Shown here piece after piece: positions 1 to 64,000 of a DNA stretch of 64,000 bases. Numbering within the stretch: position 1 is the first letter of the stretch; every line of letters begins with the position of its first letter. Below the pieces are notes generated by a model. That model did not search any database. It was not told the origin of the DNA and saw nothing but the letters and a program-made list of their open reading frames with translations. The DNA lies in contig CAITYL010000021.1 of assembly GCA_903896595.1 (NCBI GenBank), positions 852 through 64,851 of the forward strand. The letters are read 5' to 3'. This DNA comes from an uncultured Lentisphaerota bacterium. Lineage in GTDB: Bacteria; Verrucomicrobiota; Lentisphaeria; Oligosphaerales; CAITYL01. The translations under genes and the position numbers were made by a program.

Positions 1-409
1 CCTGCAGGTAGGTGGAGCAGGTCTTGAGCCCGTACAGCCGGTACTGGCCGCACAGCGTTTCCAGTCCCGCCACCTGTTCCTCCACCCGGACGGACGGGTC
101 GAACATGGCGAAGGGAAACGCCCGGTCGCTCCGCTCGGGATAAATGTCGTAGATTTCCCGGAGCAGATTGAGGTTTTCCTTTTCGTAGGGATAGCGGGAA
201 CGCAACGCTGCCGGCACCTCGCCTGCCGGCAGGTGATAGCTGGAGCCAAAGGGGAACACCATGGCCCGGCCAACCCCGTGCCGCTCCATCCGCTCTGCCA
301 GGTCCTCGAAACTCATGGCGTACGGGTGCGAGTTCTCCATGTAGTTGGCATAATCCAACCCCACATGGACATGACTGTCGATCACACAAGGTTCCAGTTT
401 CATGTGCAT
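1..409 (-). CDS. amidohydrolase-family metal-dependent hydrolase (possible sugar lactonase), N-terminal part; gene runs off the left edge
   Basis: Own translation of the minus strand from ATG at 407-409: MHMKLEPCVIDSHVHVGLDYANYMENSHPYAMSFEDLAERMERHGVGRAMVFPFGSSYHL... A D-x-H-x-H metal motif sits at the N-terminus as in TIM-barrel amidohydrolases. Not in the ORF track because no stop lies inside the window. Confidence 0.55.
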   Translation of the reverse strand, partial: MHMKLEPCVIDSHVHVGLDYANYMENSHPYAMSFEDLAERMERHGVGRAMVFPFGSSYHLPAGEVPAALRSRYPYEKENLNLLREIYDIYPERSDRAFPFAMFDPSVRVEEQVAGLETLCGQYRLYGLKTCSTYLQ

Positions 410-520
410 GCCTTTCAATGCCGTACCTGGTCAGACTGAAGCTGTTTAGGCTGTAGGCTGAAGGTAATTACTAATTCAACTTTGTTAGCCCGGATTCTTC
501 ATGACCAAAGGACGATGTCC

Positions 521-597
521 ACTGTAGCAAAGCGATTGCATCGCGCTCTTCGAGTTGCCACGTTTCGATTGGGCGGGCTGCAAGCCCTTTGCTACAC
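521..597. repeat. repeat family B, copy 1 (inverted relative to 39160-39232)
   Basis: actgtagcaaagcgattgcatcgcgctcttcgagttgccacgtttcgattgggcgggctgcaagccctttgctaca is about 90 percent identical by eye to the reverse complement of 39160-39232. Confidence 0.8.
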
Positions 598-685
598 TCA
601 TATAATCTTGGTTGGATTCCTGATTCGTGTGCTCGTTGTCGTCCATCGTAGTCGATTCGATCACGACAACGAACACGATTTTTGG

Positions 686-912
686 GGGTTCCGCCCCAAC
701 GGGGCCAGGGAGGACAGCCCAGGGCAACGCCCTGGGGACGTATCCCCCCCCTCTTTTTTTTGCCGCCCTGAAAGGGCAAGGAAACGGGCGGTAACGAGTT
801 CTCTGCTTGGTTGGTTTTTTTTCCATTGCCCTTTCAGAGCGCAATCCATATTCTTTCATTCCCAGGGCGTTGCCCTGGGCTATTTTCCTGCCGCCCCGTT
901 GGGGCTCAAAAT
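686..912. repeat. repeat family A: ~225-bp nested palindromic element, copy 1
   Basis: Two ~90-bp arms, each built from hairpin modules CCCCAACGGGG, CCCAGGGCAACGCCCTGGG and GCCCTGAAAGGGC, in mirror order around a T-rich centre. Homologous to 55403-55600 in inverse orientation. Confidence 0.8.
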
Positions 913-975
913 CATCCCACCCCACCAGCGGGCCGAACAACCCATGCGGCAAAAGACATTCCGTTGTTTTTACCA

Positions 976-2337
976 TTACAGCAGCCGCTTGAACCCGCTG
1001 TGGGCGACGGGGCCGTGCAGTTGCGCCGTGACGGTGTCGGCTGCCAGGGCGGTTGCGATTTCCGCAAAGACGCCGTCGACCGCCGCTCCGTAGGCGTCCA
1101 GGATGGCCTCGGTGTGGGCGAGGGTCGGATAGAAGCCGGTGCCGGCCAGGAAGCCGCGCGCCAGCATGCCTTGGGTGAACAGGGTGCGCAGGGCATCCGC
1201 CTGGGCATGGTCAAAACGGAAATGCGACAGGCAGGGGTAGCCGCCGACATGGACCGGCAGGCCCTGCCGCGCGGCGCCCTCGCGCCACACCTGCTGCACG
1301 CGGGTGCCGACCCGGGCGATGTGTGCCGGCACGTCGGCGGCCTGCATCTTTTCCAGGGTGGCCAGGGCCGCGACCGGGCCGACGCCTTCCGTCCAGTAGG
1401 TGCTGCTGATGAAGGAGTCGTGTGCGCCGGCCATGGCCGCGCGGGTGCCGATGACGGACGCCATGGGATGGCCATTGCCGAGCGCCTTGGCGAACACCGC
1501 CAGGTCGGGGCTGACGCCAAATTTTAGGTGCGCCCCGCCAAAGTGAAGCCGCCAGCCGATGGTGATTTCGTCAAAGATCAGCAGCGCCCCGACCCGGTGC
1601 GCGCCGGCCTTGACGAACTCGAGAAAGCCCGGGGCCGGGTCCTGGGAGCGGCACGGCTCCATGACCACGGCGGCGAGGCGGGGTCCGTATTGTTCCAAAA
1701 TAGCGTTGAACTGCTCGCGGTTGTCGAAGGTGAAGGGGACGGTGGTGCCGCGGAGTTCGCGCGGCACGCCCAGCGGGCTGAGGCCCGGCAACAGATGGCC
1801 GCGGAGCGCGTCGCTGTCGCCCAGGTTGGCCGCCAGGTACCAGTCCTGCCAGCCGCTGTAGCCGCAAATGGCGACCACCGAGCGGTCGGTGGTGGCGCGG
1901 GCGATCCGCACCGCCACCGCGCAGGCCTCGCCGCCGCAGCGGGCGAAGCGCGCCTGGTCGGCCCACGGATGAATCGCGCACAGCCGGTCGGCCAGCGCCA
2001 CCTCCTCCGGCGGGTTCAAGGTGCACATGCTGCCGCTGCGGACCCGCCGGCAGACGGCGCGGGTGACGTCGGGGTCGTTGAAGCCGAGCAGGCAGGAACC
2101 GATCCCGTTGGTGGAGAAGTCATAGTAGTGCCGGTTGTCGAGATCCCAGATTTCGCAGCCGCTGGCCTTGCGGTAATAGGGCGGCCACTGGTCGGGCGCG
2201 AGCATTTCCGGGCGCTTGCTCAACAGTTGCGTGCCGCCGGGAATGCGCTCCTTGGCATGGCGGTAAAGCGTTTGGGTACGCGAGGCGTTCTTGTTCTCGG
2301 CGGATTGCTTCTTCATCATTGGTCTTTCCTTTTTCAA
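976..2337 (-). CDS. class-III PLP-dependent aminotransferase (glutamate-1-semialdehyde 2,1-aminomutase-like)
   Basis: 453-aa ORF. IPGGTQLLSKRPE, FDEITIGWRL and FAKALGNGHP (PLP-lysine context) resemble the HemL / class-III aminotransferase family. AAGGAAAG precedes internal ATGs at 2319/2316, so the true start may be 18-21 nt downstream. Confidence 0.85.
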   Translation of the reverse strand: MKKERPMMKKQSAENKNASRTQTLYRHAKERIPGGTQLLSKRPEMLAPDQWPPYYRKASGCEIWDLDNRHYYDFSTNGIGSCLLGFNDPDVTRAVCRRVRSGSMCTLNPPEEVALADRLCAIHPWADQARFARCGGEACAVAVRIARATTDRSVVAICGYSGWQDWYLAANLGDSDALRGHLLPGLSPLGVPRELRGTTVPFTFDNREQFNAILEQYGPRLAAVVMEPCRSQDPAPGFLEFVKAGAHRVGALLIFDEITIGWRLHFGGAHLKFGVSPDLAVFAKALGNGHPMASVIGTRAAMAGAHDSFISSTYWTEGVGPVAALATLEKMQAADVPAHIARVGTRVQQVWREGAARQGLPVHVGGYPCLSHFRFDHAQADALRTLFTQGMLARGFLAGTGFYPTLAHTEAILDAYGAAVDGVFAEIATALAADTVTAQLHGPVAHSGFKRLL

Positions 2338-2368
2338 GATCGTGGAAATTATGTTGTGGGTTAACGGC

Positions 2369-3490
2369 TTACGCGCTGATTCTGGCCCATTTCACGTTAG
2401 TGCAGTCCGTACTCGGCCCTGCATAGTAAACCACCAGGAACCCGCCGTCCGGCAAGGCGGCGATGGCGGGCAGGCCGACGGAGAACTTGCCCATCTCCGA
2501 CCAGGCATCGGCCATGCCATCCTTGCGCACGGTTTGGGTCGGCAGGACGCTCTCATAAATTGACAAGGCGGTTTCCTCCGGCCACGTGTGCCCGTTGTCC
2601 GCACTGATGCGGGCGCGGATGGCGGGGGCGGCGGTGCGGTCCACATAGACCATGGCCAGGCGTCCGTCGCGCAGGGGCACTACCGGCGCCGGCTGGCCCG
2701 GCACGCCCGTGTCCCACAAGGCGGACCAGGTGCGGCCGCCGTCGGCGGACTCGCCGGCATGGATGTTGAGGTAGGCGGCCGCCGCGTTGTCATAGGTCCA
2801 GAACAGGGTGAAGATCCGGCCGTCCGGGAGGACTTGGGGCCGTTGGTCCCAGTAGAACACGCGCGGATCGCGGGTGACCACACTGTGCCGGGGCCAGCTC
2901 CGGCCGCCGTCGCGGGAAAACATCAGGATGGAGCTGTGCACCCAGGGGGCGGTGTCATAATAGGACTTGTTGGTTTCGAACTGGCATACCCGCTCGCCGT
3001 CGGGCAGCAGCAGCACAGGTCCTGTGATCGGCGTGGGCATGTTGAACGGTGACGTGTCCATCAGCGCCGGTTCGGTCCAGCTTTCACCGTCGTCAGCGGA
3101 CTCCGCAAACAGGATTCGGGAGTCGAGCAGCCCCTCCGTCTGTTCATTAAAAAACGGCAGGGCCGGATCGGAATTGTCGACCCAGTAGAGCGTGGCGAGC
3201 ACCCGTTTCCCACCCAGGGCGGTCAGCCCCAGGACGCGAAACTGTCCCGGCTTGCCCATCACGACCGGCACCGCCATGAAGGGCGCGGTGCCATGGCTCC
3301 AGGTGTTGCCCGCATCGTCCGACATCATGAGCAGAACGCGCTGCCCCGTCTTGCCGCTCTTGCTGGGGGCGGCGCGGCAGCCCACCAGCCAGCGGCCATC
3401 CGGCAACACTGCGACCTGCGGGAACGCGCAGCTCTGCCGGTCCGTGCCCGGTTCGCTTCCGACCACGGTTCCTTGGGCGATGATTTTCAT
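2369..3490 (-). CDS. BNR/Asp-box repeat sialidase-like beta-propeller protein, no signal peptide
   Basis: Five S-x-D-x-G-x-T/S-W Asp-boxes: SDDAGNTWS, SADDGESWT, SRDGGRSWP, SADGGRTWS, SADNGHTWP. Start set to ATG 3490 (MKIIAQG) because GGGAGG lies 9 nt upstream. The ORF track extends to 3529. Confidence 0.8.
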   Translation of the reverse strand: MKIIAQGTVVGSEPGTDRQSCAFPQVAVLPDGRWLVGCRAAPSKSGKTGQRVLLMMSDDAGNTWSHGTAPFMAVPVVMGKPGQFRVLGLTALGGKRVLATLYWVDNSDPALPFFNEQTEGLLDSRILFAESADDGESWTEPALMDTSPFNMPTPITGPVLLLPDGERVCQFETNKSYYDTAPWVHSSILMFSRDGGRSWPRHSVVTRDPRVFYWDQRPQVLPDGRIFTLFWTYDNAAAAYLNIHAGESADGGRTWSALWDTGVPGQPAPVVPLRDGRLAMVYVDRTAAPAIRARISADNGHTWPEETALSIYESVLPTQTVRKDGMADAWSEMGKFSVGLPAIAALPDGGFLVVYYAGPSTDCTNVKWARISA

Positions 3491-3510
3491 TGGCCTGTGC
3501 CTCCCTATTT

Positions 3511-4443
3511 TCATTGCGTCACCGTCCACAGCGCCGGTGTGAGGACGGTCTCCGGGAGTTCTGGGACGGCCGCGTCCACGGCCTGGCGCATGTCGTCGGT
3601 CAACGCCCCCCGGCTGAACAGCGCCACATTCTCCCGCACCTGGGCTACCGTTTCGACGCCGGCGAGCACGCAGGTGACGCCCTCCTGGCCCAGCAAATAG
3701 CGCACGGCCAGCTCGGCCAGCGGCATGCCGGCGGACTCCGCCAGGGCGGCCAGGCGGCGGCGGACGGGCAGCACCGCCCGCAGCGGCTCGGGAACCGCCG
3801 CCTCGGGCATGAGCAGCAGCCCCTGCAGGTACACGCTCCGTACAAACACGGCCACGCCGTGGGCGGCTGCGGCGGCCAGCGTCCCGCCCCGCACGTGGCG
3901 GCGGTCCAAGATGTTGGTCGGGATCTGCAGGGCGCCCACCGCCGGCTGCGCGGCGAACACCGCCGCCGGTCCGGGATGGTTGTCGCAGGACACCCCGGCG
4001 TGTCCCACCCAGCCCTTGGCCTGCAGCCGCGTGAGCACCTCCAAGTATTGCGCATCGTTCTCGCGGTGAAACAGGACAACGGGCAGGCAGTCAAGCCGGA
4101 GCCGCCGCCGGGACTCCGCCACCGACTGCTCAATCGCCCGCGCGGCCAGCGTCGCATCGGCCAGTTCGTCGGCGGTCAGCGGCCGCACCTTGGTCACCAC
4201 CATGACGCGGTCGGCTGCGCCCAATTCATGCAGGGCGCGGCCCAAAACTTCTTCGCTGCTGCCGTAGGCGGCCGCGGTGTCGAAGCAGTTGACCCCGCCG
4301 TCGAGCGCCGCCGCCACGATGGCGCGGGCCTCCTCGTAACTGGGCTGCCCCGTGCGGTTGGCCACGCCGTAAGGCAGCCCAAACTGCACGGTGCCCAGCA
4401 TCAGGCGGGATAGGTCATAATTGGCAAAGCGCCGGGTTTGCAT
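3511..4443 (-). CDS. aldo/keto reductase
   Basis: 310 aa. LGTVQFGLPYG ... GVNCFDTAAAYGSSEEVLGRAL is the classic AKR N-terminal signature. Confidence 0.85.
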   Translation of the reverse strand: MQTRRFANYDLSRLMLGTVQFGLPYGVANRTGQPSYEEARAIVAAALDGGVNCFDTAAAYGSSEEVLGRALHELGAADRVMVVTKVRPLTADELADATLAARAIEQSVAESRRRLRLDCLPVVLFHRENDAQYLEVLTRLQAKGWVGHAGVSCDNHPGPAAVFAAQPAVGALQIPTNILDRRHVRGGTLAAAAAHGVAVFVRSVYLQGLLLMPEAAVPEPLRAVLPVRRRLAALAESAGMPLAELAVRYLLGQEGVTCVLAGVETVAQVRENVALFSRGALTDDMRQAVDAAVPELPETVLTPALWTVTQ

Positions 4444-4522
4444 AAGCGATTCCGTGAACGTCAGTCATCCCTATTTTCGAGATATCTTGACATATGCCGA
4501 TATATCTCGATCTATCCCGACC

Positions 4523-5302
4523 TCACTTCGCCGTGTACCCGCCATCCACCGGGAGGTTAGTGCCGGTGACGTAGCGTGACGCGTCCGCGGCCAGGAAGAG
4601 GATGGCACCCATGAGGTCGGTGTCGTTGGCGAGCCGCCCCAGGCAGGTGCGTTCACTGTAGTTGCGGACAAACGCCTCTGGCTGGCTGGGCGACCGCAAT
4701 CCGCCGGGATGGACGCAGTTCACCCGGATGCCGCGCGCCCCGTAATAGCTGGCGAAGAAGCGGGTCAGGTTGGTCATGCCGCCCTTGTGGAAGAAATAGT
4801 CCGGATACCAACCGTGCATCTCGGTGCCGCGGTAGTTCAACGGCTCGACCCCGACCAGCCCCATCATCGAGCCGATGTTGATGATCGAGCCGCCATCGGC
4901 CATCACTTCGCCCATGGCGCGGGTGACCACGATCAGCCCGGTGCCGTTGATGTGCATGCTCTCGTCAATCTTGGCGGCATCCTCAAAGACCCCCGTTTTC
5001 ACTGTCCGGGCGACGGCGTTGTTGACCAGGATGTGCAGGGCACCGCTTTCTTTTTTGATGACGTCCCGGACGGCCAAAATGGAGGCCTCGTCGCCCTGGT
5101 CCAGGCACAGGGCGCGCACATCATGCCCCTCGGCGCGGTGTTCCGCCGCCACCGCCTCCAAGGCGTCGAGATGCCGGCTGGCGATATAGGTCCGGGCGCC
5201 GGCCTCCGCCAGGGCGCGCACGATCTGGCGGCCGTAACCGCCGGCGCCGCCGGTCACCAACGCCACCTTGCCGCGCAGGGAAAATAGGTCGAGAACCGTC
5301 AT
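4523..5302 (-). CDS. short-chain dehydrogenase/reductase (SDR)
   Basis: 259 aa. Shows GKVALVTGGAGGYGR (TGxxxGxG), NNA and YFFHK (YxxxK) motifs. Confidence 0.9.
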   Translation of the reverse strand: MTVLDLFSLRGKVALVTGGAGGYGRQIVRALAEAGARTYIASRHLDALEAVAAEHRAEGHDVRALCLDQGDEASILAVRDVIKKESGALHILVNNAVARTVKTGVFEDAAKIDESMHINGTGLIVVTRAMGEVMADGGSIINIGSMMGLVGVEPLNYRGTEMHGWYPDYFFHKGGMTNLTRFFASYYGARGIRVNCVHPGGLRSPSQPEAFVRNYSERTCLGRLANDTDLMGAILFLAADASRYVTGTNLPVDGGYTAK

Positions 5303-5303
5303 G

Positions 5304-6203
5304 TTATTTGCCTCCGTACAGGGTGGTTACCGGTTGAGTGGTTGGGTGGTTGAGGGGTTGGGCGGGTGTTGGTTGAGGGGTTGAGGGGTTGGGCGGTTGA
5401 GGAGTTGACGGTGGCAGGGTGACGGCGGCGGCGTCGCGAAAGGCGGTGGTCATGCTTTTGCAGTACTCGGCGAGCCCGACGACATCCGCGCCGAGATTTA
5501 GGAACCGAAACCCCTGGGCCAGCAGTTCTTTGACGTTGCCGGGGCCCGACACGGTGCCGGCCACCTTGCCGTGCGCCGTCGCCGCTTCAACAACCCGCTG
5601 GCGCGCCGCCAGCAGCTGCGGGTGATCCCATTGGCCGGGGGCGCCGATGGCGTGGCTGAAGTCGCCGGGACCGAAGAAGATGACGTCAATGCCCGGCAGC
5701 GCGGCAATGGCGTCCAGCTCGGCCAGCGGTTCGGGATCTTCGATCTGCACCACCACGAACCGCTGCTCGTTGGCCTGGCGCAGGTACTCGCGGAACTCGA
5801 TTTCGCAATAAGCGCCGTCGGCGTTGCCGCCGTCCACCGGGCGCCGGCCGACGGGGTGGAACCGGGTCATGCGCACCACCGCCTGCGCATCGGCCAGGCT
5901 CATGACGTGCGGCACCATGATGCCGGCGGCATCCAGCTCCAGCGGCCGCACATGGTCGCTGTAACTGCCGCGCGGCACCCGGACCATGACGTCCACGTTT
6001 TGGCTCTTGGCCGCCCAAATGCAGGCCTCCAGCGGCGCGTAATCATTGGCGACATGCTCCTGGTCCAGCCACAGGCAGTCGCAGCCGCACATGGCCGCGA
6101 TCTCCGCCGCCCGCGCATCCGCCAAATTCATCTTGAAGGTCAATGCCGCGCCACCCGCCCGCAGCTTCGCCAATACCCGACTCATTCGCATCTGCATCTT
6201 CAT
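5304..6203 (-). CDS. HpcH/HpaI family 2-keto-3-deoxy-sugar-acid aldolase with a Pro/Thr/Gln-rich C-terminal tail
   Basis: FKMNLADARAAEIAAMCGCDCLWLDQEH ... VRVP ... VQIEDPEP ... IDVIFFGPGDFS match the HpcH/HpaI aldolase pattern. AAGGAG lies just upstream of ATG 6203 (alternative 6197 or 6233). The last ~40 aa (PPSTPQPPNPSTPQPTPAQPLNHPTTQP) are low complexity. Confidence 0.8.
   Translation of the reverse strand: MKMQMRMSRVLAKLRAGGAALTFKMNLADARAAEIAAMCGCDCLWLDQEHVANDYAPLEACIWAAKSQNVDVMVRVPRGSYSDHVRPLELDAAGIMVPHVMSLADAQAVVRMTRFHPVGRRPVDGGNADGAYCEIEFREYLRQANEQRFVVVQIEDPEPLAELDAIAALPGIDVIFFGPGDFSHAIGAPGQWDHPQLLAARQRVVEAATAHGKVAGTVSGPGNVKELLAQGFRFLNLGADVVGLAEYCKSMTTAFRDAAAVTLPPSTPQPPNPSTPQPTPAQPLNHPTTQPVTTLYGGK
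5331..5410. repeat. G-rich imperfect tandem repeat (unit about GGTTGAGGGGTTGGGCGG) inside the 3' end of the aldolase gene
   Basis: ggttgagtggttgggtggttgaggggttgggcgggtgttggttgaggggttgaggggttgggcggttgaggagttgacgg on the plus strand. Encodes the PSTPQP tail on the minus strand. Confidence 0.8.
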
Positions 6204-6293
6204 TGTCTCCTTTTTGCCATCATTGAAAACCATGTGGGGCTCTGCCCCAGGCCCCGCTCAAGGACCCAGTTCCTTGAGAATCTTTGATATCCG

Positions 6294-6384
6294 ATTTTGC
6301 GAAGGGCGGGCTTGGGTGCCGCATTCCGATGCCCCGTCTGGCGTTGTGGCCTCCCACGGCACCCAAGCCCGCCCTTCGCAAAAT
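6294..6384. repeat. 28-bp perfect inverted repeat with a 35-nt loop
   Basis: attttgcgaagggcgggcttgggtgccg (6294-6321) is exactly complementary to cggcacccaagcccgcccttcgcaaaat (6357-6384). Lies between the oxidoreductase stop and the aldolase start. Confidence 0.9.
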
Positions 6385-6478
6385 GGAAGGTCTCGGGGAT
6401 TCCAAAGGGACAGGTCCCTTTGGCAGGGGCCTGGGGGCGGTGCCCCCACATCGCTTTAACTAACAGTTGATTATGGAA

Positions 6479-7450
6479 TTACTCCGGGGTGATTTCGGTG
6501 AGGGGGACGATACGGCCGCCATCATCGCGGCTGCGGATGCCGGCGATGACCAGTTGCATGAGTTCGACGGTTTCCGTGAAGGGGAACGGGCGTTTGCCGG
6601 TGCGCAGATAATCAACAAAGGCCACCAGCTGTGCCTTGAACGAGTAAAAGGTGTCCGAGAACGGCACCGTCACATGGCCGGCGGTGCCGCAGAGCTGCAG
6701 GATGCCGAAGGCGCCGTACATGTCGTTGATGGCGGCCACCACCACGTCCGCGCCGCAACGATGGGTCAGGTGGACGATGTTCCGCTCTGGCGTGCCGGTG
6801 TTGCGCACCGTGAGGAAGCCCGGCCCGAGAATGGGATAGATCCCTTCCAGCGCGTGGATGCCATAGCGTTCCCAGCTTTTGGGCGTGGTGATGGTGGCGA
6901 AGCGCAGGGCGCCCAGTTCATGGGTCGAAAGCCGGTAGGGCAGGAACTCCTTGGCATAGCGCATGCAGCTGGAGGACAGGATGGCCTTGCCGTCGCGCCC
7001 CCAGCCGGTGACGGTCTTGAGGTCGGCCTCGTTGTCCACCATCGGCTTGTCGATGAAGATCGGCAGGCCGGCCTCGACGAACGGCCGGCAGCGGGCCACG
7101 TGTTCGTGCCCCTTGTCGGTGGCGACGATCACCGCGTCCACCTGGCCGATGACGTCTTCCGGGCGGGTCACGACATGGGGGATGCGCGAGGCCTTGGCGA
7201 TCTTGGGGGCGTCGGCCGGGTCGTCGGTCCAGACATGCGTCACCTGCGCCCCGGTGATCCCGAAGCTCTCCGCCGGCTCCTTGTTCAGGTAGGCGGGAAT
7301 GCCCGCGAAGGGGCAGGCGGCCATGGCCTCGCGGTCATAGCCGTTGAACATGGCGCTCCAGGAATAGGGATGGCCGTTGCCGTCCACCATGCCGAGCATG
7401 GCCAGGCGGATCGGCCGGGTCGCGACGAGAGGTTGGGGGGGAGTTGTCAT
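6479..7450 (-). CDS. Gfo/Idh/MocA family oxidoreductase
   Basis: 323 aa. IRLAMLGMVDGNGHPYSW ... VDAVIVATDKGHEH ... GLPIFIDKP is typical of the NAD-binding Rossmann fold of this family. Confidence 0.8.
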   Translation of the reverse strand: MTTPPQPLVATRPIRLAMLGMVDGNGHPYSWSAMFNGYDREAMAACPFAGIPAYLNKEPAESFGITGAQVTHVWTDDPADAPKIAKASRIPHVVTRPEDVIGQVDAVIVATDKGHEHVARCRPFVEAGLPIFIDKPMVDNEADLKTVTGWGRDGKAILSSSCMRYAKEFLPYRLSTHELGALRFATITTPKSWERYGIHALEGIYPILGPGFLTVRNTGTPERNIVHLTHRCGADVVVAAINDMYGAFGILQLCGTAGHVTVPFSDTFYSFKAQLVAFVDYLRTGKRPFPFTETVELMQLVIAGIRSRDDGGRIVPLTEITPE

Positions 7451-7479
7451 GTTTTTTTGTATCCCTTCATTGGGTTCCT

Positions 7480-7554
7480 GTTTGTTGTACCGGCTTCAGC
7501 CGGCGAGGGCGGACCGAAAAGCAACAGCCCCGACTAAAGTCGGTACAACGAACC
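7480..7554. repeat. repeat family C (outer stem enclosing two tetraloop hairpins), copy 1
   Basis: GTTGTACC-[CCGGC ttca GCCGG]-...-[CCGAC taaa GTCGG]-GGTACAAC. Reverse complement is about 88 percent identical by eye to 63843-63915. Confidence 0.85.
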
Positions 7555-7595
7555 TGAGCCTGCATTGCGAGAATGTCTTTGATGTGGAACTGGTG

Positions 7596-8261
7596 CTAGG
7601 CGGTGTCTCTCGGCGTGCGTCGCGGTTTCTTTGGTGTTTTGGGAAAGCTCAGATGGTCGGTGATGAGCCGTTCGGCGGCGTCCGCATCGTGTTGTTCCAA
7701 GGCGTTCAAAATCGCCTGATGTTCGCGCACGGTTTCGGCATTGGCGGCGCGGATTTTGGCCGCGGGAATATCCGGGGCGTTTTGGCCGACCTGGAGCAGA
7801 CTGATGTTGACCAGGCGGACCAGCCAGCGGCCGTGTGCCGCTTCCAGCAGCCGCACATGGAACTCGCGGTCCGCCTCGGAGAAGCGGAGTCCGGCGGGGT
7901 CGTCCGCTGCCAGCGCCCGCCGCATGTTCACCATGGTTTCGCGCAAGCCATTCAGATCCTCGGCCGTGGCCCGCACCGCCGCGCGGCGGGCGGCATAGCT
8001 TTCCAGGCGGAGCCGGATGTCGTACAACTCGTCGGTTTCGTCTTCATCCGGCTGGCGGATGAAGAACCCCCACTGGGGGGCGTGCTCCACCAGGCCCTCC
8101 TGGGCCAGCTGGATCAGCGCCTGGCGCACCGGCGTCCGGCTGGCACCCACCAGCTCGCCCAGCTTGCGTTCCACCAAGCGCTCGCCGACTCGCCGTTCCG
8201 GCGCCAGCAGGTACGCCTTGATTTTTCGGTAGGATTCTTGTTGTTGGGTGGTGAGGTGCAT
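7596..8261 (-). CDS. GntR family (FadR/FCD-type) transcriptional regulator
   Basis: 221 aa. Winged HTH GERLVERKLGELVGASRTPVRQALIQLAQEGLV followed by a helical FCD-like domain. Sits directly upstream of the catabolic operon on the same strand. Confidence 0.85.
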   Translation of the reverse strand: MHLTTQQQESYRKIKAYLLAPERRVGERLVERKLGELVGASRTPVRQALIQLAQEGLVEHAPQWGFFIRQPDEDETDELYDIRLRLESYAARRAAVRATAEDLNGLRETMVNMRRALAADDPAGLRFSEADREFHVRLLEAAHGRWLVRLVNISLLQVGQNAPDIPAAKIRAANAETVREHQAILNALEQHDADAAERLITDHLSFPKTPKKPRRTPRDTA

Positions 8262-8369
8262 GGGGGCCTTGGTAGGTTGTTTAGGCTGTAGGCGATTAGG
8301 CTATTAGGCCGGACTTATCCATAGAAAACGGATTGGTGACTGCTGATGAATGAACTTTGTCGCATGTGG

Positions 8370-8412
8370 TTTCTTGCTACAGCCTAACCGCCTACAGTCT
8401 ATTCACCTGAAT
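8370..8412. repeat. 43-bp identical segment marking the tandem duplication (copy 1)
   Basis: tttcttgctacagcctaaccgcctacagtctattcacctgaat is identical at 10283-10325. Spans the 3' flank and stop region of each paralog. Confidence 0.9.
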
Positions 8413-9902
8413 CAGTGCGGGGCGATGCGGATTTCGACCCAGACGATCTGGTGCGGTTTCTCTTGCATCCCCATGACCTCGACCAGGTTGTACTGGCCGC
8501 AGAGCGCGTCCCACGGAATATCGAAGACGGCGGTCTGACGGGCAATGGAATGAATCGCTTTTGGCGCGGGCACGGCGCTGGGGGTGCAGGCGTCGTCATT
8601 CACCTTGACGGTGAGCGCCGCCGCATCCATGAGCCCCTCTTCGCCGAGGCCGAGGACGACCTGGGCGGTGCCGGCCGCCGGCTTGGCGCCGATGTGAAGG
8701 CGGAACCGCACGGGCTGGTTTTCCTTGGTGTTCGCCGGCAGGACATAGCCCGGCGGGTCGCCGTCCGGCAGGGTGTCGGGATAGGTCACAATATGCCGCC
8801 GGACTTGGCCGGCCAGGGTGTCGAGGGCACCGGCGTGGTGGAGGATTTTGGGGTAATCGGCCGGGTCGTCGACCGTGGTCTGGCTGTCCATGTAATTGAA
8901 CAGGTAGATCTGGTCGGCGCCGCGGTCGAACATGGCGGCGGCGGCGGCAAACACCATTTCGGCCGTGGTGGTTATGTTGTCCGCGTATTTGGGCCACACT
9001 TTGGGTGTGGGACGGAGGCAGATTTCCAGGCCGGCGGCCAGGGTCACGCCGGTGCCCGCCAGTAGCAGCTTCCAGTGCTCGATCGGCATGTCGAACTCAC
9101 AGGTGGCCCAGAACGGCGTGACAACCACCTGGTCGATCAGCCCCGCCTTGGCCCACGGCACGGGGTCGAGGCCGAGCGCCTCCGCGGTGCGGGGGCGCGA
9201 GGGCACGCGCACGCCGATCTTGATCGGATGGCCGCGGCGTTTGGCGTGGGCGTCCGCCAAGGTGCGAACTTCGCGGATGAATTCGGTGAGCAGGCGGTTG
9301 CCCGCCGCCTCATGGCCGGGCCGGAAATGATAGCCGAAACGCATCCAGTCGAGTTCCAAACCGTCGAAGTCATAGCGGTCAAAAAACTCCCGGATCAGCT
9401 TCATGTGGTAGTCGCGGACGGCCGGCTGGCCGTAGTCGAAGGCGATGTCCGCCCAACTGGACTGGATTTTTGGGCCCCGGCGCAGTTCCGGATGGGCGGC
9501 CCAGAAGGAACTGTGGATGTAATGGGCCGGTTCGCCCACGCTGTGCACATCGTTCATGCGCATGGAGATCCAAGGGGAAATGCCTTTTTCGCGGGCACGG
9601 GCGGTCCAGATGGCGTAGGGGTCGAGCCCCCGCTCGTCGAGCAACCGGGCGTTGGCGCACCAGCGTTTGCCGCCGTCGTCCTCGGGCGGGTTCTGCTTGC
9701 CGTGTTCCCAGATCGGCTCCCAAACCCGGCTGCGGTAACTGGTCCGCTGGCAGTTGGGATTGAAGAACAGATGCGTCACCTGGGTGCCGGCATACTGGTC
9801 GACCAGCGCCTGGAGCCCCTCCAACGTCATCTCCTTTTCCGTGCGGGAAAAGTAAAAGTGACTGTCATCCTCGTTGAGAATCAGGCCGGGTGAAGTGGTC
9901 AT
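8412..9902 (-). CDS. putative glycoside-hydrolase-like TIM-barrel protein, tandem paralog 1
   Basis: ORF 8412..9929, start probably MTTSPGLILNEDDSHF at 9902. DFDGLELDWMRFGYHF resembles GHL10-type (beta/alpha)8 hydrolase-like proteins. C-terminal beta-sandwich-like tail. Family unassigned. Confidence 0.7.
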   Translation of the reverse strand: MTTSPGLILNEDDSHFYFSRTEKEMTLEGLQALVDQYAGTQVTHLFFNPNCQRTSYRSRVWEPIWEHGKQNPPEDDGGKRWCANARLLDERGLDPYAIWTARAREKGISPWISMRMNDVHSVGEPAHYIHSSFWAAHPELRRGPKIQSSWADIAFDYGQPAVRDYHMKLIREFFDRYDFDGLELDWMRFGYHFRPGHEAAGNRLLTEFIREVRTLADAHAKRRGHPIKIGVRVPSRPRTAEALGLDPVPWAKAGLIDQVVVTPFWATCEFDMPIEHWKLLLAGTGVTLAAGLEICLRPTPKVWPKYADNITTTAEMVFAAAAAMFDRGADQIYLFNYMDSQTTVDDPADYPKILHHAGALDTLAGQVRRHIVTYPDTLPDGDPPGYVLPANTKENQPVRFRLHIGAKPAAGTAQVVLGLGEEGLMDAAALTVKVNDDACTPSAVPAPKAIHSIARQTAVFDIPWDALCGQYNLVEVMGMQEKPHQIVWVEIRIAPH

Positions 9903-10002
9903 AACGGGGCTCCTATAATGATGAATCAAGACAATAAGAATTCGTGACTGAATTATTCATGAACGGTTGTATTTTCCCGGCCTTGTCCCCAACGGGGACT
10001 GA

Positions 10003-10151
10003 TTCCAATCACACTTCAAATTGATTCCAAAATTAACCGTAATGATCGCAGAGATCGCAAAGATAAAACAATCTAAAAATGAGCAATTGATCTTTGTGTT
10101 CTTTGCGTTCTTTGTGGTAGAATAAAGAATCAATTTGAACTTTAATTGGAA
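10003..10151. repeat. AT-rich ~150-bp imperfect palindrome with CGCAAAG-type periodic words
   Basis: Outer arms ttccaatcacacttcaaattgattc / gaatcaatttgaactttaattggaa. Inner arms gatcgcagagatcgcaaagat / atctttgtgttctttgcgttctttgtgg. Confidence 0.7.
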
Positions 10152-10184
10152 TTATTCATTGATTCACCGTCTGTCAACACCTGT

Positions 10185-10259
10185 AAAACGCGTCTCCGAC
10201 GATAACGGGTTCGTCCGCCCGAGGCCGGGCGGCTCCCGGTGATGGGAAAATAGCGTTAC
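10185..10259. repeat. repeat family D (GGGAGCCGCCCGNCCTCGGGCGGAC core), copy 1
   Basis: aaaacgcgtctccgacgataacgggttcgtccgcccgaggccgggcggctcccggtgatgggaaaatagcgttac matches the reverse complement of 31255-31325. Core also at 12033-12057 and 31389-31416. Confidence 0.8.
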
Positions 10260-10282
10260 TGTTGAAAACACCTCACGTCTGA

Positions 10283-10325
10283 TTTCTTGCTACAGCCTAA
10301 CCGCCTACAGTCTATTCACCTGAAT
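10283..10325. repeat. 43-bp identical segment marking the tandem duplication (copy 2)
   Basis: Identical to 8370-8412. Confidence 0.9.
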
Positions 10326-11814
10326 GACGTGGGACGATGCGGATTTCGACCCAGACGATCTGGTGTGGTTGCTCGCGGCCGCCCATGACTTCAATCAGGT
10401 TGTACTGGCCGCTGAGCGCGCCCCACGGAATATCGAACACGGCGATCTGGCGGGCCATGGGGTGGATCGGTTTCGGAGCGGGCACGGCGCTGGGCGCACA
10501 CGCTTCGTCGTTCACCTTGACGGTGAGCGCCGCCGCATCCAGGAGTCCCTCGTCGCCGAGGCCGAGGACGATCTGGGCGGTGCCAGCCGCCGGCTTGGCG
10601 CCGATGTGGATGCGGAACCGGACCGGCTGATTCTCCTTGGTTTCGGCCGGTAGGACGAATCCCGGCGGGTCGCCGTCCGGCAGGGTGTCGGGATAGGTCA
10701 CGATGTGACGTCGGACTTGCCCGGCCAGGGTGTCGAGGGCGCCGGCGTGATGCAGGATTTTGGGGTAATCGGCCGGGTCGTCGACCGTGGTCTCGCTGTC
10801 CATGTAATTGAACAGGTAGATCTGGTCGGCGCCGCGGTCGAGCAGGGCGGCGGCGGCGCCCAACACCGTCTCGGCCGAATTGGACATATTGTTCGGGTAT
10901 TTGGGCCACACTTTGGGCGTGGGGCGGAGGTTGATTTCCAGGCCGGCGGCCAGGGTCACGCCGGTGCCCGCCAGCAACTGTTTCCAGTGCTCGACCGGCA
11001 TCTCGAACTCACTGGTGGCCCAGAACGGCGTGACCACCACCAGGTCGATCAGCCCCGCCTTGGCCCACGGCACGGGATTGAGTCCGAGCGCCTCCGCGGT
11101 GCGCGGACGCGAGGGCACCCGCACGCCGATCTTGATCGGATGGCCGCGGCGTTTGGCGTGGGCGTCCGCCAAGTTGCGGACTTCGCGGAGGAACTCGGTG
11201 AGCAGGCGGTTGCCCGCCGCCTCGTGGCCGGGGCGGAAATGATAGCCGAAACGCATCCAGTCGAGCTCCAAGCCGTCGAAATCGTAACGGTCGAAGTACT
11301 CCCGAATCAGTTTCATGTGGTAGTCGCGGACGGCCGCCTGGCCGTAGTCGAAGGCGATGTCCGCCCAGTTGAAGTTGATCTTGTGGCCCCGCCGCAACTC
11401 CGGATGGGCGGCCCAAAAAGAACCGTGAATGTAGCTGGTTGGATCGCCCACATCGTGCACATCGTTCATCCGCATCGAAATCCAGGGGGAGATGCCCTTT
11501 TCGTAAGCGCGGGCGGTCCAAATGGCGTAGGGGTCGAGCCCCTGTTCGTCGAGCCGCCGGGCGTTGGCGCACCAGCGTTTGCCGCCGTCGTCCCCGGGCG
11601 GGTTTTGTTTGCCGTGTTCCCAGATAGGATCCCAGACCTGGCTGCGGTAACTGGTGCGCTGGCTGTTGGGATTGAAGAACAGCTGCGTCACCTGGGTGCC
11701 GACGTACTGGTCGACCAACGCCAGCAGCTGTTCCCGCGTCATCTCCCGGGCGCTGCGGGAGGTGAAAAAATGGCTGCTGTCCTCATTGAGAATTAAACCG
11801 GCTGGTGTGGCCAT
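10312..11814 (-). CDS. putative glycoside-hydrolase-like TIM-barrel protein, tandem paralog 2
   Basis: Roughly 85 percent identical by eye to 8412..9902 over the full length. Start set at MATPAGLILNEDSSHF (ATG 11814). The 100-codon 5' extension in the ORF track runs through intergenic repeats. Confidence 0.7.
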   Translation of the reverse strand: MATPAGLILNEDSSHFFTSRSAREMTREQLLALVDQYVGTQVTQLFFNPNSQRTSYRSQVWDPIWEHGKQNPPGDDGGKRWCANARRLDEQGLDPYAIWTARAYEKGISPWISMRMNDVHDVGDPTSYIHGSFWAAHPELRRGHKINFNWADIAFDYGQAAVRDYHMKLIREYFDRYDFDGLELDWMRFGYHFRPGHEAAGNRLLTEFLREVRNLADAHAKRRGHPIKIGVRVPSRPRTAEALGLNPVPWAKAGLIDLVVVTPFWATSEFEMPVEHWKQLLAGTGVTLAAGLEINLRPTPKVWPKYPNNMSNSAETVLGAAAALLDRGADQIYLFNYMDSETTVDDPADYPKILHHAGALDTLAGQVRRHIVTYPDTLPDGDPPGFVLPAETKENQPVRFRIHIGAKPAAGTAQIVLGLGDEGLLDAAALTVKVNDEACAPSAVPAPKPIHPMARQIAVFDIPWGALSGQYNLIEVMGGREQPHQIVWVEIRIVPRHSGE

Positions 11815-11881
11815 AAACAGGTTTTCCTGCTGGAATTCTTGGTATACCATAGCCAATGTAGCAGGGACGCCACGCCTGTCA

Positions 11882-11959
11882 ACTTGCGGATTTCGCGGGC
11901 CGTTCCAGTGCAACAAACCACGAGTGGGACAGCGGGGGCGGCCTGCGGAATCCGCAAAA
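11882..11959. repeat. repeat family E (long hairpin TGCGGATTCCGCAGGCCG ... CGGCCTGCGGAATCCGCA), copy 1
   Basis: ttgcggatttcgcgggccg...cggcctgcggaatccgcaaaagg matches the reverse complement of 47786-47861. Confidence 0.8.
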
Positions 11960-11973
11960 GGTGCAACGCCGAT

Positions 11974-12018
11974 ATGAAAAGCGGCAAAGGAATTGCCGCA
12001 CTCCAAGAACGGTGCCAC
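11974..12018. repeat. repeat family F (GCGGCAA-ttcct-TTGCCGC hairpin plus T-run), copy 1 (inverted)
   Basis: atgaaaagcggcaaaggaattgccgcactccaagaacggtgccac. Confidence 0.8.
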
Positions 12019-12032
12019 TTTGATCGGGACTT

Positions 12033-12057
12033 GGGAGCCGCCCGGCCTCGGGCGGAC
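12033..12057. repeat. repeat family D core, copy 4
   Basis: gggagccgcccggcctcgggcggac. Confidence 0.7.
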
Positions 12058-12178
12058 AGCGGCGGTGTCACACCCGTTCCGTCTGCGGTATGGCGTGCCG
12101 TGGCCTTTCCCCATTCTTATCCGCGCTAATCCGCGTGATCAGCGGTCAACGGCCGATAAAAAAGGCCGGCGAAAACAA

Positions 12179-12281
12179 AGGACCATTGGGACCATTAAGA
12201 CTCTTGAGACCCTTATGACGCCGGCGGAAACCACCGCCAGTCCCAAGGGTCCTAATGGTCCCAAGAGTCCCAATGGTCCTA
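12179..12281. repeat. 9-nt periodic word palindrome, GGACC/GGTCC type, copy 1
   Basis: ggaccattg ggaccatta agactcttg agaccctta - tgacgccggcggaaaccaccgccagt - cccaagggt cctaatggt cccaagagt cccaatggt cc. Reverse complement is about 90 percent identical by eye to 28526-28630. Confidence 0.85.
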
Positions 12282-12517
12282 TAAAACCACGTTCCCGCCG
12301 GCGGTCGATGCCAATTCACCGTTGGCGAGTTTGTGCTAAAGATTGGCGGGATCGTCCATGGCGGGCGCGCCGCGGCCGGCTATTTTACCTTCATCACCCG
12401 GCCTTCTGGTGCGTGGCGATGTCGCCGTGGTGTAATGCTGTAATTGGCAAAGTTGGCAACTGGGTGGTATGTTAAGGCTTGGTGTAATGCTGTAATTAAA
12501 AAAGGTGACTGCCGCTC

Positions 12518-13651
12518 ATGCCGACATTGGTCTACGGAAACCGGGTCCCGCTCTACCGCCAGGTCGCTCAGGCGCTCCGCCAGCGCGTGCGCACCGGCGT
12601 CTATGCGGCGGGCCGGCCCCTGCCCACCATGCGGGCGCTGGCCCTGGAGTACGGGGTCAGTGTGTATGCGATCCAGAAGGCCATCTACGAACTGGAGAAA
12701 GAGCGGGTGGTCGTCACCCACCATGGCAAGGGCATCATGGTAATGGAGGAAAAGCCGTGCGACCAGGCGGCCATCCTGTTCGGCATGATCGAGCCGTATG
12801 AACACTTCATGGGCTTTGAAGGCCAGATCATCCGGATGGCCGAAGAGGTGTTCAACCAGCGCAACGACTTCATGGTCACCCGGTCGTCCGCGGGACGCGC
12901 GGAACGGGAGCGGGCGATTGCCGAACATTATGTGAAAAACGGCGTCAAGGGCCTGATCGTTTGGCCGGTGGAGAACGATCCCAATGGCCCCTTTTTCACC
13001 GAGCTTGCCAAAACGGTGCCGGTGGTGGTCATCGACCGCGACGTGAAAAACTGCGCCGTGCCCAAGATTTTTTACGATTTGGTCCGGGCCGGGCGCAACT
13101 TTTGCCAATACCTGCTCGGGCCGATGAAGCGCCGTCGCTTGTTGGTGCTGATGGACACCCTGGACATCTCGCCGTACCACGACTTTACGGCGGGGTTGCA
13201 GCAGGCGGCGGCGCAGCTCGGCCGGAAGGCGGATGTGATCATCAAGCCGGTGCCCGCTTCCGAACTCAGCGGCCATTTCAGCGTGGGCGATTTCTCCCGG
13301 GTGCCCAAGCTGGCGGCGCAGATTGAAAAATGGCTGCGGGCCGAGGGCTGTGACGCGGTCTTTTGCTACCAGGACGAATTCATCGACTATGTCCTGACGG
13401 AAACCGGCCTCTATGACCGGTTCCCCGGCCTGCAGATGGCGACCATGGTGACCCGGGACATTTACAGCCGGTCGCAAAAATTCAACCAAAGCCATGTCCT
13501 GACCGGCGTGCTGGACCAGTCCAAGCTGATCCAGACCGCCGCCAACCTCTTGCAGGACGCCGTCTACGGGCGGATTCCGCCGAAGGACATGCCGCCCATT
13601 CAAGTGGAACTGGTCAAGGACGGCGCCAAGATCAAGGTTGTCCCGCCATAA
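12518..13651 (+). CDS. GntR-type HTH regulator fused to a periplasmic-binding-protein (LacI-like sugar-binding) domain
   Basis: 377 aa. N-terminus PLYRQVAQALRQRVRTGVYAAGRPLPTMRALALEYGVSVYAIQKAIYELEKERVV is a GntR winged helix. The rest (GLIVWPVENDP ... VVVIDRD ...) looks like a PBP type-1 sugar sensor. Confidence 0.8.
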   Translation: MPTLVYGNRVPLYRQVAQALRQRVRTGVYAAGRPLPTMRALALEYGVSVYAIQKAIYELEKERVVVTHHGKGIMVMEEKPCDQAAILFGMIEPYEHFMGFEGQIIRMAEEVFNQRNDFMVTRSSAGRAERERAIAEHYVKNGVKGLIVWPVENDPNGPFFTELAKTVPVVVIDRDVKNCAVPKIFYDLVRAGRNFCQYLLGPMKRRRLLVLMDTLDISPYHDFTAGLQQAAAQLGRKADVIIKPVPASELSGHFSVGDFSRVPKLAAQIEKWLRAEGCDAVFCYQDEFIDYVLTETGLYDRFPGLQMATMVTRDIYSRSQKFNQSHVLTGVLDQSKLIQTAANLLQDAVYGRIPPKDMPPIQVELVKDGAKIKVVPP

Positions 13652-13714
13652 ATCAAATAGGAGATCAGGCCGTTTCTGTTTTGAACGTATTTTCATCCGC
13701 ATTCCGGCGGAGCC

Positions 13715-13776
13715 GCTGTAGCCAAGGGCTTGTAGCCCGGCGGAATCCCGCCGCCGCGCTACCAGCGCTCAGCTAC
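13715..13776. repeat. repeat family G, copy 1
   Basis: gctgtagccaagggcttgtagcccggcggaatcccgccgccgcgctaccagcgctcagctac is similar, in the same orientation, to 35317-35377. Confidence 0.7.
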
Positions 13777-13919
13777 AAAAAGAGATTCCCATAAGGCGCA
13801 AACTTCAACGACGACGAGAAGGAGAACCGACCATGACGAGCCGTGAAGTCGTCCGTGTCCCGCAACGCCAAGAAGAGTTGACCCTGTCCCCCAACCGCCA
13901 ATCCCAAGGAGAACCGACC

Positions 13920-14720
13920 ATGAAGACAACGACAACCCAACAACCGAAGACCGTCCTGGGCGTGCTGCTGCTGGCCGCCCTGGCCATGACGGGCGCCAAT
14001 GCTGGCATCCTGCACAGCGATCCGGTGACCGGCCTGCTTCCCGGCGGTGATTTTTCCCTGCCCAACTTCCCGGCGCCCGGCTGTGACAGCTATGTTTTCC
14101 AGGACTTTCCAGGCCAAGGGCAATGGAGTCATAATGAAACCAGCCCAGCTTCTGACTTTACGCGGGTTGTAACCGAAAGCGGTGGCAATCGGCATGCGGA
14201 AATGGAGGTGCAATGGCATGACTCGGGGCGTCAAGCCAATGTGTGGTACACGGACGCGGGCAATACCGGGACCACGGCGGCCTGGACGATTTCCGCGGAC
14301 ATGATGTACACGGGCCAAGAACCGGTGGCTAAGTTCTTCATGCTTAAATCGGGTGGGGCAGCAAGCGCCAATGTGTTTAGTATGGATTTTACCACCACGG
14401 CGATTGCATGGACGGCTGGCAGCCAAAATGGCACCTTCAATTCCGTCACTGGGCTGGACAGCGTTTGGCGCACGGTTTCCTTCTTCTATAATCCGGTCAA
14501 TGGTCTGGCCTATGGCAGGCTCGGTGCGGAAACCGTGTTTTCCACCACCATCGCCACTGGGTTGACCGTACAAACTGTCGCTTTTACCACCATGGAGACA
14601 GCCACTACCCCCTATGCAAATAATATTTTGTCCATTGACAATGTCTCCGCCGTGCCGGAGCCGGCGGCCCTGGGGCTGCTGGCGCTGGGCGCGCTGGGCT
14701 TCCTCCGCCGCCGGCGGTAA
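13920..14720 (+). CDS. PEP-CTERM sorting-domain secreted protein (beta-sandwich-like)
   Basis: Signal peptide [29 protein letters not shown]-terminus [22 protein letters not shown] is a canonical PEP-CTERM anchor (PEP, TM helix, Arg cluster). Confidence 0.85.
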
Positions 14721-14750
14721 GTTGGCGGGAGCGGCTTTTTTTGGGGGGGG

Positions 14751-14796
14751 GTGTCCGACGGGTCTGACGCGTCTGACCTGTCCGACCCGTCTGACA
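14751..14796. repeat. 9-nt periodic word array, GTCYGAC type (single arm)
   Basis: gtgtccgac gggtctgac gcgtctgac ctgtccgac ccgtctgac. Lies between the PEP-CTERM stop (14720) and the pseudopilin start (14845). Confidence 0.85.
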
Positions 14797-14844
14797 CGAT
14801 TGCCCCCCGTGCAACCCGTTTGCGGAACACGAAACATCCCCGCC

Positions 14845-15558
14845 ATGAAACGCTTCACCTTCATTGAGCTGTTGGCATGCCCAGCCGTAGTCCCGAGCCA
14901 TGGCGAAGGGCGAAGGCAAGTTCGAGCAGCGTTTACGCTGATCGAACTGCTGGTGGTGATCGCCATCATTGCCATCCTGGCCGCCATGCTGCTGCCGTCG
15001 CTGAATTCGGCCCGCGGCGCCGCGCGGCGGACGGCCTGCTGCGGCAATCTGCGGCAGGTGGGGGTGGCCATGGCCCTTTATGTCCCGGATTACAACGGGG
15101 CCTACCCGCCATGGTATGTGAATTACAACAATCCGCCGGACTGGGGCAGCATCTTGGCGGGGAAGACCGGCGGCGCCGCCTATCTGCCGGTGCCGGAAAC
15201 GGTTGGAAAGGCCAATTCGGTATTGGATTGTCCGGCGAACCCGCTCGGGTGGCAGGGCACCACCACCTACGGCGCCAATATGAACCGGTTCAATTTCTAT
15301 TGGTCGGATGTCCTCTGTGTGCCCAATGAAAAATTGACGGACCGCACGCTCAGCGGGCCGTCCAATCTGATCATGGTTTATTGTTGTGGCGGCCCTTACA
15401 CCTTTGGCGGCGCGCCCAACAGCGCCTGGGGCGACTGGGATGGTGGGCCCCGCTACCGTTGCCTGCACAACGGAACCTATCCGGTGGTCTGGTTTGACGG
15501 CCATGTCAGTGTCGGCGACCAGCACCTGATGTCCATGGAAAAGGTGGACAACTGGTGA
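14845..15558 (+). CDS. prepilin-type N-terminal cleavage/methylation domain protein with C-terminal H-X9-DG motif; duplicated leader
   Basis: [11 protein letters not shown]...[26 protein letters not shown] gives two class-III signal motifs. C-terminus [13 protein letters not shown] is H-X9-DG. Confidence 0.85.
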
Positions 15559-15588
15559 CGTTGCCTGACCCGCATCGTTGAACGGATT

Positions 15589-15658
15589 CAGCAGCCCCCA
15601 CTGAAGTGGGAACTCCCAAGCCGGAACGTTTGAGTTTGGAGTTCCGCCTTCAGGCGGC
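15589..15658. repeat. hairpin-module element H (CCCAC-tgaa-GTGGG and CCGCC-ttca-GGCGG with GGAGTT/AACTCC), copy 1
   Basis: cagcagcccccactgaagtgggaactccc...ggagttccgccttcaggcggc. Ends 50 nt before the GH5 start codon. Confidence 0.8.
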
Positions 15659-15707
15659 GTCTTCGTCGTCCCGTCTTCCAAATCATCAATCCAGGAAAAA
15701 AACAGCC

Positions 15708-17966
15708 ATGCTGAAGTCTCTGTTGCTTTCTGTACTGTTCCTGTCTCTGGCGGCCGGCGCCGCGGAGACGCCCCGGCCGGAGCCCGTCCGCTATCGCGGC
15801 TTCACCGTCGCCACGCTGGACAAGGCGGTTCTGGAAGAGGCGGTGGACCGGTGGCACGCCAACCAGGTCCGCTACATGATGTGCCCGGTGTGGCGGGCGC
15901 CCAATTCCGCCGTCGGCCATTACCAGGCGGCCTGGCGCAAGATGATCGCGGAGTTGCCCGCCGGCCTGGACCATGCCAAAGCGCTGGGGCTGGCGGTGGT
16001 GCTTGATCTGCACCAGTTGCCTGACGACCATCCCCGGACCTATCCGGCCGATCCCAAGCGGGGATGGTGGTATGACGAAGAAAACTTAAAAATGCTGATC
16101 GCGTGCTGGCAGGAGCTGGCCACGATTTGCAAGGACCGGGACCAGGTGATCTGGTTTGATCTTTTGAACGAACCTCTGGAGTGGTCGGTGGTGCACAGCA
16201 CACCGAGCTATCCGCCGACCTGGCCGGCCTGGGCGCAAAAGACGATTGACGCCATCCGCCAGATCGACCGGCGGCATCCCATCGCCATCGAGCCCGGGCC
16301 GGGCATGCTCAATTGGGGCTTCACCGGTTTTCCGCCGTTGAAGGATCCGTACCAGCCGGTGATTTATTCGGTGCATTTGTACCAGCCAGTGACCTACACC
16401 CACCAGGGGGTTAATCACAACCAGATTTTGCCGTGGCCCGGCGATTTTCCCAGTGACGGCGGCGCGTGGGATGCCCGGCGGTTGGAGGGCGAAGTGGCCA
16501 ACGTCGTGGCGTTCCAAAAACAGTATGGTGTCCGCATCTGGGTCGGCGAGTTCAGCGTCGCCCGCTGGGCGCCCAATGGCGCGGCGTATCTGCGGGATTG
16601 CCTGAATATTTTTGAGAAGTACGGCTGGGACTGGAACTATCACGCCCTGCGGGAAGCAGCCGTGTGGTCGCTGGACCAATCCGATGAGGTTGATCTCTAC
16701 GATGCCAAAGGCAAGTATGTGCGTACCGGCCTGGCGGTCCCCAATGCCAATCTTTTTTATGCCCCGTACGGCACGCCCGAAATTGGCAAACCCGCCCCGT
16801 TGCAGGGACTGACCGACCGCGGCAAGGTGGTGAAGGAATATCTGGACCGGAACTTGGCCGTGCCGGCGGCGGACCGCTTGCCGTACTCCGTGAACCGGCT
16901 GTTGGTGGTGGGCGACAGCATCACCCGCCACCCTCCCGCCGAACACCTCAGCTGGAAGCACGACTGGGGGATGGCCGCCAGCAGCGCCGCCAACGACTTT
17001 GCCCACCGCCTGCAGACGCGCCTCGCCGCGGGGCAGGGCAGGTCCGTGGAGCTGGTGGTGGACGGGGTTGGCGGCGGCACGGTGGCCGGCAAGATCGCCG
17101 CCGCCAAGGATTTGGCCGCCATCCGCGCCGAGGTGGTGGTCATTCAACTGGGGGAAAATGACCGGGTGCCGGAGGAGGTTTTCCGGCAGCAGTACGCCGC
17201 GCTGGTGGAACTGCTGCGCCAGGCCAATCCCGGCGCGCACCTGGTCTGCACCGGCGTGTGGAGCCCGCCCAACGGCCAGTCCGGCCGGAATGACACCATC
17301 CGCGATGTCTGCCGCCAATATGGCGTGCCGTTTGCCGACCTCACCGCCGCCGGCGCCGACCGCAACAACATGGCCGGCGTTTCCGGCCAGTGGGCGCATC
17401 CCGGGGTTGGCTGGCATCCCGGCGACTCCGGCATGGCCGCGTACGCCGATGCCATCTTCGGCGCCCTGCGGGCCGGGGACCGGGCCATTCCCGCCGTGAG
17501 TGCCGCAGCCGCCGCCGGCACCGGTCCGGTCGCCGGAGTGCTGTTTCAGGAGGCGTTTACCGATCCGGCCGCCGCCGGGTTGTTCATTCCCGCGGGACTT
17601 GGGGTGCGTGAGGCCACCGCAACCGGGTTCGCCCTCCGCGTCAATGCCGTGAAAGACGCGACCCTGGTCCGCCGGGCGCTGCCGGTGGCGGCGCTGAAAG
17701 GGCACAAGGTTCTCTTCACCGCCCGGGTCAAAACCCAGGGCCTGGCGGCCGGCAACCGGGTGGTGGTGCGGCTGGAGTTGCTCAATGCCGAAGGCGTCCG
17801 GGAACAACTGACGGCGGCGGTACCGTCGGGCACGGGTGGCTGGACGGAGATCCGGCTGCCGGCCTTCATTCCCGGCAACACCGTGACGGCGGATCTGGTC
17901 CTGGGACTGGCGGCCGCGCCGGGCACCGCCTGGTTCAGCGATCTCCGCCTGGTGGCGGCGCCGTAG
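15708..17966 (+). CDS. secreted bifunctional GH5-type glycoside hydrolase / SGNH (GDSL) esterase with a C-terminal beta-sandwich
   Basis: Signal peptide MLKSLLLSVLFLSLAAGAAE. FDLLNEP (acid/base) and IWVGEFS (nucleophile) fit clan GH-A/GH5. Second domain has LLVVGDSITRH and VVIQLGENDR SGNH blocks. Confidence 0.8.
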   Translation: MLKSLLLSVLFLSLAAGAAETPRPEPVRYRGFTVATLDKAVLEEAVDRWHANQVRYMMCPVWRAPNSAVGHYQAAWRKMIAELPAGLDHAKALGLAVVLDLHQLPDDHPRTYPADPKRGWWYDEENLKMLIACWQELATICKDRDQVIWFDLLNEPLEWSVVHSTPSYPPTWPAWAQKTIDAIRQIDRRHPIAIEPGPGMLNWGFTGFPPLKDPYQPVIYSVHLYQPVTYTHQGVNHNQILPWPGDFPSDGGAWDARRLEGEVANVVAFQKQYGVRIWVGEFSVARWAPNGAAYLRDCLNIFEKYGWDWNYHALREAAVWSLDQSDEVDLYDAKGKYVRTGLAVPNANLFYAPYGTPEIGKPAPLQGLTDRGKVVKEYLDRNLAVPAADRLPYSVNRLLVVGDSITRHPPAEHLSWKHDWGMAASSAANDFAHRLQTRLAAGQGRSVELVVDGVGGGTVAGKIAAAKDLAAIRAEVVVIQLGENDRVPEEVFRQQYAALVELLRQANPGAHLVCTGVWSPPNGQSGRNDTIRDVCRQYGVPFADLTAAGADRNNMAGVSGQWAHPGVGWHPGDSGMAAYADAIFGALRAGDRAIPAVSAAAAAGTGPVAGVLFQEAFTDPAAAGLFIPAGLGVREATATGFALRVNAVKDATLVRRALPVAALKGHKVLFTARVKTQGLAAGNRVVVRLELLNAEGVREQLTAAVPSGTGGWTEIRLPAFIPGNTVTADLVLGLAAAPGTAWFSDLRLVAAP

Positions 17967-18078
17967 CCAAGTCTCCGCCGCTTGATATCCGGTGCCCGGC
18001 AGAATAGATTCACACATCTGTGCAGCCTTTTGGGGATTGGGAGTTTTTGATGTTTACATCGTAGAGACGGGGAATGGC

Positions 18079-19110
18079 ATGCCAAATTTCAGGCGGGTTC
18101 TTTATCTGGTTCTCGGTCTGGCCTGCGTTAGCGCCGGAGTGATCGGCATTTTTCTTCCGGTGTGGCCGACCACGCCGTTTTTGCTGGCCGCGGCGCTCCT
18201 TTTTGCCAAGAGTTCGCCACGTCTCTATTTCTGGATGACCCGCAATCAATATCTGGGCAGTTTTGTCCGCAATTATCGTGAGCAGTGCGGGGTTCCCAGA
18301 GTGATTGTGTACCGGGCGCTGGGATTTCTGTGGCTGACGCTCGGCGTTTCCATGTTTTTCACCGGACTTGCCTGGGTGAGAATTTTGTTGGCGGTTATCG
18401 GCCTTGGCGTCTCGATTCATCTGCTTTGCCTGAAAAAGGCCACCCGTTCCCCTGGCCGGTTCACCCTGATTGAGCTGCTGGTTTCACTCGGGATCATGGC
18501 CCTGCTGGCATCCCTTTTGCTGCCCGCGCTGAACCGGGCCAGGATCGCGGCGCAACGGAGCGTATGCAGTAACAACTTGCGGCAGATCGGGTACGCGATC
18601 CACCTGTATGCCGACGACCATCACGATTTTATCCCCGCGCTGGCCCCCGGTTTTTCTGGCAGCGTCATGATGCTGCGAATGCCCGGTCTCGGCCCGCTTG
18701 GTTTGGGGCGGCTGGTTGGGGAGTATGGAACCGTGCCGAAAAATTACGGCTGTCCCCTGAGCCCGAGCCGCACCCCCGGTTATCTGACCGGGAAATGGAG
18801 CGGCGCCGGTCCGGTGCAGGCGGCTTACTTGTTCCGCTCCACCGATGCCGGATTGGCGGAACAGCTTTCCGCCCTGGGAAATCAGGCAAAAGCGCTGGTG
18901 ATGGATTTTTGCTGTGTGGTGGAAGGCGGTTCCCCGATTGTGGCGCACGATTACGCGGATGTCAATATCCTCTATACGGACGGCGCGATTAAAAACCGGA
19001 AAAACGCGCCGGCCCCCGGGACACTTTACACGGTTGCCGCGCCGGCGGCGATGTCCGGCAGTACCATCCCGGAATGCGCAGCGGTTTGGCGCCATGCCGA
19101 CCTGCCATGA
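18079..19110 (+). CDS. fusion protein: DUF454/YbaN-like inner-membrane domain plus prepilin-type methylation motif plus H-X10-DG domain
   Basis: N-terminal ~120 aa [42 protein letters not shown] matches the YbaN/DUF454 pattern. An internal [26 protein letters not shown] starts at nt 18460. C-terminus [13 protein letters not shown]. No stop or ATG lies between the two parts. Confidence 0.7.
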
Positions 19111-19143
19111 GCCCCCGTTTTTCCCTGTCCGCTCCCGGCTTGA

Positions 19144-21363
<2,220 letters not shown>

Positions 21364-21364
21364 T

Positions 21365-21510
21365 CGTCACGAAGCACGGGGGCATCAGCCCCGGCAGTCG
21401 CACGGGGCCGAGCAGGCCGGCGTCAGGCAGTCCGTTCGGGTTGTCGGCTGCCGGCGGAAAGTGGCCGGCGATGAGGCCGCCGATTTTGCCGATGGCACGG
21501 ATGATGGCTG
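21365..21510 (-). pseudogene. C-terminal remnant of a glycoside-hydrolase jelly-roll domain gene (paralog of 25824..28457)
   Basis: Minus-strand translation AIIRAIGKIGGLIAGHFPPAADNPNGLPDAGLLGPVRL ends like the intact neighbour (DPAGLLGPVRLLG*). A 24-nt run cgcacggggccgagcaggccggcg is identical at 21399-21422 and 25837-25860. The reading frame has no start and loses the stop by a 1-nt difference. It is truncated where AT-rich DNA begins (~21510). Confidence 0.4.
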
Positions 21511-21512
21511 AT

Positions 21513-21563
21513 ATTATGAAATATAGAAGTCTAACTTGATTATTTCATAATTTAAGCTAGCTT
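21513..21563. promoter_or_regulatory. AT-rich palindromes upstream of the DUF4143 ATPase gene
   Basis: Perfect 11-bp inverted repeat ATTATGAAATA (21513-21523) / TATTTCATAAT (21541-21551) with a 17-nt spacer, plus palindrome AAGCTAGCTT (21554-21563) just before the start codon. Confidence 0.35.
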
Positions 21564-21570
21564 GTTTTGC

Positions 21571-22773
21571 ATGGTTAAGCGCGATTGCACATCCGAGCTC
21601 CGTCAAGCCGCCGCCGAATACCCCGTGGTCACGGTCCTGGGCCCCCGGCAGTCCGGAAAAACCACTCTGGTGCGTTCACTGTTCCCGGACAAGCCATACC
21701 GGTCACTGGAAGAACCCGACTGGCGGGCCCTGGCCTTCCATGATCCACGCGGCTTTCTGGCCGATTGCCCGCAGGGGGCGGTCCTGGATGAAATTCAGCG
21801 CGTGCCAGAACTGCTTTCCTATCTCCAAGGCGTCGTGGATGCCAAGCGCCCCCATGGCCGATTTATTCTTACCGGCAGTCACCAACCCGAACTTCACCGG
21901 GCGGTAAGCCAGTCACTCGCCGGCCGCACCGCGCTGTTGACCCTGCTTCCCTTCAGCCTGGGCGAACTTCGTCACTATCGGCCGTCCTGGGACCCGTTCG
22001 AGTTGATGGTCATGGGCGCGTTTCCGCGCCTGCATGAGGAGGGCTTGAAACCCGAGCGCTTTTTCAATGGTTACATCCAGACCTGTCTTGAGCGGGATGT
22101 GCGCTCCCTGATCAACCTTAAAGACCTGCGCCGCTTTCAACAATTCCTGGTGCTACTGGCCGGGCGGGTCGGGCAATTGCTCAATTATACCTCCTTGGCC
22201 AACGATGTTGGCGTCTCTTCCACAACCATCAAGGATTGGATTAGTGTGTTGGTAGCCTCGTTTGTGGTGTTCGAATTGCCGCCTTACCACGAGAACCTCA
22301 CCAAACGCGTCGTCAAGTCACCCAAAATCTATTTCACGGATACCGGTTTGGCGGCGCACCTGGTGGGCATTCGCAATGCGGAACAGGCGGCACGCGACCC
22401 GTTGCGCGGCAGCCTGTACGAAAATCTGCTCATTGCCGACCTACTCAAACGGCGCCTGAATCAGGGGCGGACGCCCGATCTTTTCTTCTACCGCGACACC
22501 AATGGCAACGAAGTTGACCTGATCGTCCGGGAAGGCCGTTCCCTGATTCCCATCGAGATCAAGTCCGGCGCCACCTTCAATGACGAATTCTATAAAGGCA
22601 TTGCCCGTTTCCGCGTCACTGCCGGCGACCGTGTCCTGCCTGGCGCCATCCTCTACAACGGCACGCAGCGATTCTCGTTCCATGACACCCTGGTGACCAA
22701 TCTGCTGCGGTTTCCCGGTGACGACGTCTCCGCCATGACGTCCCCCAAGGCGCTGCCAGCGCCCCGAAATTGA
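21571..22773 (+). CDS. AAA-family ATPase (AAA_14-like) with C-terminal DUF4143 / PD-(D/E)xK-like domain
   Basis: Walker A GPRQSGKTT, Walker B-like RFILTGS. C-terminus NEVDLIV...IPIEIKS looks like a D...E-x-K nuclease fold. ATG at 21571 preferred over TTG at 21562. Confidence 0.8.
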   Translation: MVKRDCTSELRQAAAEYPVVTVLGPRQSGKTTLVRSLFPDKPYRSLEEPDWRALAFHDPRGFLADCPQGAVLDEIQRVPELLSYLQGVVDAKRPHGRFILTGSHQPELHRAVSQSLAGRTALLTLLPFSLGELRHYRPSWDPFELMVMGAFPRLHEEGLKPERFFNGYIQTCLERDVRSLINLKDLRRFQQFLVLLAGRVGQLLNYTSLANDVGVSSTTIKDWISVLVASFVVFELPPYHENLTKRVVKSPKIYFTDTGLAAHLVGIRNAEQAARDPLRGSLYENLLIADLLKRRLNQGRTPDLFFYRDTNGNEVDLIVREGRSLIPIEIKSGATFNDEFYKGIARFRVTAGDRVLPGAILYNGTQRFSFHDTLVTNLLRFPGDDVSAMTSPKALPAPRN

Positions 22774-22780
22774 CACACCG

Positions 22781-24415
22781 TCAGTATCCGGTGTGCGGAG
22801 CAAGTTTCTCCGCCGCCGGGCCAAGCAGGGGATGGCCGGCATAGCGGTCCGGGCGCGGATGTGGCGGCGCCAGGGCGGCCTGTTGGTGCAGCATCTGCAC
22901 ATATTGCGCCGCCTGTTCGGGCCACGGGGCCTCGTCGTGTGGAATGAGAGCGGTTTTCTCCTCTAGGAAAGCCGCGGCAAGCCGGACATCGGCGATGCCG
23001 TCCCGTTTTTTCTCCAGATCCAGCATGCGATTGACCAGGATCATGTAGTAGCAAAACTCGGTTTGGGGCGTGGCGGCCAGCAGTTGCTCCATTTCCAGCA
23101 AGGCATGGTCAAGCCCGATGGCGGCCATCAGCGAGGCGCGGGCATAACGGAGGTTGAAATAGATCGCGGCCTTCTCCGGCGTTGCCCGCAGGATCTCGTT
23201 GATCAACAGGAGAAGCTCGGCATCGGCGTCTTTCGCCTCCATGGTCATGGCAATGGACACCACTTGGGCCAGCCACTGTTTTCGTGACCGGCTGCCGTGG
23301 AAAATTTCTTGGCAACCATCCCCGTCCTCGCTCTCGCGCTCCAGGAGGCGGTTCCAGAAGTAATGCCAGCACTGACAGGCCCGGCTGTACTGTTTTTGGT
23401 CGGCGTGCGCGAAACCGGCGCGGCACCATTGGTCCAGTTCCCGGTCACCTTCCGGGACAGGCGTGCCGTCGTACGCCAGCGGCGTCCGGGCCTTCTGTTC
23501 GACGGCGTCCAGGCAGCACTTCTTGTATTTCTTCCCGCTGCCGCAGGGGCACGGGTCGTTGCGGCCGACGACATGCAGGCGGCCGGTTTGCGTGCCGCCA
23601 TCGCTGAGGATCGCCAACAACCCCTGGGGCGGCTGGCGCAGGGACACGTCATCCTCCGGGTCGGAGCCGCCGCAGGCAAGCGTGTCCGCCAAGCCATCCT
23701 CGTAAGACGCCATTTCCCCGCCGTTCAAGAACGTCCACTGATCGTCCGGGGAGCCGATATGCAGGTCGCATATCACGTCTTCGTGGAGCGTGACCAGGGG
23801 GATCGCCGATGCCTTGCTCTCCGCGTAGAGGCGGCGGATGAACGGTTCCGCGGCGGCCAAACCGAGGTCGCGGCAAAACCCGATCACGAGATCCCATAGC
23901 ATGACCGGCTCGCGTTCCAGCCCGCCGTCAAGCAAGTGGATCAGGAACCGCCCAAACTCATCGCGCGGCCATTCCCGTGCATGCGCCAGGCGTGCCAACG
24001 CCTCCAAGGCGCATTCTCGTACCGAGTCCTCCAGCCGTTGGTCTTTCACCATGTCCTGAAGCTCGGTGAACCGGCCGTGGCATGTTTTGGCCAGGAAGTG
24101 ATCCATGATTTCCAAATCATAAAAATCAAGGACGGCCTGGCGCGCCACCGGCGGGAGGCGGCAAAGGGCGACATAGCGGGGGAAGGCGTCGCGGGAGCGC
24201 TGCTCGGCGCAGAGCGCCAACGCGACATTCATGCGTTCGTCCATCTCGGGACGGAACGGGTCGCGGATGTTTTTGTCCATCTCTTCCAGCAGCACAGGCT
24301 CCGCCATCGGCCAATTTGCCCGCACCCAGGCGAGCGCCTCTTCGGGCACCCGCCGCACGGGCGACTGCCCCAGTTCCGCCATCGCCAATTCCATGGTCAT
24401 TTCCGGCACAGTCAT
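22781..24415 (-). CDS. SEC-C metal-binding motif protein (DUF1186-like N-terminal region)
   Basis: [18 protein letters not shown] is a SEC-C zinc motif in the middle of a helical-repeat protein. The ORF-track start at 24433 is GTG. The first ATG is at 24415. Confidence 0.75.
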
Positions 24416-24525
24416 CTCCTTTTGATCAATCACGGGCCTAAAATCCCCCCAAAGTTCCGTTTTTCAACCCGGCGAAGCGAGCCGCCAGCGCCAGGCATGG
24501 CTGGGAGCGCTTGGCTGGGTGGTAA

Positions 24526-25290
24526 ATGAAGTCAACCTCGCGCCCGTTCAAGGAAGGCGTTTTTCTTGACGGCGTGGAGGCGGGAGCCCCGCGCATCGGG
24601 ATTGGGCGCTGGAATGCCCGCGGCGGCAGGGGCCGGTACGGAGACGATGACGAGCTTGACGGTGAGTCTGACGCCGCTTATACCGATGCCGATACGTGCC
24701 TGAAAAAACTAACCGGTGTGTTAACCACGCATCCAGCGCAGGCTTGCGCCATCCGCTTCTTGTGCGAGGAGGCGCTGCTGGTGATGGACAAGCAGGTGAA
24801 TGAGGACTGCGGCTCCGAGAATGTCCATGCACGGGTGGAATCGTTGACGGCATTGCATGTGGCGGCGGCACGACAGGAGAATCCGGAGCCATTAGCCTTC
24901 GCCGCCAAGCTGTTGGATCTTGATTTGACATCTCCGGCCACCGCTTTTGGCTCCTCCCGAAAAACCTATGGCCGTATTTTGGGTAAACCGGGCCTTGCGG
25001 AATACATCAGGCTTGCCCGAGCGAAATGGGCGGCGTTGTCGGACAAGCAGAAAAGGGAAGACTGGCAGCTGAAACGGCTGGTATTGGAACTCGCCGAAGA
25101 TGAACAGAATTTGGATGCGGTCGTGGCCATCAAATCCGCCAAACTTGAAAACTTGTTCGATTATGAAGCATTGGCGAAAAGCTCGCGTTTCCGTTTGTGG
25201 CTAAGGTTCTGCTTCAACTCGGCAACATGGTCGAACACGCCGCCCAGCTTATTGTTGTTTGCCGTTTTTAAAACTATGGTACAGCCATGA
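24526..25290 (+). CDS. hypothetical protein, possibly a truncated gene remnant
   Basis: 254-aa ORF with a helical middle part (KWAALSDKQKREDWQLKRLVLELAEDEQNLDAVVAIKSAKLENLF). The N-terminus is Gly/Arg/Asp-rich and non-protein-like. The C-terminal 35 aa (SRFRLWLRFCFNSATWSNTPPSLLLFAVFKTMVQP) look scrambled. Confidence 0.35.
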   Translation: MKSTSRPFKEGVFLDGVEAGAPRIGIGRWNARGGRGRYGDDDELDGESDAAYTDADTCLKKLTGVLTTHPAQACAIRFLCEEALLVMDKQVNEDCGSENVHARVESLTALHVAAARQENPEPLAFAAKLLDLDLTSPATAFGSSRKTYGRILGKPGLAEYIRLARAKWAALSDKQKREDWQLKRLVLELAEDEQNLDAVVAIKSAKLENLFDYEALAKSSRFRLWLRFCFNSATWSNTPPSLLLFAVFKTMVQP

Positions 25291-25514
25291 CGACGATTGC
25301 CGCACAATTCATGGAAACTGCCCTGCATCTGCCCCAGGCCGAGCGTGCCCTGCTCGCCGAGCGCCTGCTGGCAAGTCTCGACACCGACGACTTCGCGCTG
25401 TCCCCCGAGTGGCAGACGGAAATCGCCCGGCGCGTCGCCGAAATCGAACGCGGCGAGGCCAAGCTCATCCCCGCCGAGGACGTGTTCCGCAATGCCTTCG
25501 CGGCGCTCTCATGA
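25287..25514 (+). CDS. type II antitoxin, putative addiction module component family
   Basis: 75 aa. LPQAERALLAERLLASLD...LSPEWQTEIARRVAEIERGEAKLIPAEDVF matches the short helical addiction-module-component pattern. It overlaps the toxin start by ATGA. Confidence 0.8.
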   Translation: MTTIAAQFMETALHLPQAERALLAERLLASLDTDDFALSPEWQTEIARRVAEIERGEAKLIPAEDVFRNAFAALS

Positions 25515-25819
25515 AACCCGTCCGCTTTTACGCCGAAGCCGAAGATGAGTTGCGCTGTGCCGCCGTCTTCTATGAACGCCAGCAAGCCGGACTGGGAAAA
25601 CGCTTTCTGGATGCTGCCTTTGCTGCCGTTTACCGGATGCGCCTCTTCCCCGGCGCCTCGCCGTCATCCGTCGAAGGTTGCCGCCAAGTTCGGGTGGAAC
25701 GTTTCCCGCTCGGCATCGTGTTTCGCGAGCGCCCGGACGAAATCGCGGTCGTGGCCGTCATCCACTTCAAGCGCCGCCCCGGCTATTGGCGCACACGGAC
25801 GGGGACAGGTAACCGGTGA
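25511..25819 (+). CDS. RelE/ParE family toxin
   Basis: MKPVRFYAEAEDELRCAAVFYERQQAGLGKRFLDAAFAAVYRMRLFPGASP...FPLGIVFRERPDEIAVVAVIHFKRRPGYW is a typical ParE-like toxin. ATGA overlap with the antitoxin. Confidence 0.8.
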   Translation: MKPVRFYAEAEDELRCAAVFYERQQAGLGKRFLDAAFAAVYRMRLFPGASPSSVEGCRQVRVERFPLGIVFRERPDEIAVVAVIHFKRRPGYWRTRTGTGNR

Positions 25820-25823
25820 TGTT

Positions 25824-28457
25824 TCACCCCAGCAGCCGCACGGGGCCGAGCAGGCCGGCGGGGTCCTGGGCGCGGAAACGATCATTGACCGGGTGGGAAC
25901 ACTGCTTGGCCAGGGTGTTGGTGACGTCGATGCGCAGGGTGTGCGCCCCGGCGGCCACCGGGCCCGGCAGCTCAAAGTGGTACGGCGGCGCGATGCGGAC
26001 GCCGCAGGGCTGGCCGTCGAACCAGGCTTCCGCCAGTTCGTAGACCTCGCCCAGGTCAAGGACGGCCGGGCCGGCGCCGAACGGGGCGTCCAGCGTAAAC
26101 TCCAGGTCGTAGCGCACGGTGCCGGAGAGGGCGGGCAGCAGGCCGGGCACGGCCCAGTTGCCGGGGCCGCGGAGGCGCGGTTCGGGGGTGAACTCGGGGT
26201 ACTGTTCCGCGGTGGCCGTGGCGGCGCGCCAGCTGCCCGTCAGCGGCAGTGCCGTTCCGGTCAAGGGGGCAGGGCGTTGTAGCCGGGCACGCGCCGCCGG
26301 GAAGTTGGGATCAAAGACCACAAAGCGTGACTCGTACGGTTCCAGGCGCAGCTTGAGTTGGCCGTCTGCCGTCTGGTCGGGAGCCGTCCAGCGGTCCGCC
26401 AGCGCGTCATAGAGCACGGGTGGCATGTTTGCCGGGGCGCCGGGGAAGGCGAGGCGGGCGGTGACGGCCTGCCGCGGGTCTTCGTTGACCAGGAAATAGA
26501 GGTGCGCGGTGTCCTGGACGTAGTGGTAGACGCGCAGGGTTTCGCTCCGCTCAGCGACCGTCACGTCCAAGGGAACGGCTTGCCGCAGATGCTCCACCAG
26601 GCCGGCCAAAGGGAGCTCCCGTAGGCAGTCGCGGCCGGCGGCGGTGCAGTGGCGGCGCACGGTGTCCGTCAGGGTGGCGCCGGCGGCCGTGGCGGCGGTG
26701 GACGGTTGCAGGAAGAGCAGGGGCAGGCCGGCATCGGCGACGGCGGCCAGGCGGGCCAGGAACGGCTCGGGCAGCCGTTCGGCATAGGGCAGCACCAGGG
26801 CGCCGAAGCTCTCGCCGTTGATGACGAGGCGATGATTGACGACTTGGGCGGCGGCGGAGAGCAGGTCGTCGATGGCCACCACGTCACAGTCGATCTGCGC
26901 CTGGGCCAGCGGCTTTACCGCAGTCTCAAACGGCTCGTAGCGTCCCAGCCATTCCGCCTCGGCGTGGTAGAGCACCGCCACGGACGCGACATGCCGGCCG
27001 CCGCTCAGCAGGTGGCAGAGCCGGTTGGCATAGGCCATCAGCAGGTGGAAATGGCGCCACTGCGGGTTGTGGCCGCAGGCATAGAAGTGCGGCGGGTTGT
27101 CAGCATCCGGGAATTCGAGCGAGAAGGCGTGTGGGATGATCAAATTCACGCCGCGGACGCAGACATGGTCGGTGAGCCATTTCATCAGGCGCAGCCCTTC
27201 CTGCCAGCCGTAGGCGCCGTAAAGCTCGCAGACGGTGGTGCCGTGTTTGGCCGGATCCAGATGGCCGAGGGAGGCGGCCATCTTGGCCAGCCCCCAGTAG
27301 AAGAATTCCGCATTGAGTTCGGAGAAGGGGGAGTTGTGCCAGCCGCCGGTGAATTCCGGCAGTATCTGGTGCACGATGTCGAGTCCGGAGGCGTCGAAAC
27401 CGCGCATGGAGCGGAAAAAATGGCCGGCGCCGTAGCCGAGACGGGCGTGGGCGCCGTTGTCCTCGATCACATGCCCGATATTGCGGACGCCGCGGGCGCG
27501 GCACCAGTCGCCGATCTGGCTCAGGTAATCGCGGCCGAAACGGCGGGTCACCACGTCCATGTAAGTGAAGCGCAGGCGGGCCTGCAATTCCGCATCGCCG
27601 CCATCGTACCACAGCAGCGGCAGCAACGTTGCGAACTCCTCCTTGCCCCAAGTGGCGCCAAGCTCCGCCAGCAGGTCGTCGCACCATGGCAGGACCATGG
27701 GGGTCTCGCCAAGGCGTGCCTCGTAGCTGGGGAAGTTGCCGAAGCGCGGCTCGTCGGTGAAGAAGCCGGCAAAGGTGCGGCCGAACTCGGCGGCGTAGCG
27801 AGCGTAGTGCGGCTCATGCACAGTGTCGAGATAGGCGCGGGCCGCGGCCGGGTCCAGGGGGTTGATCTGCTCGTTCATGCCGCCCTCGGCGCCGTGGCGG
27901 GTGCGGACCAGAATGAACAGGCGCCAGGCGCCCTCGGGCAGGTCCCAGTAGAGAATGCCGTCGTGCAGGCGGTCGGTAAGGTCGAGCAGCGAGGTGGCGA
28001 TAATCGTTGTGTGACCGGTCCGGCGGGCGGCCAGGACGCGCACCACGGTTTCATCCTTTTCCAGCCAGTGCCTGACCAGGAAGGAGGCGCCGGGCAGGGG
28101 GCCGGCGGCGTCAAGGTGCCGTTCCGCCAGGAAGATTTTGGTGAGTTCGGGATGTTCGGCGGCGACTCGCTTGGCCGCGAAACCGCTGGGGAAGTATTTG
28201 TCGTCGAACACCCAGACCTTCATGCCGCGTTGGCGCGCCTCGTCCAGGATGATGTCGAGGTCGCGCCACCAGTTGGGGCCGAGGAAGTCGGGGTGCGGCC
28301 GGGATTCCAAAATGACCGCGCCGATGCCGGCGCCATGCATCCGCGCCATCTCGTCGCGCAAGACGGCCTCCGGTTCCCCGCGCTGCCAGAACAGCGGGCA
28401 GATGGAGCTGGGCAGCGGTTTCTGGTCGACCAAGTCGTAAAGATGCTGAAGCGGCAT
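25824..28457 (-). CDS. large glycoside hydrolase with C-terminal galactose-binding/jelly-roll domain (GH106-like, family not verified)
   Basis: 877 aa with no signal peptide. PLFWQRGEPE ... GIGAVILESRPHPDFLGPNWW ... KVWVFDDKYFPSG. The C-terminal VLDLGEVYELAEAWFDGQPCGVRIAPPYHFEL is jelly-roll-like. Confidence 0.6.
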   Translation of the reverse strand: MPLQHLYDLVDQKPLPSSICPLFWQRGEPEAVLRDEMARMHGAGIGAVILESRPHPDFLGPNWWRDLDIILDEARQRGMKVWVFDDKYFPSGFAAKRVAAEHPELTKIFLAERHLDAAGPLPGASFLVRHWLEKDETVVRVLAARRTGHTTIIATSLLDLTDRLHDGILYWDLPEGAWRLFILVRTRHGAEGGMNEQINPLDPAAARAYLDTVHEPHYARYAAEFGRTFAGFFTDEPRFGNFPSYEARLGETPMVLPWCDDLLAELGATWGKEEFATLLPLLWYDGGDAELQARLRFTYMDVVTRRFGRDYLSQIGDWCRARGVRNIGHVIEDNGAHARLGYGAGHFFRSMRGFDASGLDIVHQILPEFTGGWHNSPFSELNAEFFYWGLAKMAASLGHLDPAKHGTTVCELYGAYGWQEGLRLMKWLTDHVCVRGVNLIIPHAFSLEFPDADNPPHFYACGHNPQWRHFHLLMAYANRLCHLLSGGRHVASVAVLYHAEAEWLGRYEPFETAVKPLAQAQIDCDVVAIDDLLSAAAQVVNHRLVINGESFGALVLPYAERLPEPFLARLAAVADAGLPLLFLQPSTAATAAGATLTDTVRRHCTAAGRDCLRELPLAGLVEHLRQAVPLDVTVAERSETLRVYHYVQDTAHLYFLVNEDPRQAVTARLAFPGAPANMPPVLYDALADRWTAPDQTADGQLKLRLEPYESRFVVFDPNFPAARARLQRPAPLTGTALPLTGSWRAATATAEQYPEFTPEPRLRGPGNWAVPGLLPALSGTVRYDLEFTLDAPFGAGPAVLDLGEVYELAEAWFDGQPCGVRIAPPYHFELPGPVAAGAHTLRIDVTNTLAKQCSHPVNDRFRAQDPAGLLGPVRLLG

Positions 28458-28525
28458 GGCGAGTCCCTCGTTAATGCCGCGTAATGTATCGTTGGAATCG
28501 ACCGCCCCCGGGAAAGTGGTTTTGT

Positions 28526-28630
28526 AGGACCATTAGGACTCTTGGGACCATTGGGACACTTGGGACTGGCGGTGGTTTCCGCCGGCGTCCTAATGGTCCC
28601 AAGAGTCTTAATGGTCCCAAGGGTCCTTTG
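28526..28630. repeat. 9-nt periodic word palindrome, GGACC/GGTCC type, copy 2 (inverted)
   Basis: aggaccattaggactcttgggaccattgggacacttgggactggcggtggtttccgccggcgtcctaatggtcccaagagtcttaatggtcccaagggtcc. Confidence 0.85.
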
Positions 28631-28726
28631 GGATGGATGATTAACGATGGGATATTATTGCCGATTATGCGGTGCTTCCAGGCCCAACGAAGCCTTTTCC
28701 GGGAAGGGGCATCGTACCCCCGATCC

Positions 28727-30247
28727 TTATTGCGGCGCGACGACGTTCAGTTCCCGCAGGCGCAGGTTGCGGAACACGGCGCTGCCGCTTTCGACAAACA
28801 AGCCCAAGTCGCCGCCAATGCCGCGGTAACGGCTGAATGCCAGTTTCAGGATGTCGTCGACATAGACTTCGAGGTGTTCCAGGCGGTTGACCACCCGCAG
28901 CCGGTACGGCCGGTGCTGCGTGATGGCCGCTTGTCGCTTCTCAATGAAATCGCACCAGGGATGCGCCTCGAAGTGGACAGCTTGTTCCCGGGCGTCCAGC
29001 ATCAGCAAGTCCCCGCTCCCGCGGTCCGCCTGGCGAACGCAGAAGCCGGCGGCCGAACAATCCTCCAGCGTCACTTCCGCTTCCAAGATAAAACTCGGCA
29101 ACGGCTGCGCCAGCGGCAGCACGCTCCAGCAGGTGGGATTGGTGATGCGGATCGCATCGCCAAGCGACAACTGGCCGGACTGCAACGGCCAAAGCTGTCC
29201 CCACGCCTCCGCCCATTTCTTCTTAACCGTCTCCCAGTCGAAGACAATGTCCTTCCCGGCTTTCTTTTCAATGCGGTCGCTGTAGGCCACCCCCAGGGCG
29301 TCGCCGCTGGTTTTTAGCACCTTCGGTGTGGTGACGGTGCCAAAACCAACCGCTTCGCCGTCGGAGCGCTTGCCCCGTTCGCGATCGGTATAGAGAATAT
29401 GGCGTTCGCCTTCCCACAGGAACGACCGCACTGACAACGGCGCCGAGGCCTTGGCTCCCAGCAGGACGTTGTCCGCCAGTTCGTAGAATGGCCCCGCCGG
29501 ATGTTCCGCCACCAGGTAGATCGTGCCGAAGCAGAGGTTCGGATCGGTGAAAATCCGGCGGTTGCCGTAGATGTTGCCGGTCAGGCAGGTCATGTACCAG
29601 CGTCCGTCCATGAAAAACACATCCGGGACTTCAACGCAGGCGTATTTCGCGGAGGTGAACGCCGGCGGCAGTTGCCGCCACTGTAGCAGGTCATCGGAAT
29701 AGGCGCAGCCGATTACGGTGGTTTCCGGAAGGGTCGCCGCCGGCCGGCGCGTGGCAAAATAACCGTACCAGCCGGGGCCGGCTGGATCCTTGATCACAAT
29801 CAGATCGCGACAATCAACGGTGCCGTGCGTGGGCGCCGCCGGCGTCGCATACCAGCGGGGATCGGGAGTGATGACCGGATTGCCGGCGTAACGGACAAAG
29901 GCGTTTCCGTCGTCGCCCATGGCCAGGCCGATGTGCTGCTCACGGCAGTCGGTGCGCGAGCCGCGCATGGTGTAATAAAGATAGCTTTTCCCCTGATGAT
30001 GGACGGCCGAGCCGGTCCAGGGCTGGCGGTCATCATCGGGATCGGCGGGATTGGGGCCGAGAACGGGGGCGAGTTCCCGCCAGTCGATCAGATCCGTCGT
30101 GAACGCATGCCCGAGCTGATCCTGAACCCGGTCGGCGGCGGCGTCCCCAGGATGGCGGGTGCGCTGGAGGTGGTACATGTGCAGGCCGCCGGGGACCGGC
30201 ATGTACCAGGCGTCCCAGATATACATTCCCGCGGGTGAGTAATTCAT
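28727..30247 (-). CDS. GH32-like (clan GH-J) five-bladed beta-propeller glycoside hydrolase with C-terminal beta-sandwich
   Basis: 506 aa. IWDAWYM (nucleophile Asp context), WTGSAV, CRDLIVIKDP (RDP-like) and VEVPDVFF (ECPD-like acid/base) follow the order of GH32 motifs. Confidence 0.6.
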   Translation of the reverse strand: MNYSPAGMYIWDAWYMPVPGGLHMYHLQRTRHPGDAAADRVQDQLGHAFTTDLIDWRELAPVLGPNPADPDDDRQPWTGSAVHHQGKSYLYYTMRGSRTDCREQHIGLAMGDDGNAFVRYAGNPVITPDPRWYATPAAPTHGTVDCRDLIVIKDPAGPGWYGYFATRRPAATLPETTVIGCAYSDDLLQWRQLPPAFTSAKYACVEVPDVFFMDGRWYMTCLTGNIYGNRRIFTDPNLCFGTIYLVAEHPAGPFYELADNVLLGAKASAPLSVRSFLWEGERHILYTDRERGKRSDGEAVGFGTVTTPKVLKTSGDALGVAYSDRIEKKAGKDIVFDWETVKKKWAEAWGQLWPLQSGQLSLGDAIRITNPTCWSVLPLAQPLPSFILEAEVTLEDCSAAGFCVRQADRGSGDLLMLDAREQAVHFEAHPWCDFIEKRQAAITQHRPYRLRVVNRLEHLEVYVDDILKLAFSRYRGIGGDLGLFVESGSAVFRNLRLRELNVVAPQ

Positions 30248-30350
30248 GATTTTTCCTTGCCTGGAGGTATGTTTTTAATCTTACCTGAACTATTATATCA
30301 ACCGCCATAGACAATAAAAGACTTATTTTACGTCAAACAGGTATGATTTC
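30248..30350. promoter_or_regulatory. AT-rich divergent promoter region between the GH32-like gene and the AraC regulator
   Basis: 103-bp spacer much more AT-rich than its surroundings (ttttaatcttacctgaactattatatcaacc...aaaagacttattttacg). One of the few spacers without hairpin repeats. Confidence 0.35.
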
Positions 30351-31223
30351 ATGACACAGCCGCCCAATACAATCCCGCGCGAACTGGAGGTTCAGGATTT
30401 CCGCTCCCCCCTGGGCCGCATCCAGCTCAACCTGTCGCGGAACGGCGACGTGTCAGCGTTCACCTTCGATATTTTGCGCTGCCAATACGTTATCCACCAT
30501 GCGGCGCGTCAGTTTATCCATCCGGCGCCGCCATTCTGCCGGCTGTTTCTGTTTTTCAAAGCAGGCGGGCGGATCGTCATGGACGGACGGCAAACCGAGT
30601 TTGTGCCCGGAACACTCTACTTGTTGGGCGACGAACATCCGTTTCAGACCACCTACGACCAAGGGTCGGAACTGCTTTATATCCATGTGTGTGCGACTGA
30701 CCACACCTTGCGCTCGATTTTTACCGGCGGCCAAGGTGTGCGCACGCTCGACTATCCGGAAATGAGCACGCTTCTGAGCAGGGCGTACCGGAATGGCGGC
30801 GCCCTGGAAATCCAGTCCGCGGTCACGGCCGTGCTGGGACGTTTCGCCGCCGCCGAACTGCCGCAGTTGCAGGAACGCCATTTGCTCTCCCGCCACTTCC
30901 TGCCGATCTTTGAGGCGGCGGGAAAAACGCCCCCGGCGCAGTTGCGGGTTGAAGAGCTTGCCGCAACCATGCGGATGACGCCGTCGGCCCTGTCCAAAAG
31001 TTTCCGCCGCCGCACCGGCATGACCCTGAAGGAGTACCTGACCCGGCTCTACCTGAAACGGGCCGGAGAGTTGCTGCTCTATTCTAATGCCCCGACCAAA
31101 GAGATCGCCGTCACTCTGGGGCATCCAGACCCGCATTATTTCTACGATACGTTCAAGCGGCTCGCTGGCTGCACCCCGACGGCCTATCGCACCCGGCATC
31201 GGGGGTATGCTTTGTTGGGCTGA
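30351..31223 (+). CDS. AraC family transcriptional regulator
   Basis: 290 aa. C-terminal double HTH LRVEELAATMRMTPSALSKSFRRRTGMTLKEYLTRLYLKRAGELLLYSNAPTKEIAVTLGHPDPHYFYDTFKRLAGCTPTAYR. Divergent from the GH32-like gene. Confidence 0.9.
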   Translation: MTQPPNTIPRELEVQDFRSPLGRIQLNLSRNGDVSAFTFDILRCQYVIHHAARQFIHPAPPFCRLFLFFKAGGRIVMDGRQTEFVPGTLYLLGDEHPFQTTYDQGSELLYIHVCATDHTLRSIFTGGQGVRTLDYPEMSTLLSRAYRNGGALEIQSAVTAVLGRFAAAELPQLQERHLLSRHFLPIFEAAGKTPPAQLRVEELAATMRMTPSALSKSFRRRTGMTLKEYLTRLYLKRAGELLLYSNAPTKEIAVTLGHPDPHYFYDTFKRLAGCTPTAYRTRHRGYALLG

Positions 31224-31254
31224 AGCATTTTTAGCTGTAGCGCCGTTTTCAAAA

Positions 31255-31325
31255 GTAACGTGGTTTTTTCATAACCGGGAGCCGCCCGTCCTCGGGCGGA
31301 CGAACCAGTCATCGTCGGAGACGCA
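31255..31325. repeat. repeat family D, copy 2 (inverted)
   Basis: gtaacgtggttttttcataaccgggagccgcccgtcctcgggcggacgaaccagtcatcgtcggagacgca. Confidence 0.8.
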
Positions 31326-31388
31326 CATAATTTGGTTTGGCGGACGGTGGCCCAATAAAAAGGGCGGAACTGGGGTGACGCCATCGCG

Positions 31389-31416
31389 GTCCGCCCGAGG
31401 CCGGGCGGCTCCCGGT
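31389..31416. repeat. repeat family D core, copy 3
   Basis: gtccgcccgaggccgggcggctcccggt forms an inverted pair with the core at 31274-31305. Confidence 0.75.
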
Positions 31417-31443
31417 CTTGAAATAACGCCGAGATTAAAAATC

Positions 31444-31905
31444 TTACCCGGCCAAAATGAAGGTCAGGTCATTGACGTTGGTGTTGGTGGGGCCGGTGCG
31501 CAGCAGGCCGCCGGCGCGGTCAAAAAAGGAGTAGGCGTCATTGGCCGCGAGAAAGGCCGCGGCGTCCAGCCCCTGTTCGCGCGCCAGTCGCACCGTGTCG
31601 CCAGTGACCACGGCGCCGGCGGCATCGGTGGGGCCGTCGGTGCCGTCGGTGGCCAGGGCGATCACGGTCACCCCGTCCCAGCCGTCCAGCGCCAGGGCCG
31701 CCGCCAGTGCCAGTTCCTGGTTGCGGCCGCCGCGGCCGGCACCGCGCACGGTGACCGTGGTCTCGCCGCCCAAAATGACACAGGCCGGGCGCGCCAGCGG
31801 CATGCTATCCGCAATCAGCGATTTGGCGATGCCGGCCACCACCCGCGCCACTTCCCGCGCCTCGCCTTCGACATAGTGCTTGGGGACGGGTGAATGGTGA
31901 TTCAT
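31444..31905 (-). CDS. MOFRL-domain protein: only the C-terminal third of a glycerate 2-kinase / hydroxypyruvate reductase-type gene
   Basis: 153 aa. PACVILGGETTVTVRGAGRGGRNQELALAAAL...ATDGTDGPTDAAGA...TGPTNTNVNDL is the MOFRL domain. The usual ~270-aa N-terminal domain is absent. The start overlaps the fucosidase stop (TGATG). Confidence 0.65.
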   Translation of the reverse strand: MNHHSPVPKHYVEGEAREVARVVAGIAKSLIADSMPLARPACVILGGETTVTVRGAGRGGRNQELALAAALALDGWDGVTVIALATDGTDGPTDAAGAVVTGDTVRLAREQGLDAAAFLAANDAYSFFDRAGGLLRTGPTNTNVNDLTFILAG

Positions 31906-33230
31906 CAGGCAAAGCCGGTTAGTTCAAAAACGACCGGACCGCTGGCAAGACCCCGTGGGGCAGCCGACCGAAGGTGAATCTCGTCCCCGGTGGGTGCCCA
32001 CTCCACCGGCGCACCATCCAGGCGGCGGATCACCGCGTGCGGGCCCGGCCGGGGTTGGACCAACCGCCATTCCCCAACGCCACAGTCAAAACAAATGGCA
32101 AACACGCGTTCGTCGGCAACCGTATAAAACAGGTCATCGCCTTCCGACGGCACCCGCCAGGGACGGGTGCCGTAGATGGCCGCGCCATTTTCCCCGAGCC
32201 AGCGCCCAAGAGTCAGCAGGCGCTCCTGCATGACCACCGGAATGGAACCGTCGGCGGCTGGGCCGATATTGAGCAATAGATTGCCGCCCCGACTGACGGT
32301 CGTCACCAACAGCCGCAGCAACTGGTCAGCCGCCAGGTAGTCCGCGGCGTCCTCGTTGCGGTTGAAGCCGAAGGAATAGCCGATGCTCCGGCACTCCTCC
32401 CATTTGCGGTGAGCGGCCAGCTCGGTACCGTGCTCGTCCACCTTGCCGTACTCCGTGGTGAAATATCCGCCATGCCGGCTGCGGGTATCCTTTCCCCAGC
32501 GGTCATTCACCACAATTTCATCTTTCACCGCCGACTCATTGAAGAGCCAGGCCAGGAATTCAGGACTGTGATAGACCGCGCTGTCATGGTCCCATTCCCC
32601 GTCAGTGAACAGCAGCGAGGGGTGATATTGCCCGACCAGTTCCCGCAATTGCGGGATCATGTGTTCCAATGCGTATTGTTCCGGGGCCGCCTGATAGAGC
32701 GGCCGGTACCACTCCAAAAGGGAATAATAGGCGCCCATGCGCAACCCTTGGGCTCGGACAGCGGCGGCCAGTTCGCCGAACAAATCGCGGTGCGGCCCAA
32801 TGTCCTGGCTGTTCCAGTTCCAACTGTGGGTGCTGGGCCACAGGCAAAACCCGTCATGATGCTTGGCCGTGAGGACGACATAACGGGCGCCACTGGCGGC
32901 AAACAGTTCCGCCCAACGCGCCGGATCAAACAATTCAGCGCGGAAGTGCGGGGCGAAGTCCGCATAACGGCACTGGGCGCCGTAAGTTTGGGTGTGAAAC
33001 GCCGCCGTTTGGCCCGCCTTTTCGTTCATATTCCACCCATACCATTCGGCATAGGCGGCGCCGGCGTAGGCGGCATCCCGGCGGCGGGGTGCCCAGGCCG
33101 GGACGGAGTAAAGTCCCCAATGGATGAAAATCCCGAATTTTGCCTCGTCAAACCACCCCGGTACCGGGCGGCGGTCAAGCGATTCCCACAACGGTTGCCA
33201 AGCCATAAACGTCATCTGACCGTTCTCCAT
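31905..33230 (-). CDS. alpha-L-fucosidase (GH29)
   Basis: 441 aa. PVPGWFDEAKFGIFIHWGLYSVPAW ... YVVLTAKHHDGFCLWPS ... is the GH29 signature region. Confidence 0.9.
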   Translation of the reverse strand: MENGQMTFMAWQPLWESLDRRPVPGWFDEAKFGIFIHWGLYSVPAWAPRRRDAAYAGAAYAEWYGWNMNEKAGQTAAFHTQTYGAQCRYADFAPHFRAELFDPARWAELFAASGARYVVLTAKHHDGFCLWPSTHSWNWNSQDIGPHRDLFGELAAAVRAQGLRMGAYYSLLEWYRPLYQAAPEQYALEHMIPQLRELVGQYHPSLLFTDGEWDHDSAVYHSPEFLAWLFNESAVKDEIVVNDRWGKDTRSRHGGYFTTEYGKVDEHGTELAAHRKWEECRSIGYSFGFNRNEDAADYLAADQLLRLLVTTVSRGGNLLLNIGPAADGSIPVVMQERLLTLGRWLGENGAAIYGTRPWRVPSEGDDLFYTVADERVFAICFDCGVGEWRLVQPRPGPHAVIRRLDGAPVEWAPTGDEIHLRSAAPRGLASGPVVFELTGFA

Positions 33231-33247
33231 CTGCCATGGCCTTCACA

Positions 33248-33267
33248 TTTCACCTGTCCCTTGAAGG
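33248..33267. repeat. leader motif TTCACCTGTCCCTTGAAGG (minus strand CCTTCAAGGGACAGGTGAA), copy upstream of the fucosidase gene
   Basis: 18 nt upstream of the ATG at 33230. The same word occurs at 35265-35315. Confidence 0.7.
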
Positions 33268-33296
33268 CCTTCCGGCGTCACACGCCGTGGTTTCAC

Positions 33297-35225
33297 TTAC
33301 AAGATATTTTCCCGGTAGCGACGGTTGGTCAGGTACAGGTAAACCGCGGCTGACCACTGATAGTCGGGCGAACCGCCGCCCGGCCGTTGCGGATCGCTGA
33401 AATAACATTCCAGAATTTTGTCGCCCCGGTCGATCATCGCCAGCAGCCGGTCGGCGGCATCGTCGGCCTGCCGCCGGTAGCCGTTGGCCCACAGCATTTC
33501 CAAAATCCAGGTGGTCGTATGCGGCCAAATCCGGCCGCGCCAGTAGCCGCAGGGGTCATACTGCGGATCGTCATAGGCCACATACGGAAACGGCTGCGGA
33601 CCAAAGAACCGTTGCGGGTTGAGGGCATTGTCCTTAAGCAAGGTTTGCTTGACCTCGTCGGGCAGCGGCATGCCGGCCCAAACCGGCAGCAAGGAGGTCA
33701 GCACACGGACGCGATTGAAGGCTTGGCACTGGTGATCATAATCGTGGAAATAACCCGTTTCGCGGTCCCAGCAAACGTCCAGCAGGCGTTGCGGAATCGC
33801 GTCCACGGCGGCCATGACGGCGGCGGCATTCACGTCATCGCCAACCAGACGGTAGAGCTTGGACAGACAGCGGGCCTCCATGTAGATGTAGCTGTTATAG
33901 GCCACTGACGCCACCGGCGGCAGGAAGCAGCACCCGGAAAATCCGGTGCAGGAAAGATGGGCCATGTAACGATCATATTGCGGCGAGTTGTCGGCGCTTT
34001 GTCCGGTAAAACGGACTTCGATCAGACCGTCGCGGTCATGGTCCTGGGTCTGGAGATACCAGTCAAACACGCCCCGTACCCGTGGCAGGATTTCGCGGAC
34101 AAAACCGAGATTTTCCCAGCGGCGGTACAGGTGCAGGATGCCCCATCCCTCCAACGGTGCCTGCGGATAAAACGTCGAGCCCACCTCGTACTCATAACTG
34201 TGCGTGGGGACGCAACCGTCCGGACGCTGAAACGCATACAGCACCCGCAACGCATCCTCCGCCTGGCGCGGCGAAAATTCGCCGAGCCCGATGGCGCCAA
34301 AAATCGAATCCCAGAAAAATGCCGTGGACGCCCAGTCGGTGGCCATGCAAAAACTGGCGATGGATTGGCCCCAACGTCCGTGGACGCCCAAGTATCCGGT
34401 CCGGTCCAAGATCGCCGCCGCCCGCACTTCGCGGCTGTAGGAGGGACGTTCACGGCCGGGCAACGGCGCGATCCGGGCGCAAAAACGATTTTGGGCTTCC
34501 CCCCAGACGGCATTGAACTCTGATGCCGCCGGCAGTTCCCCCCATGCCATCGCCTGCTTCGGCGGCCGGTTTTCCATGTCCAGCAGAAACAATACGCTCT
34601 GCGGCTGTTTTAAGCTGCAGCCGCCGGCCTGAAGCCGGTAACCCGCCGACAACGGCTGGCAGGCCAGCGGACGGCCGGGCGCGGAAAGCCGCCAGCAGGC
34701 GCACCAGTCTTCGCCCGATGAGAAAAACCGGTCATTCTTGGCGTCGCGGGCACCAACGGCAAAGGCCACCGCGTCCTGCTGATTTTCGATTTTCCTTACG
34801 GCATAATCGGCAAACCAGCGGCCGTCGAACGCCAACTCGAGATCGCCATCGTACCCGTCGCCGGCCAACGCCAATTCCAGCAGATAGAGATTGTGCCGCG
34901 GACAGGTGATCCGGAGTTTTCCGGTAATCGCGCAGTTGCCCCAGCGGATTTCGCCGGACTGGGTTACCCCCCACGGATAGTGCTCAACACCGGATGCGGT
35001 TAACGGCTGCGCGGACGGCCAGTCAGTGGCTTTGATTTTGATCTGCAGCGATGGCGCCGTGGCCTGGCCGCGGATATTGTTCAAACCGCGGGTGCACAAC
35101 GCATCAATCCCAACGGTATTGCGAAGAAAAGTCACGACCAGATGGGAATAGCAATCAACGTATCCGGCATCCATCGCTTCCGGCGCAAACCGGTTTTTAA
35201 ACAACGTGTCTTCTTTTTGCTTCAT
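33297..35225 (-). CDS. (alpha/alpha)6-barrel glycoside hydrolase, GH63 / MGH1-like
   Basis: About 640 aa. FFWDSIFGAIGL ... DRDGLIE ... GQSADNSPQYD ... YWRGRIWPHTTTWILEMLW are typical of GH63/GH37-type six-hairpin enzymes. The ORF-track start at 35246 is TTG. The first ATG is at 35225. Confidence 0.65.
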   Translation of the reverse strand: MKQKEDTLFKNRFAPEAMDAGYVDCYSHLVVTFLRNTVGIDALCTRGLNNIRGQATAPSLQIKIKATDWPSAQPLTASGVEHYPWGVTQSGEIRWGNCAITGKLRITCPRHNLYLLELALAGDGYDGDLELAFDGRWFADYAVRKIENQQDAVAFAVGARDAKNDRFFSSGEDWCACWRLSAPGRPLACQPLSAGYRLQAGGCSLKQPQSVLFLLDMENRPPKQAMAWGELPAASEFNAVWGEAQNRFCARIAPLPGRERPSYSREVRAAAILDRTGYLGVHGRWGQSIASFCMATDWASTAFFWDSIFGAIGLGEFSPRQAEDALRVLYAFQRPDGCVPTHSYEYEVGSTFYPQAPLEGWGILHLYRRWENLGFVREILPRVRGVFDWYLQTQDHDRDGLIEVRFTGQSADNSPQYDRYMAHLSCTGFSGCCFLPPVASVAYNSYIYMEARCLSKLYRLVGDDVNAAAVMAAVDAIPQRLLDVCWDRETGYFHDYDHQCQAFNRVRVLTSLLPVWAGMPLPDEVKQTLLKDNALNPQRFFGPQPFPYVAYDDPQYDPCGYWRGRIWPHTTTWILEMLWANGYRRQADDAADRLLAMIDRGDKILECYFSDPQRPGGGSPDYQWSAAVYLYLTNRRYRENIL

Positions 35226-35264
35226 GCGATGATTACCCTTGTTCAAAGAGATAAGGCCCCATAA

Positions 35265-35315
35265 TTCACCTGTCCCTTGAAGATGTGCCTGTCCCTTGAA
35301 GATGCCTTGAAGACC
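35265..35315. repeat. leader motif, tandemly reiterated copy upstream of the GH63-like gene
   Basis: ttcacctgtcccttgaagatgtgcctgtcccttgaagatgccttgaagacc. Confidence 0.75.
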
Positions 35316-35316
35316 C

Positions 35317-35377
35317 CTGCAGTTCAGGGTTTGCAGCCCGGCGGGACGTCTCCGCCGCGCGACAAGCGCTCAACGAC
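35317..35377. repeat. repeat family G, copy 2
   Basis: ctgcagttcagggtttgcagcccggcgggacgtctccgccgcgcgacaagcgctcaacgac. Confidence 0.7.
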
Positions 35378-35412
35378 CACACCCCCCGGTCCGTTCTCAT
35401 GAATAATCCAGG

Positions 35413-38400
35413 CTAGGGCGCCGGCGGTGCCGGCGCCAAAAGCCACGTCAAACTCTGCCCCATAAATTTGCCATTGCCAATCCCGGGCCGGCATTCCAGG
35501 TAGCCGAGACGGCCGGCGCCGTCGTTGTCATTGAGAATGAAATTCATCGGGAGCCGCGCGCCCGCTTCGCCGCGCAACGGCGCCAGCGCCGTCCAGGGAA
35601 TGGCCACTTCATAAACCAGGCGGCCGGCCAATTCTTTTATGGCGATATGGGCGCCGGGTACCGGGCCGACCCCGCCGCCGGGAGCAACCAGCTGGTAAAC
35701 CTCGGGACCGCGGGCGGTCTTGGCAATCAGAATCTCGTAGAGCGGCGCCTGCGTTCCGCCAAAGGTGAACTGGAATCCGTCGCCCATCCAGGTGGCGCCG
35801 CCGGTGGCCGGCTGGAAATGCACGTTGTCGCTGACGTCGGCGGCGATATACAACACCTCCGCATCCCATTGGAACCACAGGCGGCCGGACAGATCCGCCG
35901 GCCCATGCCACCAGGAGACATCAGGCCGAACCTGTCCTGGCTCGCCCAGTTGGAAGGCCGGGCTCCGGGGCCAGTCGTCCAAGGAGCCATCCACGGTCAC
36001 CGGCCGGGTGCGCCGGGGAATGCAAGCAGATGACACCGCGCGGTCCAGGGTGAACGGCAGGCCGTTGACGCTGCCGCTGAAGCGCGCAGACAGGCTTTCC
36101 GGTACCGTCCCCAGCTTCACGGTGTAAGCCAAATCCAGCGAACGCCCCGGAGCCAAATTCACCGCCACCGCCCCGGCCGGCGTCACCTGGGCATCAGGCA
36201 CGCTCATCGCCACCGAGCCCCGGAGCGGCGCCACGCCGCCATTGGTGAGCCGCGCGTTCAGCGTAAAAACACCGTTGCGCAAGGGTGCCATCAGCGGCGC
36301 CACCGCTAACGTAAACGGCAAGGCGACTTCACACTCCACGGGAGCGTCGTCGCAACCGCTGGCTTGCAACCGTAACGTCACCGGGCCGGGAAGCGCGCCA
36401 GCCGCCAAAGACACGGTGAACGCGCCATCCATCTCGTCACGGGACGCACAAGCAAGCGGCCCGGGCGCCGCCGTCAACGTCCAGCCGGCGGGCATGGTCA
36501 GTCGCGGCGTGACCGTGACCGGCCGGTCGCCGCCATTGACCACGGAAAACGGGATCTGGAACGGTTGTCCCGGAAATGCCGGCCCCAGGCGCGGCACCGC
36601 CAGGAACAGTGGCCGCGGCGACCGGGCGGGCGGAAGCACATCCACCGGCCGGGGTATCGGCGCTTCCGCCCGGCGGGCCTGAAACAGCACCACCACCGGG
36701 GCACCGCCCACGGTAAGTCGCAACTGGCCGCCTGCAACGGACCGAAACGTCCGCGTGCCGTCGATCGCCACCAATTCCACACCGGAACCGGCCGCCAAAT
36801 CAGGCAGGGGCAGTTCAATTTCCCGTGCCCGGTCGTCGGCGCTCCACAGCGCCAGAGCGGCCCGGCCGTCGCGCAACCGGTAGCGCCAGGCCGCGCAGCC
36901 CGGCGGGACCGCGGCGGCGCGCCCCAGCCCGCGCGCCCCGTCCAAGGTCTTGGCCACGGTCAAGTACGCATAAAACGCCGGTTTGGGCCGGCCGTCGCCC
37001 CGGAACAGGCCGAAATAGCCCTCCTGGTCGGTCGGCGCCGCCGGATAATCACCGGAACAGTACCAAAACATCTTGTACTTCTCCACCGCCGCGCAGGTCA
37101 GGTAAAGCTGGGCCAGTAATTCGGCCTGCCGCGATTCGCTGACGCCGCCCACCGGCTGCGACGGCCAGCCGAACTCGGTCATCCATACCGGCCGCCCGGC
37201 GGCGCCGTTGTCCGCCAGCACCTTTTCCAGCGAGGCGAGCTGCGACAGCATCAGTTCCGGGTTGTAGGCGTGACACCACTGGTAGGGATGCACGGTGACG
37301 AAATCGCAATAGCCGCCCACCCCGTTGCGGAGTCCGCCGGTGATGAACGGCAGGTTGATGCCCGCCGTGGAAAAGGCGCCGACAAAACAGGCCGGATCCG
37401 CCTGTTTGGCCATCACGTACGCCGCCTTGACCAGCGCCGCATAGTGCGGGGGCGGCACCGGCGCCAAGTCCGGTTCGTTGCTGACTTCCCAGCACCGGAT
37501 GCGGCCGCGATAGCGCGACACCACCCGGTAAACCCAGTTTCCCCAGTCCATCAATCGCGGTATTTTTTCCCCGGCCGCCAACGACGCATAACCGCTGTGA
37601 GCCGCGCTGCCCGCCGAGGCGTGGTCCTGCCGGACGCCGCCCGGCTGATAGACATATTGGAAACGGCGCGGATTGAAGATGCCCAGGACCATGATCCGGT
37701 CCCGCGCCGCATTGGCCATAATGGCATCCAAGCCTTTGACATTTTCTTCAAAGGTCAGGTCGGGCCGGTAATCCAGATCCACGCGGATCCACTTGATGCC
37801 GGCCGGCGTCAGCATGGCGGTGTCCAAGCTCTTGTGGCACAGCCCGAAAACGCTTTCCGGTTCCAGCGCGCCGGCCGTCCGGTCCGGCACCCCGGCCAGT
37901 TCCGCCCGTGCCGCCGTCACCATGGCGCCGTCCGGCGCCGTCAACCGGGCGCGGGCGACAAAGCTCCGGCCCGGCGGGAAGCGGACCGGGAAGGTCGCGT
38001 GCATCTCCCCGGTCCCGGACTGCGGCATCGCCACCGCCCGCGTTGCCGTTGCCACGGCCTTGCCCGCGGCGTCCGCAACTTCCAAATGGAGCTGATAGCC
38101 TGGGGTGGGCGGATTGCGGTACCCAGTCAGCGCGAACGTCACGCGTTCGCTGCCGGTGGTGGCCACCAGGCCGCCGCCGGTATAACGAAGTTCCGCGTCA
38201 CCCCAGGGGGAAAGCGTCGCCGCCACTTCCAGGTCCGCCAGTTCCAACGTCCCCGAACGGGCCGCCCCGGCACTCCAGCCCAGGGTCACATCCTGCAAGT
38301 AGGCCGGCGGATGCAGTACGCCATCATTATCCCCACCCCAGTGGCTTTCGGTGGCGGCGATGGGGATCTCCACGGTTTTCCACCCGGTCCAGTCCACCTT

Positions 38401-38796
38401 GCCCAGCGTCCACTGAAACGTCTGGCCGCTAGCGTCGGTGTAGCGGAAGGACAGCGTGATCCCCGGCTTTTCCGCGTAAATCCGCATCCGGTAGGCGGAC
38501 GGCGTTCCCCAACATTTGAAGCGGTGGCCGATGGCGGCAAAGCTGTCCGTAGTGGCCGTAGGCTCAAATTCCCAGCCGAGTTTCAGGCTGGCGCGGCCCG
38601 CTACTGACGGCTGATCCTGGGAAACGGTCGTTTCGGTGATGCGGGCCGGGCCGTTGGCGTAGCTCCAACCGGAAAACGGCGCCACGGTAAAATCCGGCAA
38701 CGGTTGCCAGCCGGGCGCCACCGGCGCGGCAATCGCGGCCGCCGCCAGCACCAGCCCAGCCAAACTTGCAAAAAAAATGCGCATGAGGAATTTCAT
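35413..38796 (-). CDS. large secreted multidomain glycoside hydrolase (clan GH-A catalytic core, CBM9/DOMON-like C-terminus)
   Basis: 1127 aa. Signal peptide MKFLMRIFFASLAGLVLAAAAIAAP. IRCWEVSNEPD (acid/base) and PVWMTEFGWPSQP (nucleophile). The C-terminal DGSLDDWPRSPAF...LWFQWDAEVLYIAADVSDN is CBM9-like. Confidence 0.75.
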   Translation of the reverse strand: MKFLMRIFFASLAGLVLAAAAIAAPVAPGWQPLPDFTVAPFSGWSYANGPARITETTVSQDQPSVAGRASLKLGWEFEPTATTDSFAAIGHRFKCWGTPSAYRMRIYAEKPGITLSFRYTDASGQTFQWTLGKVDWTGWKTVEIPIAATESHWGGDNDGVLHPPAYLQDVTLGWSAGAARSGTLELADLEVAATLSPWGDAELRYTGGGLVATTGSERVTFALTGYRNPPTPGYQLHLEVADAAGKAVATATRAVAMPQSGTGEMHATFPVRFPPGRSFVARARLTAPDGAMVTAARAELAGVPDRTAGALEPESVFGLCHKSLDTAMLTPAGIKWIRVDLDYRPDLTFEENVKGLDAIMANAARDRIMVLGIFNPRRFQYVYQPGGVRQDHASAGSAAHSGYASLAAGEKIPRLMDWGNWVYRVVSRYRGRIRCWEVSNEPDLAPVPPPHYAALVKAAYVMAKQADPACFVGAFSTAGINLPFITGGLRNGVGGYCDFVTVHPYQWCHAYNPELMLSQLASLEKVLADNGAAGRPVWMTEFGWPSQPVGGVSESRQAELLAQLYLTCAAVEKYKMFWYCSGDYPAAPTDQEGYFGLFRGDGRPKPAFYAYLTVAKTLDGARGLGRAAAVPPGCAAWRYRLRDGRAALALWSADDRAREIELPLPDLAAGSGVELVAIDGTRTFRSVAGGQLRLTVGGAPVVVLFQARRAEAPIPRPVDVLPPARSPRPLFLAVPRLGPAFPGQPFQIPFSVVNGGDRPVTVTPRLTMPAGWTLTAAPGPLACASRDEMDGAFTVSLAAGALPGPVTLRLQASGCDDAPVECEVALPFTLAVAPLMAPLRNGVFTLNARLTNGGVAPLRGSVAMSVPDAQVTPAGAVAVNLAPGRSLDLAYTVKLGTVPESLSARFSGSVNGLPFTLDRAVSSACIPRRTRPVTVDGSLDDWPRSPAFQLGEPGQVRPDVSWWHGPADLSGRLWFQWDAEVLYIAADVSDNVHFQPATGGATWMGDGFQFTFGGTQAPLYEILIAKTARGPEVYQLVAPGGGVGPVPGAHIAIKELAGRLVYEVAIPWTALAPLRGEAGARLPMNFILNDNDGAGRLGYLECRPGIGNGKFMGQSLTWLLAPAPPAP

Positions 38797-38842
38797 TCGC
38801 CTTTCGTGACGATTCAGCGCGAGTCCAAACTTGTCCAGCCCA

Positions 38843-38903
38843 GGCTTGGAGTTCCCACTTCAGTGGGGGCTGTTCGCAAGGTACCGCCTGAAGGCGGAAC
38901 TCC
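38843..38903. repeat. hairpin-module element H, copy 2 (same modules, permuted order)
   Basis: ggcttggagttcccacttcagtgggggctgttcgcaaggtaccgcctgaaggcggaactcc. Ends 47 nt before the start codon of the 1127-aa hydrolase (minus strand). Confidence 0.8.
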
Positions 38904-38937
38904 GAACCCTAGAGCCGTTTTCAAAAGTCCCCATCAA

Positions 38938-38983
38938 GGTGGCACCGTTTTTGGAGTGCGGCAATTCCTTTGCCGCTTTTTAA
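38938..38983. repeat. repeat family F, copy 2
   Basis: ggtggcaccgtttttggagtgcggcaattcctttgccgctttttaa. Terminator-like, but the T-run is on the strand opposite to the flanking genes. Confidence 0.8.
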
Positions 38984-39035
38984 TGCCCGACTTGAGGAAC
39001 TGAAACCCTCTTGATTCAGTCAAAACACGTTTGAA

Positions 39036-39109
39036 CAGAAGATCGCGAAGACCGCAAAGAACGTACTTACACACACAATTCAAACCTTCGCGACCTTTGC
39101 TTCCTTCTG
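39036..39109. repeat. imperfect palindrome of CGCGAAG/GCAAAG periodic words
   Basis: cagaagatcgcgaagaccgcaaagaacg ... ccttcgcgacctttgcttccttctg. The outer 6 bp pair perfectly. The inner words are similar but in shuffled order. Confidence 0.6.
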
Positions 39110-39159
39110 TTAAAAATCCGACATTTGAAAGCACCTCCCTAACCTGGATTATCGTGAGT

Positions 39160-39232
39160 GTGGCAAAGGGCTTGTAGCCCGCCCAATCGAAACGTGGCAG
39201 TTCAAAGAGCGCGATGCAATCGCTTTGTTACC
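39160..39232. repeat. repeat family B, copy 2
   Basis: gtggcaaagggcttgtagcccgcccaatcgaaacgtggcagttcaaagagcgcgatgcaatcgctttgttacc. Confidence 0.8.
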
Positions 39233-39250
39233 CCGAAAGCCGCGGCCACC

Positions 39251-39919
39251 TCAACGAAAATATTGATTGCCGTTGACCTGGTAAAACAGCTGGCGGTTGG
39301 CGCTGGGGAAGTTGGTCACATGACCGTCGCCCATCACGGCATTGGCACTGGTGCGGTGGTTCGCCGAGTTTTGGTTCTGCAAATCCATGAACAACACCCC
39401 CTCTGTCAAGCGGTCGGCGGTATTGCGCTTGAGGGAGAATCCGCCGTTGCGGAAGTAATTATCGGACGGCGGATAGGCGAAATAACCATAGGAAAGATAA
39501 GAAATCTTGCCAATGGCGTCGTCGCTCGGATGCCACCAGCCCCACCAGTTGTTTTCCGGGCAAAAGTCTTTGTTGGCCGGGCAATAGAACATCGTATGGC
39601 TGATATAAGTTCCTGGTCCGAAACGATCATCCCAGGTTTTGCCAGGATTGACCAGGGGCCCGGTCAGGGTCGCGGAACAGACGGTGTTTGGATCCAGCAG
39701 GCCGTCCCAGGTGCCGATCGGGTATTGCAGCGGGAACCAGCTGTTGTAGTCGCCGGCATAGGAATGCAGCGCCAGGCCGAGCTGGCGCAGGTTGGAGCCG
39801 CAGACCGCCAGTCTGGCCCGGTCCTTGGCCCCGCTGAGCGCCGGCAACAGCATGCTCGCCAAAATGGAAATGATGGCGATCACCACCAACAGCTCAATAA
39901 GAGTAAAAGCACGTTTCAT
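39251..39919 (-). CDS. prepilin-type N-terminal cleavage/methylation domain protein with H-X9-DG motif
   Basis: [32 protein letters not shown] plus C-terminal [13 protein letters not shown]. Confidence 0.9.
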
Positions 39920-39970
39920 GAGTAAAAAAACCGTGCGGTTGGGGATGTGCTACAACGGAGATAGGGCAGA

Positions 39971-40053
39971 CTCTGTGGACTTGGTGGACCCTGTGGACCC
40001 TGTGGACGTTTGGGCGCCGTCCACCAGGTCCACCCAGTCCACCGGGTCCACGC
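39971..40053. repeat. 9-nt periodic word palindrome, GTGGAC/GTCCAC type
   Basis: ctct gtggacttg gtggaccct gtggaccct gtggac gtttgggcgcc gtccaccag gtccaccca gtccaccgg gtccacgcc. Lies between the PEP-CTERM stop (40073) and the pseudopilin start (39919). Confidence 0.9.
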
Positions 40054-40072
40054 CTTTTTTCAGGTGGAGCGT

Positions 40073-40897
40073 TCAGCGCCGGCGGCGGCCGCCCAGGGCC
40101 AGCAGGCCCAGGCCGAGCAGCGACAGCGCGGCGGGTTCCGGCACCGCCAGGGTGATGTCGTCCGCCTTCATGTACATGTTGCCGCCGCCGCTATAGACAT
40201 TGGCCAAGGCAAAGGTGTCCAAGGAAAAGTGATCGCCGGCGCCCAGCGTCACGGTGGAGGTGCCGATGGTGGTTGCGGTAGTCACGTCGGTCAGAGTAAA
40301 ATACAAATTGCGGATGGCGGCCTGATAGGTCACATCCAAACTGTAGGTATGGCTGATGTCGCCAATTTTCAGCCCGGCGCCGTTCAAGGTTAAAGCGGCG
40401 GAGGTGATGACTTGGGGCGTAAAGAGATACGCGCCGGGATAATTCGTTCCTGCCCACGGATAATAGTCAGTCCCCACGATCCTGACCCGCACGCTGTCAG
40501 AACCGCCGGCTTTGCTCAGTCCGGCATCCATCTCCCCATACCATGACCATCCAATGTATTGCGAAGAATCCGCCAATTTCAGGGAGTAACTAAAACCGGT
40601 GGCATCGGTAAGAGTCACTCCGGCGGCGCGCGAAAAATTGGAAGAGGTATCATACTCATTTTGCCAAGCCAAATTGCTGTTGGCCGAGGACCAGGCGAAT
40701 GCGTTCTTGCCCGACGCATTGGACTGTGTCCACGCGCCGGCCGGCGTCACCGGATTGCTGTTAAAATTCTCTGTCCACAGGGTGGTCATGGCGGCCGAGG
40801 CCGCCGCAGTGGTCGCCAGCAGGGCGAGACCGGCCCAGGCTAGACCAACGCTGATCTTCCGGCCCGGGGTCGTGTTGCGGATCGTGTTTGTTTTCAT
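40073..40897 (-). CDS. PEP-CTERM sorting-domain secreted protein (beta-sandwich-like)
   Basis: Signal-like N-terminus ...ISVGLAWAGLALLATTAAASAA. C-terminus VPEPAALSLLGLGLLALGGRRRR. Confidence 0.85.
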   Translation of the reverse strand: MKTNTIRNTTPGRKISVGLAWAGLALLATTAAASAAMTTLWTENFNSNPVTPAGAWTQSNASGKNAFAWSSANSNLAWQNEYDTSSNFSRAAGVTLTDATGFSYSLKLADSSQYIGWSWYGEMDAGLSKAGGSDSVRVRIVGTDYYPWAGTNYPGAYLFTPQVITSAALTLNGAGLKIGDISHTYSLDVTYQAAIRNLYFTLTDVTTATTIGTSTVTLGAGDHFSLDTFALANVYSGGGNMYMKADDITLAVPEPAALSLLGLGLLALGGRRRR

Positions 40898-42009
40898 GCT
40901 CGGGTTCTCCTTGGGTTGGGGGACATGGTATTGGCAACCACGGAACAGGACTCACGTTCCACCAGCGGGGACGTGCAAAGCACGGAATGCGACGACGCAT
41001 CACCTTTGGCCTTCAGCAATTCCAGCAGGAGTTTGACGGCGCTTCGCCCCATGGCCATGGACGGATATTGCAGGGAGGTCAGCGAGGGGGACAGCGATTC
41101 GCAGATGCGGATGTCATTGTCGAAGCCGATGACCGAAACCTCCCGCCCGGCGCGCCAACCGCGTTTTTCAAAATACCGATAAACCCCAATGGCCTGCCAG
41201 TCATTGGCGGCCAGCACCGCCGTGGGTGCGTCCGGGCCACAAAACAGCGGTTCCAACAGTTCGTCCAAAACCGGCGGCTTGGTTTCCGCCCGCCGCACCC
41301 GCCGTTCGTCCCCCACCAAATCGCGCACCGCCTCGAATCGGGCGTCCGTGCCCAACCCCAACTGTTGCCGGGCCTCGCGGTAGGCCGCCAGCCGTTCCGC
41401 GAAGTCCGCATGGGTCGGCTCCCGGTTGACAAAACCGATCTTGCGGTGCCCCAGAGCGTGCAGTTTTTCCATGGCCTGAAACACCGCCTGCCGGTTGTCC
41501 ACGTTCACGGTTGACAACGCCGGCCCCCCCGGACAGGACCCGATCACCACCGCGGAGGTCAAGGCCCGGATTTGGGCGCCAAAAGCCGGGGTGATCGCGC
41601 CAAACAGAATGACCCCTTCCACTTTCCGGTCCAGCAACAACTTCGGGATGCTCTCCAAGTCCATGGTGTTGGAAATCAGCAGGTGATACCCGTTTTCCGA
41701 CAGCGCGGTCTGAATGGCATTGACCAGACTGATGACCAGCGGCAACTCCAGCATGCTGTATTCGGTGTTCGGCAGCACAAAGCCGATGTTGCCCGACCAA
41801 ATTCCTTCGCGGGCGGACGGCTGGTTGCGCCGGAGCGAGCGCGCCACCGAGTCCGGGCGATAGCCCAGCTCCAGGATCGCCTCCTGCACGGCGCCGCGGG
41901 ACTGGGTCGAAACCCGCGGGTGGCCGTTCAGCACCCGGGAGGCGGTGCCGATCGAGACGTTCGCCCGCCGGGCGACATCATCCAAGGTGACTTTTTCGCT
42001 CCTGCCCAC
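40894..42009 (-). CDS. LacI family transcriptional regulator
   Basis: VTLDDVARRANVSIGTASRVLNGHPRVSTQSRGAVQEAILELGYRPDSVARSLR is the LacI HTH, followed by a PBP sugar-binding core. GTG start at 42009. The stop overlaps the PEP-CTERM gene start (4-nt overlap). Confidence 0.9.
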   Translation of the reverse strand: MGRSEKVTLDDVARRANVSIGTASRVLNGHPRVSTQSRGAVQEAILELGYRPDSVARSLRRNQPSAREGIWSGNIGFVLPNTEYSMLELPLVISLVNAIQTALSENGYHLLISNTMDLESIPKLLLDRKVEGVILFGAITPAFGAQIRALTSAVVIGSCPGGPALSTVNVDNRQAVFQAMEKLHALGHRKIGFVNREPTHADFAERLAAYREARQQLGLGTDARFEAVRDLVGDERRVRRAETKPPVLDELLEPLFCGPDAPTAVLAANDWQAIGVYRYFEKRGWRAGREVSVIGFDNDIRICESLSPSLTSLQYPSMAMGRSAVKLLLELLKAKGDASSHSVLCTSPLVERESCSVVANTMSPNPRRTRA

Positions 42010-42038
42010 TGCCGTAACCCCGCTTGAGTTAGCGTTAC

Positions 42039-42053
42039 AATGAATCGTTTACA
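42039..42053. promoter_or_regulatory. candidate LacI-family operator upstream of the LacI/PEP-CTERM operon
   Basis: AATGAATCGTTTACA (reverse strand TGTAAACGATTCATT) fits the TG-AA-CG-TT-CA LacI/GalR-type half-site pattern around a central CG. Located 30-45 nt upstream of the GTG start at 42009. Confidence 0.3.
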
Positions 42054-42214
42054 CAGCACTATAACATGAAGCGGACGTTTGGCAAGCGAGAGGCATTCCA
42101 CGGGGGTATACAAGGGTGTTGGTGGAAGAACGATGCTGGCGCCGCTGGAAAGGGCGCAGACCGCATTATTGTACGTCTCTAGCCGGCACACATCTGTCCA
42201 CGGAAGTCTGTACA

Positions 42215-42760
42215 ATGACATTAAAAACGACCATCGGGAACGTCCAAGAAAGACTGCTCCGGATATACCGTGAGCTTTCCGGCGAGCGTCGCGTGGATCT
42301 GAAATCACAGATGTGCCGCATGTGGAAAGACCCGACGATTGAAATTGTGTTCGGCAGCGATGAACTTGCCGTTTTAGAGAATGAATTTGGAATCAAATTC
42401 GACGACGACTCCGCACAGGATCTTTATGAGACGAACTTGGGCGAGGCGGCCGAGCACTTGAAAACCATGATTCTTGCCCAACGGACGACGCCGCACGATC
42501 CAGACGAGTTAATCAACACACGCCTGATTCTCCTGACGGCTTCACTGGAGCCGGCGGTTGCCCAATTGGCCCAATCGGTTCGTGCCCTCGCAACACCCCC
42601 GATGCGAAAGCTCCGTCGCTGGCAAACTCTCGCGGCGAACGATCCGACCTCTTTCCTTTTGCTCGAGAAAATGGGCCTTACTCCCGACTACTACTATGAC
42701 GCCAAACGGTTCGGCGATGCCAATGATTCTGACGACGCTTCCTGCACGACTCCGTTTTGA
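42215..42760 (+). CDS. hypothetical protein (N-terminal segment with carrier-protein-like helix pattern)
   Basis: 181 aa from ATG 42215, in visibly lower-GC DNA. GSDELAVLENEFGIKFDDDSAQDLYETNLGEAAEHLKTMI is reminiscent of the DSLDxVELVMxLEEEFxIxIPDE helix II-III region of ACP-like proteins. No other recognisable motif. Confidence 0.5.
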   Translation: MTLKTTIGNVQERLLRIYRELSGERRVDLKSQMCRMWKDPTIEIVFGSDELAVLENEFGIKFDDDSAQDLYETNLGEAAEHLKTMILAQRTTPHDPDELINTRLILLTASLEPAVAQLAQSVRALATPPMRKLRRWQTLAANDPTSFLLLEKMGLTPDYYYDAKRFGDANDSDDASCTTPF

Positions 42761-42943
42761 AGACCGCCCGGCTTGGCGTCAGGAGCCGCCTCACCATGGA
42801 GAGGACGGTCATGAGGGGCGGGGAAATTGTGTTTACTGGGCTTATAGTGGCATTATTGAAATACTGCAATAATCTTTGTTTGTCTTTACCTGTGCTCTTT
42901 GCGCCACGCACAAAAACAGTCCGCATCCATCAAAGGCTTCTCC

Positions 42944-44017
42944 ATGGTCAGCCCCAAGAAACCACGTTCAGGAAAAAAAGCCGCCGTTCCCGCGCCCCTC
43001 GTCCCCGTGGAACTTTGGCGCCGGTTGTACGCACTGGCGGCCCGCGTGCAGGAGATGGCACCGTGGGACTGGATGGAGGAAGGGGAGACTTTCGGTGTCC
43101 GGCAGCCAGATTCCGGACAGCTCGATTTCGCCAGCGTGATGGGAATGGCCGGCACCTATCGCGCGGTAGCCATTTACCAAGGTGAAAAGGCGCTGGTGGA
43201 TTTTATCCAAACGCAATCCCACAAATTCCAGGATCTCGACCAGATGGAACGAGCGGACGCCCTTCTTTCCATCCCGCAAATCCATCTTTCATTCGCGAGC
43301 CTGCGTGAACTAACGAAAGAGGACAAAGCCGTTCTGGAAGCGCTTGGGATCTCCATCCCGCGCGGTGCCGAAGCGCCGCTGTTCCGTTGCATCCACCCGG
43401 GGTTCCACAAGTGGTTCCTGACGCCAGAGGAGGCGTCCGCACTCGCCGTGGCACTGGAGCAGGTACTGGAAATCGCGCCGCGTCAGAAACTGAACCATGA
43501 TCTGCTGTGCGGCCAGCAACGCGCAGACGAATTCCTCGTCCGCTTCCAAAACCAATCGGGCAAATGGACGGAGGAGCTTCAGCGTCTTCCCATCCCCATT
43601 CGTAGACTGTCCCTCGATCTTTCCGATGCAATCGTGCGGGCCACGGCGGAGTTGCCGCAGCGAAAAATGACCCTTGAGACGGCATTCTTCGGCACCCTCT
43701 CCGGCATCAGCGAGCACGGCGAGCGCCCGGCACGGCCGTACCTGCTCCTGCTGGTGGAGCCGGAATCTGGCATGGTGGTCGGCATGGACGTCATGCAGGT
43801 CGAAACCTCCCTGGACGATCTTTGGGCGACCCTCCCCGGCCGCATCCTGCAGGGCATCCAAAAGGCCGGCTGCCGCCCCGCGGCCCTCGCCGTTGCCGAC
43901 CCGAAGCTCGCGGCGTTGCTGGAACAGCCATTGGAACGGCTCAGCATCCGGCTGGTGGAGAGGAACGCGCTCCCCGCCCTGAACGAGGTGCGCGAGCACC
44001 TGCTGGCGCGGGCCTGA
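42944..44017 (+). CDS. conserved hypothetical protein (function unknown)
   Basis: 357 aa from ATG 42944. Coherent alpha/beta-looking sequence. The C-terminal part PYLLLLVEPESGMVVGMDVMQVETSLDDLWATLPGRILQGIQKAGCRPAALAVADPKLAALLEQPLERLSIRLV recalls an uncharacterised DUF-type domain that I cannot verify. Confidence 0.6.
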   Translation: MVSPKKPRSGKKAAVPAPLVPVELWRRLYALAARVQEMAPWDWMEEGETFGVRQPDSGQLDFASVMGMAGTYRAVAIYQGEKALVDFIQTQSHKFQDLDQMERADALLSIPQIHLSFASLRELTKEDKAVLEALGISIPRGAEAPLFRCIHPGFHKWFLTPEEASALAVALEQVLEIAPRQKLNHDLLCGQQRADEFLVRFQNQSGKWTEELQRLPIPIRRLSLDLSDAIVRATAELPQRKMTLETAFFGTLSGISEHGERPARPYLLLLVEPESGMVVGMDVMQVETSLDDLWATLPGRILQGIQKAGCRPAALAVADPKLAALLEQPLERLSIRLVERNALPALNEVREHLLARA

Positions 44018-44094
44018 GTTAAACTGATTGAATGGTGCTCATCCCCATTTTCCTGTTCCCGAACGTTTCCGGCTTGTTTTTGGGGGCTGGGGCG

Positions 44095-44136
44095 CTATAA
44101 TTATAGAATTAAACATAATGTTATGATTTATATTTA
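44095..44136. promoter_or_regulatory. AT-rich palindromic region upstream of the DUF234 ATPase gene
   Basis: Perfect 12-bp palindrome CTATAATTATAG (44095-44106) followed by aattaaacataatgttatgatttatatttaatg. Strong local GC drop. Confidence 0.3.
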
Positions 44137-44181
44137 ATGCCAGCCAGACCCCAGCGGTGGTTGGCGGTGGAGGGAGCCGCG

Positions 44182-45597
44182 ATGCGCCTGTTAGACCGTG
44201 AACCTGAATTGGCACGGCTCAACGCCCTGTGCCGGCGGCCGGAAGGCGGTTTGGCGGTGCTGTGGGGCCGGCGCCGGATCGGCAAATCACGGTTGCTGGC
44301 GGAATGGGTGGCGGCGCACGACGGCATCCACTTTGTCGCCGATCAGTCAACCGCCACCATGCAGATCCGTTACTTTGCCCATGCGTGCAGCCGTAAATTT
44401 CCCGGGTTTGACGAGGTTGACTATCCCGACTGGATCATCGTTCTTCGCCGCCTCGCCGAGGCGGCGCAACGCGCTGGCTGGCGCGGTCCGTTGGTCTTTG
44501 ACGAGTTACCCTATCTGGCCGCGGCGTATCCCCCCATCGGCAGCATTTTGCAGCGCTGGATCGACACCGACGCGCGCCAGGCCGGGCTGGTGACCGCGGT
44601 GTGCGGTTCAAGCCAGCGCATGATGCAGGGACTGGTGCTCGACGCCAACGCGCCATTATTAGGCCGCGCGGCCGAAAGCTTTACCCTCAGAGAGCTGCCG
44701 GCAGCTTGGTTGCTCAAGGCGTTTCCCACGGTTGACGCAGTGGAAGCCTGCAAGCTTCATGCCCTTTTAGGCGGTATCCCGTACTACTGGGAACTCGGGG
44801 CGGCCAGCGGTCTGAGCCAGGCCGATGACCTGGCCGACCGTCTCGTGATCGACCCGCAGGGACCGCTCCATACCGAACCCCAGCGTTTATTGCGCGAAGA
44901 GTCGCCCCCGGCCATTGCGGTTCAGCCGATCTTGGAAGCCATTGGCTTGGGGGCGCACCGGCTCTCCGAAATTGCAGGAAAAATCGGCCAACCCGCCACC
45001 GCTTTGGGGCATCCGCTAAAACGGCTGCTGGAAATGGGGCTCATCGCCAAGGATATCCCCTTTGGCGAAACCGAAAAAAACTCCAAACGTTCCTTGTATG
45101 CCATACAGGATCCCTTGTGCCGTCTCTGGTTTACGGTCATCGCCCCCAACCGCGGCGCTCTGCTCCAGATGCCCCAACCGGCACGCCGGAAACTGTGGAG
45201 TCACGCCGCTCCGTCGCTGTATGCCCAAAACTGGGAGGCTCTCTGTCGTCAGGCGGTGCCCCGCCTGGCCGCGCTGGCCATTCCCCAATTCCCGGATATG
45301 GAATGGGGAGTGGCGTCCCGTTGGTGGCAGGGCAATGCGCCGGAATGGGACATTGTCGCCCAATCACTTGATGGCCGGAGTATTTTGCTCGGCGAGGCGA
45401 AATGGAGCACCACCGGGACGTCACAGGTCAAAAAAGCCATTGCCGCTTTGCAAACCCGCCCGTTGCCACCGCTTCCCGGCATTCATGAGAAAATCGTCAA
45501 ACGGGCAGTGTTTGTGCCCAAAAGCCACGGAAACCATCACGCGCCAGAGGGCATGGCCATCATTGATGCCGACGACATCATGAAATGCTTAATCTGA
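44182..45597 (+). CDS. AAA-type ATPase (archaeal-ATPase-like) with C-terminal DUF234 / PD-(D/E)xK-like domain
   Basis: MRLLDREPELARLN...LAVLWGRRRIGKSRLL (Walker A), LVFDELPYL (Walker B). The C-terminal EWDIVAQSLDGRSILLGEAKWS is nuclease-fold-like. GGAGGGAG lies upstream of ATG 44182. Confidence 0.8.
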   Translation: MRLLDREPELARLNALCRRPEGGLAVLWGRRRIGKSRLLAEWVAAHDGIHFVADQSTATMQIRYFAHACSRKFPGFDEVDYPDWIIVLRRLAEAAQRAGWRGPLVFDELPYLAAAYPPIGSILQRWIDTDARQAGLVTAVCGSSQRMMQGLVLDANAPLLGRAAESFTLRELPAAWLLKAFPTVDAVEACKLHALLGGIPYYWELGAASGLSQADDLADRLVIDPQGPLHTEPQRLLREESPPAIAVQPILEAIGLGAHRLSEIAGKIGQPATALGHPLKRLLEMGLIAKDIPFGETEKNSKRSLYAIQDPLCRLWFTVIAPNRGALLQMPQPARRKLWSHAAPSLYAQNWEALCRQAVPRLAALAIPQFPDMEWGVASRWWQGNAPEWDIVAQSLDGRSILLGEAKWSTTGTSQVKKAIAALQTRPLPPLPGIHEKIVKRAVFVPKSHGNHHAPEGMAIIDADDIMKCLI

Positions 45598-45617
45598 CAG
45601 GAATTTTGATTTCAGGC

Positions 45618-46367
45618 TCAGGAACGAAGTTTCCGCAAATGCTCCGGCATCGACTCATATAGGGCGCGCACTAGGCGATCCATTTCGGTTGACGGATTGG
45701 CGGGTAACGGAGTCGCGGCGCCGTGATGGTGTTGGCGCACTCTTGCGGCGTGTTCCACGGCCGTGGGCCACTTGGAGAAAAAGGAGCCGATGGCTTCCCT
45801 TGCCGTTTCTTTGGTGGTTGAATAGTCTCTGCCCAAAACCTTTTTGAGAGCCGCTTTTGCAGCATCCCCATTGTGCAGGTCGCTACGCGTGGTGTATGCC
45901 AAATGAAGCAACAGCCAGAATTCGAAGCATGGCGACGAGTGCGCCAATTTTACCTTCTTGGCAGTGGCCGATTGCTGGACGTTATTCCAGATGCCTTCCC
46001 GCACTGCCACGTCGGTGTCTATCACGGCCCAAACATGGTCAAACATTGATGGTTCATCGATGCCAAGCCGACCTTTTCTGGCTTTGTATGCTTGCGCTGT
46101 AGCTTCGCGTGCGGCAGTTGCGATTACATGTCGCGGATGTGACGCATCCCCTGGTATAACTTTTATCCACACAGTGGACAATTGAAGATCTTGCAGCAGC
46201 AAATCAAAATAGACCGGCTCGGTGACTGTTCCTTCAGTTACAATCAGGAACGTGTCACCAAGTTTTGCCAACGCAGAGCCCACCGCTTTGGCGCGCGCCT
46301 TGCGTTCCAAACTTGCCGCTTTCGGCGCTTGCCACCAGTTGGGATCGTATGAAGCGGCCTCACTCAT
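45618..46367 (-). CDS. RloB-like protein (AbiLii-like partner of the upstream ATPase)
   Basis: DTFLIVTEGTVTEPVYFDLL...FDHVWAVIDTD...VKLAHSSPCFEFWLLLHL is the RloB-domain pattern (TEG..E...D.D...NPCFE.W). Start ATG 46367 overlaps the ATPase stop by 8 nt. Confidence 0.75.
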   Translation of the reverse strand: MSEAASYDPNWWQAPKAASLERKARAKAVGSALAKLGDTFLIVTEGTVTEPVYFDLLLQDLQLSTVWIKVIPGDASHPRHVIATAAREATAQAYKARKGRLGIDEPSMFDHVWAVIDTDVAVREGIWNNVQQSATAKKVKLAHSSPCFEFWLLLHLAYTTRSDLHNGDAAKAALKKVLGRDYSTTKETAREAIGSFFSKWPTAVEHAARVRQHHHGAATPLPANPSTEMDRLVRALYESMPEHLRKLRS

Positions 46368-47721
46368 CACGGCCAGCCTTTTCGGACGATGCGGCCGTTT
46401 CTCTGGTTGGGAAAGAGCCAAGCAAACCATCCGGCACAAACGGCACTGCGCCGTAGCGGCCGGAGAGGTAACCACGCACCAGCGACTCCCCCTTCCGTGG
46501 CTGATAATCCGTCAGGGGATAGAGATGGCCTGCGCCTTCGGTGTCTTTGTCGGTGAACCAAATTTGGTCACGGCGCAACAACGTTGGATCCAGCAATAGC
46601 GGATTGTGCGTGGTAAAAATAATCTGCGCGCCTTTGGGATTCTCCGTGTTACTAAAAATCAGCCGCAGCAATTCCCGCACCATGAGCGGGTGCATGCTGG
46701 CTTCCAGTTCGTCTATGCAGATGGTATGGCCGTTGCTCAAGATGTCCAGCCACGGCCCCGCCAACCCAAAGAAGCGATGCGTTCCAGCGGATTCATTTTT
46801 CCACGGCAACGGTAGATCAGCTTCGTTGCTACCACGATGTATCAATTCTGGTTCAAACTGGCGATTATGGAGGATTTTCTCCCGCAACTCCGGCGAAAAA
46901 GGAAGGACGGTTGTGATTTTTTCAAGTGTATCCAGTTCCTTCTGTGTGCGGTATTTTTCAACAGCGCGCACTCCCGTTACCCCCAAATCGGCATGGCGTA
47001 ACATCCTTAAAATCTGGTCGTGCAATGGCGACTTTTTTTGAATTTGCTCAAGGGTAATCTCTGCCCCTAATTGGCCTCGCGGACTCAAGTCGAGGAATAA
47101 CAACTGCTCTTTAAACCACCGGAAAACAGGCTCCAGTTCGGATCGCCCTTCTGCAATGGCTTTCGACAAAAAGAGCACATTGCTCAATGTGCGTCTTTCA
47201 TCATCAGTGTTACGTCGAAAGCCACTGGGGCGTTCGGGCGACCACGCATAGTTCCCGGAATCGGAATTCCAATCCCGGCAGAACCACAGCTGTTCTTTCG
47301 CCTTGGGGAAGGCACGTAAAGACTCATGCCAAATCCGTTCCCGTGTCGCGGCTACGCGGTACTCAAACCGGATGCCATCGGCCACAAAGACCACCGCGAA
47401 TGCGGTTGGTACTTCCTCTTGACCGGAACACAGCACAAAAGGGTCAATTTGCTGAATTAGTTCTTTGGGATCGGTCGTCTTGGCCGATGTTCCCACCAGC
47501 TCAGCCAAAGCCTTTAATGCTTCAATCACCGTTGTCTTTCCGCTGGCATTGGCACCATAGAGCGCCACACCCTTGACCCAGCGCTTGCCGGTCAGCCCTG
47601 GCAGATCGTCCGTGGTAATGCAGTTGTCCGGTAGCGTCTTGTCGTGATTGCTCGCCGCCAGATTCAGTGTCTGCCGTTCACGGAAAGAACGAAAATTGGA
47701 AACTGAAAACTGAATAAGCAT
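46360..47721 (-). CDS. AAA_21 / ABC-like ATPase (AbiLi / RloA-like)
   Basis: MLIQFSVSNFRSFRE..., Walker A GANASGKTT, signature-like ESAGTHRFF, Walker B ICIDELEASMHP, H-loop FTTHNP. Markedly lower GC than the flanking genes. Confidence 0.8.
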   Translation of the reverse strand: MLIQFSVSNFRSFRERQTLNLAASNHDKTLPDNCITTDDLPGLTGKRWVKGVALYGANASGKTTVIEALKALAELVGTSAKTTDPKELIQQIDPFVLCSGQEEVPTAFAVVFVADGIRFEYRVAATRERIWHESLRAFPKAKEQLWFCRDWNSDSGNYAWSPERPSGFRRNTDDERRTLSNVLFLSKAIAEGRSELEPVFRWFKEQLLFLDLSPRGQLGAEITLEQIQKKSPLHDQILRMLRHADLGVTGVRAVEKYRTQKELDTLEKITTVLPFSPELREKILHNRQFEPELIHRGSNEADLPLPWKNESAGTHRFFGLAGPWLDILSNGHTICIDELEASMHPLMVRELLRLIFSNTENPKGAQIIFTTHNPLLLDPTLLRRDQIWFTDKDTEGAGHLYPLTDYQPRKGESLVRGYLSGRYGAVPFVPDGLLGSFPTRETAASSEKAGRDE

Positions 47722-47758
47722 AGGAGTACTCTACATCAAAGAATCATTAACGACAACT

Positions 47759-47793
47759 AAAAAGCAAAAAATCCGCTTTTCTTTATGCGGATT
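47759..47793 (-). terminator. candidate Rho-independent terminator after priA
   Basis: Minus strand reads AATCCGC-ataaagaaaa-GCGGATT followed by TTTTGCTTTTT. The 7-bp stem shares bases with the neighbouring long hairpin repeat, so alternative pairings exist. Confidence 0.4.
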
Positions 47794-47861
47794 CCGCAGG
47801 CCGTCCCTGCTGTTCCAGTCGTGGGTTGCTGCACTGGAGCGGCCTGCGGAATCCGCAAAGG
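47786..47861. repeat. repeat family E, copy 2 (inverted)
   Basis: 18-bp perfect stem tgcggattccgcaggccg / cggcctgcggaatccgca enclosing ~40 nt. Confidence 0.85.
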
Positions 47862-47872
47862 CACAAACAGGC

Positions 47873-47922
47873 TTGACGGAGGGTTTGGGAACCGCCTTTC
47901 CTCAAAAAGAGGGTTCCCAACC
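47873..47922. repeat. repeat family I (GGGAACC ... GGTTCCC hairpin), left copy flanking priA
   Basis: ttgacggagggtttgggaaccgcctttcctcaaaaagagggttcccaacc is nearly identical to the reverse complement of 50935-50987. Confidence 0.85.
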
Positions 47923-47932
47923 AAACGGCCGA

Positions 47933-50164
47933 TTACAACAGCGACTGCGGGTCGATGTCGACGTGGATGTCCACGTCCTCGTGGCGGAAGGCGGTGGCGC
48001 CAGTGACCAGGGGGCGCAGGGTCTGGCCGAGGCGGAGAATGCTGCCGCCGCGGATCATCAACTGGTAGCGGTACTGGTTGCGCACCTTGGCGATGGGCGC
48101 CGGCATGGGGCCGAACAGCTCGACGCCCGGTTCGAGCAGGGGCTTGATCTTGTTGACAAACGCCTCGGCGGCGGCGCTGGCGACCATTTCCGAACTGGCG
48201 CGGAAATGCACGGCCGCCATGTGCGCCGCCGGCGGGAACTTGAGCACCTGGCGCGTGGGGAGTTCCTCGCGGTAAAAGGCGTCATAGTCCTGGCGCATGG
48301 CGAATTGGAGCACCGGGTGGAACGGGGTGTAGGTCTGGACGATGACGCGGCCAGGCAGGTCGCCGCGGCCGGCGCGGCCGGCCACCTGCACCAGCAGTTG
48401 AAAGGTGCGCTCGCCGGCGCGGAAGTCGGGCAGGTGCAGCCCCATGTCGGCGGCCATGATCCCGACCAGGGTGACTTTGGGGAAGTGCAACCCTTTGGCG
48501 ATCATCTGGGTGCCGATGAGGATCTGGATCTTGCCGGCGCGGAAGGCATTAAGGGTGTCGCGGTGGGCGTGCTTGGCGGTCATGCTGTCCGAATCCATGC
48601 GGGCGACCACCGCCTTGGGAAAGAGTTTGGCGGCGATGGTCTCGATCTTTTCGGTGCCGACCCCGGTATAGCGGATCTCGGGGTCGTGGCACTGGGGGCA
48701 GGCCTCGGGCGCCCGGATGGTGGCGCCGCACAGGTGGCAGGCCAGGTGCGCCGCCTGTTTGTGATAGGTGTACGCCGCGGAGCAATGCTCGCAAGTGGCG
48801 ACAAATCCGCATTTCTGGCAGATCATCTGGGTGGCAAAGCCGCGACGGTTGAGGAAAAGGATGGTCTGCTCACCGTTGTCGAGCCGTTCGCGGATGAGCT
48901 GCACCAGCCGGCGGGAAAAGAGCGGGGCGCCGCCTTTTTGGGAGGCCTCGGCGCGCTGGTCCACCAGTTCCATGGTCGGCATCAGCTGATTGTCCACGCG
49001 GATGGAGAGCCGGGCGAGTTCGTACTTGCCGAGCTGGCAGTTATAGAACGATTCCAGCGACGGCGTGGCGGTGCCGAGCACGACGGTGGCGCCCTCGAAC
49101 TTGCCGCGCACCACCGCCACGTCGCGGGCATTGTAGCGGGGGGCCTCGTCCTGTTTGTAGGTGGTCTCATGTTCCTCGTCGACCACGACCAGGCCAAGTT
49201 TCTGGAAGGGGGCGAACAGCGCGGAGCGGGCACCGACGGCGATCTGGGCGCGGCCATTGCGAATGCGGGTCCATTCATCGAAGCGTTCGCCATCGCTCAG
49301 ATGACTGTGGAGCACGCTGATGCGGTCGCCGAAGCGGCTGCGGAAGCGTTCCACGGTCTGGGGGGTGAGTGCGATTTCGGGCACCAAGACGATGGCCTCG
49401 CGCCCCTGCTCCAGGCAGCGGGAAATGGCCTGCAAGTACACCTCGGTCTTGCCGGAGCCGGTGACGCCGTGCAGCAGGATGACCCCCGGTCCGCGCCGGT
49501 CCAGCGCGGCGGTGATGCGGGCCAGGGCAACCGTCTGTTCCGGGGTCAGCTCCAGCGGCCGGGTCGGCAGCACGATATCGCCGGCACTGGGATCGCGGTC
49601 CACCACGCGGTGTTCGGTGAGCACGATGCCGGCCTTGACCAGGGTGTTCAGGATGGCCGGGGTGGCCTCGGCCTCGCGGGTAAGCCAACCGGCTTCGCAG
49701 ACGCCCCCGTGCCGGGCCAGCACCTGCAAGACGGCGGCGCGCTTTTTCGCCCGCGTTCCGCATTGCTCCAGTTCGGCGGCCACGTCCACACCGGGGCGCA
49801 ACCATGCGAAGAGGTGCTGGCGCGGCTTCATCTTGCCGTGGCGCACCACGGCGGGCAGCATGGCGCGCACGGCCTGTTCATGGGCGCAACAGTAATAATC
49901 GGCGATCCAGCGGGCCAGGACGATCAGGTTCTCCGGGATCTGCTCCTGCTCGCCCTCGATGCGCATCACTTCCTTGAGATCGGGCCAGGCGGATTTCTCC
50001 GCCACGCCCACCACATAGCCGATCCGGCTGGACTTGCCGAACGGCACCCAGACCCGGCAGCCGATCCGCAACTGGCCGCGCAACCGTTCCGGAATGCGGT
50101 AGTCGAACTCGCGGTCCAGCGCCAGATTAATCACCACTTTGGCTATGCTCGGCAAATCGGCCAT
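47933..50164 (-). CDS. priA: primosomal protein N' (replication restart helicase PriA)
   Basis: 743 aa. N-terminal 3'-DNA-binding domain (FDYRIPE...VWVPFG), helicase motif I HGVTGSGKTEVY, DEEH box, Cys-rich insertion CQKCG...CEHCS...CHLCG...CPQC. Confidence 0.95.
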   Translation of the reverse strand: MADLPSIAKVVINLALDREFDYRIPERLRGQLRIGCRVWVPFGKSSRIGYVVGVAEKSAWPDLKEVMRIEGEQEQIPENLIVLARWIADYYCCAHEQAVRAMLPAVVRHGKMKPRQHLFAWLRPGVDVAAELEQCGTRAKKRAAVLQVLARHGGVCEAGWLTREAEATPAILNTLVKAGIVLTEHRVVDRDPSAGDIVLPTRPLELTPEQTVALARITAALDRRGPGVILLHGVTGSGKTEVYLQAISRCLEQGREAIVLVPEIALTPQTVERFRSRFGDRISVLHSHLSDGERFDEWTRIRNGRAQIAVGARSALFAPFQKLGLVVVDEEHETTYKQDEAPRYNARDVAVVRGKFEGATVVLGTATPSLESFYNCQLGKYELARLSIRVDNQLMPTMELVDQRAEASQKGGAPLFSRRLVQLIRERLDNGEQTILFLNRRGFATQMICQKCGFVATCEHCSAAYTYHKQAAHLACHLCGATIRAPEACPQCHDPEIRYTGVGTEKIETIAAKLFPKAVVARMDSDSMTAKHAHRDTLNAFRAGKIQILIGTQMIAKGLHFPKVTLVGIMAADMGLHLPDFRAGERTFQLLVQVAGRAGRGDLPGRVIVQTYTPFHPVLQFAMRQDYDAFYREELPTRQVLKFPPAAHMAAVHFRASSEMVASAAAEAFVNKIKPLLEPGVELFGPMPAPIAKVRNQYRYQLMIRGGSILRLGQTLRPLVTGATAFRHEDVDIHVDIDPQSLL

Positions 50165-50596
50165 TCAGCGCCTACCTTCCGGCCACGGGTTCAAGAGTTC
50201 AACCCCGGTTTCTTGGACATCCGCGGTGTTGCGGGTGACCAGGATCAGGTGATGGACCCGGGCGGTGGCGGCCAGCAGGCTGTCCAGCACGGGCCGGGGC
50301 TGGCCGGCATTTTCAGCCGTCCCGGTGAGGCTTCCCCACTGCATCAGCGTGTCTTCGTTCAGCGGCAGGATGCGGCCGGCAAAACGTTGCCGTACCTCGA
50401 CGTCGAGCCAGGCCAGGAGCCGGCGCTGGTGCGCGCCGTTCTCCAGTTTGCAGATGCCTTTTTGCAGTTCACCGAGGGTGATGACGGAGAGGTACAGGCG
50501 GTCTTCTGGAATGCTTTCAATCCAGGCCGCCACCGCCGGGCACGGCCGGTTTTTGACCAGTTCCGAAATCACGCAGGTATCCAGCAGGTAGTTCAC
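50165..50596 (-). CDS. vapC: PIN-domain toxin VapC (FitB-type)
   Basis: 143 aa. LLDTCVISEL ... SVITLGELQ ... LILVTRNTADV carry the PIN acidic residues. The stop codon directly abuts the priA ATG. Confidence 0.85.
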   Translation of the reverse strand: MNYLLDTCVISELVKNRPCPAVAAWIESIPEDRLYLSVITLGELQKGICKLENGAHQRRLLAWLDVEVRQRFAGRILPLNEDTLMQWGSLTGTAENAGQPRPVLDSLLAATARVHHLILVTRNTADVQETGVELLNPWPEGRR

Positions 50597-50844
50597 AGAT
50601 CCACCTGGCGCCCGGGGTCACGGGACCGCGTGAGATCCAGCTTGACGCCGCGGAGTGGCGACCGGCGGAAGAACGCCGCCAGGCCGCCCCGGGGCTGGGT
50701 GACGCGGCGAAACTCCGCGGCGGCCACCACCACCACCGCGTCCTTGCCGTGGCGGGTGACCCATTGCGGCCCCGTCGTCAACGCCCGGTCCACCACCGCA
50801 CTGAAACGGTTCTTGGCATCCTGCAAAGCCCATGCTGGTTCCAT
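50593..50844 (-). CDS. vapB: Phd/YefM-type antitoxin (VapB)
   Basis: MEPAWALQDAKNRFSAVVDRALTTGPQWVTRHGKDAVVVVAAAEF is the Phd/YefM N-terminal fold. AAGGGAG lies 8 nt upstream of ATG 50844. 4-nt ATGA overlap with vapC. Confidence 0.8.
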   Translation of the reverse strand: MEPAWALQDAKNRFSAVVDRALTTGPQWVTRHGKDAVVVVAAAEFRRVTQPRGGLAAFFRRSPLRGVKLDLTRSRDPGRQVDL

Positions 50845-50863
50845 GATGCGCACTCCCTTTTCT

Positions 50864-50880
50864 AGCTAGCCTGTCTAGCT
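50864..50880. promoter_or_regulatory. candidate VapB operator (AGCTAG-N5-CTAGCT inverted repeat) in the vapBC-priA promoter region
   Basis: Perfect 6-bp inverted repeat 20-36 nt upstream of the vapB ATG, next to an ATATTAA -10-like box on the minus strand. Confidence 0.3.
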
Positions 50881-50934
50881 TTAATATGCCGGTGGAAGCC
50901 CCCCTTGTCAAGACGCGGCGGCTCGGCGGACACT

Positions 50935-50987
50935 CGGTTGGGAACCCCCTTTTGAGGAAAGGCGGTTCCCAAACCCTCCGTCAAACC
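50935..50987. repeat. repeat family I, right copy (inverted) flanking vapB
   Basis: cggttgggaaccccctttgaggaaaggcggttcccaaaccctccgtcaaacc. Confidence 0.85.
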
Positions 50988-51005
50988 TTTTTGCTGCCTT
51001 GACGC

Positions 51006-51081
51006 GGCGGGCGCTTCCACCACAAGTCTACTGGCAAATCATTGCCGTCGGGCGCGTGGGCTTGTGGTGGAAGCGCCCGCC
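51006..51081. repeat. 21-bp perfect inverted repeat with a 34-nt loop
   Basis: ggcgggcgcttccaccacaag (51006-51026) / cttgtggtggaagcgcccgcc (51061-51081). The loop contains a small GGCAA-atca-TTGCC hairpin. Confidence 0.9.
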
Positions 51082-51230
51082 GGTTTAGGAAACAAAAGTT
51101 TTAGGAAGGGGGGTGCAGAGTGAACATGTGAACGACCCGGCGGGGCCGGGACTGCGAAGCGCGGAGCGCGGGGGGAGCACCCTTTTCCAAAAGGGTGTCC
51201 CCAACCTGGCCTGCCGCCGGTGTTTGCGGA

Positions 51231-52343
51231 TCAAATGGCGCACATGGCGCGGGTGGCGGCCAGGTCGATTTCGCTTTCGCTGGCGGGGTTGGCCGGTGCG
51301 GCGGGGATGCGGGCAGCCAAGGCGACGGCCAGGTCCAGGGCCTGGCGGCAGTGGCGGATGAAGCGCATGCGGCAGGCGTCGGCGGCCTTGGGGTCGCCCT
51401 CGGTGCGCAGCATGTGGCAGTCGAACTCGACCACGCCTTTCCAGCCGATCTGGCGCAGCGCCCAGAACATTTGCACGGTTTCCTTGAGCCCTTCGGGGCC
51501 GATCAGCGGCGGGAAGTCGTTGTCGAACTGGGCCTTGATCTGGCTGCCGAAATGGAGGAATTTCAGCTTGTTCAGGCTGCACAGGTAGCCGACGCAATGC
51601 ACCGCGTTGAGCAGCGCCATGCTTTCGTGCTGCAACAGTTCCGGGTTGACGCCCCAGAAATCCGGCTGCTTCAGCTTGCCGCAGATGAAGCCGACGGCAT
51701 GCCCGGCGGTGGGCAGGTACATCTGGCCGCGCGGCTCGTTGGGCTTGGGCTCGATGCTGGCGCCGACGTAGTTGGTGAGCTTTTTCGCCTTGATGTAGGC
51801 GTACACATGGTCCAGCCCGTCGGCCAGCCAGGTGAAAACGTTCTTCCAGTCCACCGCCACCGGCACTTCAAAGCCGTCCCGGGCGACCCAGTAGGTGTAA
51901 TGGCTGGCGCCGAAGCGGGCGCCGATGCGCAGGGTGCGCTCGACCTTTTTCTTGGCTAGGGCGCGGATCTTCGGGTCGGGGTTGGTCAGGCCGCCGCGGC
52001 GGAACATGACGTCGCCGTGCAGGCTGCAGGTGGCGGTGTTGACCTTAAGCTTGGCCTTTTTCAGCACGGCCAGGATGGCGTCGAGCTTTTTCGAGACGGC
52101 GCTTTTCGGGTCCAGGTCGTCCTCGGAATGGGCGGGATCCCACGGCACAAGGTCATCGTCGTGGAAGCTGGTGGCGGAGATCAGGCCGTCCGCCGCCGCC
52201 TTGGCCAGCAGTTTGGCCACGTCCAGGGAATCGATGCCCGGCAGGACCTTGCCGCCGAACGGATCGCCGAGCGGATTGCCCACGCACCAGAACGGCATGG
52301 AGATCAGAGTGGCCGGAGACGCGGACTTGGATGCGGATGCCAT
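51231..52343 (-). CDS. divergent xylose-isomerase-family (class I XylA-like) sugar isomerase
   Basis: 370 aa. FWCVGNPLGDPFG, FHDDDLVPWD, IEPKPNEPRGQMYLPTAGHAVGFI, GVNPELLQHESMA, FDNDF and EFDCH parallel the conserved blocks of actinobacterial XylA as I remember them. Confidence 0.7.
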   Translation of the reverse strand: MASASKSASPATLISMPFWCVGNPLGDPFGGKVLPGIDSLDVAKLLAKAAADGLISATSFHDDDLVPWDPAHSEDDLDPKSAVSKKLDAILAVLKKAKLKVNTATCSLHGDVMFRRGGLTNPDPKIRALAKKKVERTLRIGARFGASHYTYWVARDGFEVPVAVDWKNVFTWLADGLDHVYAYIKAKKLTNYVGASIEPKPNEPRGQMYLPTAGHAVGFICGKLKQPDFWGVNPELLQHESMALLNAVHCVGYLCSLNKLKFLHFGSQIKAQFDNDFPPLIGPEGLKETVQMFWALRQIGWKGVVEFDCHMLRTEGDPKAADACRMRFIRHCRQALDLAVALAARIPAAPANPASESEIDLAATRAMCAI

Positions 52344-52728
52344 GGTTCACCTCACCTGCGGGGATCGTTGTCGGCCAACGGTGCATTGGGCAACCGCCAA
52401 CCCAAACCTGTCGAAAGGTGAAAACTTAGCCGTTGCCAGGAGCTCCGCCAACTGGCCGCCATTTTTTGGGTATATGACACCCTTTTCCAAAAGGGCGGCC
52501 AAAATTCGCCAATTCGCGGCTCGTCTTGCGGTCCCCCCAGCAATGACCGCTTATTCAGCCCCGAATTTTTCCCTCAATGGGGGCTGCCGACGGATGTATG
52601 TTATGGATCCGTTTCAGGGTAACGTCTAACCGTGATACGTGAAGGACGCAAAGATCGCAAAGGCTGGATTGGCGGTTGGGGGATACGTCTTTTGAACTCT
52701 CTCGCCAGACGGTCACGATTTTTATTTT

Positions 52729-52822
52729 CCCGCAGAGGCGCGAAGGCGCAGAGAAACCACCAAGTCAAAATAGTGCCATGATGCCTGACCTGTTTTTCTC
52801 CGCGCCTCCGCGCCTCTGCGGG
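52729..52822. repeat. 28-bp inverted repeat of GCAGAGGCG/CGAAGGCG periodic words
   Basis: cccgcagaggcgcgaaggcgcagagaaa (52729-52756) versus tttctccgcgcctccgcgcctctgcggg (52795-52822). 26 of 28 positions are complementary. Confidence 0.85.
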
Positions 52823-52878
52823 AGATGACTCGTATTTGTTTTGGTTCCAGCTTACCGGGTTTAGGAAAAAATCAAGCC

Positions 52879-55320
52879 ATGCAATCTCCACACGTTTTGG
52901 CCAAATTGCCCGCCCGCCACCCGCTCCGCGCCGCCCAATGGATCTGGCCGGAAGCGTACATGTACCTGTACAACCACTACGCCCAGTTCCGGCGCGACTT
53001 CGATTTGGCCAAAGTGCCCGCCAAGGCGCCGTTTTTCATTACCGCGGACAAGGCCTACCGGCTCTACGTCAACGGACGCTATGTCTGCCGCGGCCCGGCC
53101 CGCGGCTATCTGGCGCATTGGCCATTTGACGAGGTGGACCTGAAACCGTATTTGGTGGCCGGTCCCAACTGGATTGCGGTCGAAGGCTATACCCCCGGCA
53201 TCAGCACCTTTCAGTACCTGCACAAGACCAAGGCCGGCCTGTTGTGCGCCGCGCGCTGGGGCCGGTTTGAACTGGTTTCCGAGCCCAAGGGCTGGCAGAT
53301 GCGGCGCTCGTCCGCCCATACGACACGAACAGCACGGCTGTCCGTGCAGATGGATTTCCAGGAGCATGTTGACGCCCGGCTGGATGATCGTTCTTGGATC
53401 ACCAGCCCGCAATCGCCGGCCGGGTGGCAGGCGGCCATCTTCGACCTGCGGTACGGGCATAACATGATGAGCACGCCGTTCGGCCAGCCGCCCTATGACA
53501 GCGTCGAACCGCGCGGCATGCCGTTGCTGCGCGAAGAGGTGCGCCATCCCGCCGCCATCACCGCCCATGGCGAAGGCGTTTGCGGTGAGGGCTACCAGGC
53601 CTGGGACAATGTGTCCTGGGGCTGGGTGCGCGAAGGCCGGCAGGTGATGGCGTGGGGGGACGGGCGTGAGGTGCCAAACGGGGTTCGCGACGGCGCCTTG
53701 GAAGTGACGGTGGCGCCCACCGGCCCCGGCCGGTACCGCGCCATTACCTTTGACTTGGGTGAATGCTCGGTCGCCACCCTGATCGTGGCGGCCGATGGCG
53801 CGGCCGGCGGCGAGATCCTGGACTTTCAGACCTACCAGTGCCTGCGCGACGGCAAGCCGGCCTTTGTCGAGCCGGGCGACGGCTGCCTGGTCGCCTTGGC
53901 CAACCGGCTACGGCTGGCGCCGGGAACCACGCGGCATGAGTTTTTCCATATCTTGGGCGGCCGGCATGTGACTCTGATTGCCCGCGATGTCGTACAGCCG
54001 CTGACCGTGCGCCTGCAATACCGTTCGGTTGGTTATCCGTTCACCATGCGCGGCCGGTTTGCCTGCTCGGACGACACGCTCAACGGCATTCACGCCATTT
54101 CCCGCCGCACCCAGCAGATCTGCTCGCTGGACGCCTATGTGGACACGCCCTGGCGCGAACAGGCCCAGTGGTGGGGCGACGCTCGCGTCCAAGCGATGAA
54201 TACCTTCTATCTCGACGGCGATGCGCGCCTGTTCGCCCGCGGCATTCGTTCCATTGCCGGCCAGCGCGGGCCGCACGGCCTCGTCTACGGCCATGCCCCA
54301 ACTTCCTCCGGCTGGTGCATTCTACCCGACTTCTCGCTCACCTGGGTGCTGACGGTCTGGGACCATTACTGGCAGACCGGCGACCTCGCCGTGTTCAAGG
54401 AACAATGGCCGCGCATCCGCGACGTCCTCGGCTACTTCCAGACCCGCGAAGCACGCGCGCCCAGCGGTCTGTTGCGCTGTGACCGGCGCCTGTGGCTGTT
54501 CGAGGACTGGTCCACTCTGTACAAGGGCGAGATCCCGACCTTCCTCAATCTTTGGTATCTTCTGACCTTGCGGCAGTTGGCGGTGCTTTTGGACGCCGCT
54601 GGCAAGACCGCCGCCGCCGGCCAGTTCCGGACGCAGGCCGCCGCCCACGAGCGCCTTTGCCTGGCGTTGCTGTACCGCGAGGCGGATCAGGCCTTCATTG
54701 CCGGGCTCGACGAACACGGCGCGCCGGCGGCCGATGCCCCGTCCGTTCACGACCAGACCCTGGCACTCATGCTGGACTTGGTGCCCGCCGCCCATCCGGC
54801 CATGCTCGACCGGTACTTGTTGCCCTATCTCAAGGGCGAACCGGTGCCGGGGGCCAAACCCTCAGCCTTTTGGGCCGCCTATGTCCTGGCGGAAGCGGGC
54901 AAACGCGGGTATGCCGCGGCATGCACCGAGTTCATCCGCCGCCATTGGACGCCCATGCTGGCCACCGGCACCACCTGGGAAGACTTCAACTGGCAGGAAA
55001 CGGCCGGCAGTTCCTGCTGCCATGCCTGGACCAGCCATCCAAGCTGGCACCTGGTCAATCTGCTGGCCGGCATCCGCCAGACCGCGGCCGGCTGGGCCGC
55101 CGTCCAGGTGGCGCCACAGTTCATTCCGGGGTTGGACCAGGCCGAAGCGCTGGTGCCGTCACCCAGGGGCGACATCGCGGTGGCGTGGCGGCGAGAGGCC
55201 GGCCGCATCCGCGGCACGGTCACGCTGCCCCCCGGCGTCACCGCCAACCTTGACCTGCCGGGAAGCGGCGCCACGATGCTTACCCAACCGGGCGAGCATC
55301 CGTTCGACGTGGAGGCCTAA
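52879..55320 (+). CDS. alpha-L-rhamnosidase-like glycoside hydrolase (GH78)
   Basis: About 813 aa. AAQWIWPE...FRRDF...AYRLYVNGRYV N-terminal pattern. Six-hairpin region ending ...SSCCHAWTSHPSWHLVNLLAGIRQTAAGWAAVQVAPQ. ATG 52879 chosen (MQSPHV). Confidence 0.65.
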   Translation: MQSPHVLAKLPARHPLRAAQWIWPEAYMYLYNHYAQFRRDFDLAKVPAKAPFFITADKAYRLYVNGRYVCRGPARGYLAHWPFDEVDLKPYLVAGPNWIAVEGYTPGISTFQYLHKTKAGLLCAARWGRFELVSEPKGWQMRRSSAHTTRTARLSVQMDFQEHVDARLDDRSWITSPQSPAGWQAAIFDLRYGHNMMSTPFGQPPYDSVEPRGMPLLREEVRHPAAITAHGEGVCGEGYQAWDNVSWGWVREGRQVMAWGDGREVPNGVRDGALEVTVAPTGPGRYRAITFDLGECSVATLIVAADGAAGGEILDFQTYQCLRDGKPAFVEPGDGCLVALANRLRLAPGTTRHEFFHILGGRHVTLIARDVVQPLTVRLQYRSVGYPFTMRGRFACSDDTLNGIHAISRRTQQICSLDAYVDTPWREQAQWWGDARVQAMNTFYLDGDARLFARGIRSIAGQRGPHGLVYGHAPTSSGWCILPDFSLTWVLTVWDHYWQTGDLAVFKEQWPRIRDVLGYFQTREARAPSGLLRCDRRLWLFEDWSTLYKGEIPTFLNLWYLLTLRQLAVLLDAAGKTAAAGQFRTQAAAHERLCLALLYREADQAFIAGLDEHGAPAADAPSVHDQTLALMLDLVPAAHPAMLDRYLLPYLKGEPVPGAKPSAFWAAYVLAEAGKRGYAAACTEFIRRHWTPMLATGTTWEDFNWQETAGSSCCHAWTSHPSWHLVNLLAGIRQTAAGWAAVQVAPQFIPGLDQAEALVPSPRGDIAVAWRREAGRIRGTVTLPPGVTANLDLPGSGATMLTQPGEHPFDVEA

Positions 55321-55402
55321 CCTCAGAACTTTGCACTCACCGCACGAGATCGGCTGGCGGCGGGAAGCTGGGGGGTACACGCGGATGGAGACCGAATGGT
55401 TT

Positions 55403-55600
55403 TTGAGCCCCAACGGGGCGGTAGTAGCATAGCCCAGGGCAACGCCCTGGGTCCGGAAAATTAAGATAGCTTGCGCCCTGTAGGGGCAATGGAGATGCCC
55501 ATTCCCTTGCCCCTTCAGGGCGGCGAAAAAATGGGGAGGGGGAAGTTTCCCAGGGCGCTGCCCTGGGCTATTCTCCCCGGCCCCGTTGGGGCGAAAATCC
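55403..55600. repeat. repeat family A, copy 2 (inverted, lacks the ~40-bp centre)
   Basis: gagccccaacggggcgg...agcccagggcaacgccctggg...gccctgtaggggcaatgg / ...ccccttcagggcggc...cccagggcgctgccctgggct...ccccgttggggcg. Confidence 0.8.
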
Positions 55601-55666
55601 TAATCACGCGAGACCCTGGCGCCACCCGTTTGAGAAGCGCCGTTACGGTTTCGGATGCGGACGATT

Positions 55667-57370
55667 CTATTCGTCGCCGGCGGCTGGCACGATAATTCCT
55701 GTGGAAGGGGGGAAGCCGGCCGGCCGGACTTGGTAGAAGATCACGGCGGTCTCGGCAAAGGGCACGCCCGGCACCTTGAGCAGCCACGGCTCGTTGCCGG
55801 TGAGCCGGGGGCAGACCCGGCGAAAATCCTCGTCCACCACCAGCAGGGTGGCCTGGTGCCGGCGGAGGAGTTCCGCCACCTGCTCCGGAGTCAGGACGAA
55901 GGTGGACGGCAGCCGGCAATGATCCGCGGCGGCCCAATAGGCGTACTGCGGTGTGGTGGCGGCGATCACGGGCAGGCGCCCGTTTTGGATCTCTTTGATG
56001 TGGTAGTCCGGCCGCCGCGGCTGGTCCCCATCCTGGATCAGAGCCGCCCGGTGGTCGCCAATCCACTGCCCCACATCCCTAACGAAGAGCATGGGTTGGG
56101 GATGGATATAGCGGATCAGGCGCATGCCGTTCAGGTAATCAATGCCGCAGACCAGGACGGCCAGCACCACGAACAGCCTGGGATGCAGCCGGTCCAGCAC
56201 GGCCGTCTTGAGAAAGAAGGCGCCGGTCACCATCCACGGAATCATCAGCGGAATGGTGGGCGCGACATACCGCTTGATGATGAACTGGTTGCTGGCAAAG
56301 AGCGCGAGATTGAACAGGATCATGGCGGCCAGCAGTGCGTCCGTGGCATTCAGCCGGGGCGGCACCGGTGAAAAGCGGCTGCGGAAACGGCTGCCGCGCC
56401 AGAACAGGCCCAGCGCGGACAGGCTCAACCCCAGGAAAGTGAACCCCTTGTAGGTCTCCCGGACGCTCCGTTTCCAGGTGCGCTTGTCGCTTTCCTTAAA
56501 GTCCGGCCGCCAGGGCAATCCCGAAATCTCGTCCTGGGGCGTGGTCGGCGGCGGCGGCTTGGCCAGACCGGCCGCGGCCAAGGCCTTTTGCACCTTCACG
56601 GTCTGACGGTAATCGAGTGCGGGAATGCCGGTCAACGCGCGCACCTGCAGCAGGCGCGGCAGGCACAGGCACAGACAGACCGCCAGGGCCAGGAGGGTCA
56701 CACGGACGCCGCGCCACAGGGCGGTGGCCATGCCGCCGGCGCCGCGCCGCCAGGCGGCGTACAGCGGCCACCCCGCCGGCACGGCGAGCCAGGGCAGGGC
56801 CTGGAACACGCCCTCGCCCCGGCACAGGCTCAGGCCGGCCAGGCTGACGCCAAAGGCCAGGCCCCATTTCCAGGTCAGAACATTCTTGTGGAGGCCGGCC
56901 GGGGTCTCCCGCAGGCAGCGGACCAGCAGGGACGCCAGGCACAAGAGAAAGAACGTCTTCAGCGGGTCCAGCAGGCCGCTGGTCATAAACCGGATCAGGT
57001 GTGAATTCACCACATACAGCAGGCATCCCCAGCCCACCAGTTGCGGGGCCACCAACTGGCGCAACAGATTACGCAACGGCCACAGACTGGCGATGAAGAA
57101 AAACGCCGACACGCACTTGACGGCCGTGTAGGGTTCCATCCCCAGCCAGGCCAGCGGCCCGGCCAGCGCCACCATCAGCGGCGGCGTGTACGGGAAAAAG
57201 GCCAGGGTCCAATTCCCGGCGGCGAATTCCCGGGTTTCCCGCGCATAGAACCCCGCCACGTCTTTTGATAAATCAAGATTGAAGACAATGGCCACCCCGC
57301 AGGCGACCACCGCCAGTAGCAAGGCCAGCCGCCACAGCGACTCGGGGGAACCAAACGAAGATTTGCTCAT
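55667..57370 (-). CDS. polytopic membrane glycosyltransferase, GT39/ArnT (GT83)-like
   Basis: 567 aa. About 10 or more hydrophobic segments in the first ~400 aa followed by a soluble C-terminal domain, the architecture of PMT/ArnT-type lipid-linked-sugar transferases. Family inferred from topology and context only. Confidence 0.5.
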   Translation of the reverse strand: MSKSSFGSPESLWRLALLLAVVACGVAIVFNLDLSKDVAGFYARETREFAAGNWTLAFFPYTPPLMVALAGPLAWLGMEPYTAVKCVSAFFFIASLWPLRNLLRQLVAPQLVGWGCLLYVVNSHLIRFMTSGLLDPLKTFFLLCLASLLVRCLRETPAGLHKNVLTWKWGLAFGVSLAGLSLCRGEGVFQALPWLAVPAGWPLYAAWRRGAGGMATALWRGVRVTLLALAVCLCLCLPRLLQVRALTGIPALDYRQTVKVQKALAAAGLAKPPPPTTPQDEISGLPWRPDFKESDKRTWKRSVRETYKGFTFLGLSLSALGLFWRGSRFRSRFSPVPPRLNATDALLAAMILFNLALFASNQFIIKRYVAPTIPLMIPWMVTGAFFLKTAVLDRLHPRLFVVLAVLVCGIDYLNGMRLIRYIHPQPMLFVRDVGQWIGDHRAALIQDGDQPRRPDYHIKEIQNGRLPVIAATTPQYAYWAAADHCRLPSTFVLTPEQVAELLRRHQATLLVVDEDFRRVCPRLTGNEPWLLKVPGVPFAETAVIFYQVRPAGFPPSTGIIVPAAGDE

Positions 57371-57381
57371 GATTTAAGGAT

Positions 57382-57424
57382 GTACCGTTTTGGGAGTGCG
57401 GCAATTCCTTTGCCGCTTTTTATA
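57382..57424. repeat. repeat family F, copy 3
   Basis: gtaccgttttgggagtgcggcaattcctttgccgctttttata. Confidence 0.8.
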
Positions 57425-57589
57425 GGAACATTCAACATCGAACATTCAACGTCGAATAATCCTTTTGATTCAGTCGAAACACGTTTAAAGCACCTTCGAT
57501 TTATCTTCGTGCTCTTCGTGGCTTCGTGGTGAATCCAAATGCTTACGTGCTACAAGGTACTAGACTAACGGGAAATCACGCCTCACGTT

Positions 57590-58576
57590 TCACGTCGGAG
57601 TTGCCGCGCGCTGTTCCAGAATGTGGCGGAGCGTCTCGTCCAGACTGTAGGTGGTGCGCCAGCCGGCGTCCCGCAGAATTTTGCCGGCGTCCGGCACCCG
57701 CCGCTGCATGTCTTCAAAACCGGGGCCGTAGGCTTCCGTGTACGGCACCAGCTGAATGGGGGAGGCGCTGCCGGTCAGCGTCTTGATGCGCCGGGCCAGC
57801 TCCAACATGCTGATCTCCTCGCCGCCGCCGACATTGTAGAGCTGGCCGGGAGCCGATGGCAGGGTGATCAAGAGCTGCAGGGCGCGGATCACGTCCCGCA
57901 CATCGGTAAAGCACCGGCTTTGCAGGCCGTCGCCATAAACCGAAATCGGTTCGCCCGCCAGCGCCTGGTTGATGAAGCGCGGAATGACCATGCCGTATTG
58001 CCCGGTCTGCCGGGGGCCAACGGTGTTGAACAGCCGGAAACAGACGACCTCAAGGCCGTACTCCTGGTGGTAGGCAAACCCCAGGAACTCGTCGATCATC
58101 TTGCTGGCGGCGTAGGCCCAGCGGTTCTTCTTGGTGCTGCCCAGCAACACATCGTCGTCTTCCGCAAAGGGAATGCGGTACCCCTTGCCGTAAACCTCGG
58201 AGGTGCTGGCGAGCAGGACGCGGCGCCGGTAGCGCAACGCGGTCTGCAGCACCGCATGCGTGCCCATGATGTTGGTTTCAATGGTGTGGACCGGCCGCTC
58301 CACGATGAGTTTCACCCCCACGGCGGCGGCCAGGTGGACCACCGTGCCCGCCTCGGCGGTCAGCCGGTCGAGAACGATCGGGTCCATGACTGAGGCGCGG
58401 GCAAAATGGAAGCGCTCGTGGTCCAGCAACGGGCGGATGTTGTCGAGCGCGCCCGTCGACAGGTCGTCAAGGACGGTCACCCGGTGGCCCGCCTTCAGGA
58501 GCGCCTCCGCCAGGTGCGAGCCGATGAAGCCCGCGCCGCCGGTGATCAAAATATGTTCGGATTCAGATTGTTGCAT
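57590..58576 (-). CDS. NAD-dependent sugar-nucleotide epimerase/dehydratase (UDP-glucuronate decarboxylase / ArnA-C-like)
   Basis: ILITGGAGFIGSHL, STSEVYG and YAASK (YxxxK) are extended-SDR motifs. Confidence 0.85.
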   Translation of the reverse strand: MQQSESEHILITGGAGFIGSHLAEALLKAGHRVTVLDDLSTGALDNIRPLLDHERFHFARASVMDPIVLDRLTAEAGTVVHLAAAVGVKLIVERPVHTIETNIMGTHAVLQTALRYRRRVLLASTSEVYGKGYRIPFAEDDDVLLGSTKKNRWAYAASKMIDEFLGFAYHQEYGLEVVCFRLFNTVGPRQTGQYGMVIPRFINQALAGEPISVYGDGLQSRCFTDVRDVIRALQLLITLPSAPGQLYNVGGGEEISMLELARRIKTLTGSASPIQLVPYTEAYGPGFEDMQRRVPDAGKILRDAGWRTTYSLDETLRHILEQRAATPT

Positions 58577-58701
58577 GGTATTTTATATCCAGGCCTGGCC
58601 CACGGGGGCCGGTGACCGGGGCGGGGCCGGGTCCTGTTTCCCCGCCCTGGAAAACGTAGCCGTTGAGACGGGGGGTGGCAACCGGGGTGCGGATGGATTT
58701 T

Positions 58702-59832
58702 TTACCGGCGGCCCGCGGACTGCCGGTCCAGGACGTCCCGGTAAAGCTCCACGTAGTCCCCGTTGATCAGGTTCCAGTCGTAGCCCTTGGCGGTTTCCAG
58801 CGCCCGCTCGGACATCGCCTGCGCCTGGGCCGGGTCATCCAGCAGGGCGCTCGCCTGGCAGGCAAGTTCGGTGCAGTCACCCGGTGCCGCCAGCAGTCCG
58901 GTTTGTCCGGGGCGGACCAGCTCGGGGAGGCCCCCCACGCGGAAAGCGACCACCGGCACCCCGGCCGCCATGGCTTCCAAGGTGACCACGGAGAGCGCCT
59001 CGGAGCGCGAGCTGACCAGCAACAGGGCGGCGTGACGGAACCAGCGCGCCTTGTCCACCCCCAGTTGGAGGCCGAGGAAATCGACGGCATCCGTGATCCC
59101 CAGGGTGTCGGCCAGCCGGCGCGGCTCGCGGTCCGGCAGTCCCGCTTCTGCCCATTTTTCGGGGAATTCCTGCCCCATCAGGGCCAGGCGCATCTCCGGG
59201 TGGCGGGCATGCACCTGGGCAAAGGTCTCCAGCGCCAAGTCCGGCCCTTTGACAGGCAGGAGCCGGCCGGCGAACAGGACGTACGGGGCGGCGGCGGGGC
59301 GCTCCCGGCTGGCCTCCCCCGTAAACTCCGCGAGATCGGCGCCATTGTGGATGACCCGCAATTTGGCGGACGCCAGCCCCAGGTTGGTGAGCAGGTCGCC
59401 CTGGGCCGCCGAGATGGCAACGCCCCACGCGGCACGGTGGACGGTCCGGCGAATGCAAAAGCGCCCGAAACGGGTGACCTGACGGGCGTCGCCACCGTGC
59501 GAGGTGAAGACGAAGGGCACACCCGTAAGGCGGGAGAACAGGGCGGCGGCCCAACCTGCCGGTATGACGCCGTGGGCATGGACAAGGTCGAACCGGTGCC
59601 GCCGGTGATGGCACAACAACCCCCACAGCATGCCGTTCCAATTAAAGCCCGCCTTATGGTATTGCAATTGCCGATACGGTTGCGGTGCGGGCGGGGGTGC
59701 GTTCCGCTTCCGCCGGGTCAAGACCCAGGCCTGGTGTCCGGCCTGGACCTGTTTCCGCGCCAGCGTGTCGATCACGACCTCCATGCCGCCCATGTCTGGG
59801 AGGAAGGACGGGGTCAAGTGGCAGATCCGCAT
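58702..59832 (-). CDS. glycosyltransferase family 4 (GT-B, group 1)
   Basis: MRICHLTPSFLPDMGGMEV... and the C-terminal SRSEALSVVTLEAMAAGVPVVAFRVGGLPELV (E-x7-E region). ATG 59832 overlaps the stop of the upstream gene by 1 nt. Confidence 0.85.
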   Translation of the reverse strand: MRICHLTPSFLPDMGGMEVVIDTLARKQVQAGHQAWVLTRRKRNAPPPAPQPYRQLQYHKAGFNWNGMLWGLLCHHRRHRFDLVHAHGVIPAGWAAALFSRLTGVPFVFTSHGGDARQVTRFGRFCIRRTVHRAAWGVAISAAQGDLLTNLGLASAKLRVIHNGADLAEFTGEASRERPAAAPYVLFAGRLLPVKGPDLALETFAQVHARHPEMRLALMGQEFPEKWAEAGLPDREPRRLADTLGITDAVDFLGLQLGVDKARWFRHAALLLVSSRSEALSVVTLEAMAAGVPVVAFRVGGLPELVRPGQTGLLAAPGDCTELACQASALLDDPAQAQAMSERALETAKGYDWNLINGDYVELYRDVLDRQSAGRR

Positions 59833-61400
59833 CACTGGGCCACCGTCCAGGCGAGGATGTTGACCCCGAGCGCCAGCGCATCGGTGGGGTCGGGGCCAAG
59901 GCAGTACGGACAGGCCGCCAATTCCCAGCCGCAGGCCAGCCCCCAGGGCGAGTACAGCACCACCGGCTGGCCGTTGAGGGACAGGCACAGCAGCCGCGGC
60001 GGCACTTTGCCGCTGGCGCCGAGCGCCTTGGCCAAGGCGGGCCGGGGTTGAACCGCCGTCACGTTGTTGGGGTAATGGAACAATGGATGGCTGGCTGGGA
60101 GCGGGGTCAACTCGGCCTCGGGCAGCACCGCCTTGAGTTCACGGCGGAACGCCCGGTCAAACCCCGCACGGCCGCAGCAGGCTTCGGCCAGCAACAGGCC
60201 GCCACTGCGCAGATACCGGCGCAAGCCGGCGCGCTCGGCCGCGGTGAACGTGAAGTCATTATGGCCGGTAAGGTAAAGGAACGGCACATCAAAGAGACGG
60301 GGCGAATCCAACGCCAGGTCGTCAAAGGCGAAACGGACCGGCGTCTTGGTCTGTTCGTGAAAGCTGTTGAGGAGCATGGACAACCCGGCATCGCGAGTCC
60401 GCCACAAGCCGCCGTAGCGGGCCTGGGCGATCAGAAATTTTCCGGACTTGTCGGGGGACGCGTCAAGAAAGGCGAGCGCCTTGGAGAGCGGCACGGCGGC
60501 CTCGCGCTCGGCCGTGATATAGGCCATCAGATTGGCCCCCAAACTGCGGGCGGTGGGAATCGTGTACCCCAGACAGTGATGATGGTCCGAATCCGGCAGG
60601 TTGTCCCAGCCGCAACTGACGTCCCAGCGGAACAGGAAAACGGCGGTGCGGCAGCCGACGTCGACGCCGATGATGCCCGGATCACCGTCGTGGGCGCCGG
60701 CCTGGCGGGCGCCGTCGCGGAACTGGATCTGGTTGATATCCAAAAAACTGCGGAACAAGGGGTGGTCGGGCGGCAGACGGTACGGCGGGCGCTCGGGCAC
60801 GAGCTGATTCATCTCGCGCAGCGCCGACTCAACAAAGGCGCGCCGGCCGCAGCAGGCGTCAAAGACAATCGTGCCGCCCTGCAGCAAATAGGCGCGAAGA
60901 CGCTGGCGGACCGCCGGCGGAAACTCAAAGGCGTCATGCCCGGTGCGGTAGAGAACCGGCACCTCTTTGGCGCTGGCCGGCACCTGGTCCTGGGGCAGAT
61001 TGATGGCGCTGAAGTGGACCTTGAGATCCTGGGCCATCCAGCGCAGCAGATTGTCGGCGTCGCCGGGATTGGTGGCCCAATCGGCGCGGCTGGCGGTGGC
61101 GATCTTGGCGATCAGCACCGGCGGCCGCGGCGGGTTCTTCTTTTCGGTCCGGCGCAATGGCACGGCGGGCAGCGGCAGGGGCGGCAGCCCTTCGGCCCCG
61201 GAAAACTGGGCGGGCCGGGCCGGCGGCGGCTTGGGAACGCAGGTGAACTTGGTTTCCTGCTGGCTGGCATCGCTGTCCAGCCCAAGCCCGTCCAACAAGA
61301 CGGGCTCGCCCCCCTGGACCGGCACGGACAACGCCAGGACGGCCGCCAGAACAGCGAAAGCCACCGCGCCGCCAACCCGTGTAAAAGAAAGTGTAGTCAC
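59832..61400 (-). CDS. secreted protein with two tandem DUF4159 domains
   Basis: Two copies of the pattern ...PVLYRTGHDAFEFPPAVRQRLRAYLLQGGTIVFDACCGRRAF... and ...PFLYLTGHNDFTFTAAERAGLRRYLRSGGLLLAEACCGRAGFDRAFRRE.... Start assigned to GTG at 61400 (VTTLSFTRVGGAVAFAVLAAVLALSVPVQG, signal-peptide-like). The ORF-track extension to 61922 runs through repeat arrays. Confidence 0.7.
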   Translation of the reverse strand: MTTLSFTRVGGAVAFAVLAAVLALSVPVQGGEPVLLDGLGLDSDASQQETKFTCVPKPPPARPAQFSGAEGLPPLPLPAVPLRRTEKKNPPRPPVLIAKIATASRADWATNPGDADNLLRWMAQDLKVHFSAINLPQDQVPASAKEVPVLYRTGHDAFEFPPAVRQRLRAYLLQGGTIVFDACCGRRAFVESALREMNQLVPERPPYRLPPDHPLFRSFLDINQIQFRDGARQAGAHDGDPGIIGVDVGCRTAVFLFRWDVSCGWDNLPDSDHHHCLGYTIPTARSLGANLMAYITAEREAAVPLSKALAFLDASPDKSGKFLIAQARYGGLWRTRDAGLSMLLNSFHEQTKTPVRFAFDDLALDSPRLFDVPFLYLTGHNDFTFTAAERAGLRRYLRSGGLLLAEACCGRAGFDRAFRRELKAVLPEAELTPLPASHPLFHYPNNVTAVQPRPALAKALGASGKVPPRLLCLSLNGQPVVLYSPWGLACGWELAACPYCLGPDPTDALALGVNILAWTVAQ

Positions 61401-61506
61401 CCGAATAATATAGTAGGGCGCGTGGCCGGGCACGCGGCACACGATCTTGAGGGAGGTGCTGGGTACGGAGGTGCTGGGGACGGGTACACGGTGCAGGGGA
61501 CGGGTA

Positions 61507-61658
61507 CACGGAATCCGCACGGACAAGCACGGACCTACACGGACGAGCACGGACACACACGGACACACACGGACACACACGGACGGTGGCCGCACGGCCG
61601 GGCCCGCGCCAATTCCAGCCCGTCCGTGTGTGTCCGTGTAGGTCCGTGCAGGTCCGTC
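61507..61658. repeat. 10-nt periodic word palindrome, CACGGAC/GTCCGTG type
   Basis: Left arm ...cgcacggac aagcacggac ctacacggac gagcacggac acacacggac acacacggac acacacggac gg. Right arm cgtccgtgtgtgtccgtgtaggtccgtgcaggtccgtcgg. Preceded by a tandem ggggacgggtacacgg x2 (61476-61511). Confidence 0.9.
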
Positions 61659-61933
61659 GGGGTTTGTGGCCGGGGGCGCCCCCCTCGCCGTACAGGCGGT
61701 CGTTGGCGGCGGGGTGTAGCCGGCGGGGCGGGCAATGGCGTCGCTCGGGCAGCGCACCAGGCCTGTCTTCTTCTCGGAATAAGCGCCGAGCAGGGGGCGC
61801 TGGGGACGGGTACCATGGATCCATTGCGATCTTGGCGTGCTTGGCGAGAGAACGTTTTGGGGAGCGGCGGGAGGCACGCGCCAATCGGGAGATTGGCGTT
61901 CCCAGAAGAAGGCTTCCACCATGGCGGTGATCC

Positions 61934-62485
61934 TCAGCGCGACGGCAGGATGACGGTGATGATTTCCATGGGCACGGCGCCGGTGTTGGTGGCGCGGTGC
62001 AACTGGCCGGCCTTGATGTACCAGGCGTCGCCGGGACGCAGGTCCCAGCGGCCGACCTCCTGGATCTCCAGGCGCATGGCGTCGCCGGAAACCAGCCAGC
62101 CGGCCAGGTCATAGGGATGTTTCTCCCACTCGCTGTCGGTCTCCGTGGGCTGGATGACCTCGTGCAGCATCTCGACCTTGATGTCGTCCCGGACCGGCAG
62201 CAGGAACTTGTAGGTCCGGTGCTGGTCCTCGACCTTGCGCATGCGGTCGGCGGTGAACACCTGACCGGCGGCGCCGTCGGCGCCCCCGGCGAAGAAGGAG
62301 GCGAAGTCCACCCCCAATGCTTCCAGCAGCTTGTTGACGGTGGCCAGGGTCGGGCTGGTCTTGCCCGTCTCGATGGCCGACAGACTGGAGGCGGCCACGC
62401 CGGAGCGACGGCTCAGTTCCCGCAGGTTGATGTCCAGGCGGTGGCGCAGCAGTTTCAGTTGGCGGCCAAATTCTTCCGGACTCAT
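61934..62485 (-). CDS. XRE-family HTH plus cupin-domain transcriptional regulator
   Basis: LKLLRHRLDINLRELSRRSGVAASSLSAIETGKTSPTLATVNKLLEALGV (HTH_3) followed by a cupin beta-barrel (GDAWYIKAGQLHRATNTG). Confidence 0.85.
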   Translation of the reverse strand: MSPEEFGRQLKLLRHRLDINLRELSRRSGVAASSLSAIETGKTSPTLATVNKLLEALGVDFASFFAGGADGAAGQVFTADRMRKVEDQHRTYKFLLPVRDDIKVEMLHEVIQPTETDSEWEKHPYDLAGWLVSGDAMRLEIQEVGRWDLRPGDAWYIKAGQLHRATNTGAVPMEIITVILPSR

Positions 62486-62629
62486 CTGCCCGTGCTCCTT
62501 GTCGGTGCGAAACCGGCCCGATGGCCGATTTTGGCCGTACTATATCGCGTTGGTTGTTGCGCCGGTGCTCGATTGCGGTCGACCGCGGTCGATTGCAGCC
62601 GACCGCAATCGAAAGGGGTCTCGAACTTT

Positions 62630-63727
62630 TTATGCCACCGCCCCGTAATTCTCCAACAACCGCCGCGCCGCCGGTTCCTCGGCCGGGGTGCAACCGCCGA
62701 TCATGATGATGCCCTTGGCGCTGCCCAGTTGTCCGGCCAGGGCGTCCAGCGCCCCCAGGCCCAGTTCGGACTGGCCAGTGAAGAACTGGATCAGCTTGCC
62801 GGCGTCACGGATCTTGCGGTAGACCTCCGGCCAGTGCTCGATGCCGGGCTGGCCGGCGCCGGGCACCCATTGGATGCCCTTGAGTTCCGGAATGCTCAGC
62901 AGCGCGTCGAGGTGCGGCAGCTCGCCCGGACCGTCGAGGTGATAGAAGGCGTTCCCGAGTTTCTGGCAAGTCGCGGCCAGTTCGGGCTTGACGAATTCGT
63001 TGAACATCTCGGGGCCGATCATGTAGCTGAAGTCGCACTGCAACATGTAATAGGGCGTCTCGGAATAGATCGGCGTCCAGGCGCTGAAACCGGGATGGCC
63101 CGGCGGCTGGAGCTGGGAAAAGTGCTGGTAGTAGCGCCACCACAGCTCGTGCAGCTCCCAGGTCCGGGCCTTGACCGCTTCCGGATCGTCGTAGAGGTCC
63201 AGCAACAACTGTTCACTGGGGCGGAACGAGGCCAGCAGGTCCAGACTGCCGCCGAGGTCCGGCAGCCCCACCAAAACCTGATCCCCCCAACGCTCGCCGG
63301 CGGCGCGGACCAAGTCGCTGATCCGCCGCAGCCACGGGTTGGCCGGGTCCAAGGCGAAGCGCCGTTCCGCGACGGACTTCTCCTCCCGCGGATGGAACCA
63401 CACGGTGTTCTCGCCGTTCTCCAGGGTCGCGCCGAGAAATGCCGCGATTACGCCGGGGCCGAAGTTGGGGAACACCGTGGGAAAGGCATCGCCCAGCCAG
63501 CGCTGGCCGGACAGCTGGTAGTCCCAGGCGTCCACCATGGCCTCGGCGCTTACCGTGGCGTCGTACATGGACTGGAAGGCGCGGGCGGGTTGCGCCGCCG
63601 GGGGCCGGCCGGGCGTCGCCCCGTCCACGGTCAGGTGGATGAGCGGCCGCTCCAAGGCGCCCGCCCACCATTGGCGGTAGGTGTCCCGGATCCTGGCCCA
63701 GTCCGCGGCTGTGAAGTGAATCGGCAT
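62630..63727 (-). CDS. uroporphyrinogen-decarboxylase (URO-D)-like TIM-barrel family protein (function unknown)
   Basis: 365 aa from ATG 63727 (MPIHFTAADW). FPNFGPGVIAAFLGATLE and HLDGPGELPHLDALLSIPELKGIQW resemble URO-D/MtaA-like family members. The 5' extension in the ORF track crosses a repeat. Confidence 0.45.
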   Translation of the reverse strand: MPIHFTAADWARIRDTYRQWWAGALERPLIHLTVDGATPGRPPAAQPARAFQSMYDATVSAEAMVDAWDYQLSGQRWLGDAFPTVFPNFGPGVIAAFLGATLENGENTVWFHPREEKSVAERRFALDPANPWLRRISDLVRAAGERWGDQVLVGLPDLGGSLDLLASFRPSEQLLLDLYDDPEAVKARTWELHELWWRYYQHFSQLQPPGHPGFSAWTPIYSETPYYMLQCDFSYMIGPEMFNEFVKPELAATCQKLGNAFYHLDGPGELPHLDALLSIPELKGIQWVPGAGQPGIEHWPEVYRKIRDAGKLIQFFTGQSELGLGALDALAGQLGSAKGIIMIGGCTPAEEPAARRLLENYGAVA

Positions 63728-63842
63728 GGGGTGCTTCCCTCGTGTTTGCGTCCTGCGGTGACGATGAAATTTCGCACCGGTGTTCCGGATGTTCCTGCGG
63801 TTTTTCACCACCGAACGTGCAGAGGTGAATAAGGCGGCCCAA

Positions 63843-63915
63843 GTTTGTTGTACCGACTTTAGTCGGGGCTGTTGCCTTGCGGCCCAACCCCGCCGGCTGA
63901 AGCCGGTACAACAAA
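63843..63915. repeat. repeat family C, copy 2 (inverted)
   Basis: gtttgttgtaccgactttagtcggggctgttgccttgcggcccaaccccgccggctgaagccggtacaacaaac. Confidence 0.85.
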
Positions 63916-64000
63916 CGGGAGCCCCATGGACTTTTCCTGTGGGCAACTGTCTTCCTGACGCCCGTTAGGGCTCAATGCCTCACCCCTTGGCGCCCATCAG

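Follow-up and report, generated by a model that had tools for sequence, protein, structure and literature searches.

A recurrent regulator, PEP-CTERM, pseudopilin and glycoside hydrolase gene order in an uncultured Lentisphaerota bacterium, with a candidate role in polysaccharide use at the cell surface

The window analysed here, a 64-kb stretch (64,000 nucleotides) of DNA from an uncultured Lentisphaerota bacterium, carries two cassettes in which Pfam and NCBIfam matches place a regulator, a PEP-CTERM protein, a pseudopilin and a secreted enzyme in the same order [Table 1]. Both had been proposed from a sequence-only reading, and the genes that it had assigned to the plus-strand cassette (cassette 1) were all found at the positions it had given. 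The recurrence of this order on the minus strand at 42009-35413 (cassette 2), with a LacI regulator, another PEP-CTERM protein and another enzyme, was likewise confirmed, as was the claim that this is not a simple recent duplication. The two cassettes are not duplicates since what they have in common is limited to the N-terminal helix of the pilins and the anchor of the PEP-CTERM proteins. The pseudopilins resemble each other over their first 66 residues only and differ completely in their C-terminal domains, and the two enzymes show no similarity to each other. Remote homology between the two PEP-CTERM mature domains was sought by BLASTP and hhalign, and the alignments reached only the last ~60-75 columns, corresponding to the last strands and the anchor.

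Table 1 Features of the two cassettes and their surroundings (positions in the window)
Feature	Position	Strand	Matches and remarks
Promoter-like site, 5' of cassette 1 regulator	12444..12473	+	TTGGCA-18-TATGTT with TG; consensus scan only
Cassette 1 regulator, GntR HTH and LacI-type periplasmic-binding-protein sugar sensor	12518..13651	+	PF00392 1.5e-16; Peripla_BP_4/1 weak
PEP-CTERM protein 1, 266 aa, signal peptide, predicted beta-sandwich mature domain, VPEP anchor and RRRR	13920..14720	+	PF07589, TIGR02595
9-nt periodic array, GTCYGAC+2, five units, PEP-CTERM/pilin spacer, folds as hairpin	14753..14795	+	dispersed repeat class
Pseudopilin 1, class III (prepilin) signal, DUF1559 N-terminal part, H-X9-DG C-terminus	14845..15558	+	PF07963, PF07596, TIGR02532
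Pair of inverted TTCA/TGAA-loop hairpin modules, pilin/GH spacer	15597..15657		REP-like dispersed repeat
Secreted GH5 and SGNH/GDSL esterase, 752 aa, signal peptide	15708..17966	+	PF00150 1.7e-20, PF13472 1.9e-17
DUF454 fused to prepilin/DUF1559 domain, motif H-X10-DG	17992-19110	+	likely true start ATG 18070
MOFRL domain protein	31444-31905	-	probable extension of cassette 2
GH29 alpha-L-fucosidase	31905-33230	-	probable extension of cassette 2
GH63-like MGH1 hydrolase	33297-35246	-	probable extension of cassette 2
Secreted putative glycoside hydrolase, 1127 aa, clan GH-A-like TIM barrel, NPCBM_assoc, CBM9-like	35413..38796	-	PF10633, PF06452
Pair of TTCA/TGAA-loop hairpin modules, 454-nt pilin/GH spacer	38848..38903
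Pseudopilin 2, class III signal, DUF1559 N-terminal part, H-X9-DG	39251..39919	-	PF07596, PF07963, TIGR02532
Inverted pair of 9-nt arrays, long periodic hairpin	39969..40051		GTGGACNNN x4 facing GTCCACNNN x4 at 39975-40051
PEP-CTERM protein 2, 274 aa, mature domain unrelated to protein 1	40073..40897	-	PF07589
Cassette 2 regulator, LacI family	40894..42009	-	PF00356 6.7e-18, PF13377 1.5e-31
Promoter-like site, 5' of cassette 2 regulator	42058..42085	-	TTGCCA-16-TATAGT with TG; consensus scan only

The GntR HTH plus periplasmic-binding-protein architecture of the first regulator also adjoins orthologous cassettes, and the 4-nt overlap between the LacI stop and the start of PEP-CTERM protein 2 is identical in two orthologues (L005 and L006). 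The cassette 1 enzyme is assigned to GH5 by its PF00150 score (74.1 bits vs a cut-off of 23.5), and its closest solved relative (PDB 8ag9, 2e-49) is an enzyme of Thermogutta terrifontis (PMC11071339); the GH5 gene is retained 3' of the pilin gene in the P0005 and P0006 contigs. The cassette 2 enzyme yielded no catalytic Pfam match; its translation contains the clan GH-A-type motifs WEVSNEPD and WMTEFGW (NEP, TEFG), and residues 424-618 weakly match PDB 5jvk (9e-9). Signal peptides were read from the translations of both enzymes and both PEP-CTERM proteins. Cassette 2 probably extends downstream (31444..35246) through three more genes on the same strand, separated by gaps of 166 nt and 66 nt and then a 1-nt overlap. 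Each cassette thus combines at least one CAZyme gene with an adjoining signature regulator on the same strand, as in a CAZyme gene cluster: GntR-PBP with GH5/SGNH in cassette 1, and LacI with the putative glycoside hydrolase, the GH63-like and the GH29 genes in cassette 2. A terminator scan revealed no intrinsic terminator between cassette genes, and large structured spacers (124-454 nt) within the cassettes could split transcripts; the promoter and terminator scans are consensus-level hints from which we claim no operon structure. No transporter, exosortase, prepilin peptidase, secretion or assembly ATPase or platform protein was found among the genes of the window, the two cassettes included.

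Both PEP-CTERM proteins scored above the cut-offs of PF07589 (27.1 and 26.7 bits for proteins 1 and 2; cut-off 20.7) and TIGR02595 (21.6 and 21.2 bits; cut-off 16), and both carry an N-terminal Sec signal and, at the extreme C-terminus, a PEP motif followed by a hydrophobic helix and a basic cluster. In protein 2, the signal peptide reads MKTNTIRNTTPGRKISVGLAWAGLALLATTAAASA and the tail VPEPAALSLLGLGLLALGGRRRR. The pseudopilins (222-237 aa, with a globular part of ~150 aa) matched PF07963 (30.5 and 30.2 bits for pseudopilins 1 and 2; cut-off 21.2), TIGR02532 (29.2 and 31.6 bits; cut-off 16.3) and PF07596 (29.2 and 38.1 bits; cut-off 23.3). Both have a class III signal (RAA/FTLIELLVV and KRA/FTLIELLVV), composed of a short basic leader, Phe at +1, Glu at +5 and a hydrophobic helix of ~20 residues, with Ala instead of the canonical Gly at position -1, and pseudopilin 1 bears an unusual 26-aa N-terminal extension repeating FTxIELL. 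The H-X9-DG motif was recognized in both by regular expression only, with no NCBIfam match to the TIGR04294 model at E <= 0.01. Similarity to characterized pilins is confined to the N-terminal helix: residues 2-61 of pseudopilin 2 match only this part of solved pilins and GspG in the PDB, TIGR02596 scores were 22-24 vs a cut-off of 70 over the same helix, and the GspG equivalog TIGR01710 reached 32.6 and 36.3 bits vs 88.85 over the N-terminal 60 residues only. A scan of the genome collection returned no close orthologue of the pseudopilins, the best match being 53% identical over 108 aa.

Three further elements that the sequence-only reading had counted as parts of cassette 1, namely a 9-nt periodic array, a hairpin element and a second, fused pilin-like gene, do not belong to it. 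The array is real (4 pattern matches vs 0.04 expected; RNA fold z = -3.0) and is kept in L004 and L007 while absent in L002; its counterpart in cassette 2 (z = -3.4) is absent in L005 and L006, and the cassette 1 hairpin modules are missing from the same junction in L004. Copies of arrays or hairpins lie elsewhere in the window (12240, 28525-28627, 61452-61657, 7490 and 63893), both kinds of element are absent from the orthologous cassettes L002, L005 and L006, and neither found a match in Rfam. Copies elsewhere and absence at orthologous junctions rule them out as integral cassette parts; they are dispersed intergenic repeats. The DUF454-pilin fusion gene (PF07596, 27.3 bits) was excluded as a cassette member because its orthologues lie 3' of catalase genes in three other genomes. 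Homologues of this fusion protein place the source species no more closely than Lentisphaeria.

The four-gene architecture itself is genuine, recurrent and non-random. That its repetition might be a coincidence, given the many DUF1559, PEP-CTERM and CAZyme genes of each PVC genome, had to be considered: several of these genomes have DUF1559 as their most numerous paralogue family, and CAZymes make up ~11 of the 47 genes of the window. Copy numbers of DUF1559 reach 68 in Planctopirus (PMC10632474), 74 in R. baltica (PMC2754498) and 67 in Verruconatronum (PMC13274419). The window, however, contains only two PEP-CTERM and three prepilin genes, and both PEP-CTERM genes stand directly ahead of a pilin gene, an arrangement which, for the pairing alone, has a P of ~6e-4 under random gene order (window permutation). 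In a metagenome sample of 80 PEP-CTERM-seeded contigs, an H-X9-DG pilin gene directly followed 9 of 60 evaluable PEP-CTERM genes vs 0.7-1.07 expected (Poisson P = 7e-8; nine was reached in none of 2e6 simulations). Synteny is also retained in orthologues, where regulator, PEP-CTERM, pilin and GH5 genes stay together down to 43% PEP-CTERM identity, one such cassette having gained three GH20 genes and a GH42 gene. Finally, 80 PVC genome loci contained 111 pseudopilins, with Peripla_BP_3 regulators accounting for 10 of 115 immediate neighbours vs at most 1 of 148 distal genes of the same loci (Fisher P = 0.0014; P = 0.0003 with AraC added). We thus regard a chance neighbourhood as highly improbable, and the prediction that the adjacency would exceed chance was borne out both for the PEP-CTERM/pilin pairing and for sugar-type regulators beside pseudopilins.

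Judged by sequence comparison, unrelated PEP-CTERM and pilin families make up the same architecture in other contigs, with at least ten sequence-unrelated instances (the two cassettes of the window, L054, L090, L102, L109/L115, L116, L119, L156 and L162). A LacI, GntR-PBP or AraC gene neighbours 7 of ~11 independent cassettes, and several include GH116, GH130/43-like, glucoamylase-like or GH51 genes; the pairs L116 and L124 have no adjoining CAZyme. In the genome sample, a PEP-CTERM gene adjoins only ~1% of the pseudopilins, and the pairing is therefore not general to DUF1559. In family counts near pseudopilins, glycoside hydrolase families were each rare.

The mature domain of PEP-CTERM protein 1, for which only five homologues were found, models as a concanavalin-A-like jelly roll of the lectin/CBM type (AF2; all-beta, pLDDT 66.7, pTM 0.69). 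Foldseek searches with this model retrieved ConA-like lectins and CBMs, among them the Emp46/47 carbohydrate-recognition domains (TM 0.52-0.55), legume lectins, CBM4 and sialidase CBMs. The TM-scores to lectins are modest, and ConA-like jelly rolls occur in non-lectin proteins too. The search for a lectin or CBM fold at 13920-14720 that had been suggested thus returned a candidate, and the outcome that had been named as speaking against the proposal, a fold unrelated to carbohydrate binding, was not what we found, because protein 1 is predicted to be ConA-like. The model of protein 2, built from a 3-sequence alignment, was unusable (pLDDT 32), and we claim no fold for it. An exhaustive HMMER search of 1.84 billion representatives identified only five relatives of its mature domain, two of them PEP-CTERM proteins; weak, sub-threshold hints of L-type lectin and PAW domains in these relatives were not counted as evidence. 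PDB sequence searches with the profiles of both PEP-CTERM proteins found nothing, and protein 2 gave a weak full-length match to the NCBIfam floc_PepA model (28 bits vs a cut-off of 80).

Between near-identical strains, the regulators are 99-100% identical and the PEP-CTERM mature domain only 49-68%. The cassette 1 regulator is 100% identical at the amino acid level in L007, and the PEP-CTERM mature domain of cassette 1 is only 49% identical in a strain whose flanking sequences are 95-98% identical; in cassette 2, its identity is 68% against 99% for LacI. Pseudopilin 1 is 80% identical in L004. The PEP-CTERM mature domain is thus replaced between strains within flanks that are 97-100% identical, which is the expectation for a surface-exposed protein. 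The SGBPs of Bacteroidota PULs are likewise hypervariable.

Taken together, the evidence points to the lectin/pilin pair as a so far undescribed module through which the cell surface would take part in polysaccharide use, and we give about even chances to the cassettes being substrate-specific glycan-degradation operons (CAZyme gene clusters) built around this conserved two-gene module. In such an operon, the LacI-type or GntR/PBP-type repressor would sense a sugar breakdown product and derepress transcription. Three kinds of products would follow: a small beta-sandwich protein with a lectin (ConA-like) fold, exported by Sec, whose PEP-CTERM tail would be cut by exosortase on its way to the cell surface; a dedicated H-X9-DG pseudopilin, which would be processed by prepilin peptidase and join a machine, type II secretion-like or type IV filament-like, whose genes lie elsewhere; and one or more glycoside hydrolases with signal peptides. 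The lectin-like protein would keep the glycan at the surface, and the paralogue-specific pseudopilin would fit the shared filament machine to the cargo of the cassette (enzyme and/or lectin) or to the glycan. Here we infer induction, surface display, glycan binding and all of the pseudopilin's role, be it that of secretion adaptor, binding protein or fibre. A precedent exists in Verruconatronum alginivorum, where one of 67 paralogous PulG-like pseudopilins is encoded in an alginate-induced lyase operon and co-upregulated in proteomics (PMC13274419).

The same genes could instead form an adhesion or aggregation module, the PEP-CTERM protein and the pilin building a structure for particle attachment or for floc/biofilm formation that is turned on by polysaccharide sensing and is merely co-regulated with glycan use, with no direct part in glycan binding or enzyme export. 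PEP-CTERM proteins are indeed known from flocculation, in keeping with the weak full-length match of protein 2 to floc_PepA, and from biofilm formation and motility (PMC9850573, PMC12188702); two pairs lack adjoining CAZymes, and strain-level hypervariability of a mature domain is what exposed adhesins and phage targets commonly show. Against this, the pair stays with the same GH5 enzyme in orthologues of 43% identity, its partner regulators are LacI and GntR-PBP rather than the PrsK/PrsR type of EPS-linked PEP-CTERM systems, and protein 1 has a predicted lectin-type fold. We consider the adhesion module unlikely.

More than one role may also be envisaged for the pseudopilin. Rather than a secretion component, it could be a membrane-tethered or filament-assembled solute-binding protein that captures the oligosaccharides released by the hydrolase and passes them to a transporter encoded elsewhere, with the PEP-CTERM protein as an accessory surface binder. 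The close association of pseudopilins with sugar-sensing regulators, far above that of distal genes, would fit such a bindosome-like uptake system, as would C-terminal domains that are wholly different from cassette to cassette, as expected of ligand-specific binders, and the class III signal peptides of Sulfolobus sugar-binding proteins (PMC3047682). The DUF1559 match of the window pseudopilins, however, spans just profile positions 2-42 out of 268, their globular part falls far below the size of classical two-lobe binding proteins, no fold evidence emerged for their C-terminal domain, and neither the two cassettes nor the orthologous contigs include an ABC or other transporter. This makes the uptake scenario doubtful. 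Returning to the glycan-degradation module, we tentatively add a more specific version of it, which is itself rather unlikely: the PEP-CTERM protein and the pseudopilin might be a dedicated co-evolving pair, the PVC counterpart of SusD/SGBP, in which the pseudopilin is the adaptor for exosortase substrate and enzymes alike. With similar reserve, the shared machine might carry the PEP-CTERM protein and the enzymes over the outer membrane, or show the PEP-CTERM protein on a short fibre. If true, two sorting systems, exosortase and pilin-type, would be linked that to our knowledge have never been connected before, and a reason would be found for the growth of DUF1559 into dozens or hundreds of genes, each with its own sugar-sensing regulator.

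PVC bacteria rank among the main degraders of complex and sulfated glycans and have no SusC/D, and at stake is how they bind polymers and how their enzymes are exported. In many genomes of Planctomycetota, Verrucomicrobiota and Lentisphaerota, no paralogue family outnumbers the DUF1559/H-X9-DG proteins, whose function is still not known (PMC10632474); PEP-CTERM proteins are, apart from flocculation, equally obscure. Single pseudopilin paralogues beside single sugar-sensing regulators, non-random PEP-CTERM pairing in CAZyme operons of several lineages and domain swapping between strains turn this vague problem of an unknown paralogue into testable hypotheses on substrate-specific surface modules. 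The combination of regulator, PEP-CTERM, H-X9-DG pilin and CAZyme genes may also serve as a practical signature for glycan-utilisation loci in PVC genomes.

The view of the cassettes as PUL analogues is plausible by comparison with Bacteroidota PULs: both are substrate-specific clusters in which a regulator that responds to sugar accompanies CAZymes, either secreted or at the surface, and a small surface protein of low conservation and predicted carbohydrate-binding-type fold. They are not PULs in the strict sense, as they have no TonB-dependent transporter, SusD or any other transporter (no TonB-dependent receptor or SusD family match was found among the window genes scanned and the orthologous contigs), and for want of a transporter they correspond to a complete PUL only in part. 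In addition, anchoring would be by PEP-CTERM/exosortase instead of a lipid tail, a type IV pilin-like protein is included, and the regulators are LacI or GntR-PBP instead of hybrid two-component or ECF/anti-sigma systems. The archaeal bindosome (Sulfolobus, Bas system; PMC3047682) resembles the cassettes in its pilin-type signal peptides on sugar-acquisition proteins and in its many substrate-specific paralogues served by one common assembly machine. It differs in that its members are ABC binding proteins of full size whose genes accompany those of their transporters; the cassette proteins combine the class III signal with a small globular domain that matches no SBP family, no ABC genes adjoin them, and the host is diderm. 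In form, the sorting signal exactly matches that of the PEP-CTERM/exosortase (EpsH) system (signal peptide, PEP, TM helix, Arg cluster), and protein 2 weakly recalls the flocculation protein PepA over its full length. The classical system, in contrast, belongs to EPS biosynthesis loci under PrsK/PrsR/PrsT regulation, whereas the cassettes appear as catabolic CAZyme operons with LacI or GntR-PBP regulators and a pseudopilin partner. Prepilin methylation signals and clustering in PVC genomes are shared with the Verru_Chthon cassette (TIGR02596-TIGR02600) and with T2SS operons (GspG-K), each of which has several pseudopilins instead of the single pilin seen here. The operon pgaptmp_000046-60 of Verruconatronum alginivorum (Opitutales) has no reported PEP-CTERM partner, and it encodes a Na+/solute symporter and lyases, not GH5 (PMC13274419). 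Like the cassettes, it places a PulG-like pseudopilin amid secreted polysaccharide-degrading enzymes and a LacI-family regulator, and its authors suggest type II secretion of the operon's enzymes (PMC13274419).

The window has a GC content of ~62% and a high density of carbohydrate-active genes. Scans against Pfam and NCBIfam confirmed the gene list that a sequence-only reading had proposed for cassette 1, and the recurrence of the same order on the minus strand (LacI regulator, PEP-CTERM protein, pseudopilin and secreted protein; cassette 2, 42009-35413), also claimed by that reading, was upheld (Table). Signal peptides are present on the hydrolases of both cassettes. The closest solved structure to the GH5 domain of cassette 1 is 8ag9, an enzyme from Thermogutta terrifontis (PMC11071339), and the 1127-residue protein of cassette 2 displays NEP/TEFG motifs of clan GH-A type and a weak match to PDB 5jvk. 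A GH63-like hydrolase, a GH29 fucosidase and a MOFRL protein are encoded on the same strand as cassette 2. Elsewhere in the window, two tandem paralogues, divergent from the cassette 1 regulator and with weak matches to GHL10/GH18-type TIM barrels, have the C-terminal motif HIVTYPDTLPDG in common, and a set of genes of defence-like or mobile look comprises an ATPase_2/DUF234 protein, an RloB and AAA_21 (OLD/Abi-type) pair and a DUF4143 ATPase, the GC content falling to 0.53 at 46-48 kb.

Coordinates of the cassette genes, intergenic elements and other features of the window
Feature	Position	Strand	Context
GntR-HTH/periplasmic-binding-protein (GntR-PBP) regulator	12518-13651	+	Cassette 1
PEP-CTERM protein 1, 266 aa	13920-14720	+	Cassette 1
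9-nt array, GTCYGAC+2 x5	14753-14795		Cassette 1
Pseudopilin 1, prepilin-type, DUF1559 N-terminal signature, H-X9-DG C-terminus	14845-15558	+	Cassette 1
N-terminus of pseudopilin 1	14845-14931	+	Cassette 1
Hairpin module	15597-15657		Cassette 1
Secreted GH5+SGNH enzyme	15708-17966	+	Cassette 1
DUF454-prepilin fusion	17992-19110 (likely start 18070)	+	3' of cassette 1 enzyme
katG	19162-21363		51 nt downstream of fusion gene
LacI regulator	42009-40894	-	Cassette 2
PEP-CTERM protein 2	40897-40073	-	Cassette 2
Inverted arrays	39969-40051		Cassette 2
Pseudopilin 2	39919-39251	-	Cassette 2
Hairpin module	38848-38903		Cassette 2
Secreted 1127-aa protein, NPCBM_assoc and CBM9 domains	38796-35413	-	Cassette 2
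Further arrays	12240-12279, 28525-28627, 61452-61657		Intergenic
Additional array of the 9-10-nt family	10044-10116		
Further TTCA/TGAA-loop hairpins	7490-7503, 63893-63906		
Third dispersed repeat, GTAGCCAAGGGCTTGYAGCCC	575-595, 13718-13738, 39160-39180		Intergenic
Tandem TIM-barrel-like paralogues	8412-9929, 10312-12114	-	
Defence-like or mobile-looking genes	21562-22773, 44137-47721		

That the two cassettes are not a simple recent duplication was borne out by pairwise comparison: their enzymes gave no alignment whatever, the PEP-CTERM proteins were alignable only across their final strands and anchor, and the pilins over 66 N-terminal residues only. A six-frame motif scan of the 64 kb recognised PEP-CTERM tails at two sites and prepilin motifs at three, and no more, and a pilin gene immediately follows the PEP-CTERM gene in both cases (2/2). 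Under random gene order and orientation, the probability of both PEP-CTERM genes lying directly before a pilin gene is ~6 × 10⁻⁴; for the complete four-gene order to occur twice, a naive calculation gives ~2 × 10⁻⁸.

The recurrence of the PEP-CTERM/pilin pair was examined in two samples. A scan of a genome collection with the pilin alignment as seed (80 PVC loci, 111 prepilin motifs, 1.06 Mb) contained one convincing PEP-CTERM gene only, located 188 nt upstream of a pilin gene in L054, a Lentisphaeria MAG and the closest relative found. Metagenomes scanned with PEP-CTERM tails as seeds also yielded 80 loci, with 60 evaluable PEP-CTERM genes (250 nt or more of sequence downstream of each), nine of which were followed 24-262 nt downstream by a prepilin gene on the same strand. 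On the basis of the density of pilin genes in these loci, 0.7 such cases would be expected (Poisson P = 7 × 10⁻⁸), and 1.07 when conditioned on the 17 pilin-bearing loci, none of 2,000,000 simulations reaching nine; merging the obvious orthologues (L109/L115 and L124/L135) leaves seven pairs. The PEP-CTERM partners in these pairs were confirmed as Pfam PEP-CTERM proteins, and the paired pilins mostly end in ...DGH[VA], an H-X9-DG-type C-terminus; in L162 the order is PEP, PEP, pilin. Given a single case in 1.06 Mb, yet 9/60 against about one expected, few pseudopilins overall belong to such a pair, but in several lineages the choice of a pilin as partner by PEP-CTERM genes is strongly non-random. 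The sequence-only reading had asked whether such adjacency exceeds the level expected from gene-family abundance, and in the metagenome loci that of PEP-CTERM and pilin genes does exceed chance; we regard a mere chance neighbourhood of the cassette genes as highly improbable.

Sugar-type regulators and CAZymes recur around these pairs. A LacI gene lies upstream of the pair in L162 and downstream of it in L054; L122 reads LacI, pilin, glucoamylase-like GH, PEP-CTERM, and L097 GntR-PBP, pilin, PEP, PEP. The neighbours include an AraC gene in L150, a GH116 gene in L109, and a GH130/43-like gene plus a divergent GH51 gene in L115; no CAZyme was found among the neighbours of the pairs in L116 and L124. 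Across the 80 genome loci, Peripla_BP_3 was detected in 10, GntR in 6 and AraC in 4 of the 115 genes directly flanking pseudopilins; no family of the three turned up more than once in the 148 genes lying four positions off or further (immediate against distant genes, Fisher P = 0.0014 for Peripla_BP_3 alone, 0.0003 once AraC is counted as well). Thus, individual pseudopilin paralogues tend to have a sugar-type regulator of their own, and the proposed association of regulator and pseudopilin finds support in these PVC loci.

The PEP-CTERM families of both cassettes are very small: protein 1 has five homologues, and protein 2 two homologues and one weak match, among 5.8 billion clusters, with five matches to protein 2 among 1.84 billion representatives. 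Gene order is kept on the contigs of the homologues of both proteins. That of P0005 (43% identity) carries GntR-PBP, GH20, PEP-CTERM, DUF1559, GH5+SGNH, GH20, GH20, GH42 and AraC-PBP, that of P0006 PEP-CTERM, DUF1559, GH5 and an F5/8-type-C protein, and that of P0004 GntR-PBP, PEP-CTERM and the start of a pilin; on the contigs of protein 2 relatives, the LacI and PEP-CTERM genes have the same 4-nt overlap that the window shows, and a pilin follows. Lentisphaerae bacterium ADurb.Bin242 (L171, 11335-19189) encodes GntR, a DUF1559 pilin, a GH123-like 1127-aa protein, a secreted Laminin_G_3/LamG-type (ConA-like) protein devoid of a PEP-CTERM tail, and DUF5696; this locus is a cassette variant whose lectin-fold protein is not exosortase-anchored.

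Two components attributed to the cassettes by the sequence-only reading did not withstand comparison. The fused pilin-like gene places DUF454 (a YbaN-like membrane protein) in frame with a prepilin/DUF1559 domain and encodes a conserved Lentisphaeria protein, with 22 full-length homologues (43-98% identity) whose source names are Lentisphaerae or Lentisphaeria MAG proteins, which assigns the organism of the window to the Lentisphaeria as well. In every instance the gene neighbours one for a catalase or catalase-peroxidase. Because it lies directly 3' of a catalase gene in three other genomes (L168, L169 and L171, the last at 8456-11032) and 51 nt upstream of katG in the window, it is linked to catalase and was rejected as a gene of the GH5 cassette. 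The periodic arrays of both cassettes are far in excess of chance and fold as long periodic hairpins (z = -3.0 in cassette 1, -3.4 in cassette 2), and the hairpin modules, which carry TTCA/TGAA loops, form a related pair of stem-loops whose stems differ by compensatory changes. Further intergenic copies of both kinds of element were located elsewhere in the window with Tandem Repeats Finder and a scan for hairpins; the cassette 1 array is kept in the closest relatives L004 and L007 only, the orthologous cassettes L005 and L006 are without array, L002 has different intergenic elements, and L004 has no hairpin module 3' of the pilin. Arrays and hairpins were thus rejected as cassette-defining; they constitute REP-like repeats dispersed in this lineage, without a match in Rfam, and may modulate mRNA stability within operons. 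The 9-10-nt arrays have a GTCC/GGAC core in common and often form inverted pairs, giving extended hairpins whose internal loops recur periodically; the 21-kb loci of L169 and L171, relatives at 65-68% identity, contained no such array. Related contigs carry GC-stem TTCA/TGAA hairpins (L002 1200-1290, L006 2110-2184) with varying stem sequences at assorted intergenic positions, and a third repeat, GTRGCMAAGGGCTTGYAGCCC, occurs at different junctions of the two cassettes and in L001, L002, L003 and L007.

AlphaFold predicted PEP-CTERM protein 1 to be all-beta with moderate confidence (pLDDT 66.7, pTM 0.69), and Foldseek likened the model to the concanavalin-A-like lectin/glucanase jelly roll, with matches to the carbohydrate-recognition domains of Emp46p/Emp47p (target TM 0.52-0.55), legume and archaeal L-type lectins, CBM4, GH16, and lectin-like domains of clostridial neurotoxins and sialidases. 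The predicted fold of protein 1 is compatible with, though no proof of, the carbohydrate-binding role proposed for the PEP-CTERM proteins. The few relatives of protein 2 are likewise PEP-CTERM proteins, or contain the domain in tandem repeats. Compared to the window, L007 displays 97% nucleotide and 100% amino acid identity in the regulator, 98% and 95% nucleotide identity in the regulator/PEP and PEP/pilin spacers, and 49% amino acid identity in PEP-CTERM protein 1 (L007 1584-2435), the divergence extending from just after the signal peptide up to the VPEP anchor. For cassette 2, amino acid identities to L006 are 99% (LacI) and 68% (PEP-CTERM mature domain, L006 1251-2087), and to L005 83% (LacI), 90% (pilin) and 68% (PEP-CTERM mature domain). 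With 49-68% identity beside regulators at 99-100% (L007, L006), the mature domain is the hypervariable element of both cassettes, in keeping with exposure at the cell surface and either diversifying selection or an exchange of alleles; the divergence between strains has the look of replaced alleles or of such selection on a surface domain.

The pilins of both cassettes match solved pilins and GspG over the N-terminal helix only and fall far under the NCBIfam GspG equivalog cut-off. Ahead of FTLIELLVV, the N-terminus of pseudopilin 1 repeats the prepilin motif in degenerate form; this 26-aa extension, which could represent either a leader of uncommon length or an insertion in frame, has counterparts in relatives (L004 1030-1116, L007 2559-2615) and in L008, a Lentisphaeria MAG in which it belongs to a different pilin paralogue (1957-2040). 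Of 111 other pseudopilins sampled, 1 has it. DUF1559 is still termed a family of unknown function (PMC10632474) and was described as a solute-binding family in an older paper (PMC2754498). By analogy with a published precedent (PMC3047682), the pilin might act as a bindosome-like binding protein, an unlikely option in our estimate. We see about an even chance that the cassettes are instead substrate-inducible CAZyme operons built around an exosortase-anchored lectin-fold protein and a dedicated H-X9-DG pseudopilin. In such operons, the lectin-like PEP-CTERM protein would hold the glycan, and the pseudopilin would serve as the adaptor between a shared type II secretion-like or type IV filament machine and the cassette's cargo or substrate. 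Experimental precedent was found in one case only, an operon of Verruconatronum alginivorum that is induced by alginate and in which a PulG-like pseudopilin, one of 67 paralogues, is upregulated together with lyases (PMC13274419). An adhesion or floc module that is co-regulated and nothing else would also place these genes together; we consider it improbable, to the same degree as the bindosome-like role.

Our literature search found no paper linking PEP-CTERM with DUF1559 and no description of the PEP-CTERM/pseudopilin pair. The cassettes had been proposed as a polysaccharide-utilisation-locus analogue devoid of SusC/SusD: the underlying observation of a repeated cassette architecture stands, and the interpretation is supported in part. 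Since they harbor neither SusC/D nor a transporter, the cassettes fall outside the Bacteroidota PUL class; they correspond to the generic definition of a CAZyme gene cluster and represent a polysaccharide-utilisation gene cluster, a function we infer, with a previously undescribed PEP-CTERM/pseudopilin pair.

Follow-up and report, generated by a model that had tools for sequence, protein, structure and literature searches.

A Putative Sugar-Inducible Glycan Operon of a Lentisphaeria Bacterium With Dispersed Palindromic Repeats in Its Spacers

Introduction

DUF1559 pseudopilin genes number in the hundreds in Lentisphaeria and their relatives. Here one of them comes right after a sugar-responsive regulator and before secreted CAZymes, an arrangement in which a PEP-CTERM gene sometimes stands between. 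Two such loci, cassette 1 and cassette 2, are present in the window, that is, the whole 64-kb stretch of DNA that was analysed. The first-pass annotation proposed that they share an architecture made of the gene order and of two classes of non-coding element, namely a periodic array downstream of the PEP-CTERM gene and paired hairpins upstream of the hydrolase gene. Are these palindromes positioned parts of a cassette, or does only the order of the genes recur?

The genes and both non-coding elements of cassette 2 are real and lie far beyond chance. In our reading, cassette 2 is a sugar-inducible operon with which a freshwater or groundwater Lentisphaeria bacterium degrades a fucose-containing glycan outside the cell, and the palindromes of its two long spacers belong to dispersed, REP/BIME-like families of intergenic repeats and are not cassette-specific parts. 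We give these two statements together a probability of about 0.7.

Gene Content of Cassette 2

The features of cassette 2 are listed in Table 1. The product of the first gene belongs to the LacI family (PF00356, 64.7 bits, cut-off 27; PF13377/Peripla_BP_3, 110 bits in Pfam), and its NCBIfam matches are to LacI subfamilies only, every one under the equivalog cut-off. The gene shares 4 nt (ATGA) with the PEP-CTERM gene, and the PEP-CTERM protein is translationally coupled to LacI through this overlap. PF07589 at residues 251-273 (26.7 bits, cut-off 20.7) and TIGR02595 (21.2 bits, cut-off 16) identify the anchor of the second protein, and its C-terminus, VPEPAALSLLGLGLLALGGRRRR, has the PEP motif, the hydrophobic helix and the basic tail of exosortase substrates. 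The passenger domain has no Pfam match, the AlphaFold model of the protein reaches a pLDDT of only 32, and the protein has only two homologues among 5.8 billion sequences (71% and 68% identity). The passenger domain diverges far faster than its neighbours and is swapped for another in the Lentisphaeria MAG L127. A passenger that is hypervariable and replaceable in an otherwise conserved operon points to selection on the surface-exposed part.

Table 1. Genes and intergenic elements of cassette 2 in window coordinates.
Feature	Position	Strand	Description
Sigma-70-like promoter TTGCCA-N16-TATAGT (TG-extended)	42058..42085	-	Upstream of the LacI gene; 10/12 consensus positions
Candidate operator block TGTGTAAACGATTCATTGTAACGCTAACT	42027..42055	-	Includes the first-pass candidate 42039-42053
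LacI-family transcriptional regulator	40894..42009	-	371 aa, GTG start; Pfam LacI HTH and Peripla_BP_3/1
PEP-CTERM-anchored protein	40073..40897	-	274 aa; signal peptide, beta-rich passenger domain, PF07589
9-nt-period GTGGAC palindrome	39969..40053	.	4 x GTGGAC-N3, 9-nt loop, 4 x GTCCAC-N3; PEP-CTERM to pseudopilin spacer
DUF1559 / H-X9-DG pseudopilin	39251..39919	-	222 aa; N_methyl and SBP_bac_10 (PF07596/DUF1559)
Second periodic palindrome, CGCAAAG/CTTCGCG type, 9-nt period	39030..39115	.	Inverted arms and TRF
Short GC hairpin	38958..38976	.	GCGGCAAAGGAATTGCCGC then ACTCCAAA; terminator-like only on the + (antisense) strand
Element H (type H1)	38843..38908	.	Outer stem GGAGTTCC/GGAACTCC around two 5-bp hairpins with 4-nt loops
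Putative secreted multidomain glycosidase	35413..38796	-	Longest ORF 1127 aa; likely start ATG 38784, 1123 aa
GH63-like (MGH1-like / trehalase-fold) glycoside hydrolase	33297..35246	-	PF22422 at 6e-45
GH29 alpha-L-fucosidase	31905..33230	-	PF01120 at 1.5e-117

The third gene encodes a DUF1559 pseudopilin with a GspG-like N-terminus and a C-terminal motif that fits H-X9-DG (N_methyl PF07963, 30.2 bits; DUF1559 PF07596, 38.1 bits in Pfam). It has 7841 homologues among the candidates scored. The next gene encodes a large protein with a signal peptide, a putative clan GH-A domain at about residues 415-705, NPCBM_assoc and CBM9. It was first described as a 1127-aa secreted hydrolase. The large secreted ORF from 38796 is there, but translation more likely starts at 38784, since gene callers choose this second ATG (1123 aa) and it is the only one of the two candidate starts conserved, in two orthologues. 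The hydrolase identity comes through homologues only. Pfam matches to the protein itself are NPCBM_assoc and CBM9, with the catalytic part below threshold (GH10, E = 0.023; Glyco_hydro_cc, E = 0.056). Residues 415-705 have 8329 remote homologues, and all ten that were sampled match clan GH-A families (Glyco_hydro_cc, GH39, GH10, GH53, GH42 and GH5), several above cut-off and one only at E = 0.002, below Pfam's cut-off. The protein also matches PDB entry 5jvk (E = 9e-9). The central domain is thus most likely a clan GH-A barrel, as judged through its homologues. At the orthologous locus L126 the GH63-like gene is missing, and there too a GH29 gene is found, directly after the large glycosidase gene. 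The LacI and PEP-CTERM genes with their 4-nt overlap, the start of the H-X9-DG pseudopilin, and the GH63-like and GH29 genes downstream on the same strand had all been proposed in the first-pass annotation, and the domains, the motif and the coordinates agree with it.

Recurrence of the Gene Order

The order LacI, PEP-CTERM, pseudopilin, hydrolase is kept in L127 and in the partial contigs L006, L007 and L126. A regulator/pseudopilin/CAZyme layout built from unrelated components is found in cassette 1 and in L052, with layout variants in L248, L249, L250 and L251. Five of six further pseudopilin contexts, plus L052, have the regulator-pseudopilin-CAZyme layout. Across these contigs, the order of a sugar-type regulator, an optional PEP-CTERM protein, a DUF1559/H-X9-DG pseudopilin and large secreted CAZymes is a recurrent one. 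The regulator of cassette 1 has a GntR-type HTH fused to a sugar-binding domain, and a LacI HTH was rejected for it because the DNA-binding domain is GntR-type. Of the architecture said to be common to both cassettes, the gene order holds, in orthologues and in other Lentisphaeria contigs, while the LacI assignment in cassette 1 does not and non-coding elements of fixed position find no support.

Promoter and Candidate Operator

Both hexamers of the sigma-70-like promoter are kept in L006, L007 and L127, and the sequence farther upstream diverges. The block that follows, TGTGTAAACGATTCATTGTAACGCTAACT, hardly changes among four loci with LacI genes at 80-99% identity, and it is a single-copy sequence in the window at up to three mismatches. 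E. coli galOE, which we take to be GTGTAAACGATTCCAC, is identical to the candidate over its first 13 nt, that is, the left half-site and the centre, and the candidate sits just downstream of the -10 hexamer, a typical position for a repressor. Unlike in galOE, the right half-site reads ATT instead of CAC, which breaks the palindrome, and a second conserved segment, TAACGCTAACT, comes after the site. Measured against a LacI/GalR-type operator, taken as a 16-bp palindrome centred on CG with about 14-16 matched positions, the left half and centre fit and the right half does not, at a site conserved in four loci. The GalR-like operator candidate proposed at 42039-42053 belongs to a stretch that all four of the examined relatives have conserved, but no more than its left half and centre fit a LacI/GalR-type palindrome.

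The GTGGAC Periodic Palindrome

The palindrome between the PEP-CTERM stop and the pseudopilin start is present as first described, with four GTGGAC and four GTCCAC units at a 9-nt period in arms at 39975-40008 and 40018-40051. The pattern gives nine matches against 0.83 expected. The sense-strand RNA folds at -57.9 kcal/mol (z = -5.9), and none of 200 shuffles is as good. Metagenome depth over it is about 3 times baseline. The array is absent from the PEP-CTERM to pseudopilin spacer of L006, L007 and L127. In L007 this spacer is just 48 nt and array-free, and in L006 and L127 it holds a different double-hairpin element. GTGGAC-N3 arrays are common in unrelated metagenome contigs.

The array might instead be a set of DNA sites that bind a protein, with a DnaA-titrating cluster as one example. 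Its hexamers are all intact and its 3-nt spacers variable, as in a binding-site array, and arrays with variable spacers occur in many organisms. Half of its units read NNGTCCACA, which agrees at 7/9 positions with the high-GC DnaA box consensus, presumably TTGTCCACA, and one metagenome match, L206, mixes GTGGAC units with perfect TGTGGATAA boxes. However, most units lack the T at box position 2, the opposite arm reads GTCCACC and not GTCCACA, the array is missing in close relatives, and the other periodic palindromes of the window are built from the unrelated units GGACCATTG, CACGGACACA and GATCGCAAA. We regard a DnaA array as highly improbable.

Element H and the Pseudopilin to Hydrolase Spacer

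Element H has 21-nt inverted arms at 38843-38863 and 38888-38908 and the inner hairpins CCGCC-TTCA-GGCGG and CCCAC-TGAA-GTGGG (fold z = -2.8). Two 20-nt arms of the element each have an exact second copy in cassette 1. Read in sense orientation, cassette 1 has the arms as B..A and cassette 2 as A..B. The two folds therefore have different topologies, and the copy in cassette 2 has the canonical L..R topology of the cross-phylum family described below. An element does precede the hydrolase gene in each cassette, but the near-equal distances first given for them, 47 and 50 nt, become 59 nt (ATG 38784) and 51 nt (ATG 15708 in cassette 1) with the likelier start.

Two further elements share this spacer. 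The second periodic palindrome has 30-nt arms that are 73% complementary, a TRF period of 9 and a fold z of -2.1; related units are also found at 10044-10116 and 57504-57529. Metagenome depth over it is about 100 times baseline, and the short GC hairpin lies within a high-depth bin as well. Over 38842-39083 the depth is 2282 and 2152 against a baseline of 18, and in two metagenomes Element H and its neighbours are covered at about 50-125 times the local baseline. The sense strand of the intergenic spacers, including the GTGGAC palindrome and Element H, has no site resembling an intrinsic terminator (hairpin and T-run), and neither of these two stems is followed by a T-run.

The spacer differs in four relatives. 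A close strain has 112 nt in place of 353 nt that include Element H, L126 and L127 carry different elements, and Element H is absent upstream of the L126 orthologue. BLAST finds no match between the spacers of orthologues, while the flanking genes are 80-99% identical. By such comparisons, the palindromes turn over fast between related strains.

Dispersed Repeats or Dedicated Parts

The window holds about 18 intergenic palindromic elements. Four of these are double-hairpin elements, with 9 tetraloop hairpins found against 0.17 expected. Two of the four, and most of the periodic palindromes, occupy other kinds of spacer. More than 118 loci carry the arm pattern of Element H. They are spread over several phyla (Verrucomicrobiota, Planctomycetota, Acidobacteriota and Desulfobacterota) and include start/start, stop/stop and stop/start contexts, and genomes that bear the element have roughly one extra copy per 37 kb.

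The first-pass annotation saw in the array and the paired hairpins dedicated, positioned regulatory parts, namely an attenuator or processing site and a 5'-UTR element. Several observations agree with this. Two classes of element lie at matching relative positions in both cassettes, and this lineage offers five cases of a start codon with an GGAGTTCC-type copy 48-67 nt upstream (cassette 1, cassette 2, both sides of L096, and L052), although these are few and were picked out post hoc. Under random placement among about 25 spacers, both GGAGTTCC-type copies of the window would fall in the same kind of spacer about 1 time in 300, a figure that is likewise post hoc. L127 also has a hairpin, GGAGT...ACTCC, ahead of its orthologous hydrolase gene, at a distance of 52 nt. 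It is conceivable that a stem-loop placed about 50 nt before this gene acts locally. Dedicated parts are nevertheless quite unlikely, as the array is missing from its spacer in three relatives, Element H is absent or replaced in others, the distances to the hydrolase start differ, the arm order is inverted between the cassettes, and elements of both classes occur elsewhere in the window and in mixed contexts across phyla. Neither the array after the PEP-CTERM gene nor the hairpins before the hydrolase gene are conserved in position among related cassettes (L006, L007, L126, L127). The proposal had been said to fall if the elements were dispersed repeats and the gene order were not conserved; the elements are dispersed repeats, but the gene order is kept in other loci.

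A Double-Hairpin Family Across Phyla

From Verrucomicrobiota, Planctomycetota, Acidobacteriota and Desulfobacterota to Lentisphaeria, the sequence GTTYGGAGTTCC ... GGAACTCCRAAC hardly varies, and the consensus of the element is GTTYGGAGTTCC-CCNNN-TTCA-NNNGG. Of 142 seed matches, 113 have complementary NN/NN positions. Partner hairpins picked by the outer-stem motif alone are perfect in 49/64 cases with at least six different stem sequences, which indicates compensatory stem change. The inner hairpins need not match each other, so small hairpins are kept rather than a long duplex, and the loops are always T-NN-A. Rfam 15 gives no gathering-score match in the 64-kb window, and relaxed searches give chance miRNA-like hairpins only (E up to 10 over 38780-40080; E up to 1 over eight canonical-element loci). 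With its compensatory stem changes and no match in Rfam 15, Element H may belong to an undescribed repeat family that resembles E. coli REP/BIME.

One could go further and take Element H for a functional structured RNA or ssDNA motif that is read by some conserved factor acting in trans, for instance a transposase, an RNA-binding protein or a nuclease, that is selected across phyla, and that tunes the stability or translation of its neighbours. The near-invariant sequence, the compensatory changes, the constant loops on small hairpins and the lack of an Rfam 15 family would all suit such a motif. Against it, orientation and distance to genes are inconsistent, turnover between strains is rapid, and the two strands of the element look alike, which suits a DNA-level element more than an RNA with a fixed orientation. 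We consider this unlikely. A wider proposal is somewhat less doubtful. It holds that GTTYGGAGTTCC-[hairpin]-spacer-[hairpin]-GGAACTCCRAAC, with variant outer stems, is an undescribed structured repeat family shared across Verrucomicrobiota (including Lentisphaeria), Planctomycetota, Acidobacteriota and Desulfobacterota, that a dedicated trans-acting factor keeps it, and that together with the 9-nt palindromes it shapes operon-internal expression in large-genome environmental bacteria. In L065 and L072, 9-nt periodic palindromes extend directly from the double-hairpin outer stem as tandem copies.

Proposed Mechanism

For the glycan operon with dispersed repeats that we favour, we infer the following course. 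Transcription would start from the sigma-70-like promoter, which is directly followed by the candidate LacI-type operator block. LacI is the first gene of the operon, so the repressor would shut off the operon that encodes it until freed by a sugar ligand. Transcription would then proceed as a single operon through the PEP-CTERM, pseudopilin, GH-A/CBM9 glycosidase, GH63-like and GH29 fucosidase genes. The PEP-CTERM surface protein, with its variable and replaceable passenger, is probably a glycan binder. The cassette-specific pseudopilin is presumably one building block of a fibre, of the type II secretion or type IV pilus-like kind, with a part in exporting or presenting the enzymes. Effects of the palindromes, if any, are most likely generic: their T-run-less RNA stem-loops could protect upstream mRNA segments or partly stop readthrough, and the regulator and surface protein would then be made in larger amounts than the enzymes encoded downstream, an effect that REP has in E. 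coli malEFG.

Significance

The locus offers a testable model in which every glycan operon supplies its own fibre subunit and surface binder. It also advises caution, as conspicuous palindromes in the operon spacers of such genomes are dispersed repeats and not to be taken for locus-specific signals. A repeat with a common sequence and compensatory stems in several phyla that is absent from Rfam merits a dedicated census.

Comparison With Known Systems

The intergenic elements resemble E. coli REP/BIME and Pseudomonas REPINs. Like these, they are short, GC-rich extragenic palindromes with many copies per genome, often in inverted pairs (head-to-head and tail-to-tail), placed between cistrons or operons, variable between strains, and with hairpins kept by compensatory change. 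The two REP super-families are defined by a GTAG or CGTC tag (PMC3733652). Neither tag is present in the consensus GTTYGGAGTTCC-CCNNN-TTCA-NNNGG, and the sequence of Element H is common to several phyla, which is unusual for REPs. A REP element gives differential mRNA stability in E. coli malEFG. There too a stable stem-loop with no T-run lies between an upstream binding-protein gene and downstream genes, a likeness that is an analogy only.

Sus-like polysaccharide utilization loci (PULs) of Bacteroidota also co-locate a regulator, a surface glycan-binding protein and secreted or surface CAZymes, presumably co-induced. The Pfam scan of the cassette genes found no SusC/SusD pair. Unlike in those loci, attachment in cassette 2 would be via PEP-CTERM/exosortase, and a pseudopilin is present. 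Cassette 2 would work like a PUL but is not a member of that class. In Verrucomicrobiota, proteomics has found pseudopilin genes within, and co-induced with, polysaccharide operons (PMC13274419). The alginate cluster of Verruconatronum alginivorum includes a pulG-like pseudopilin with 67 paralogous copies and is substrate-induced as one unit, and type II secretion was proposed for the export of its enzymes (PMC13274419). As in cassette 2, the pseudopilin comes from a very large paralogous family and its gene is embedded in a CAZyme operon. The enzymes of that cluster are lyases, whereas those predicted for cassette 2 are glycoside hydrolases (clan GH-A, GH63-like and GH29), and cassette 2 opens with its own LacI repressor and a PEP-CTERM surface protein.

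Genes of Cassette 2 and Cassette 1

The genes of cassette 2 were assigned from an ORF map combined with Pfam and NCBIfam scans (see the table), and both the gene content and the overlap of the LacI and PEP-CTERM genes reported in the first-pass annotation were borne out. The overlap is an ATGA, and an AGGAG lies 8 nt 5' of the PEP-CTERM ATG. One homologue at 82% identity carries the name Lentisphaeria bacterium, and the contig was found again in metagenomes from lake water, groundwater, and wastewater.

Coordinates of cassette 2 genes, the downstream enzymes, and the repeat elements of the window
Feature	Coordinates	Strand	Basis
LacI-family regulator	42009-40894	minus	ORF map, Pfam/NCBIfam
PEP-CTERM protein	40897-40073	minus	ORF map, Pfam/NCBIfam
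DUF1559 pseudopilin	39919-39251	minus	ORF map, Pfam/NCBIfam; 12-residue stretch fits H-X9-DG motif
Large secreted protein	38796 or 38784 to 35413	minus	ORF map, Pfam/NCBIfam
GH63-like enzyme	35246-33297	minus	ORF map, Pfam/NCBIfam
GH29 alpha-L-fucosidase	33230-31905	minus	ORF map, Pfam/NCBIfam
Double-hairpin elements	7473-7560; 15597-15657; 38848-38903; 63836-63923		
Related elements	764-841; 55474-55522		
Periodic palindromes	10030-10130; 12170-12280; 14751-14797; 28525-28627; 39030-39115; 39969-40053; 57400-57560; 61430-61700		

The large secreted ORF had been described as an 1127-aa hydrolase. The ORF is present, but its length is 1123 aa by gene callers, and orthologues keep the second ATG (38784) but not the first. 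Pfam detects only NPCBM_assoc and CBM9 domains in the protein. With residues 1-720 as the query, HMMER run against the full library returned 8329 relatives, mostly aligned to residues 415-705. Because all ten of the relatives sampled match clan GH-A families (several above the cut-off, one weakly), the protein is probably a glycosidase of an uncurated GH-A lineage, and its description as a hydrolase rests on these relatives.

Cassette 1 had been credited with a LacI regulator as well; its regulator (12518-13651) instead joins a GntR-type HTH to a sugar-binding domain, and for this reason the two cassettes are analogous and not homologous. BLAST detected no paralogy between them except at the N-termini of the pseudopilins. 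Just 5' of the cassette 1 regulator, the direct repeat GGTGTAATGCTGTAATT occurs in two copies 42 nt apart (12438-12497) and is a candidate operator. The cassette 1 pseudopilin (14846-14960) contains two prepilin-like motifs about 20 residues apart, as does the orthologue of the cassette 2 pseudopilin in the Lentisphaeria MAG locus L127 (4716-4840). The stretch bearing these doubled motifs, which includes the hairpin CAGCGTTTACGCTG, represents a long leader peptide or, alternatively, an in-frame insertion. Elsewhere in the window, the genes for an AAA_21/AAA_15 ATPase and an RloB-like protein occupy a stretch of low GC content (45618-47721; 0.53 vs ~0.62). With a DUF234 ATPase and a PIN/PhdYeFM pair next to it, this stretch resembles a small defence or toxin-antitoxin islet.

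The passenger domain of the PEP-CTERM protein evolves far faster than its neighbours, as seen against the orthologous loci L006, L007, and L127. In L006, protein identity is 99.5% for LacI vs 71% for the PEP-CTERM protein, and in L127 conservation of the gene is limited to the last 73 nt, which encode the anchor; in place of the passenger, L127 has an unlike domain of 206 aa that gives weak discoidin-like matches. A diversity-generating retroelement was considered as the source of this variability and of the palindrome downstream, and was rejected, since the differences are spread across the whole gene; neither a template repeat nor a gene for a reverse transcriptase came to notice in the vicinity. 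An AlphaFold model of the protein from a 3-sequence alignment had a pLDDT of 32 and was unusable.

Repeat Elements of the Window

The GTGGAC/GTCCAC palindrome between the PEP-CTERM and pseudopilin genes is real, as first reported. It consists of four plus four hexamers with a 9-nt period, the pattern is matched 9 times vs 0.83 expected, and the sense strand folds at -57.9 kcal/mol (z = -5.9). Element H, the double-hairpin element ahead of the large-protein gene, has two 20-nt arms and folds either as one long hairpin or as an outer stem enclosing two small hairpins. The proposal that both cassettes share it holds insofar as each arm has an exact copy in cassette 1, but the arm order is swapped between the two. 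Similarly, the element does precede the large-protein gene in both cassettes, but the reported spacings of 47 and 50 nt become 59 nt from the likelier start (ATG 38784) and 51 nt in cassette 1 (ATG 15708). A conserved element-to-start distance of about 50 nt is weakened by this likelier start and by the 67 nt seen in L052, a locus of similar layout, and no shared motif was found in the 50 nt downstream of element copies. Outward-facing ECF-sigma -35 sequences (GGAAC) at the ends of Element H were also rejected, as cassette 2 has no CGTC-like -10 at the right spacing and in cassette 1 it is the opposite end of the element that faces the gene. Strand-specific G-U pairing in the palindromes was mixed, with no consistent advantage for the sense strand.

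The tetraloop hairpins of the four double-hairpin elements in the window number 9 vs 0.17 expected. Further perfect inverted repeats are present, and on a GC3-based gene map most spacers longer than ~100 nt are filled by these repeats. Strong intergenic inverted repeats lie at 6294-6384 and 51005-51082 (arms of 28 nt at 100% and 27 nt at 93% complementarity). Units of GGACCATTR make up the palindromes at 12170-12320 and 28490-28627, which represent a single dispersed repeat in opposite orientations; this repeat spans at least 140 nt and includes a central GGCGG...CCGCC hairpin and the common tail TAYAAAACCACKTTCCCGSSGGCGGTCGAT. The largest palindrome of the window (61430-61700) has a 10-nt period, with about seven copies of CACGGACACA facing GTCCGTGTAG. 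The fold of these 270 nt has an energy of about -139 kcal/mol, and the palindrome sits inside the longest ORF call (59832-61922), at its 5' end. The non-coding elements of the cassette are real and non-random.

Turnover of the Elements Between Loci and Strains

The elements had been thought to hold fixed positions in the cassette, and comparison with orthologous loci and a close strain does not support this. Nucleotide identity to cassette 2 is high in the genes: 98.7% (L006), 84% (L007), and 80% (L127) for LacI, 91% (L007) and 86% (L127) for the pseudopilin, and 86% (L127) and 88% (L126) for the glycosidase. BLAST of both long spacers between cassette 2 and these four loci gave no match. Between the PEP-CTERM and pseudopilin genes, L007 has 48 nt without the array, and L006 and L127 have a different double-hairpin element, GTT(T/C)GTTGT...TACAACGAAC. 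Between the pseudopilin and glycosidase genes, L127 has a single hairpin, GGAGTGCGGCGC-CTCA-GCGCCGCACTCC; in L126 the spacer holds a periodic palindrome of the CACAGAG type along with other repeats. When Logan contigs from four metagenomes were aligned to cassette 2, one close strain had 38788-39140 (353 nt including Element H and its neighbours) swapped for 112 other nt.

Dispersal Across Genomes and Phyla

In one run, metagenome depth over 38842-39083 reached 2282 and 2152 vs a baseline of 18; a second run gave ~530 vs 8-13. In the GTGGAC bin, depth was ~3x baseline. The pattern GGAGTTCCNNCTTCAGNNGG matched in more than 118 genome stretches, and among the matches listed most were Verrucomicrobiota, Planctomycetota, Acidobacteriota, Desulfobacterota, and Lentisphaeria MAGs, several of them matched repeatedly. 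The canonical form is GTTYGGAGTTCC-CCNNN-TTCA/TTTA-NNNGG, a 0-73-nt spacer, and CCNNN-TGAA/TAAA-NNNGG-AACTCCRAAC; among the matches listed, 56 pairs were canonical vs 13 with the arrangement inverted. Of 142 seeds, 113 have complementary bases at the free NN/NN positions. When partner hairpins were picked by the outer-stem motif alone, 49 of 64 were perfect, and at least six stem variants were seen. The density of extra copies is about one per 37 kb. Genes flank the element in every arrangement, at distances of 3 to ~390 nt. Element H had no match in Rfam 15 at gathering or lax thresholds, a literature search for the sequence itself found nothing, and membership of the described REP super-families was rejected, as their GTAG/CGTC tag is missing.

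In two Acidobacteriota loci (L065 4470-4660 and L072 5975-6045), the outer stem is extended on both sides by its own tandem copies with a 12-13-nt period (GCATGGAGTTCCC / GTTTGGAGTTCC), a feature that connects the double-hairpin elements with the periodic palindromes. In another Lentisphaerae MAG (L096 4641-4802), a GGAGTTCC-type element is centred between divergent AraC-family and GH2 beta-galactosidase-like genes, with 50 and 48 nt separating it from their start codons.

GTGGAC-N3 triplets were found in at least 120 metagenome contigs. Among the matches listed, many fall within long ORFs, probably as coding repeats, about one third look non-coding with variable spacers, and at least 14 are palindromic like the array of the window, in hosts of very varied GC content. 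The GTGGAC units could alternatively be DnaA boxes, a reading of low probability. On the opposite strand, the one-arm units (39969-40007) read NNGTCCACA and agree at 7 of 9 positions with the high-GC DnaA box TTGTCCACA, and one metagenome contig (L206) mixes GTGGAC-type units with perfect TGTGGATAA boxes. The preferred reading is that the non-coding elements belong to dispersed repeat families with fast turnover and do not form positional parts of the cassette; if they have a role, they would most likely act on mRNA as generic stem-loops. Among the by-products of the analysis, the double-hairpin repeat shared across phyla is the most unusual.

Regulation

Positions 42085-42058 carry a promoter, TTGCCA-N16-TATAGT. 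Comparison of four loci shows almost no variation in the next 29 nt, whereas the sequence upstream diverges. The first 13 nt of this block match E. coli galOE; the right half-site does not fit. No further operator copy was found in the cassette or the whole window at up to 3 mismatches, and the spacers between cassette genes contain no sense-strand terminator-like sites. The RNA runs searched for cassette 2 and canonical Element H loci gave no match. Judged from its sequence, cassette 2 would form one autoregulated transcript.

Recurrence of the Gene Order

The gene order recurs, as had been proposed. L127 has LacI, PEP-CTERM protein, pseudopilin, and orthologous glycosidase in the same order as cassette 2. 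The LacI/PEP-CTERM overlap is kept in L006 and L007 and the pseudopilin in L007, while in L126 the GH29 gene directly follows the glycosidase, with no GH63-like gene between. L052 repeats the layout with unrelated components, in which a sugar-binding regulator is followed by a 683-aa PEP-CTERM protein, a pseudopilin, and an enzyme. Sampling of five pseudopilin homologues yielded six contexts; in five of these, the pseudopilin is next to a LacI- or GntR-type regulator, and the protein encoded downstream is large and either bears a CBM or belongs to DUF4838. A PEP-CTERM protein is also present in one (L248), absent from two (L249 and L250), and replaced by a small secreted protein in another (L251). 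The general module therefore comprises a regulator, an optional surface protein, a pseudopilin, and CAZymes, in that order. The gene architecture is a real, recurrent variant of the glycan-utilisation operons of the superphylum. A pulG-like pseudopilin with 67 paralogues was reported in 2026 from an alginate-degrading verrucomicrobial bacterium, where it lies within an alginate-induced operon; the study proposed type II secretion of the lyases (PMC13274419).

Follow-up and report, generated by a model that had tools for sequence, protein, structure and literature searches.

The element described here lies in a 64-kb stretch of DNA (64,000 nucleotides, hereafter the window), within a 533-nt spacer (61401–61933) that separates the stop codon of an HTH-cupin gene from the GTG start codon of a DUF4159 gene. 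Both genes are on the minus strand: the upstream neighbor, identified by Pfam scan, encodes an HTH_3/Cupin_2 regulator (61934–62485), and the downstream neighbor encodes a secreted DUF4159 protein (59832–61400) whose GTG start at 61400 is followed by the signal peptide MTTLSFTRVGGAVAFAVLAAVLALSVPVQG. Public gene calls extend the DUF4159 open-reading frame through the spacer to 61922, an over-extension of 174 codons. GC content at the three codon positions is 0.63/0.67/0.74 in the spacer compared with 0.66/0.43/0.90 in the neighboring gene, and since the spacer is without a codon-position signature, it is non-coding. The intergenic position proposed in an earlier note on this DNA was thus upheld, with the DUF4159 gene really starting at 61400. 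The same note had raised the possibility of an assembly artefact, and this check was passed, as two assemblies made from different samples carry the 5-kb region around the element at 99.98–100% identity. The locus was found in DNA metagenomes only and in no RNA runs. The sole relative found encodes an HTH-cupin protein 87% identical to the regulator; synteny ends exactly at the stop codon of this gene, that is, at the element, and neither the array nor the operon is present beside the relative's regulator. A search for an empty orthologous site found none, the sole relative losing synteny at the element.

The main element (61518–61661, plus strand) was resolved by TRF and a repeat search into two arms and a loop. 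In the left arm (61518–61584), CACGGAC recurs seven times with an exact 10-nt period, the cores being separated in order by the spacers AAG, CTA, GAG, ACA, ACA, and ACA, the last three units being a perfect triplication of CACGGACACA. The loop (61585–61621) is 37 nt long, G+C-rich, and without an open-reading frame, and contains a GTGGCCGnnnGGCCGGG box similar to sequences at 61416–61439 and 61666–61679. The right arm (61622–61661), shorter than the left, is composed of three GTCCGTGnnn units and one degenerate GTCCGTC, also at a 10-nt period. The array and its inverted counterpart are therefore as first described, except that the left arm holds seven perfect cores and not the "about eight" copies originally counted. 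The expectation that complementary arms would give a long hairpin was borne out by an inverted repeat of 38 nt with 87% complementarity and by the predicted RNA fold of the minus strand over the element (−136.7 kcal/mol, z = −5.0). Degenerate outer repeats of 15 and 20 nt (GGAGGTGCTGGGKAC twice and GGTGCWGGGGACGGGTACAC twice; 61452–61511, plus strand), found in the same searches, include the fragments ACACGG and GGGAC and probably represent earlier units that have since decayed. The CACGGAC element is present in a single copy within the 64-kb window. Generic miRNA-hairpin models of Rfam gave sub-threshold matches on 61546–61654.

Sister arrays within the window

Matching to TRF consensus sequences missed most of the hairpins because their spacers vary, and a phased-core detector was used instead, with a phased run defined as at least three units at a period of 7–11 nt. 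Nine phased 6-mer runs were detected in the window, whereas 100 dinucleotide shuffles averaged 0.13 and never exceeded 3. The other sites reported in the earlier note all proved real, although one of them (57425–57545) is made of two different direct arrays in an operon spacer, (GAACATTCAACRTC)x2 and (CTTCGTG)x3 by TRF, and forms no clean palindrome. The claim that each family has a different core did not survive, as the cores fall into two groups: a GGAC type (CACGGAC, GTGGAC, GGGAC/GGACC, and GTCYGAC) and a CRCRRAG type (CGCAAAG, CGCGAAG, CGCAGAG, and CACGAAG).

Among the GGAC-type arrays, the element at 39971–40053 has the form (GTGGACnnn)x4, an 11-nt loop, and (GTCCACnnn)x4 at a 9-nt period, is situated within an operon, with a PEP-CTERM gene on one side and a pseudopilin gene on the other, and is followed on the plus strand by a run of six T. 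A GGACC/GGGAC-type element whose units recur every 9 nt occupies a divergent promoter region (12179–12281, plus strand), and a second copy of it lies in reverse orientation at 28526–28630 (minus strand). As reverse complements, the two are 93% identical, spacers and loop included, demonstrating that fold-backs of this kind are copied as a unit. No target-site duplication was identified, and there is no obvious direct duplication at the ends of these two copies. A single array of five GTCYGAC units at a 9-nt period (14751–14796, plus strand; TRF) is self-complementary because its core is nearly palindromic. TRF also delineated three hairpins of CRCRRAG type: one with the units CGCAGAGG, CGCGAAGG, and CGCAGAGA at an 8-nt period in a divergent region (52729–52822), one in which GATCGCARA units face TCTTTGYGT units (10040–10115), and one in which CGCGAAG and CGCAAAG cores face their complements (39036–39109). 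The suggestion that a period near one helical turn would place all cores on one face of the DNA holds for the 10-nt family only; in the sister families the units recur every 7, 8, or 9 nt, so "one face of B-DNA" is not a general rule.

A CACGGAC fold-back family across phyla

Exact matches to CACGGACnnnCACGGACnnnCACGGAC were found at 120 or more genome loci in about 17 phyla, where by our own arithmetic fewer than about 2 would be expected by chance in 596 Gb. Among these loci, the order CACGGAC arm, loop, GTCCGTG arm was observed 40 times and the opposite order once. The family was defined here as at least three CACGGAC cores at 10-nt phase, a loop, and at least three GTCCGTG cores at 10-nt phase, in that polarity, and the main element, with 7 + 3(4) cores, falls within it. 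Across the family loci the cores are perfect and the loops unrelated, and the spacers of the two arms are complementary at 42% of positions compared with 33% by shuffle. The cores are conserved as DNA sequence, in contrast to the drifting spacers and loops, and the combination of conserved cores with free 3-nt spacers at exact phase points to a putative factor that recognizes the core and not to simple base pairing.

Viral contigs were also scanned. Three phased CACGGAC units gave 36 matches, with no partner genes detectable by HMMs, and four GTGGAC units at a 9-nt period gave at least 119 matches, with an inverted partner in none of those listed. As 76 of the 119 listed lie in long open frames, the viral GTGGAC matches are consistent with coding three-codon repeats and are uninformative on the hairpin class.

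Small genes associated with the arrays

At five of the 120 or more loci, the hairpin lies in frame inside a gene matching TIGR02436 and TIGR04258. Relatives of this four-helix-bundle-suffix (TIGR04258) gene were collected from metagenomes, and in the best 80 of the 576, the linker has the form (CAnnGACnnn)n, loop, (GTCnnTGnnn)n in every case (80/80), with a length divisible by 3 in all 80 and a stop codon in none. The dominant core in these linkers is CACGGAC/GTCCGTG, and cores occur in all three reading frames (25/41/50), indicating that conservation operates at the nucleic-acid level. Fold potential is retained (median z −3.2). An AlphaFold model shows the linker as a loop of low confidence (pLDDT below 50) flanked by confidently predicted helices, and a fold search with the model returned a sole and weak match, the S23-family structure 2rld (E 0.25–0.55, probability about 0.99). 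The sequence architecture of the linker is identical to that of the window element; in those genes, however, it is read in frame and yields a disordered loop, whereas no remnants of coding sequence flank the window copy. No four-helix-bundle-suffix gene was found in the viral contigs scanned.

Two further kinds of genes accompany the fold-backs. GxxExxY genes, of the PD-(D/E)XK nuclease fold, were found in six contexts inside or among CACGGAC hairpins, in one of them (L084) between two arms and in L204 and four further contexts among complete hairpin units. A classical four-helix-bundle gene lies between (TAGCTSA)n and (TSAGCTA)n arrays at one locus (L015) and at 9 of 9 homologous loci, which span at least four distinct gene contexts. 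Single-seed jackhmmer searches of the fetched loci with the classical four-helix-bundle or GxxExxY genes recovered the seeds only. These are the same two kinds of genes that occupy the intervening sequences (IVS) of 23S rRNA. The association could also run in the reverse direction, with the small genes targeting pre-existing hairpins. Within the 64-kb window, Pfam scans and HMM searches detected no four-helix-bundle, GxxExxY, RAYT, or other transposase partner gene. The link to four-helix-bundle and GxxExxY genes was absent from the earlier note.

Comparison with known repeat systems

The statement that the arrays belong to no catalogued family held up after a database search, in which Rfam 15 at the gathering score gave 0 matches in the window and no rRNA, and a literature search found no description of them. 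Published precedents do exist in Xanthomonas GGGAATC array pairs (PMC4692102) and in 23S rRNA IVS (PMC4990558). IVS are known in Coxiella, Leptospira, Brucella, and others, and carry an S23p four-helix-bundle ORF between terminal inverted repeats (PMC4990558). RNase III excises them from the 23S rRNA. Like the window element, they form a long stem of terminal inverted repeats around a loop, which in IVS may hold a PF05635 gene; both IVS and the fold-back family have a scattered distribution that looks horizontally transferred, IVS have long been suspected of being selfish, and at the loci studied in this analysis arms of the same build enclose or are interspersed with four-helix-bundle and GxxExxY genes. 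Unlike IVS, the window element sits between protein genes rather than in a 23S rRNA helix (25 or 45), its loop is empty, and its arms are tandem 7-nt cores at fixed phase, a construction not described in the IVS literature found.

The earlier note had also set the elements apart from REP and MITE repeats, a distinction that needs revision in that they behave as dispersed repeats of the REP/MITE type, with two copies in the window 93% identical in opposite orientation. REP sequences are imperfect palindromes of 20–40 nt with a conserved GTAG or CGTC head (PMC3733652). The fold-backs resemble REP, BIME, and REPIN elements in being small intergenic palindromes that appear to be dispersed in both orientations (PMC3116915, PMC3337134, PMC3733652), probably non-autonomous, with one small putative "partner" gene flanked by the repeats, and sited between co-directional, convergent, and divergent genes. 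They differ in having no GTAG/CGTC tag at either end of the window element, in having arms that are phased heptamer arrays of 30–70 nt (40–67 nt in the window) rather than simple palindromes, and in flanking PD-(D/E)XK-fold GxxExxY and four-helix-bundle genes rather than Y1 HUH transposases. Pfam scans found no Y1_Tnp or other transposase and no IS among the window genes; a MITE would be expected to show terminal inverted repeats that match a parent IS, together with a target-site duplication. The contrast drawn with CRISPR was sound: CRISPR arrays have direct repeats of 23–50 nt alternating with unique spacers of similar length, whereas here 7-nt units alternate with spacers of 3 nt and one arm is inverted relative to the other.

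In Xanthomonas, 70–75 cases of convergent GGGAATC heptamer array pairs capable of forming a stem-loop have been described (Rehm et al. 2015, PMC4692102). These pairs, together with Nostoc GGGGA(C/T)T and cyanobacterial STRR repeats, share with the window element short intergenic tandem units; they are perfect 7-nt tandems interpreted as G-quadruplex formers, whereas the window element has a 7-nt core in a 10-nt frame, free spacers, and no G3 runs. In contrast to the fold-back family, a gene link is not reported for the heptamer pairs (PMC4692102).

Like the fold-back family, Rickettsia palindromic elements (RPE) occur both in frame inside protein genes and between genes. RPE are unique-sequence palindromes of about 100–150 nt that are not known outside Rickettsia, and they are not known to have phased-core arrays or a partner gene.

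Origin and possible role of the element

The identity of core, phase, and polarity across phyla makes it probable that the element at 61507–61658 is a gene-less ("solo") copy of a cross-phylum fold-back repeat family. The interpretation that fits best is a fold-back repeat of IVS-like or REPIN-like character that carries no gene and has grown at this site by slippage. The remaining word-array hairpins of the window share this build and represent sister families, with GGAC-type cores every 9 nt or CRCRRAG-type cores every 8–9 nt. Counting against this reading are the lack of a partner gene and of a second CACGGAC copy in the 64-kb window, and the failure to find an empty orthologous site or a target-site duplication. 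Under such a scheme, the arrays would lengthen by replication slippage, as the three perfect copies of CACGGACACA suggest here, and the small proteins would recognize the cores, each subunit perhaps binding a single core on folded DNA or RNA. They may also preserve or disseminate the arrays, a role like that of RAYT toward REPINs. Here the element would be a passenger without a dedicated host function. If it were transcribed through from the HTH-cupin gene, the hairpin (about −137 kcal/mol) would be a likely RNase III substrate, and a cut there would part the HTH-cupin and DUF4159 transcripts.

That the hairpin is instead a locally evolved RNA signal, such as a terminator, an RNase III site, or an mRNA-stabilizing stem, with the tandem units as a by-product of slippage, seems unlikely. 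The very stable RNA fold (z = −5.0) is what such a signal would show, co-directional genes flank most elements of the window, a T6 run follows the one at 39971, and RNases are known to target REPs and IVS stems (PMC4990558); yet no terminator-like site or U-tract was found on either strand of 61300–62050, and the 12179 and 52729 elements lie in divergent promoter regions. A local origin also fails to explain either the identical core and phase across phyla or the dispersed copies that are 93% identical, and the mismatched spacers weaken the stem, unlike the outcome of selection for pairing.

The reading implied by the earlier note, a phased binding site for a host protein, for instance the HTH-cupin regulator or a nucleoid protein, that coats one face of the duplex and controls the DUF4159/glycosyltransferase operon, would fit the exact 10-nt period, the conserved cores with free spacers, and the placement of the array just 5′ of the operon start and 3′ of the regulator gene. 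We nevertheless consider this improbable, given that the same core and phase occur beside unrelated genes in about 17 phyla and lie within coding sequence in 80 of 80 of the best four-helix-bundle-suffix genes, that the sister periods of 7–9 nt are not helical, that an array bound as duplex has no need of a fold-back polarity of 40 to 1, and that the 87% identical regulator of the relative has no array or operon adjoining it.

The invariance of the hairpin in the best 80 four-helix-bundle-suffix relatives and the unusual length of the surrounding 533-nt spacer, with its absent codon signature, could be taken to mean that a gene of this family once stood here and decayed, leaving the element as its linker, with the palindrome kept by self-correction while the coding flanks eroded. 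This is very unlikely: tblastn of five family members against the window, like hmmsearch, matched the translated array alone, leaving the highly conserved N-terminal domain and the suffix helix unmatched, and the seven perfect cores of the window copy exceed those of most gene-borne copies.

Finally, the notion of a plain simple-sequence repeat that arose through slippage, has an inverted neighbor by chance, and is unrelated to arrays elsewhere accords with the three perfect CACGGACACA units and with the abundance of 5–11-nt repeats in some large genomes (PMC4679880), and is strongly disfavored by the nine arrays observed against 0.13 per window in shuffles, by an inverted partner that is the rule (40 to 1), by the identical core across phyla and inside one gene family, and by variable spacers, because of which the units are not simple copies of each other.

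Beyond the probable assignment of the main element to the fold-back family, we offer a wider and decidedly tentative proposal, which may well prove wrong: the CACGGAC, 9-nt GGAC, and 7–9-nt CRCRRAG/TAGCTSA fold-backs might all be non-autonomous members of one cross-phylum selfish system, whose autonomous partners would be the IVS-type genes (the GxxExxY PD-(D/E)XK nuclease and the Avd-like four-helix bundle), each protein subunit reading a single 7-nt core of the folded DNA or RNA, and the proteins cutting, copying, or homogenizing the arrays. If true, this system would be a REPIN-RAYT analogue made of unrelated proteins, and it would account both for the source of 23S rRNA intervening sequences and for a four-helix-bundle-suffix gene that carries its own site in frame.

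Implications

How 23S rRNA intervening sequences arose has been a puzzle since about 1990, and so has the function of the very large S23p/Avd-like four-helix-bundle and GxxExxY families. A 7-nt core at exact phase, in fold-backs that physically track these genes across phyla, provides a candidate ligand. The existence of this cross-phylum, little-described family also suggests that "junk" palindromes of the REP kind arose independently at least once more. On a practical level, the arrays mislead gene callers, as in the over-extended DUF4159 frame, and they probably break metagenome assemblies too, since most contigs with partner genes are shorter than 2 kb.

Structure and setting of the main element

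The left arm of the main element (61518-61584) consists, on direct reading, of seven perfect CACGGAC cores at a period of exactly 10 nt with the spacers AAG, CTA, GAG, ACA, ACA and ACA, and is followed by a 37-nt loop (61585-61621) and a right arm (61622-61661) carrying three GTCCGTG cores and one GTCCGTC. The earlier note had this layout right but gave about eight CACGGAC copies where there are seven perfect cores. Tandem Repeats Finder placed a 10-nt array of 6.7 copies at 61518-61584 with its complement at 61622-61657, and a repeat search returned five 30-nt in-register copies together with inverted arms, at most 47 nt long, that are 81-89% complementary. Three consecutive CACGGACACA units in the left arm are identical, a signature of recent slippage, and we read this arm as enlarged by that process. 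The minus-strand RNA of 61440-61700 folds at -136.7 kcal/mol (z = -5.0). Two independent assemblies from other samples carry the locus at 99.98-100% identity, which disposes of the concern that it is an assembly artefact.

The repeat search also located a GTGGCCGGG-type box to the left of the arrays (61416-61439), in the loop (61588-61611) and to the right of the right arm (61666-61679). This recurrence suggests that the main element is a composite or nested module resembling those of a Victivallaceae MAG locus (L060:130-950), in which a ~165-nt module recurs several times, each copy joining a 10-nt or 9-nt array to a conserved G+C-rich segment. The cores there differ from copy to copy (CTACGGACGA, CTTGGACGA, CCTATAGGA and GTCCGTG), indicating that the array part varies within one repeat scaffold.

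The element is flanked by two minus-strand genes. One, at 61934-62485, encodes an HTH/cupin regulator; the other encodes a DUF4159 protein, has a GTG start at 61400 and is in a reading frame that remains open up to 61922. Public gene calls place the DUF4159 start at the 61922 end of this frame. GC by codon position across 61401-61922 is 0.63/0.67/0.74, compared to 0.66/0.43/0.90 in the neighbouring gene, and thus shows no coding signature, while a typical signal peptide directly follows the GTG at 61400; this places the main element in a non-coding spacer of 533 nt, in which neither a sigma-70-like promoter nor an intrinsic-terminator-like site was found. In the closest relative available, the HTH-cupin protein is 87% identical and synteny extends to the regulator stop codon (~61950), beyond which the genes are unrelated, so that the main element sits at a rearrangement boundary; an empty site was not found in that relative. 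Upstream of the HTH-cupin gene is a 20-nt tandem, TCGATTGCRGYCGACCGCRR x2.2 (62569-62612), replaced at the matching position of relative L218 by a ~300-nt palindromic insert (L218:1170-1340).

The CACGGAC array in other genomes

An exact scan for three CACGGAC cores at 10-nt phase, using one genome per prokaryotic species, returned at least 120 loci; by our own arithmetic, fewer than ~2 would be expected by chance in 596 Gb, even with G+C at 65%. The 80 titles listed include one archaeon and ~17 phyla: Lentisphaerota, Acidobacteriota, Nitrospirota, Hydrogenedentota, Planctomycetota, Verrucomicrobiota, Kiritimatiellota, Myxococcota, Desulfobacterota, Gemmatimonadota, Armatimonadota, Sumerlaeota, WOR-3, Spirochaetota, Bacteroidota, Pseudomonadota and Actinomycetota. 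With one mismatch per core allowed, 40 neighbouring array pairs ran from a CACGGAC array across a short gap to a GTCCGTG array and one ran in the reverse order, so the polarity of the element is fixed and it forms one unit. Different loci have unrelated loops, and the spacers of one arm are complementary to those of the other at only 42% of positions versus 33% by shuffle; conservation thus falls on the cores, with drift in spacers and loops. This core-only conservation indicates that the 7-mer and its phase are read by something, and that base pairing alone is not the constraint.

Small genes associated with the arrays

TIGR02436 (four-helix bundle) and TIGR04258 (suffix) occur together in one gene in 5 of 120 fetched loci (of at least 120), and in all five genes the two parts are joined in frame by the CACGGAC/GTCCGTG hairpin. 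Among at least 576 metagenomic relatives of these proteins, the linker from the N-domain to the suffix helix consists of (CAnnGACnnn)n, a loop and (GTCnnTGnnn)n in all of the best 80, and it has a length divisible by three in 80/80 and stop codons in 0/80. Core-to-core steps in these linkers are 10 nt in 118/138 cases, and the cores are spread over the three codon phases (25/41/50 and 23/40/58), indicating that the conserved item is DNA or RNA and not a peptide motif. Linker fold potential has a median z of -3.2, with 68% below -2. In an AlphaFold model of one such protein (pLDDT 83.7), the linker is a loop with pLDDT <50 between confident helices; the best structural matches, to the S23-family protein 2rld, were weak. 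An extra array in the CACGGAC orientation was present just 5′ of, or overlapping, the start codon in 17/74 of these genes (L124-L203), and the opposite orientation was seen at only one.

A second family of tiny genes is also physically associated with the arrays. At one fetched locus (L084), a GxxExxY gene (TIGR04256 / PF13366, PD-(D/E)XK fold) lies between the two hairpin arms, and at L204 and four more contexts reached via homologues it lies among tandem complete hairpin units of the form TTAGC-(CACrGACnnn)3, ~90-nt loop, (GTCyGTGnnn)3-GCTAA. At L374:400-1500, near-identical direct copies of one hairpin-unit pair stand on both sides of the GxxExxY gene (H1 H2, gene, H1' H2'), which looks as if the pair had been duplicated on insertion. 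By chance, a classical four-helix-bundle gene was found between (AGCTGAT)n and (ATCAGCT)n at L015, and its homologues had inverted TAGCTSA heptamer arms in 9/9 loci from at least four distinct gene neighbourhoods. Cargo is not limited to these families, since an ordinary TspO/MBR-family membrane protein gene lies between inverted CCTTYGTG and CACMAAGG (CRCRRAG-type) arrays at L097:2127-2736.

Identity of the main element and relation to known repeats

Searches of the 64-kb window found no gene for a four-helix-bundle or GxxExxY protein, a RAYT or any other transposase. When the four-helix-bundle-suffix proteins were compared to it by tblastn and hmmsearch, the translated array alone was matched, which, given how conserved these proteins are, indicates that no coding remnants exist at the main element. 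In our reading, the main element belongs to the CACGGAC fold-back family but carries no gene, and is a passenger in the long spacer.

Functionally, the closest analogy is with REP/REPIN-RAYT, whose defining features are nevertheless absent: the main element has no GTAG/CGTC head and the window no Y1 transposase. Convergent GGGAATC arrays in Xanthomonas provide a published architectural precedent, although, unlike the CACGGAC family, they lack a core-plus-spacer phase and a gene link (PMC4692102). ORFs of 23S rRNA intervening sequences (IVS) encode four-helix-bundle proteins between terminal inverted repeats, and their origin is unexplained (PMC4990558); build and cargo genes are common to IVS and the fold-back family, while location differs. 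The main hairpin gave only sub-threshold, generic miRNA-precursor matches to Rfam and no family matched in the window at gathering score; within an incomplete literature coverage, no publication was found that treats CACGGAC or GTCCGTG as a tandem repeat or palindrome, or associates repeat arms with PF05635, TIGR02436 or GxxExxY genes. The initial impression that no described repeat class is recognisable is consistent with these searches.

The related Avd protein works on the nucleic acid of its own element in diversity-generating retroelements, and by analogy the small proteins would read the cores. The PD-(D/E)XK-fold protein would supply cleavage, and RNase III would act on transcribed stems, as in IVS. 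The small genes may spread the hairpins, or else target them.

Related arrays across the window

A phased-core detector found nine arrays in the window, compared to a mean of 0.13 and a maximum of 3 in 100 dinucleotide-preserving shuffles, and arrays were present on direct check at all the other places listed earlier (10040-10115, 12179-12281, 14751-14796, 28526-28630, 39036-39109, 39971-40053, 52729-52822 and 57425-57545), the last being two direct arrays that make no clean palindrome. The earlier note assigned a different core to each family; there are indeed several, but they are not all distinct, since they sort into a GGAC-type group (CACGGAC at 10 nt; GTGGAC, GGGAC/GGACC and GTCYGAC at 9 nt) and a CRCRRAG-type group (CGCAAAG, CGCGAAG, CGCAGAG and CACGAAG at 8-9 nt). 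The elements occupy gaps between co-directional genes, some within operons, and two (12179 and 52729) are in divergent promoter regions, a placement indicating that they are not specifically gene-end signals. Element 12179 and the reverse complement of element 28526 share 93% identity, spacers and loop included; whole elements have therefore been copied as units within this genome and dispersed like REP/MITE repeats, contrary to the earlier view that the arrays are unlike REP/BIME and MITEs.

Elsewhere, 9-nt GGAC-type hairpins at L027:4599-4694 (AAGGAC x5 facing GTCCTT x5) and L115:3689-3757 (TAGGTCC facing GGACCT) lie a few kb from CACGGAC arrays in the same locus. As L027 is a Thermoanaerobaculia contig with both, GGAC-type families co-occur outside Lentisphaeria.

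Other repeats in the window include a G-rich octamer array (GGTTGAGG, ~10 copies, 5331-5408) at the 3′ end of an HpcH/HpaI aldolase ORF (5304-6233, minus strand), which it may falsely extend, as the Pfam domain does not reach beyond residue 251 of 309. A 20-nt tandem, CGAGATATCTCGACATATCC x2.2 (4478-4520), occupies the 79-nt gap between aldo-keto reductase and SDR genes. A low-GC island (44137-47721; 0.53 versus ~0.63) adjoining priA contains an ATPase_2/DUF234 gene and an AAA_21 (AbiEii-like ATPase) and RloB pair, and resembles a defence-type module. On the minus strand, PIN (VapC-like) toxin and Phd/YefM antitoxin genes (50165-50853) immediately precede priA (47933-50164).
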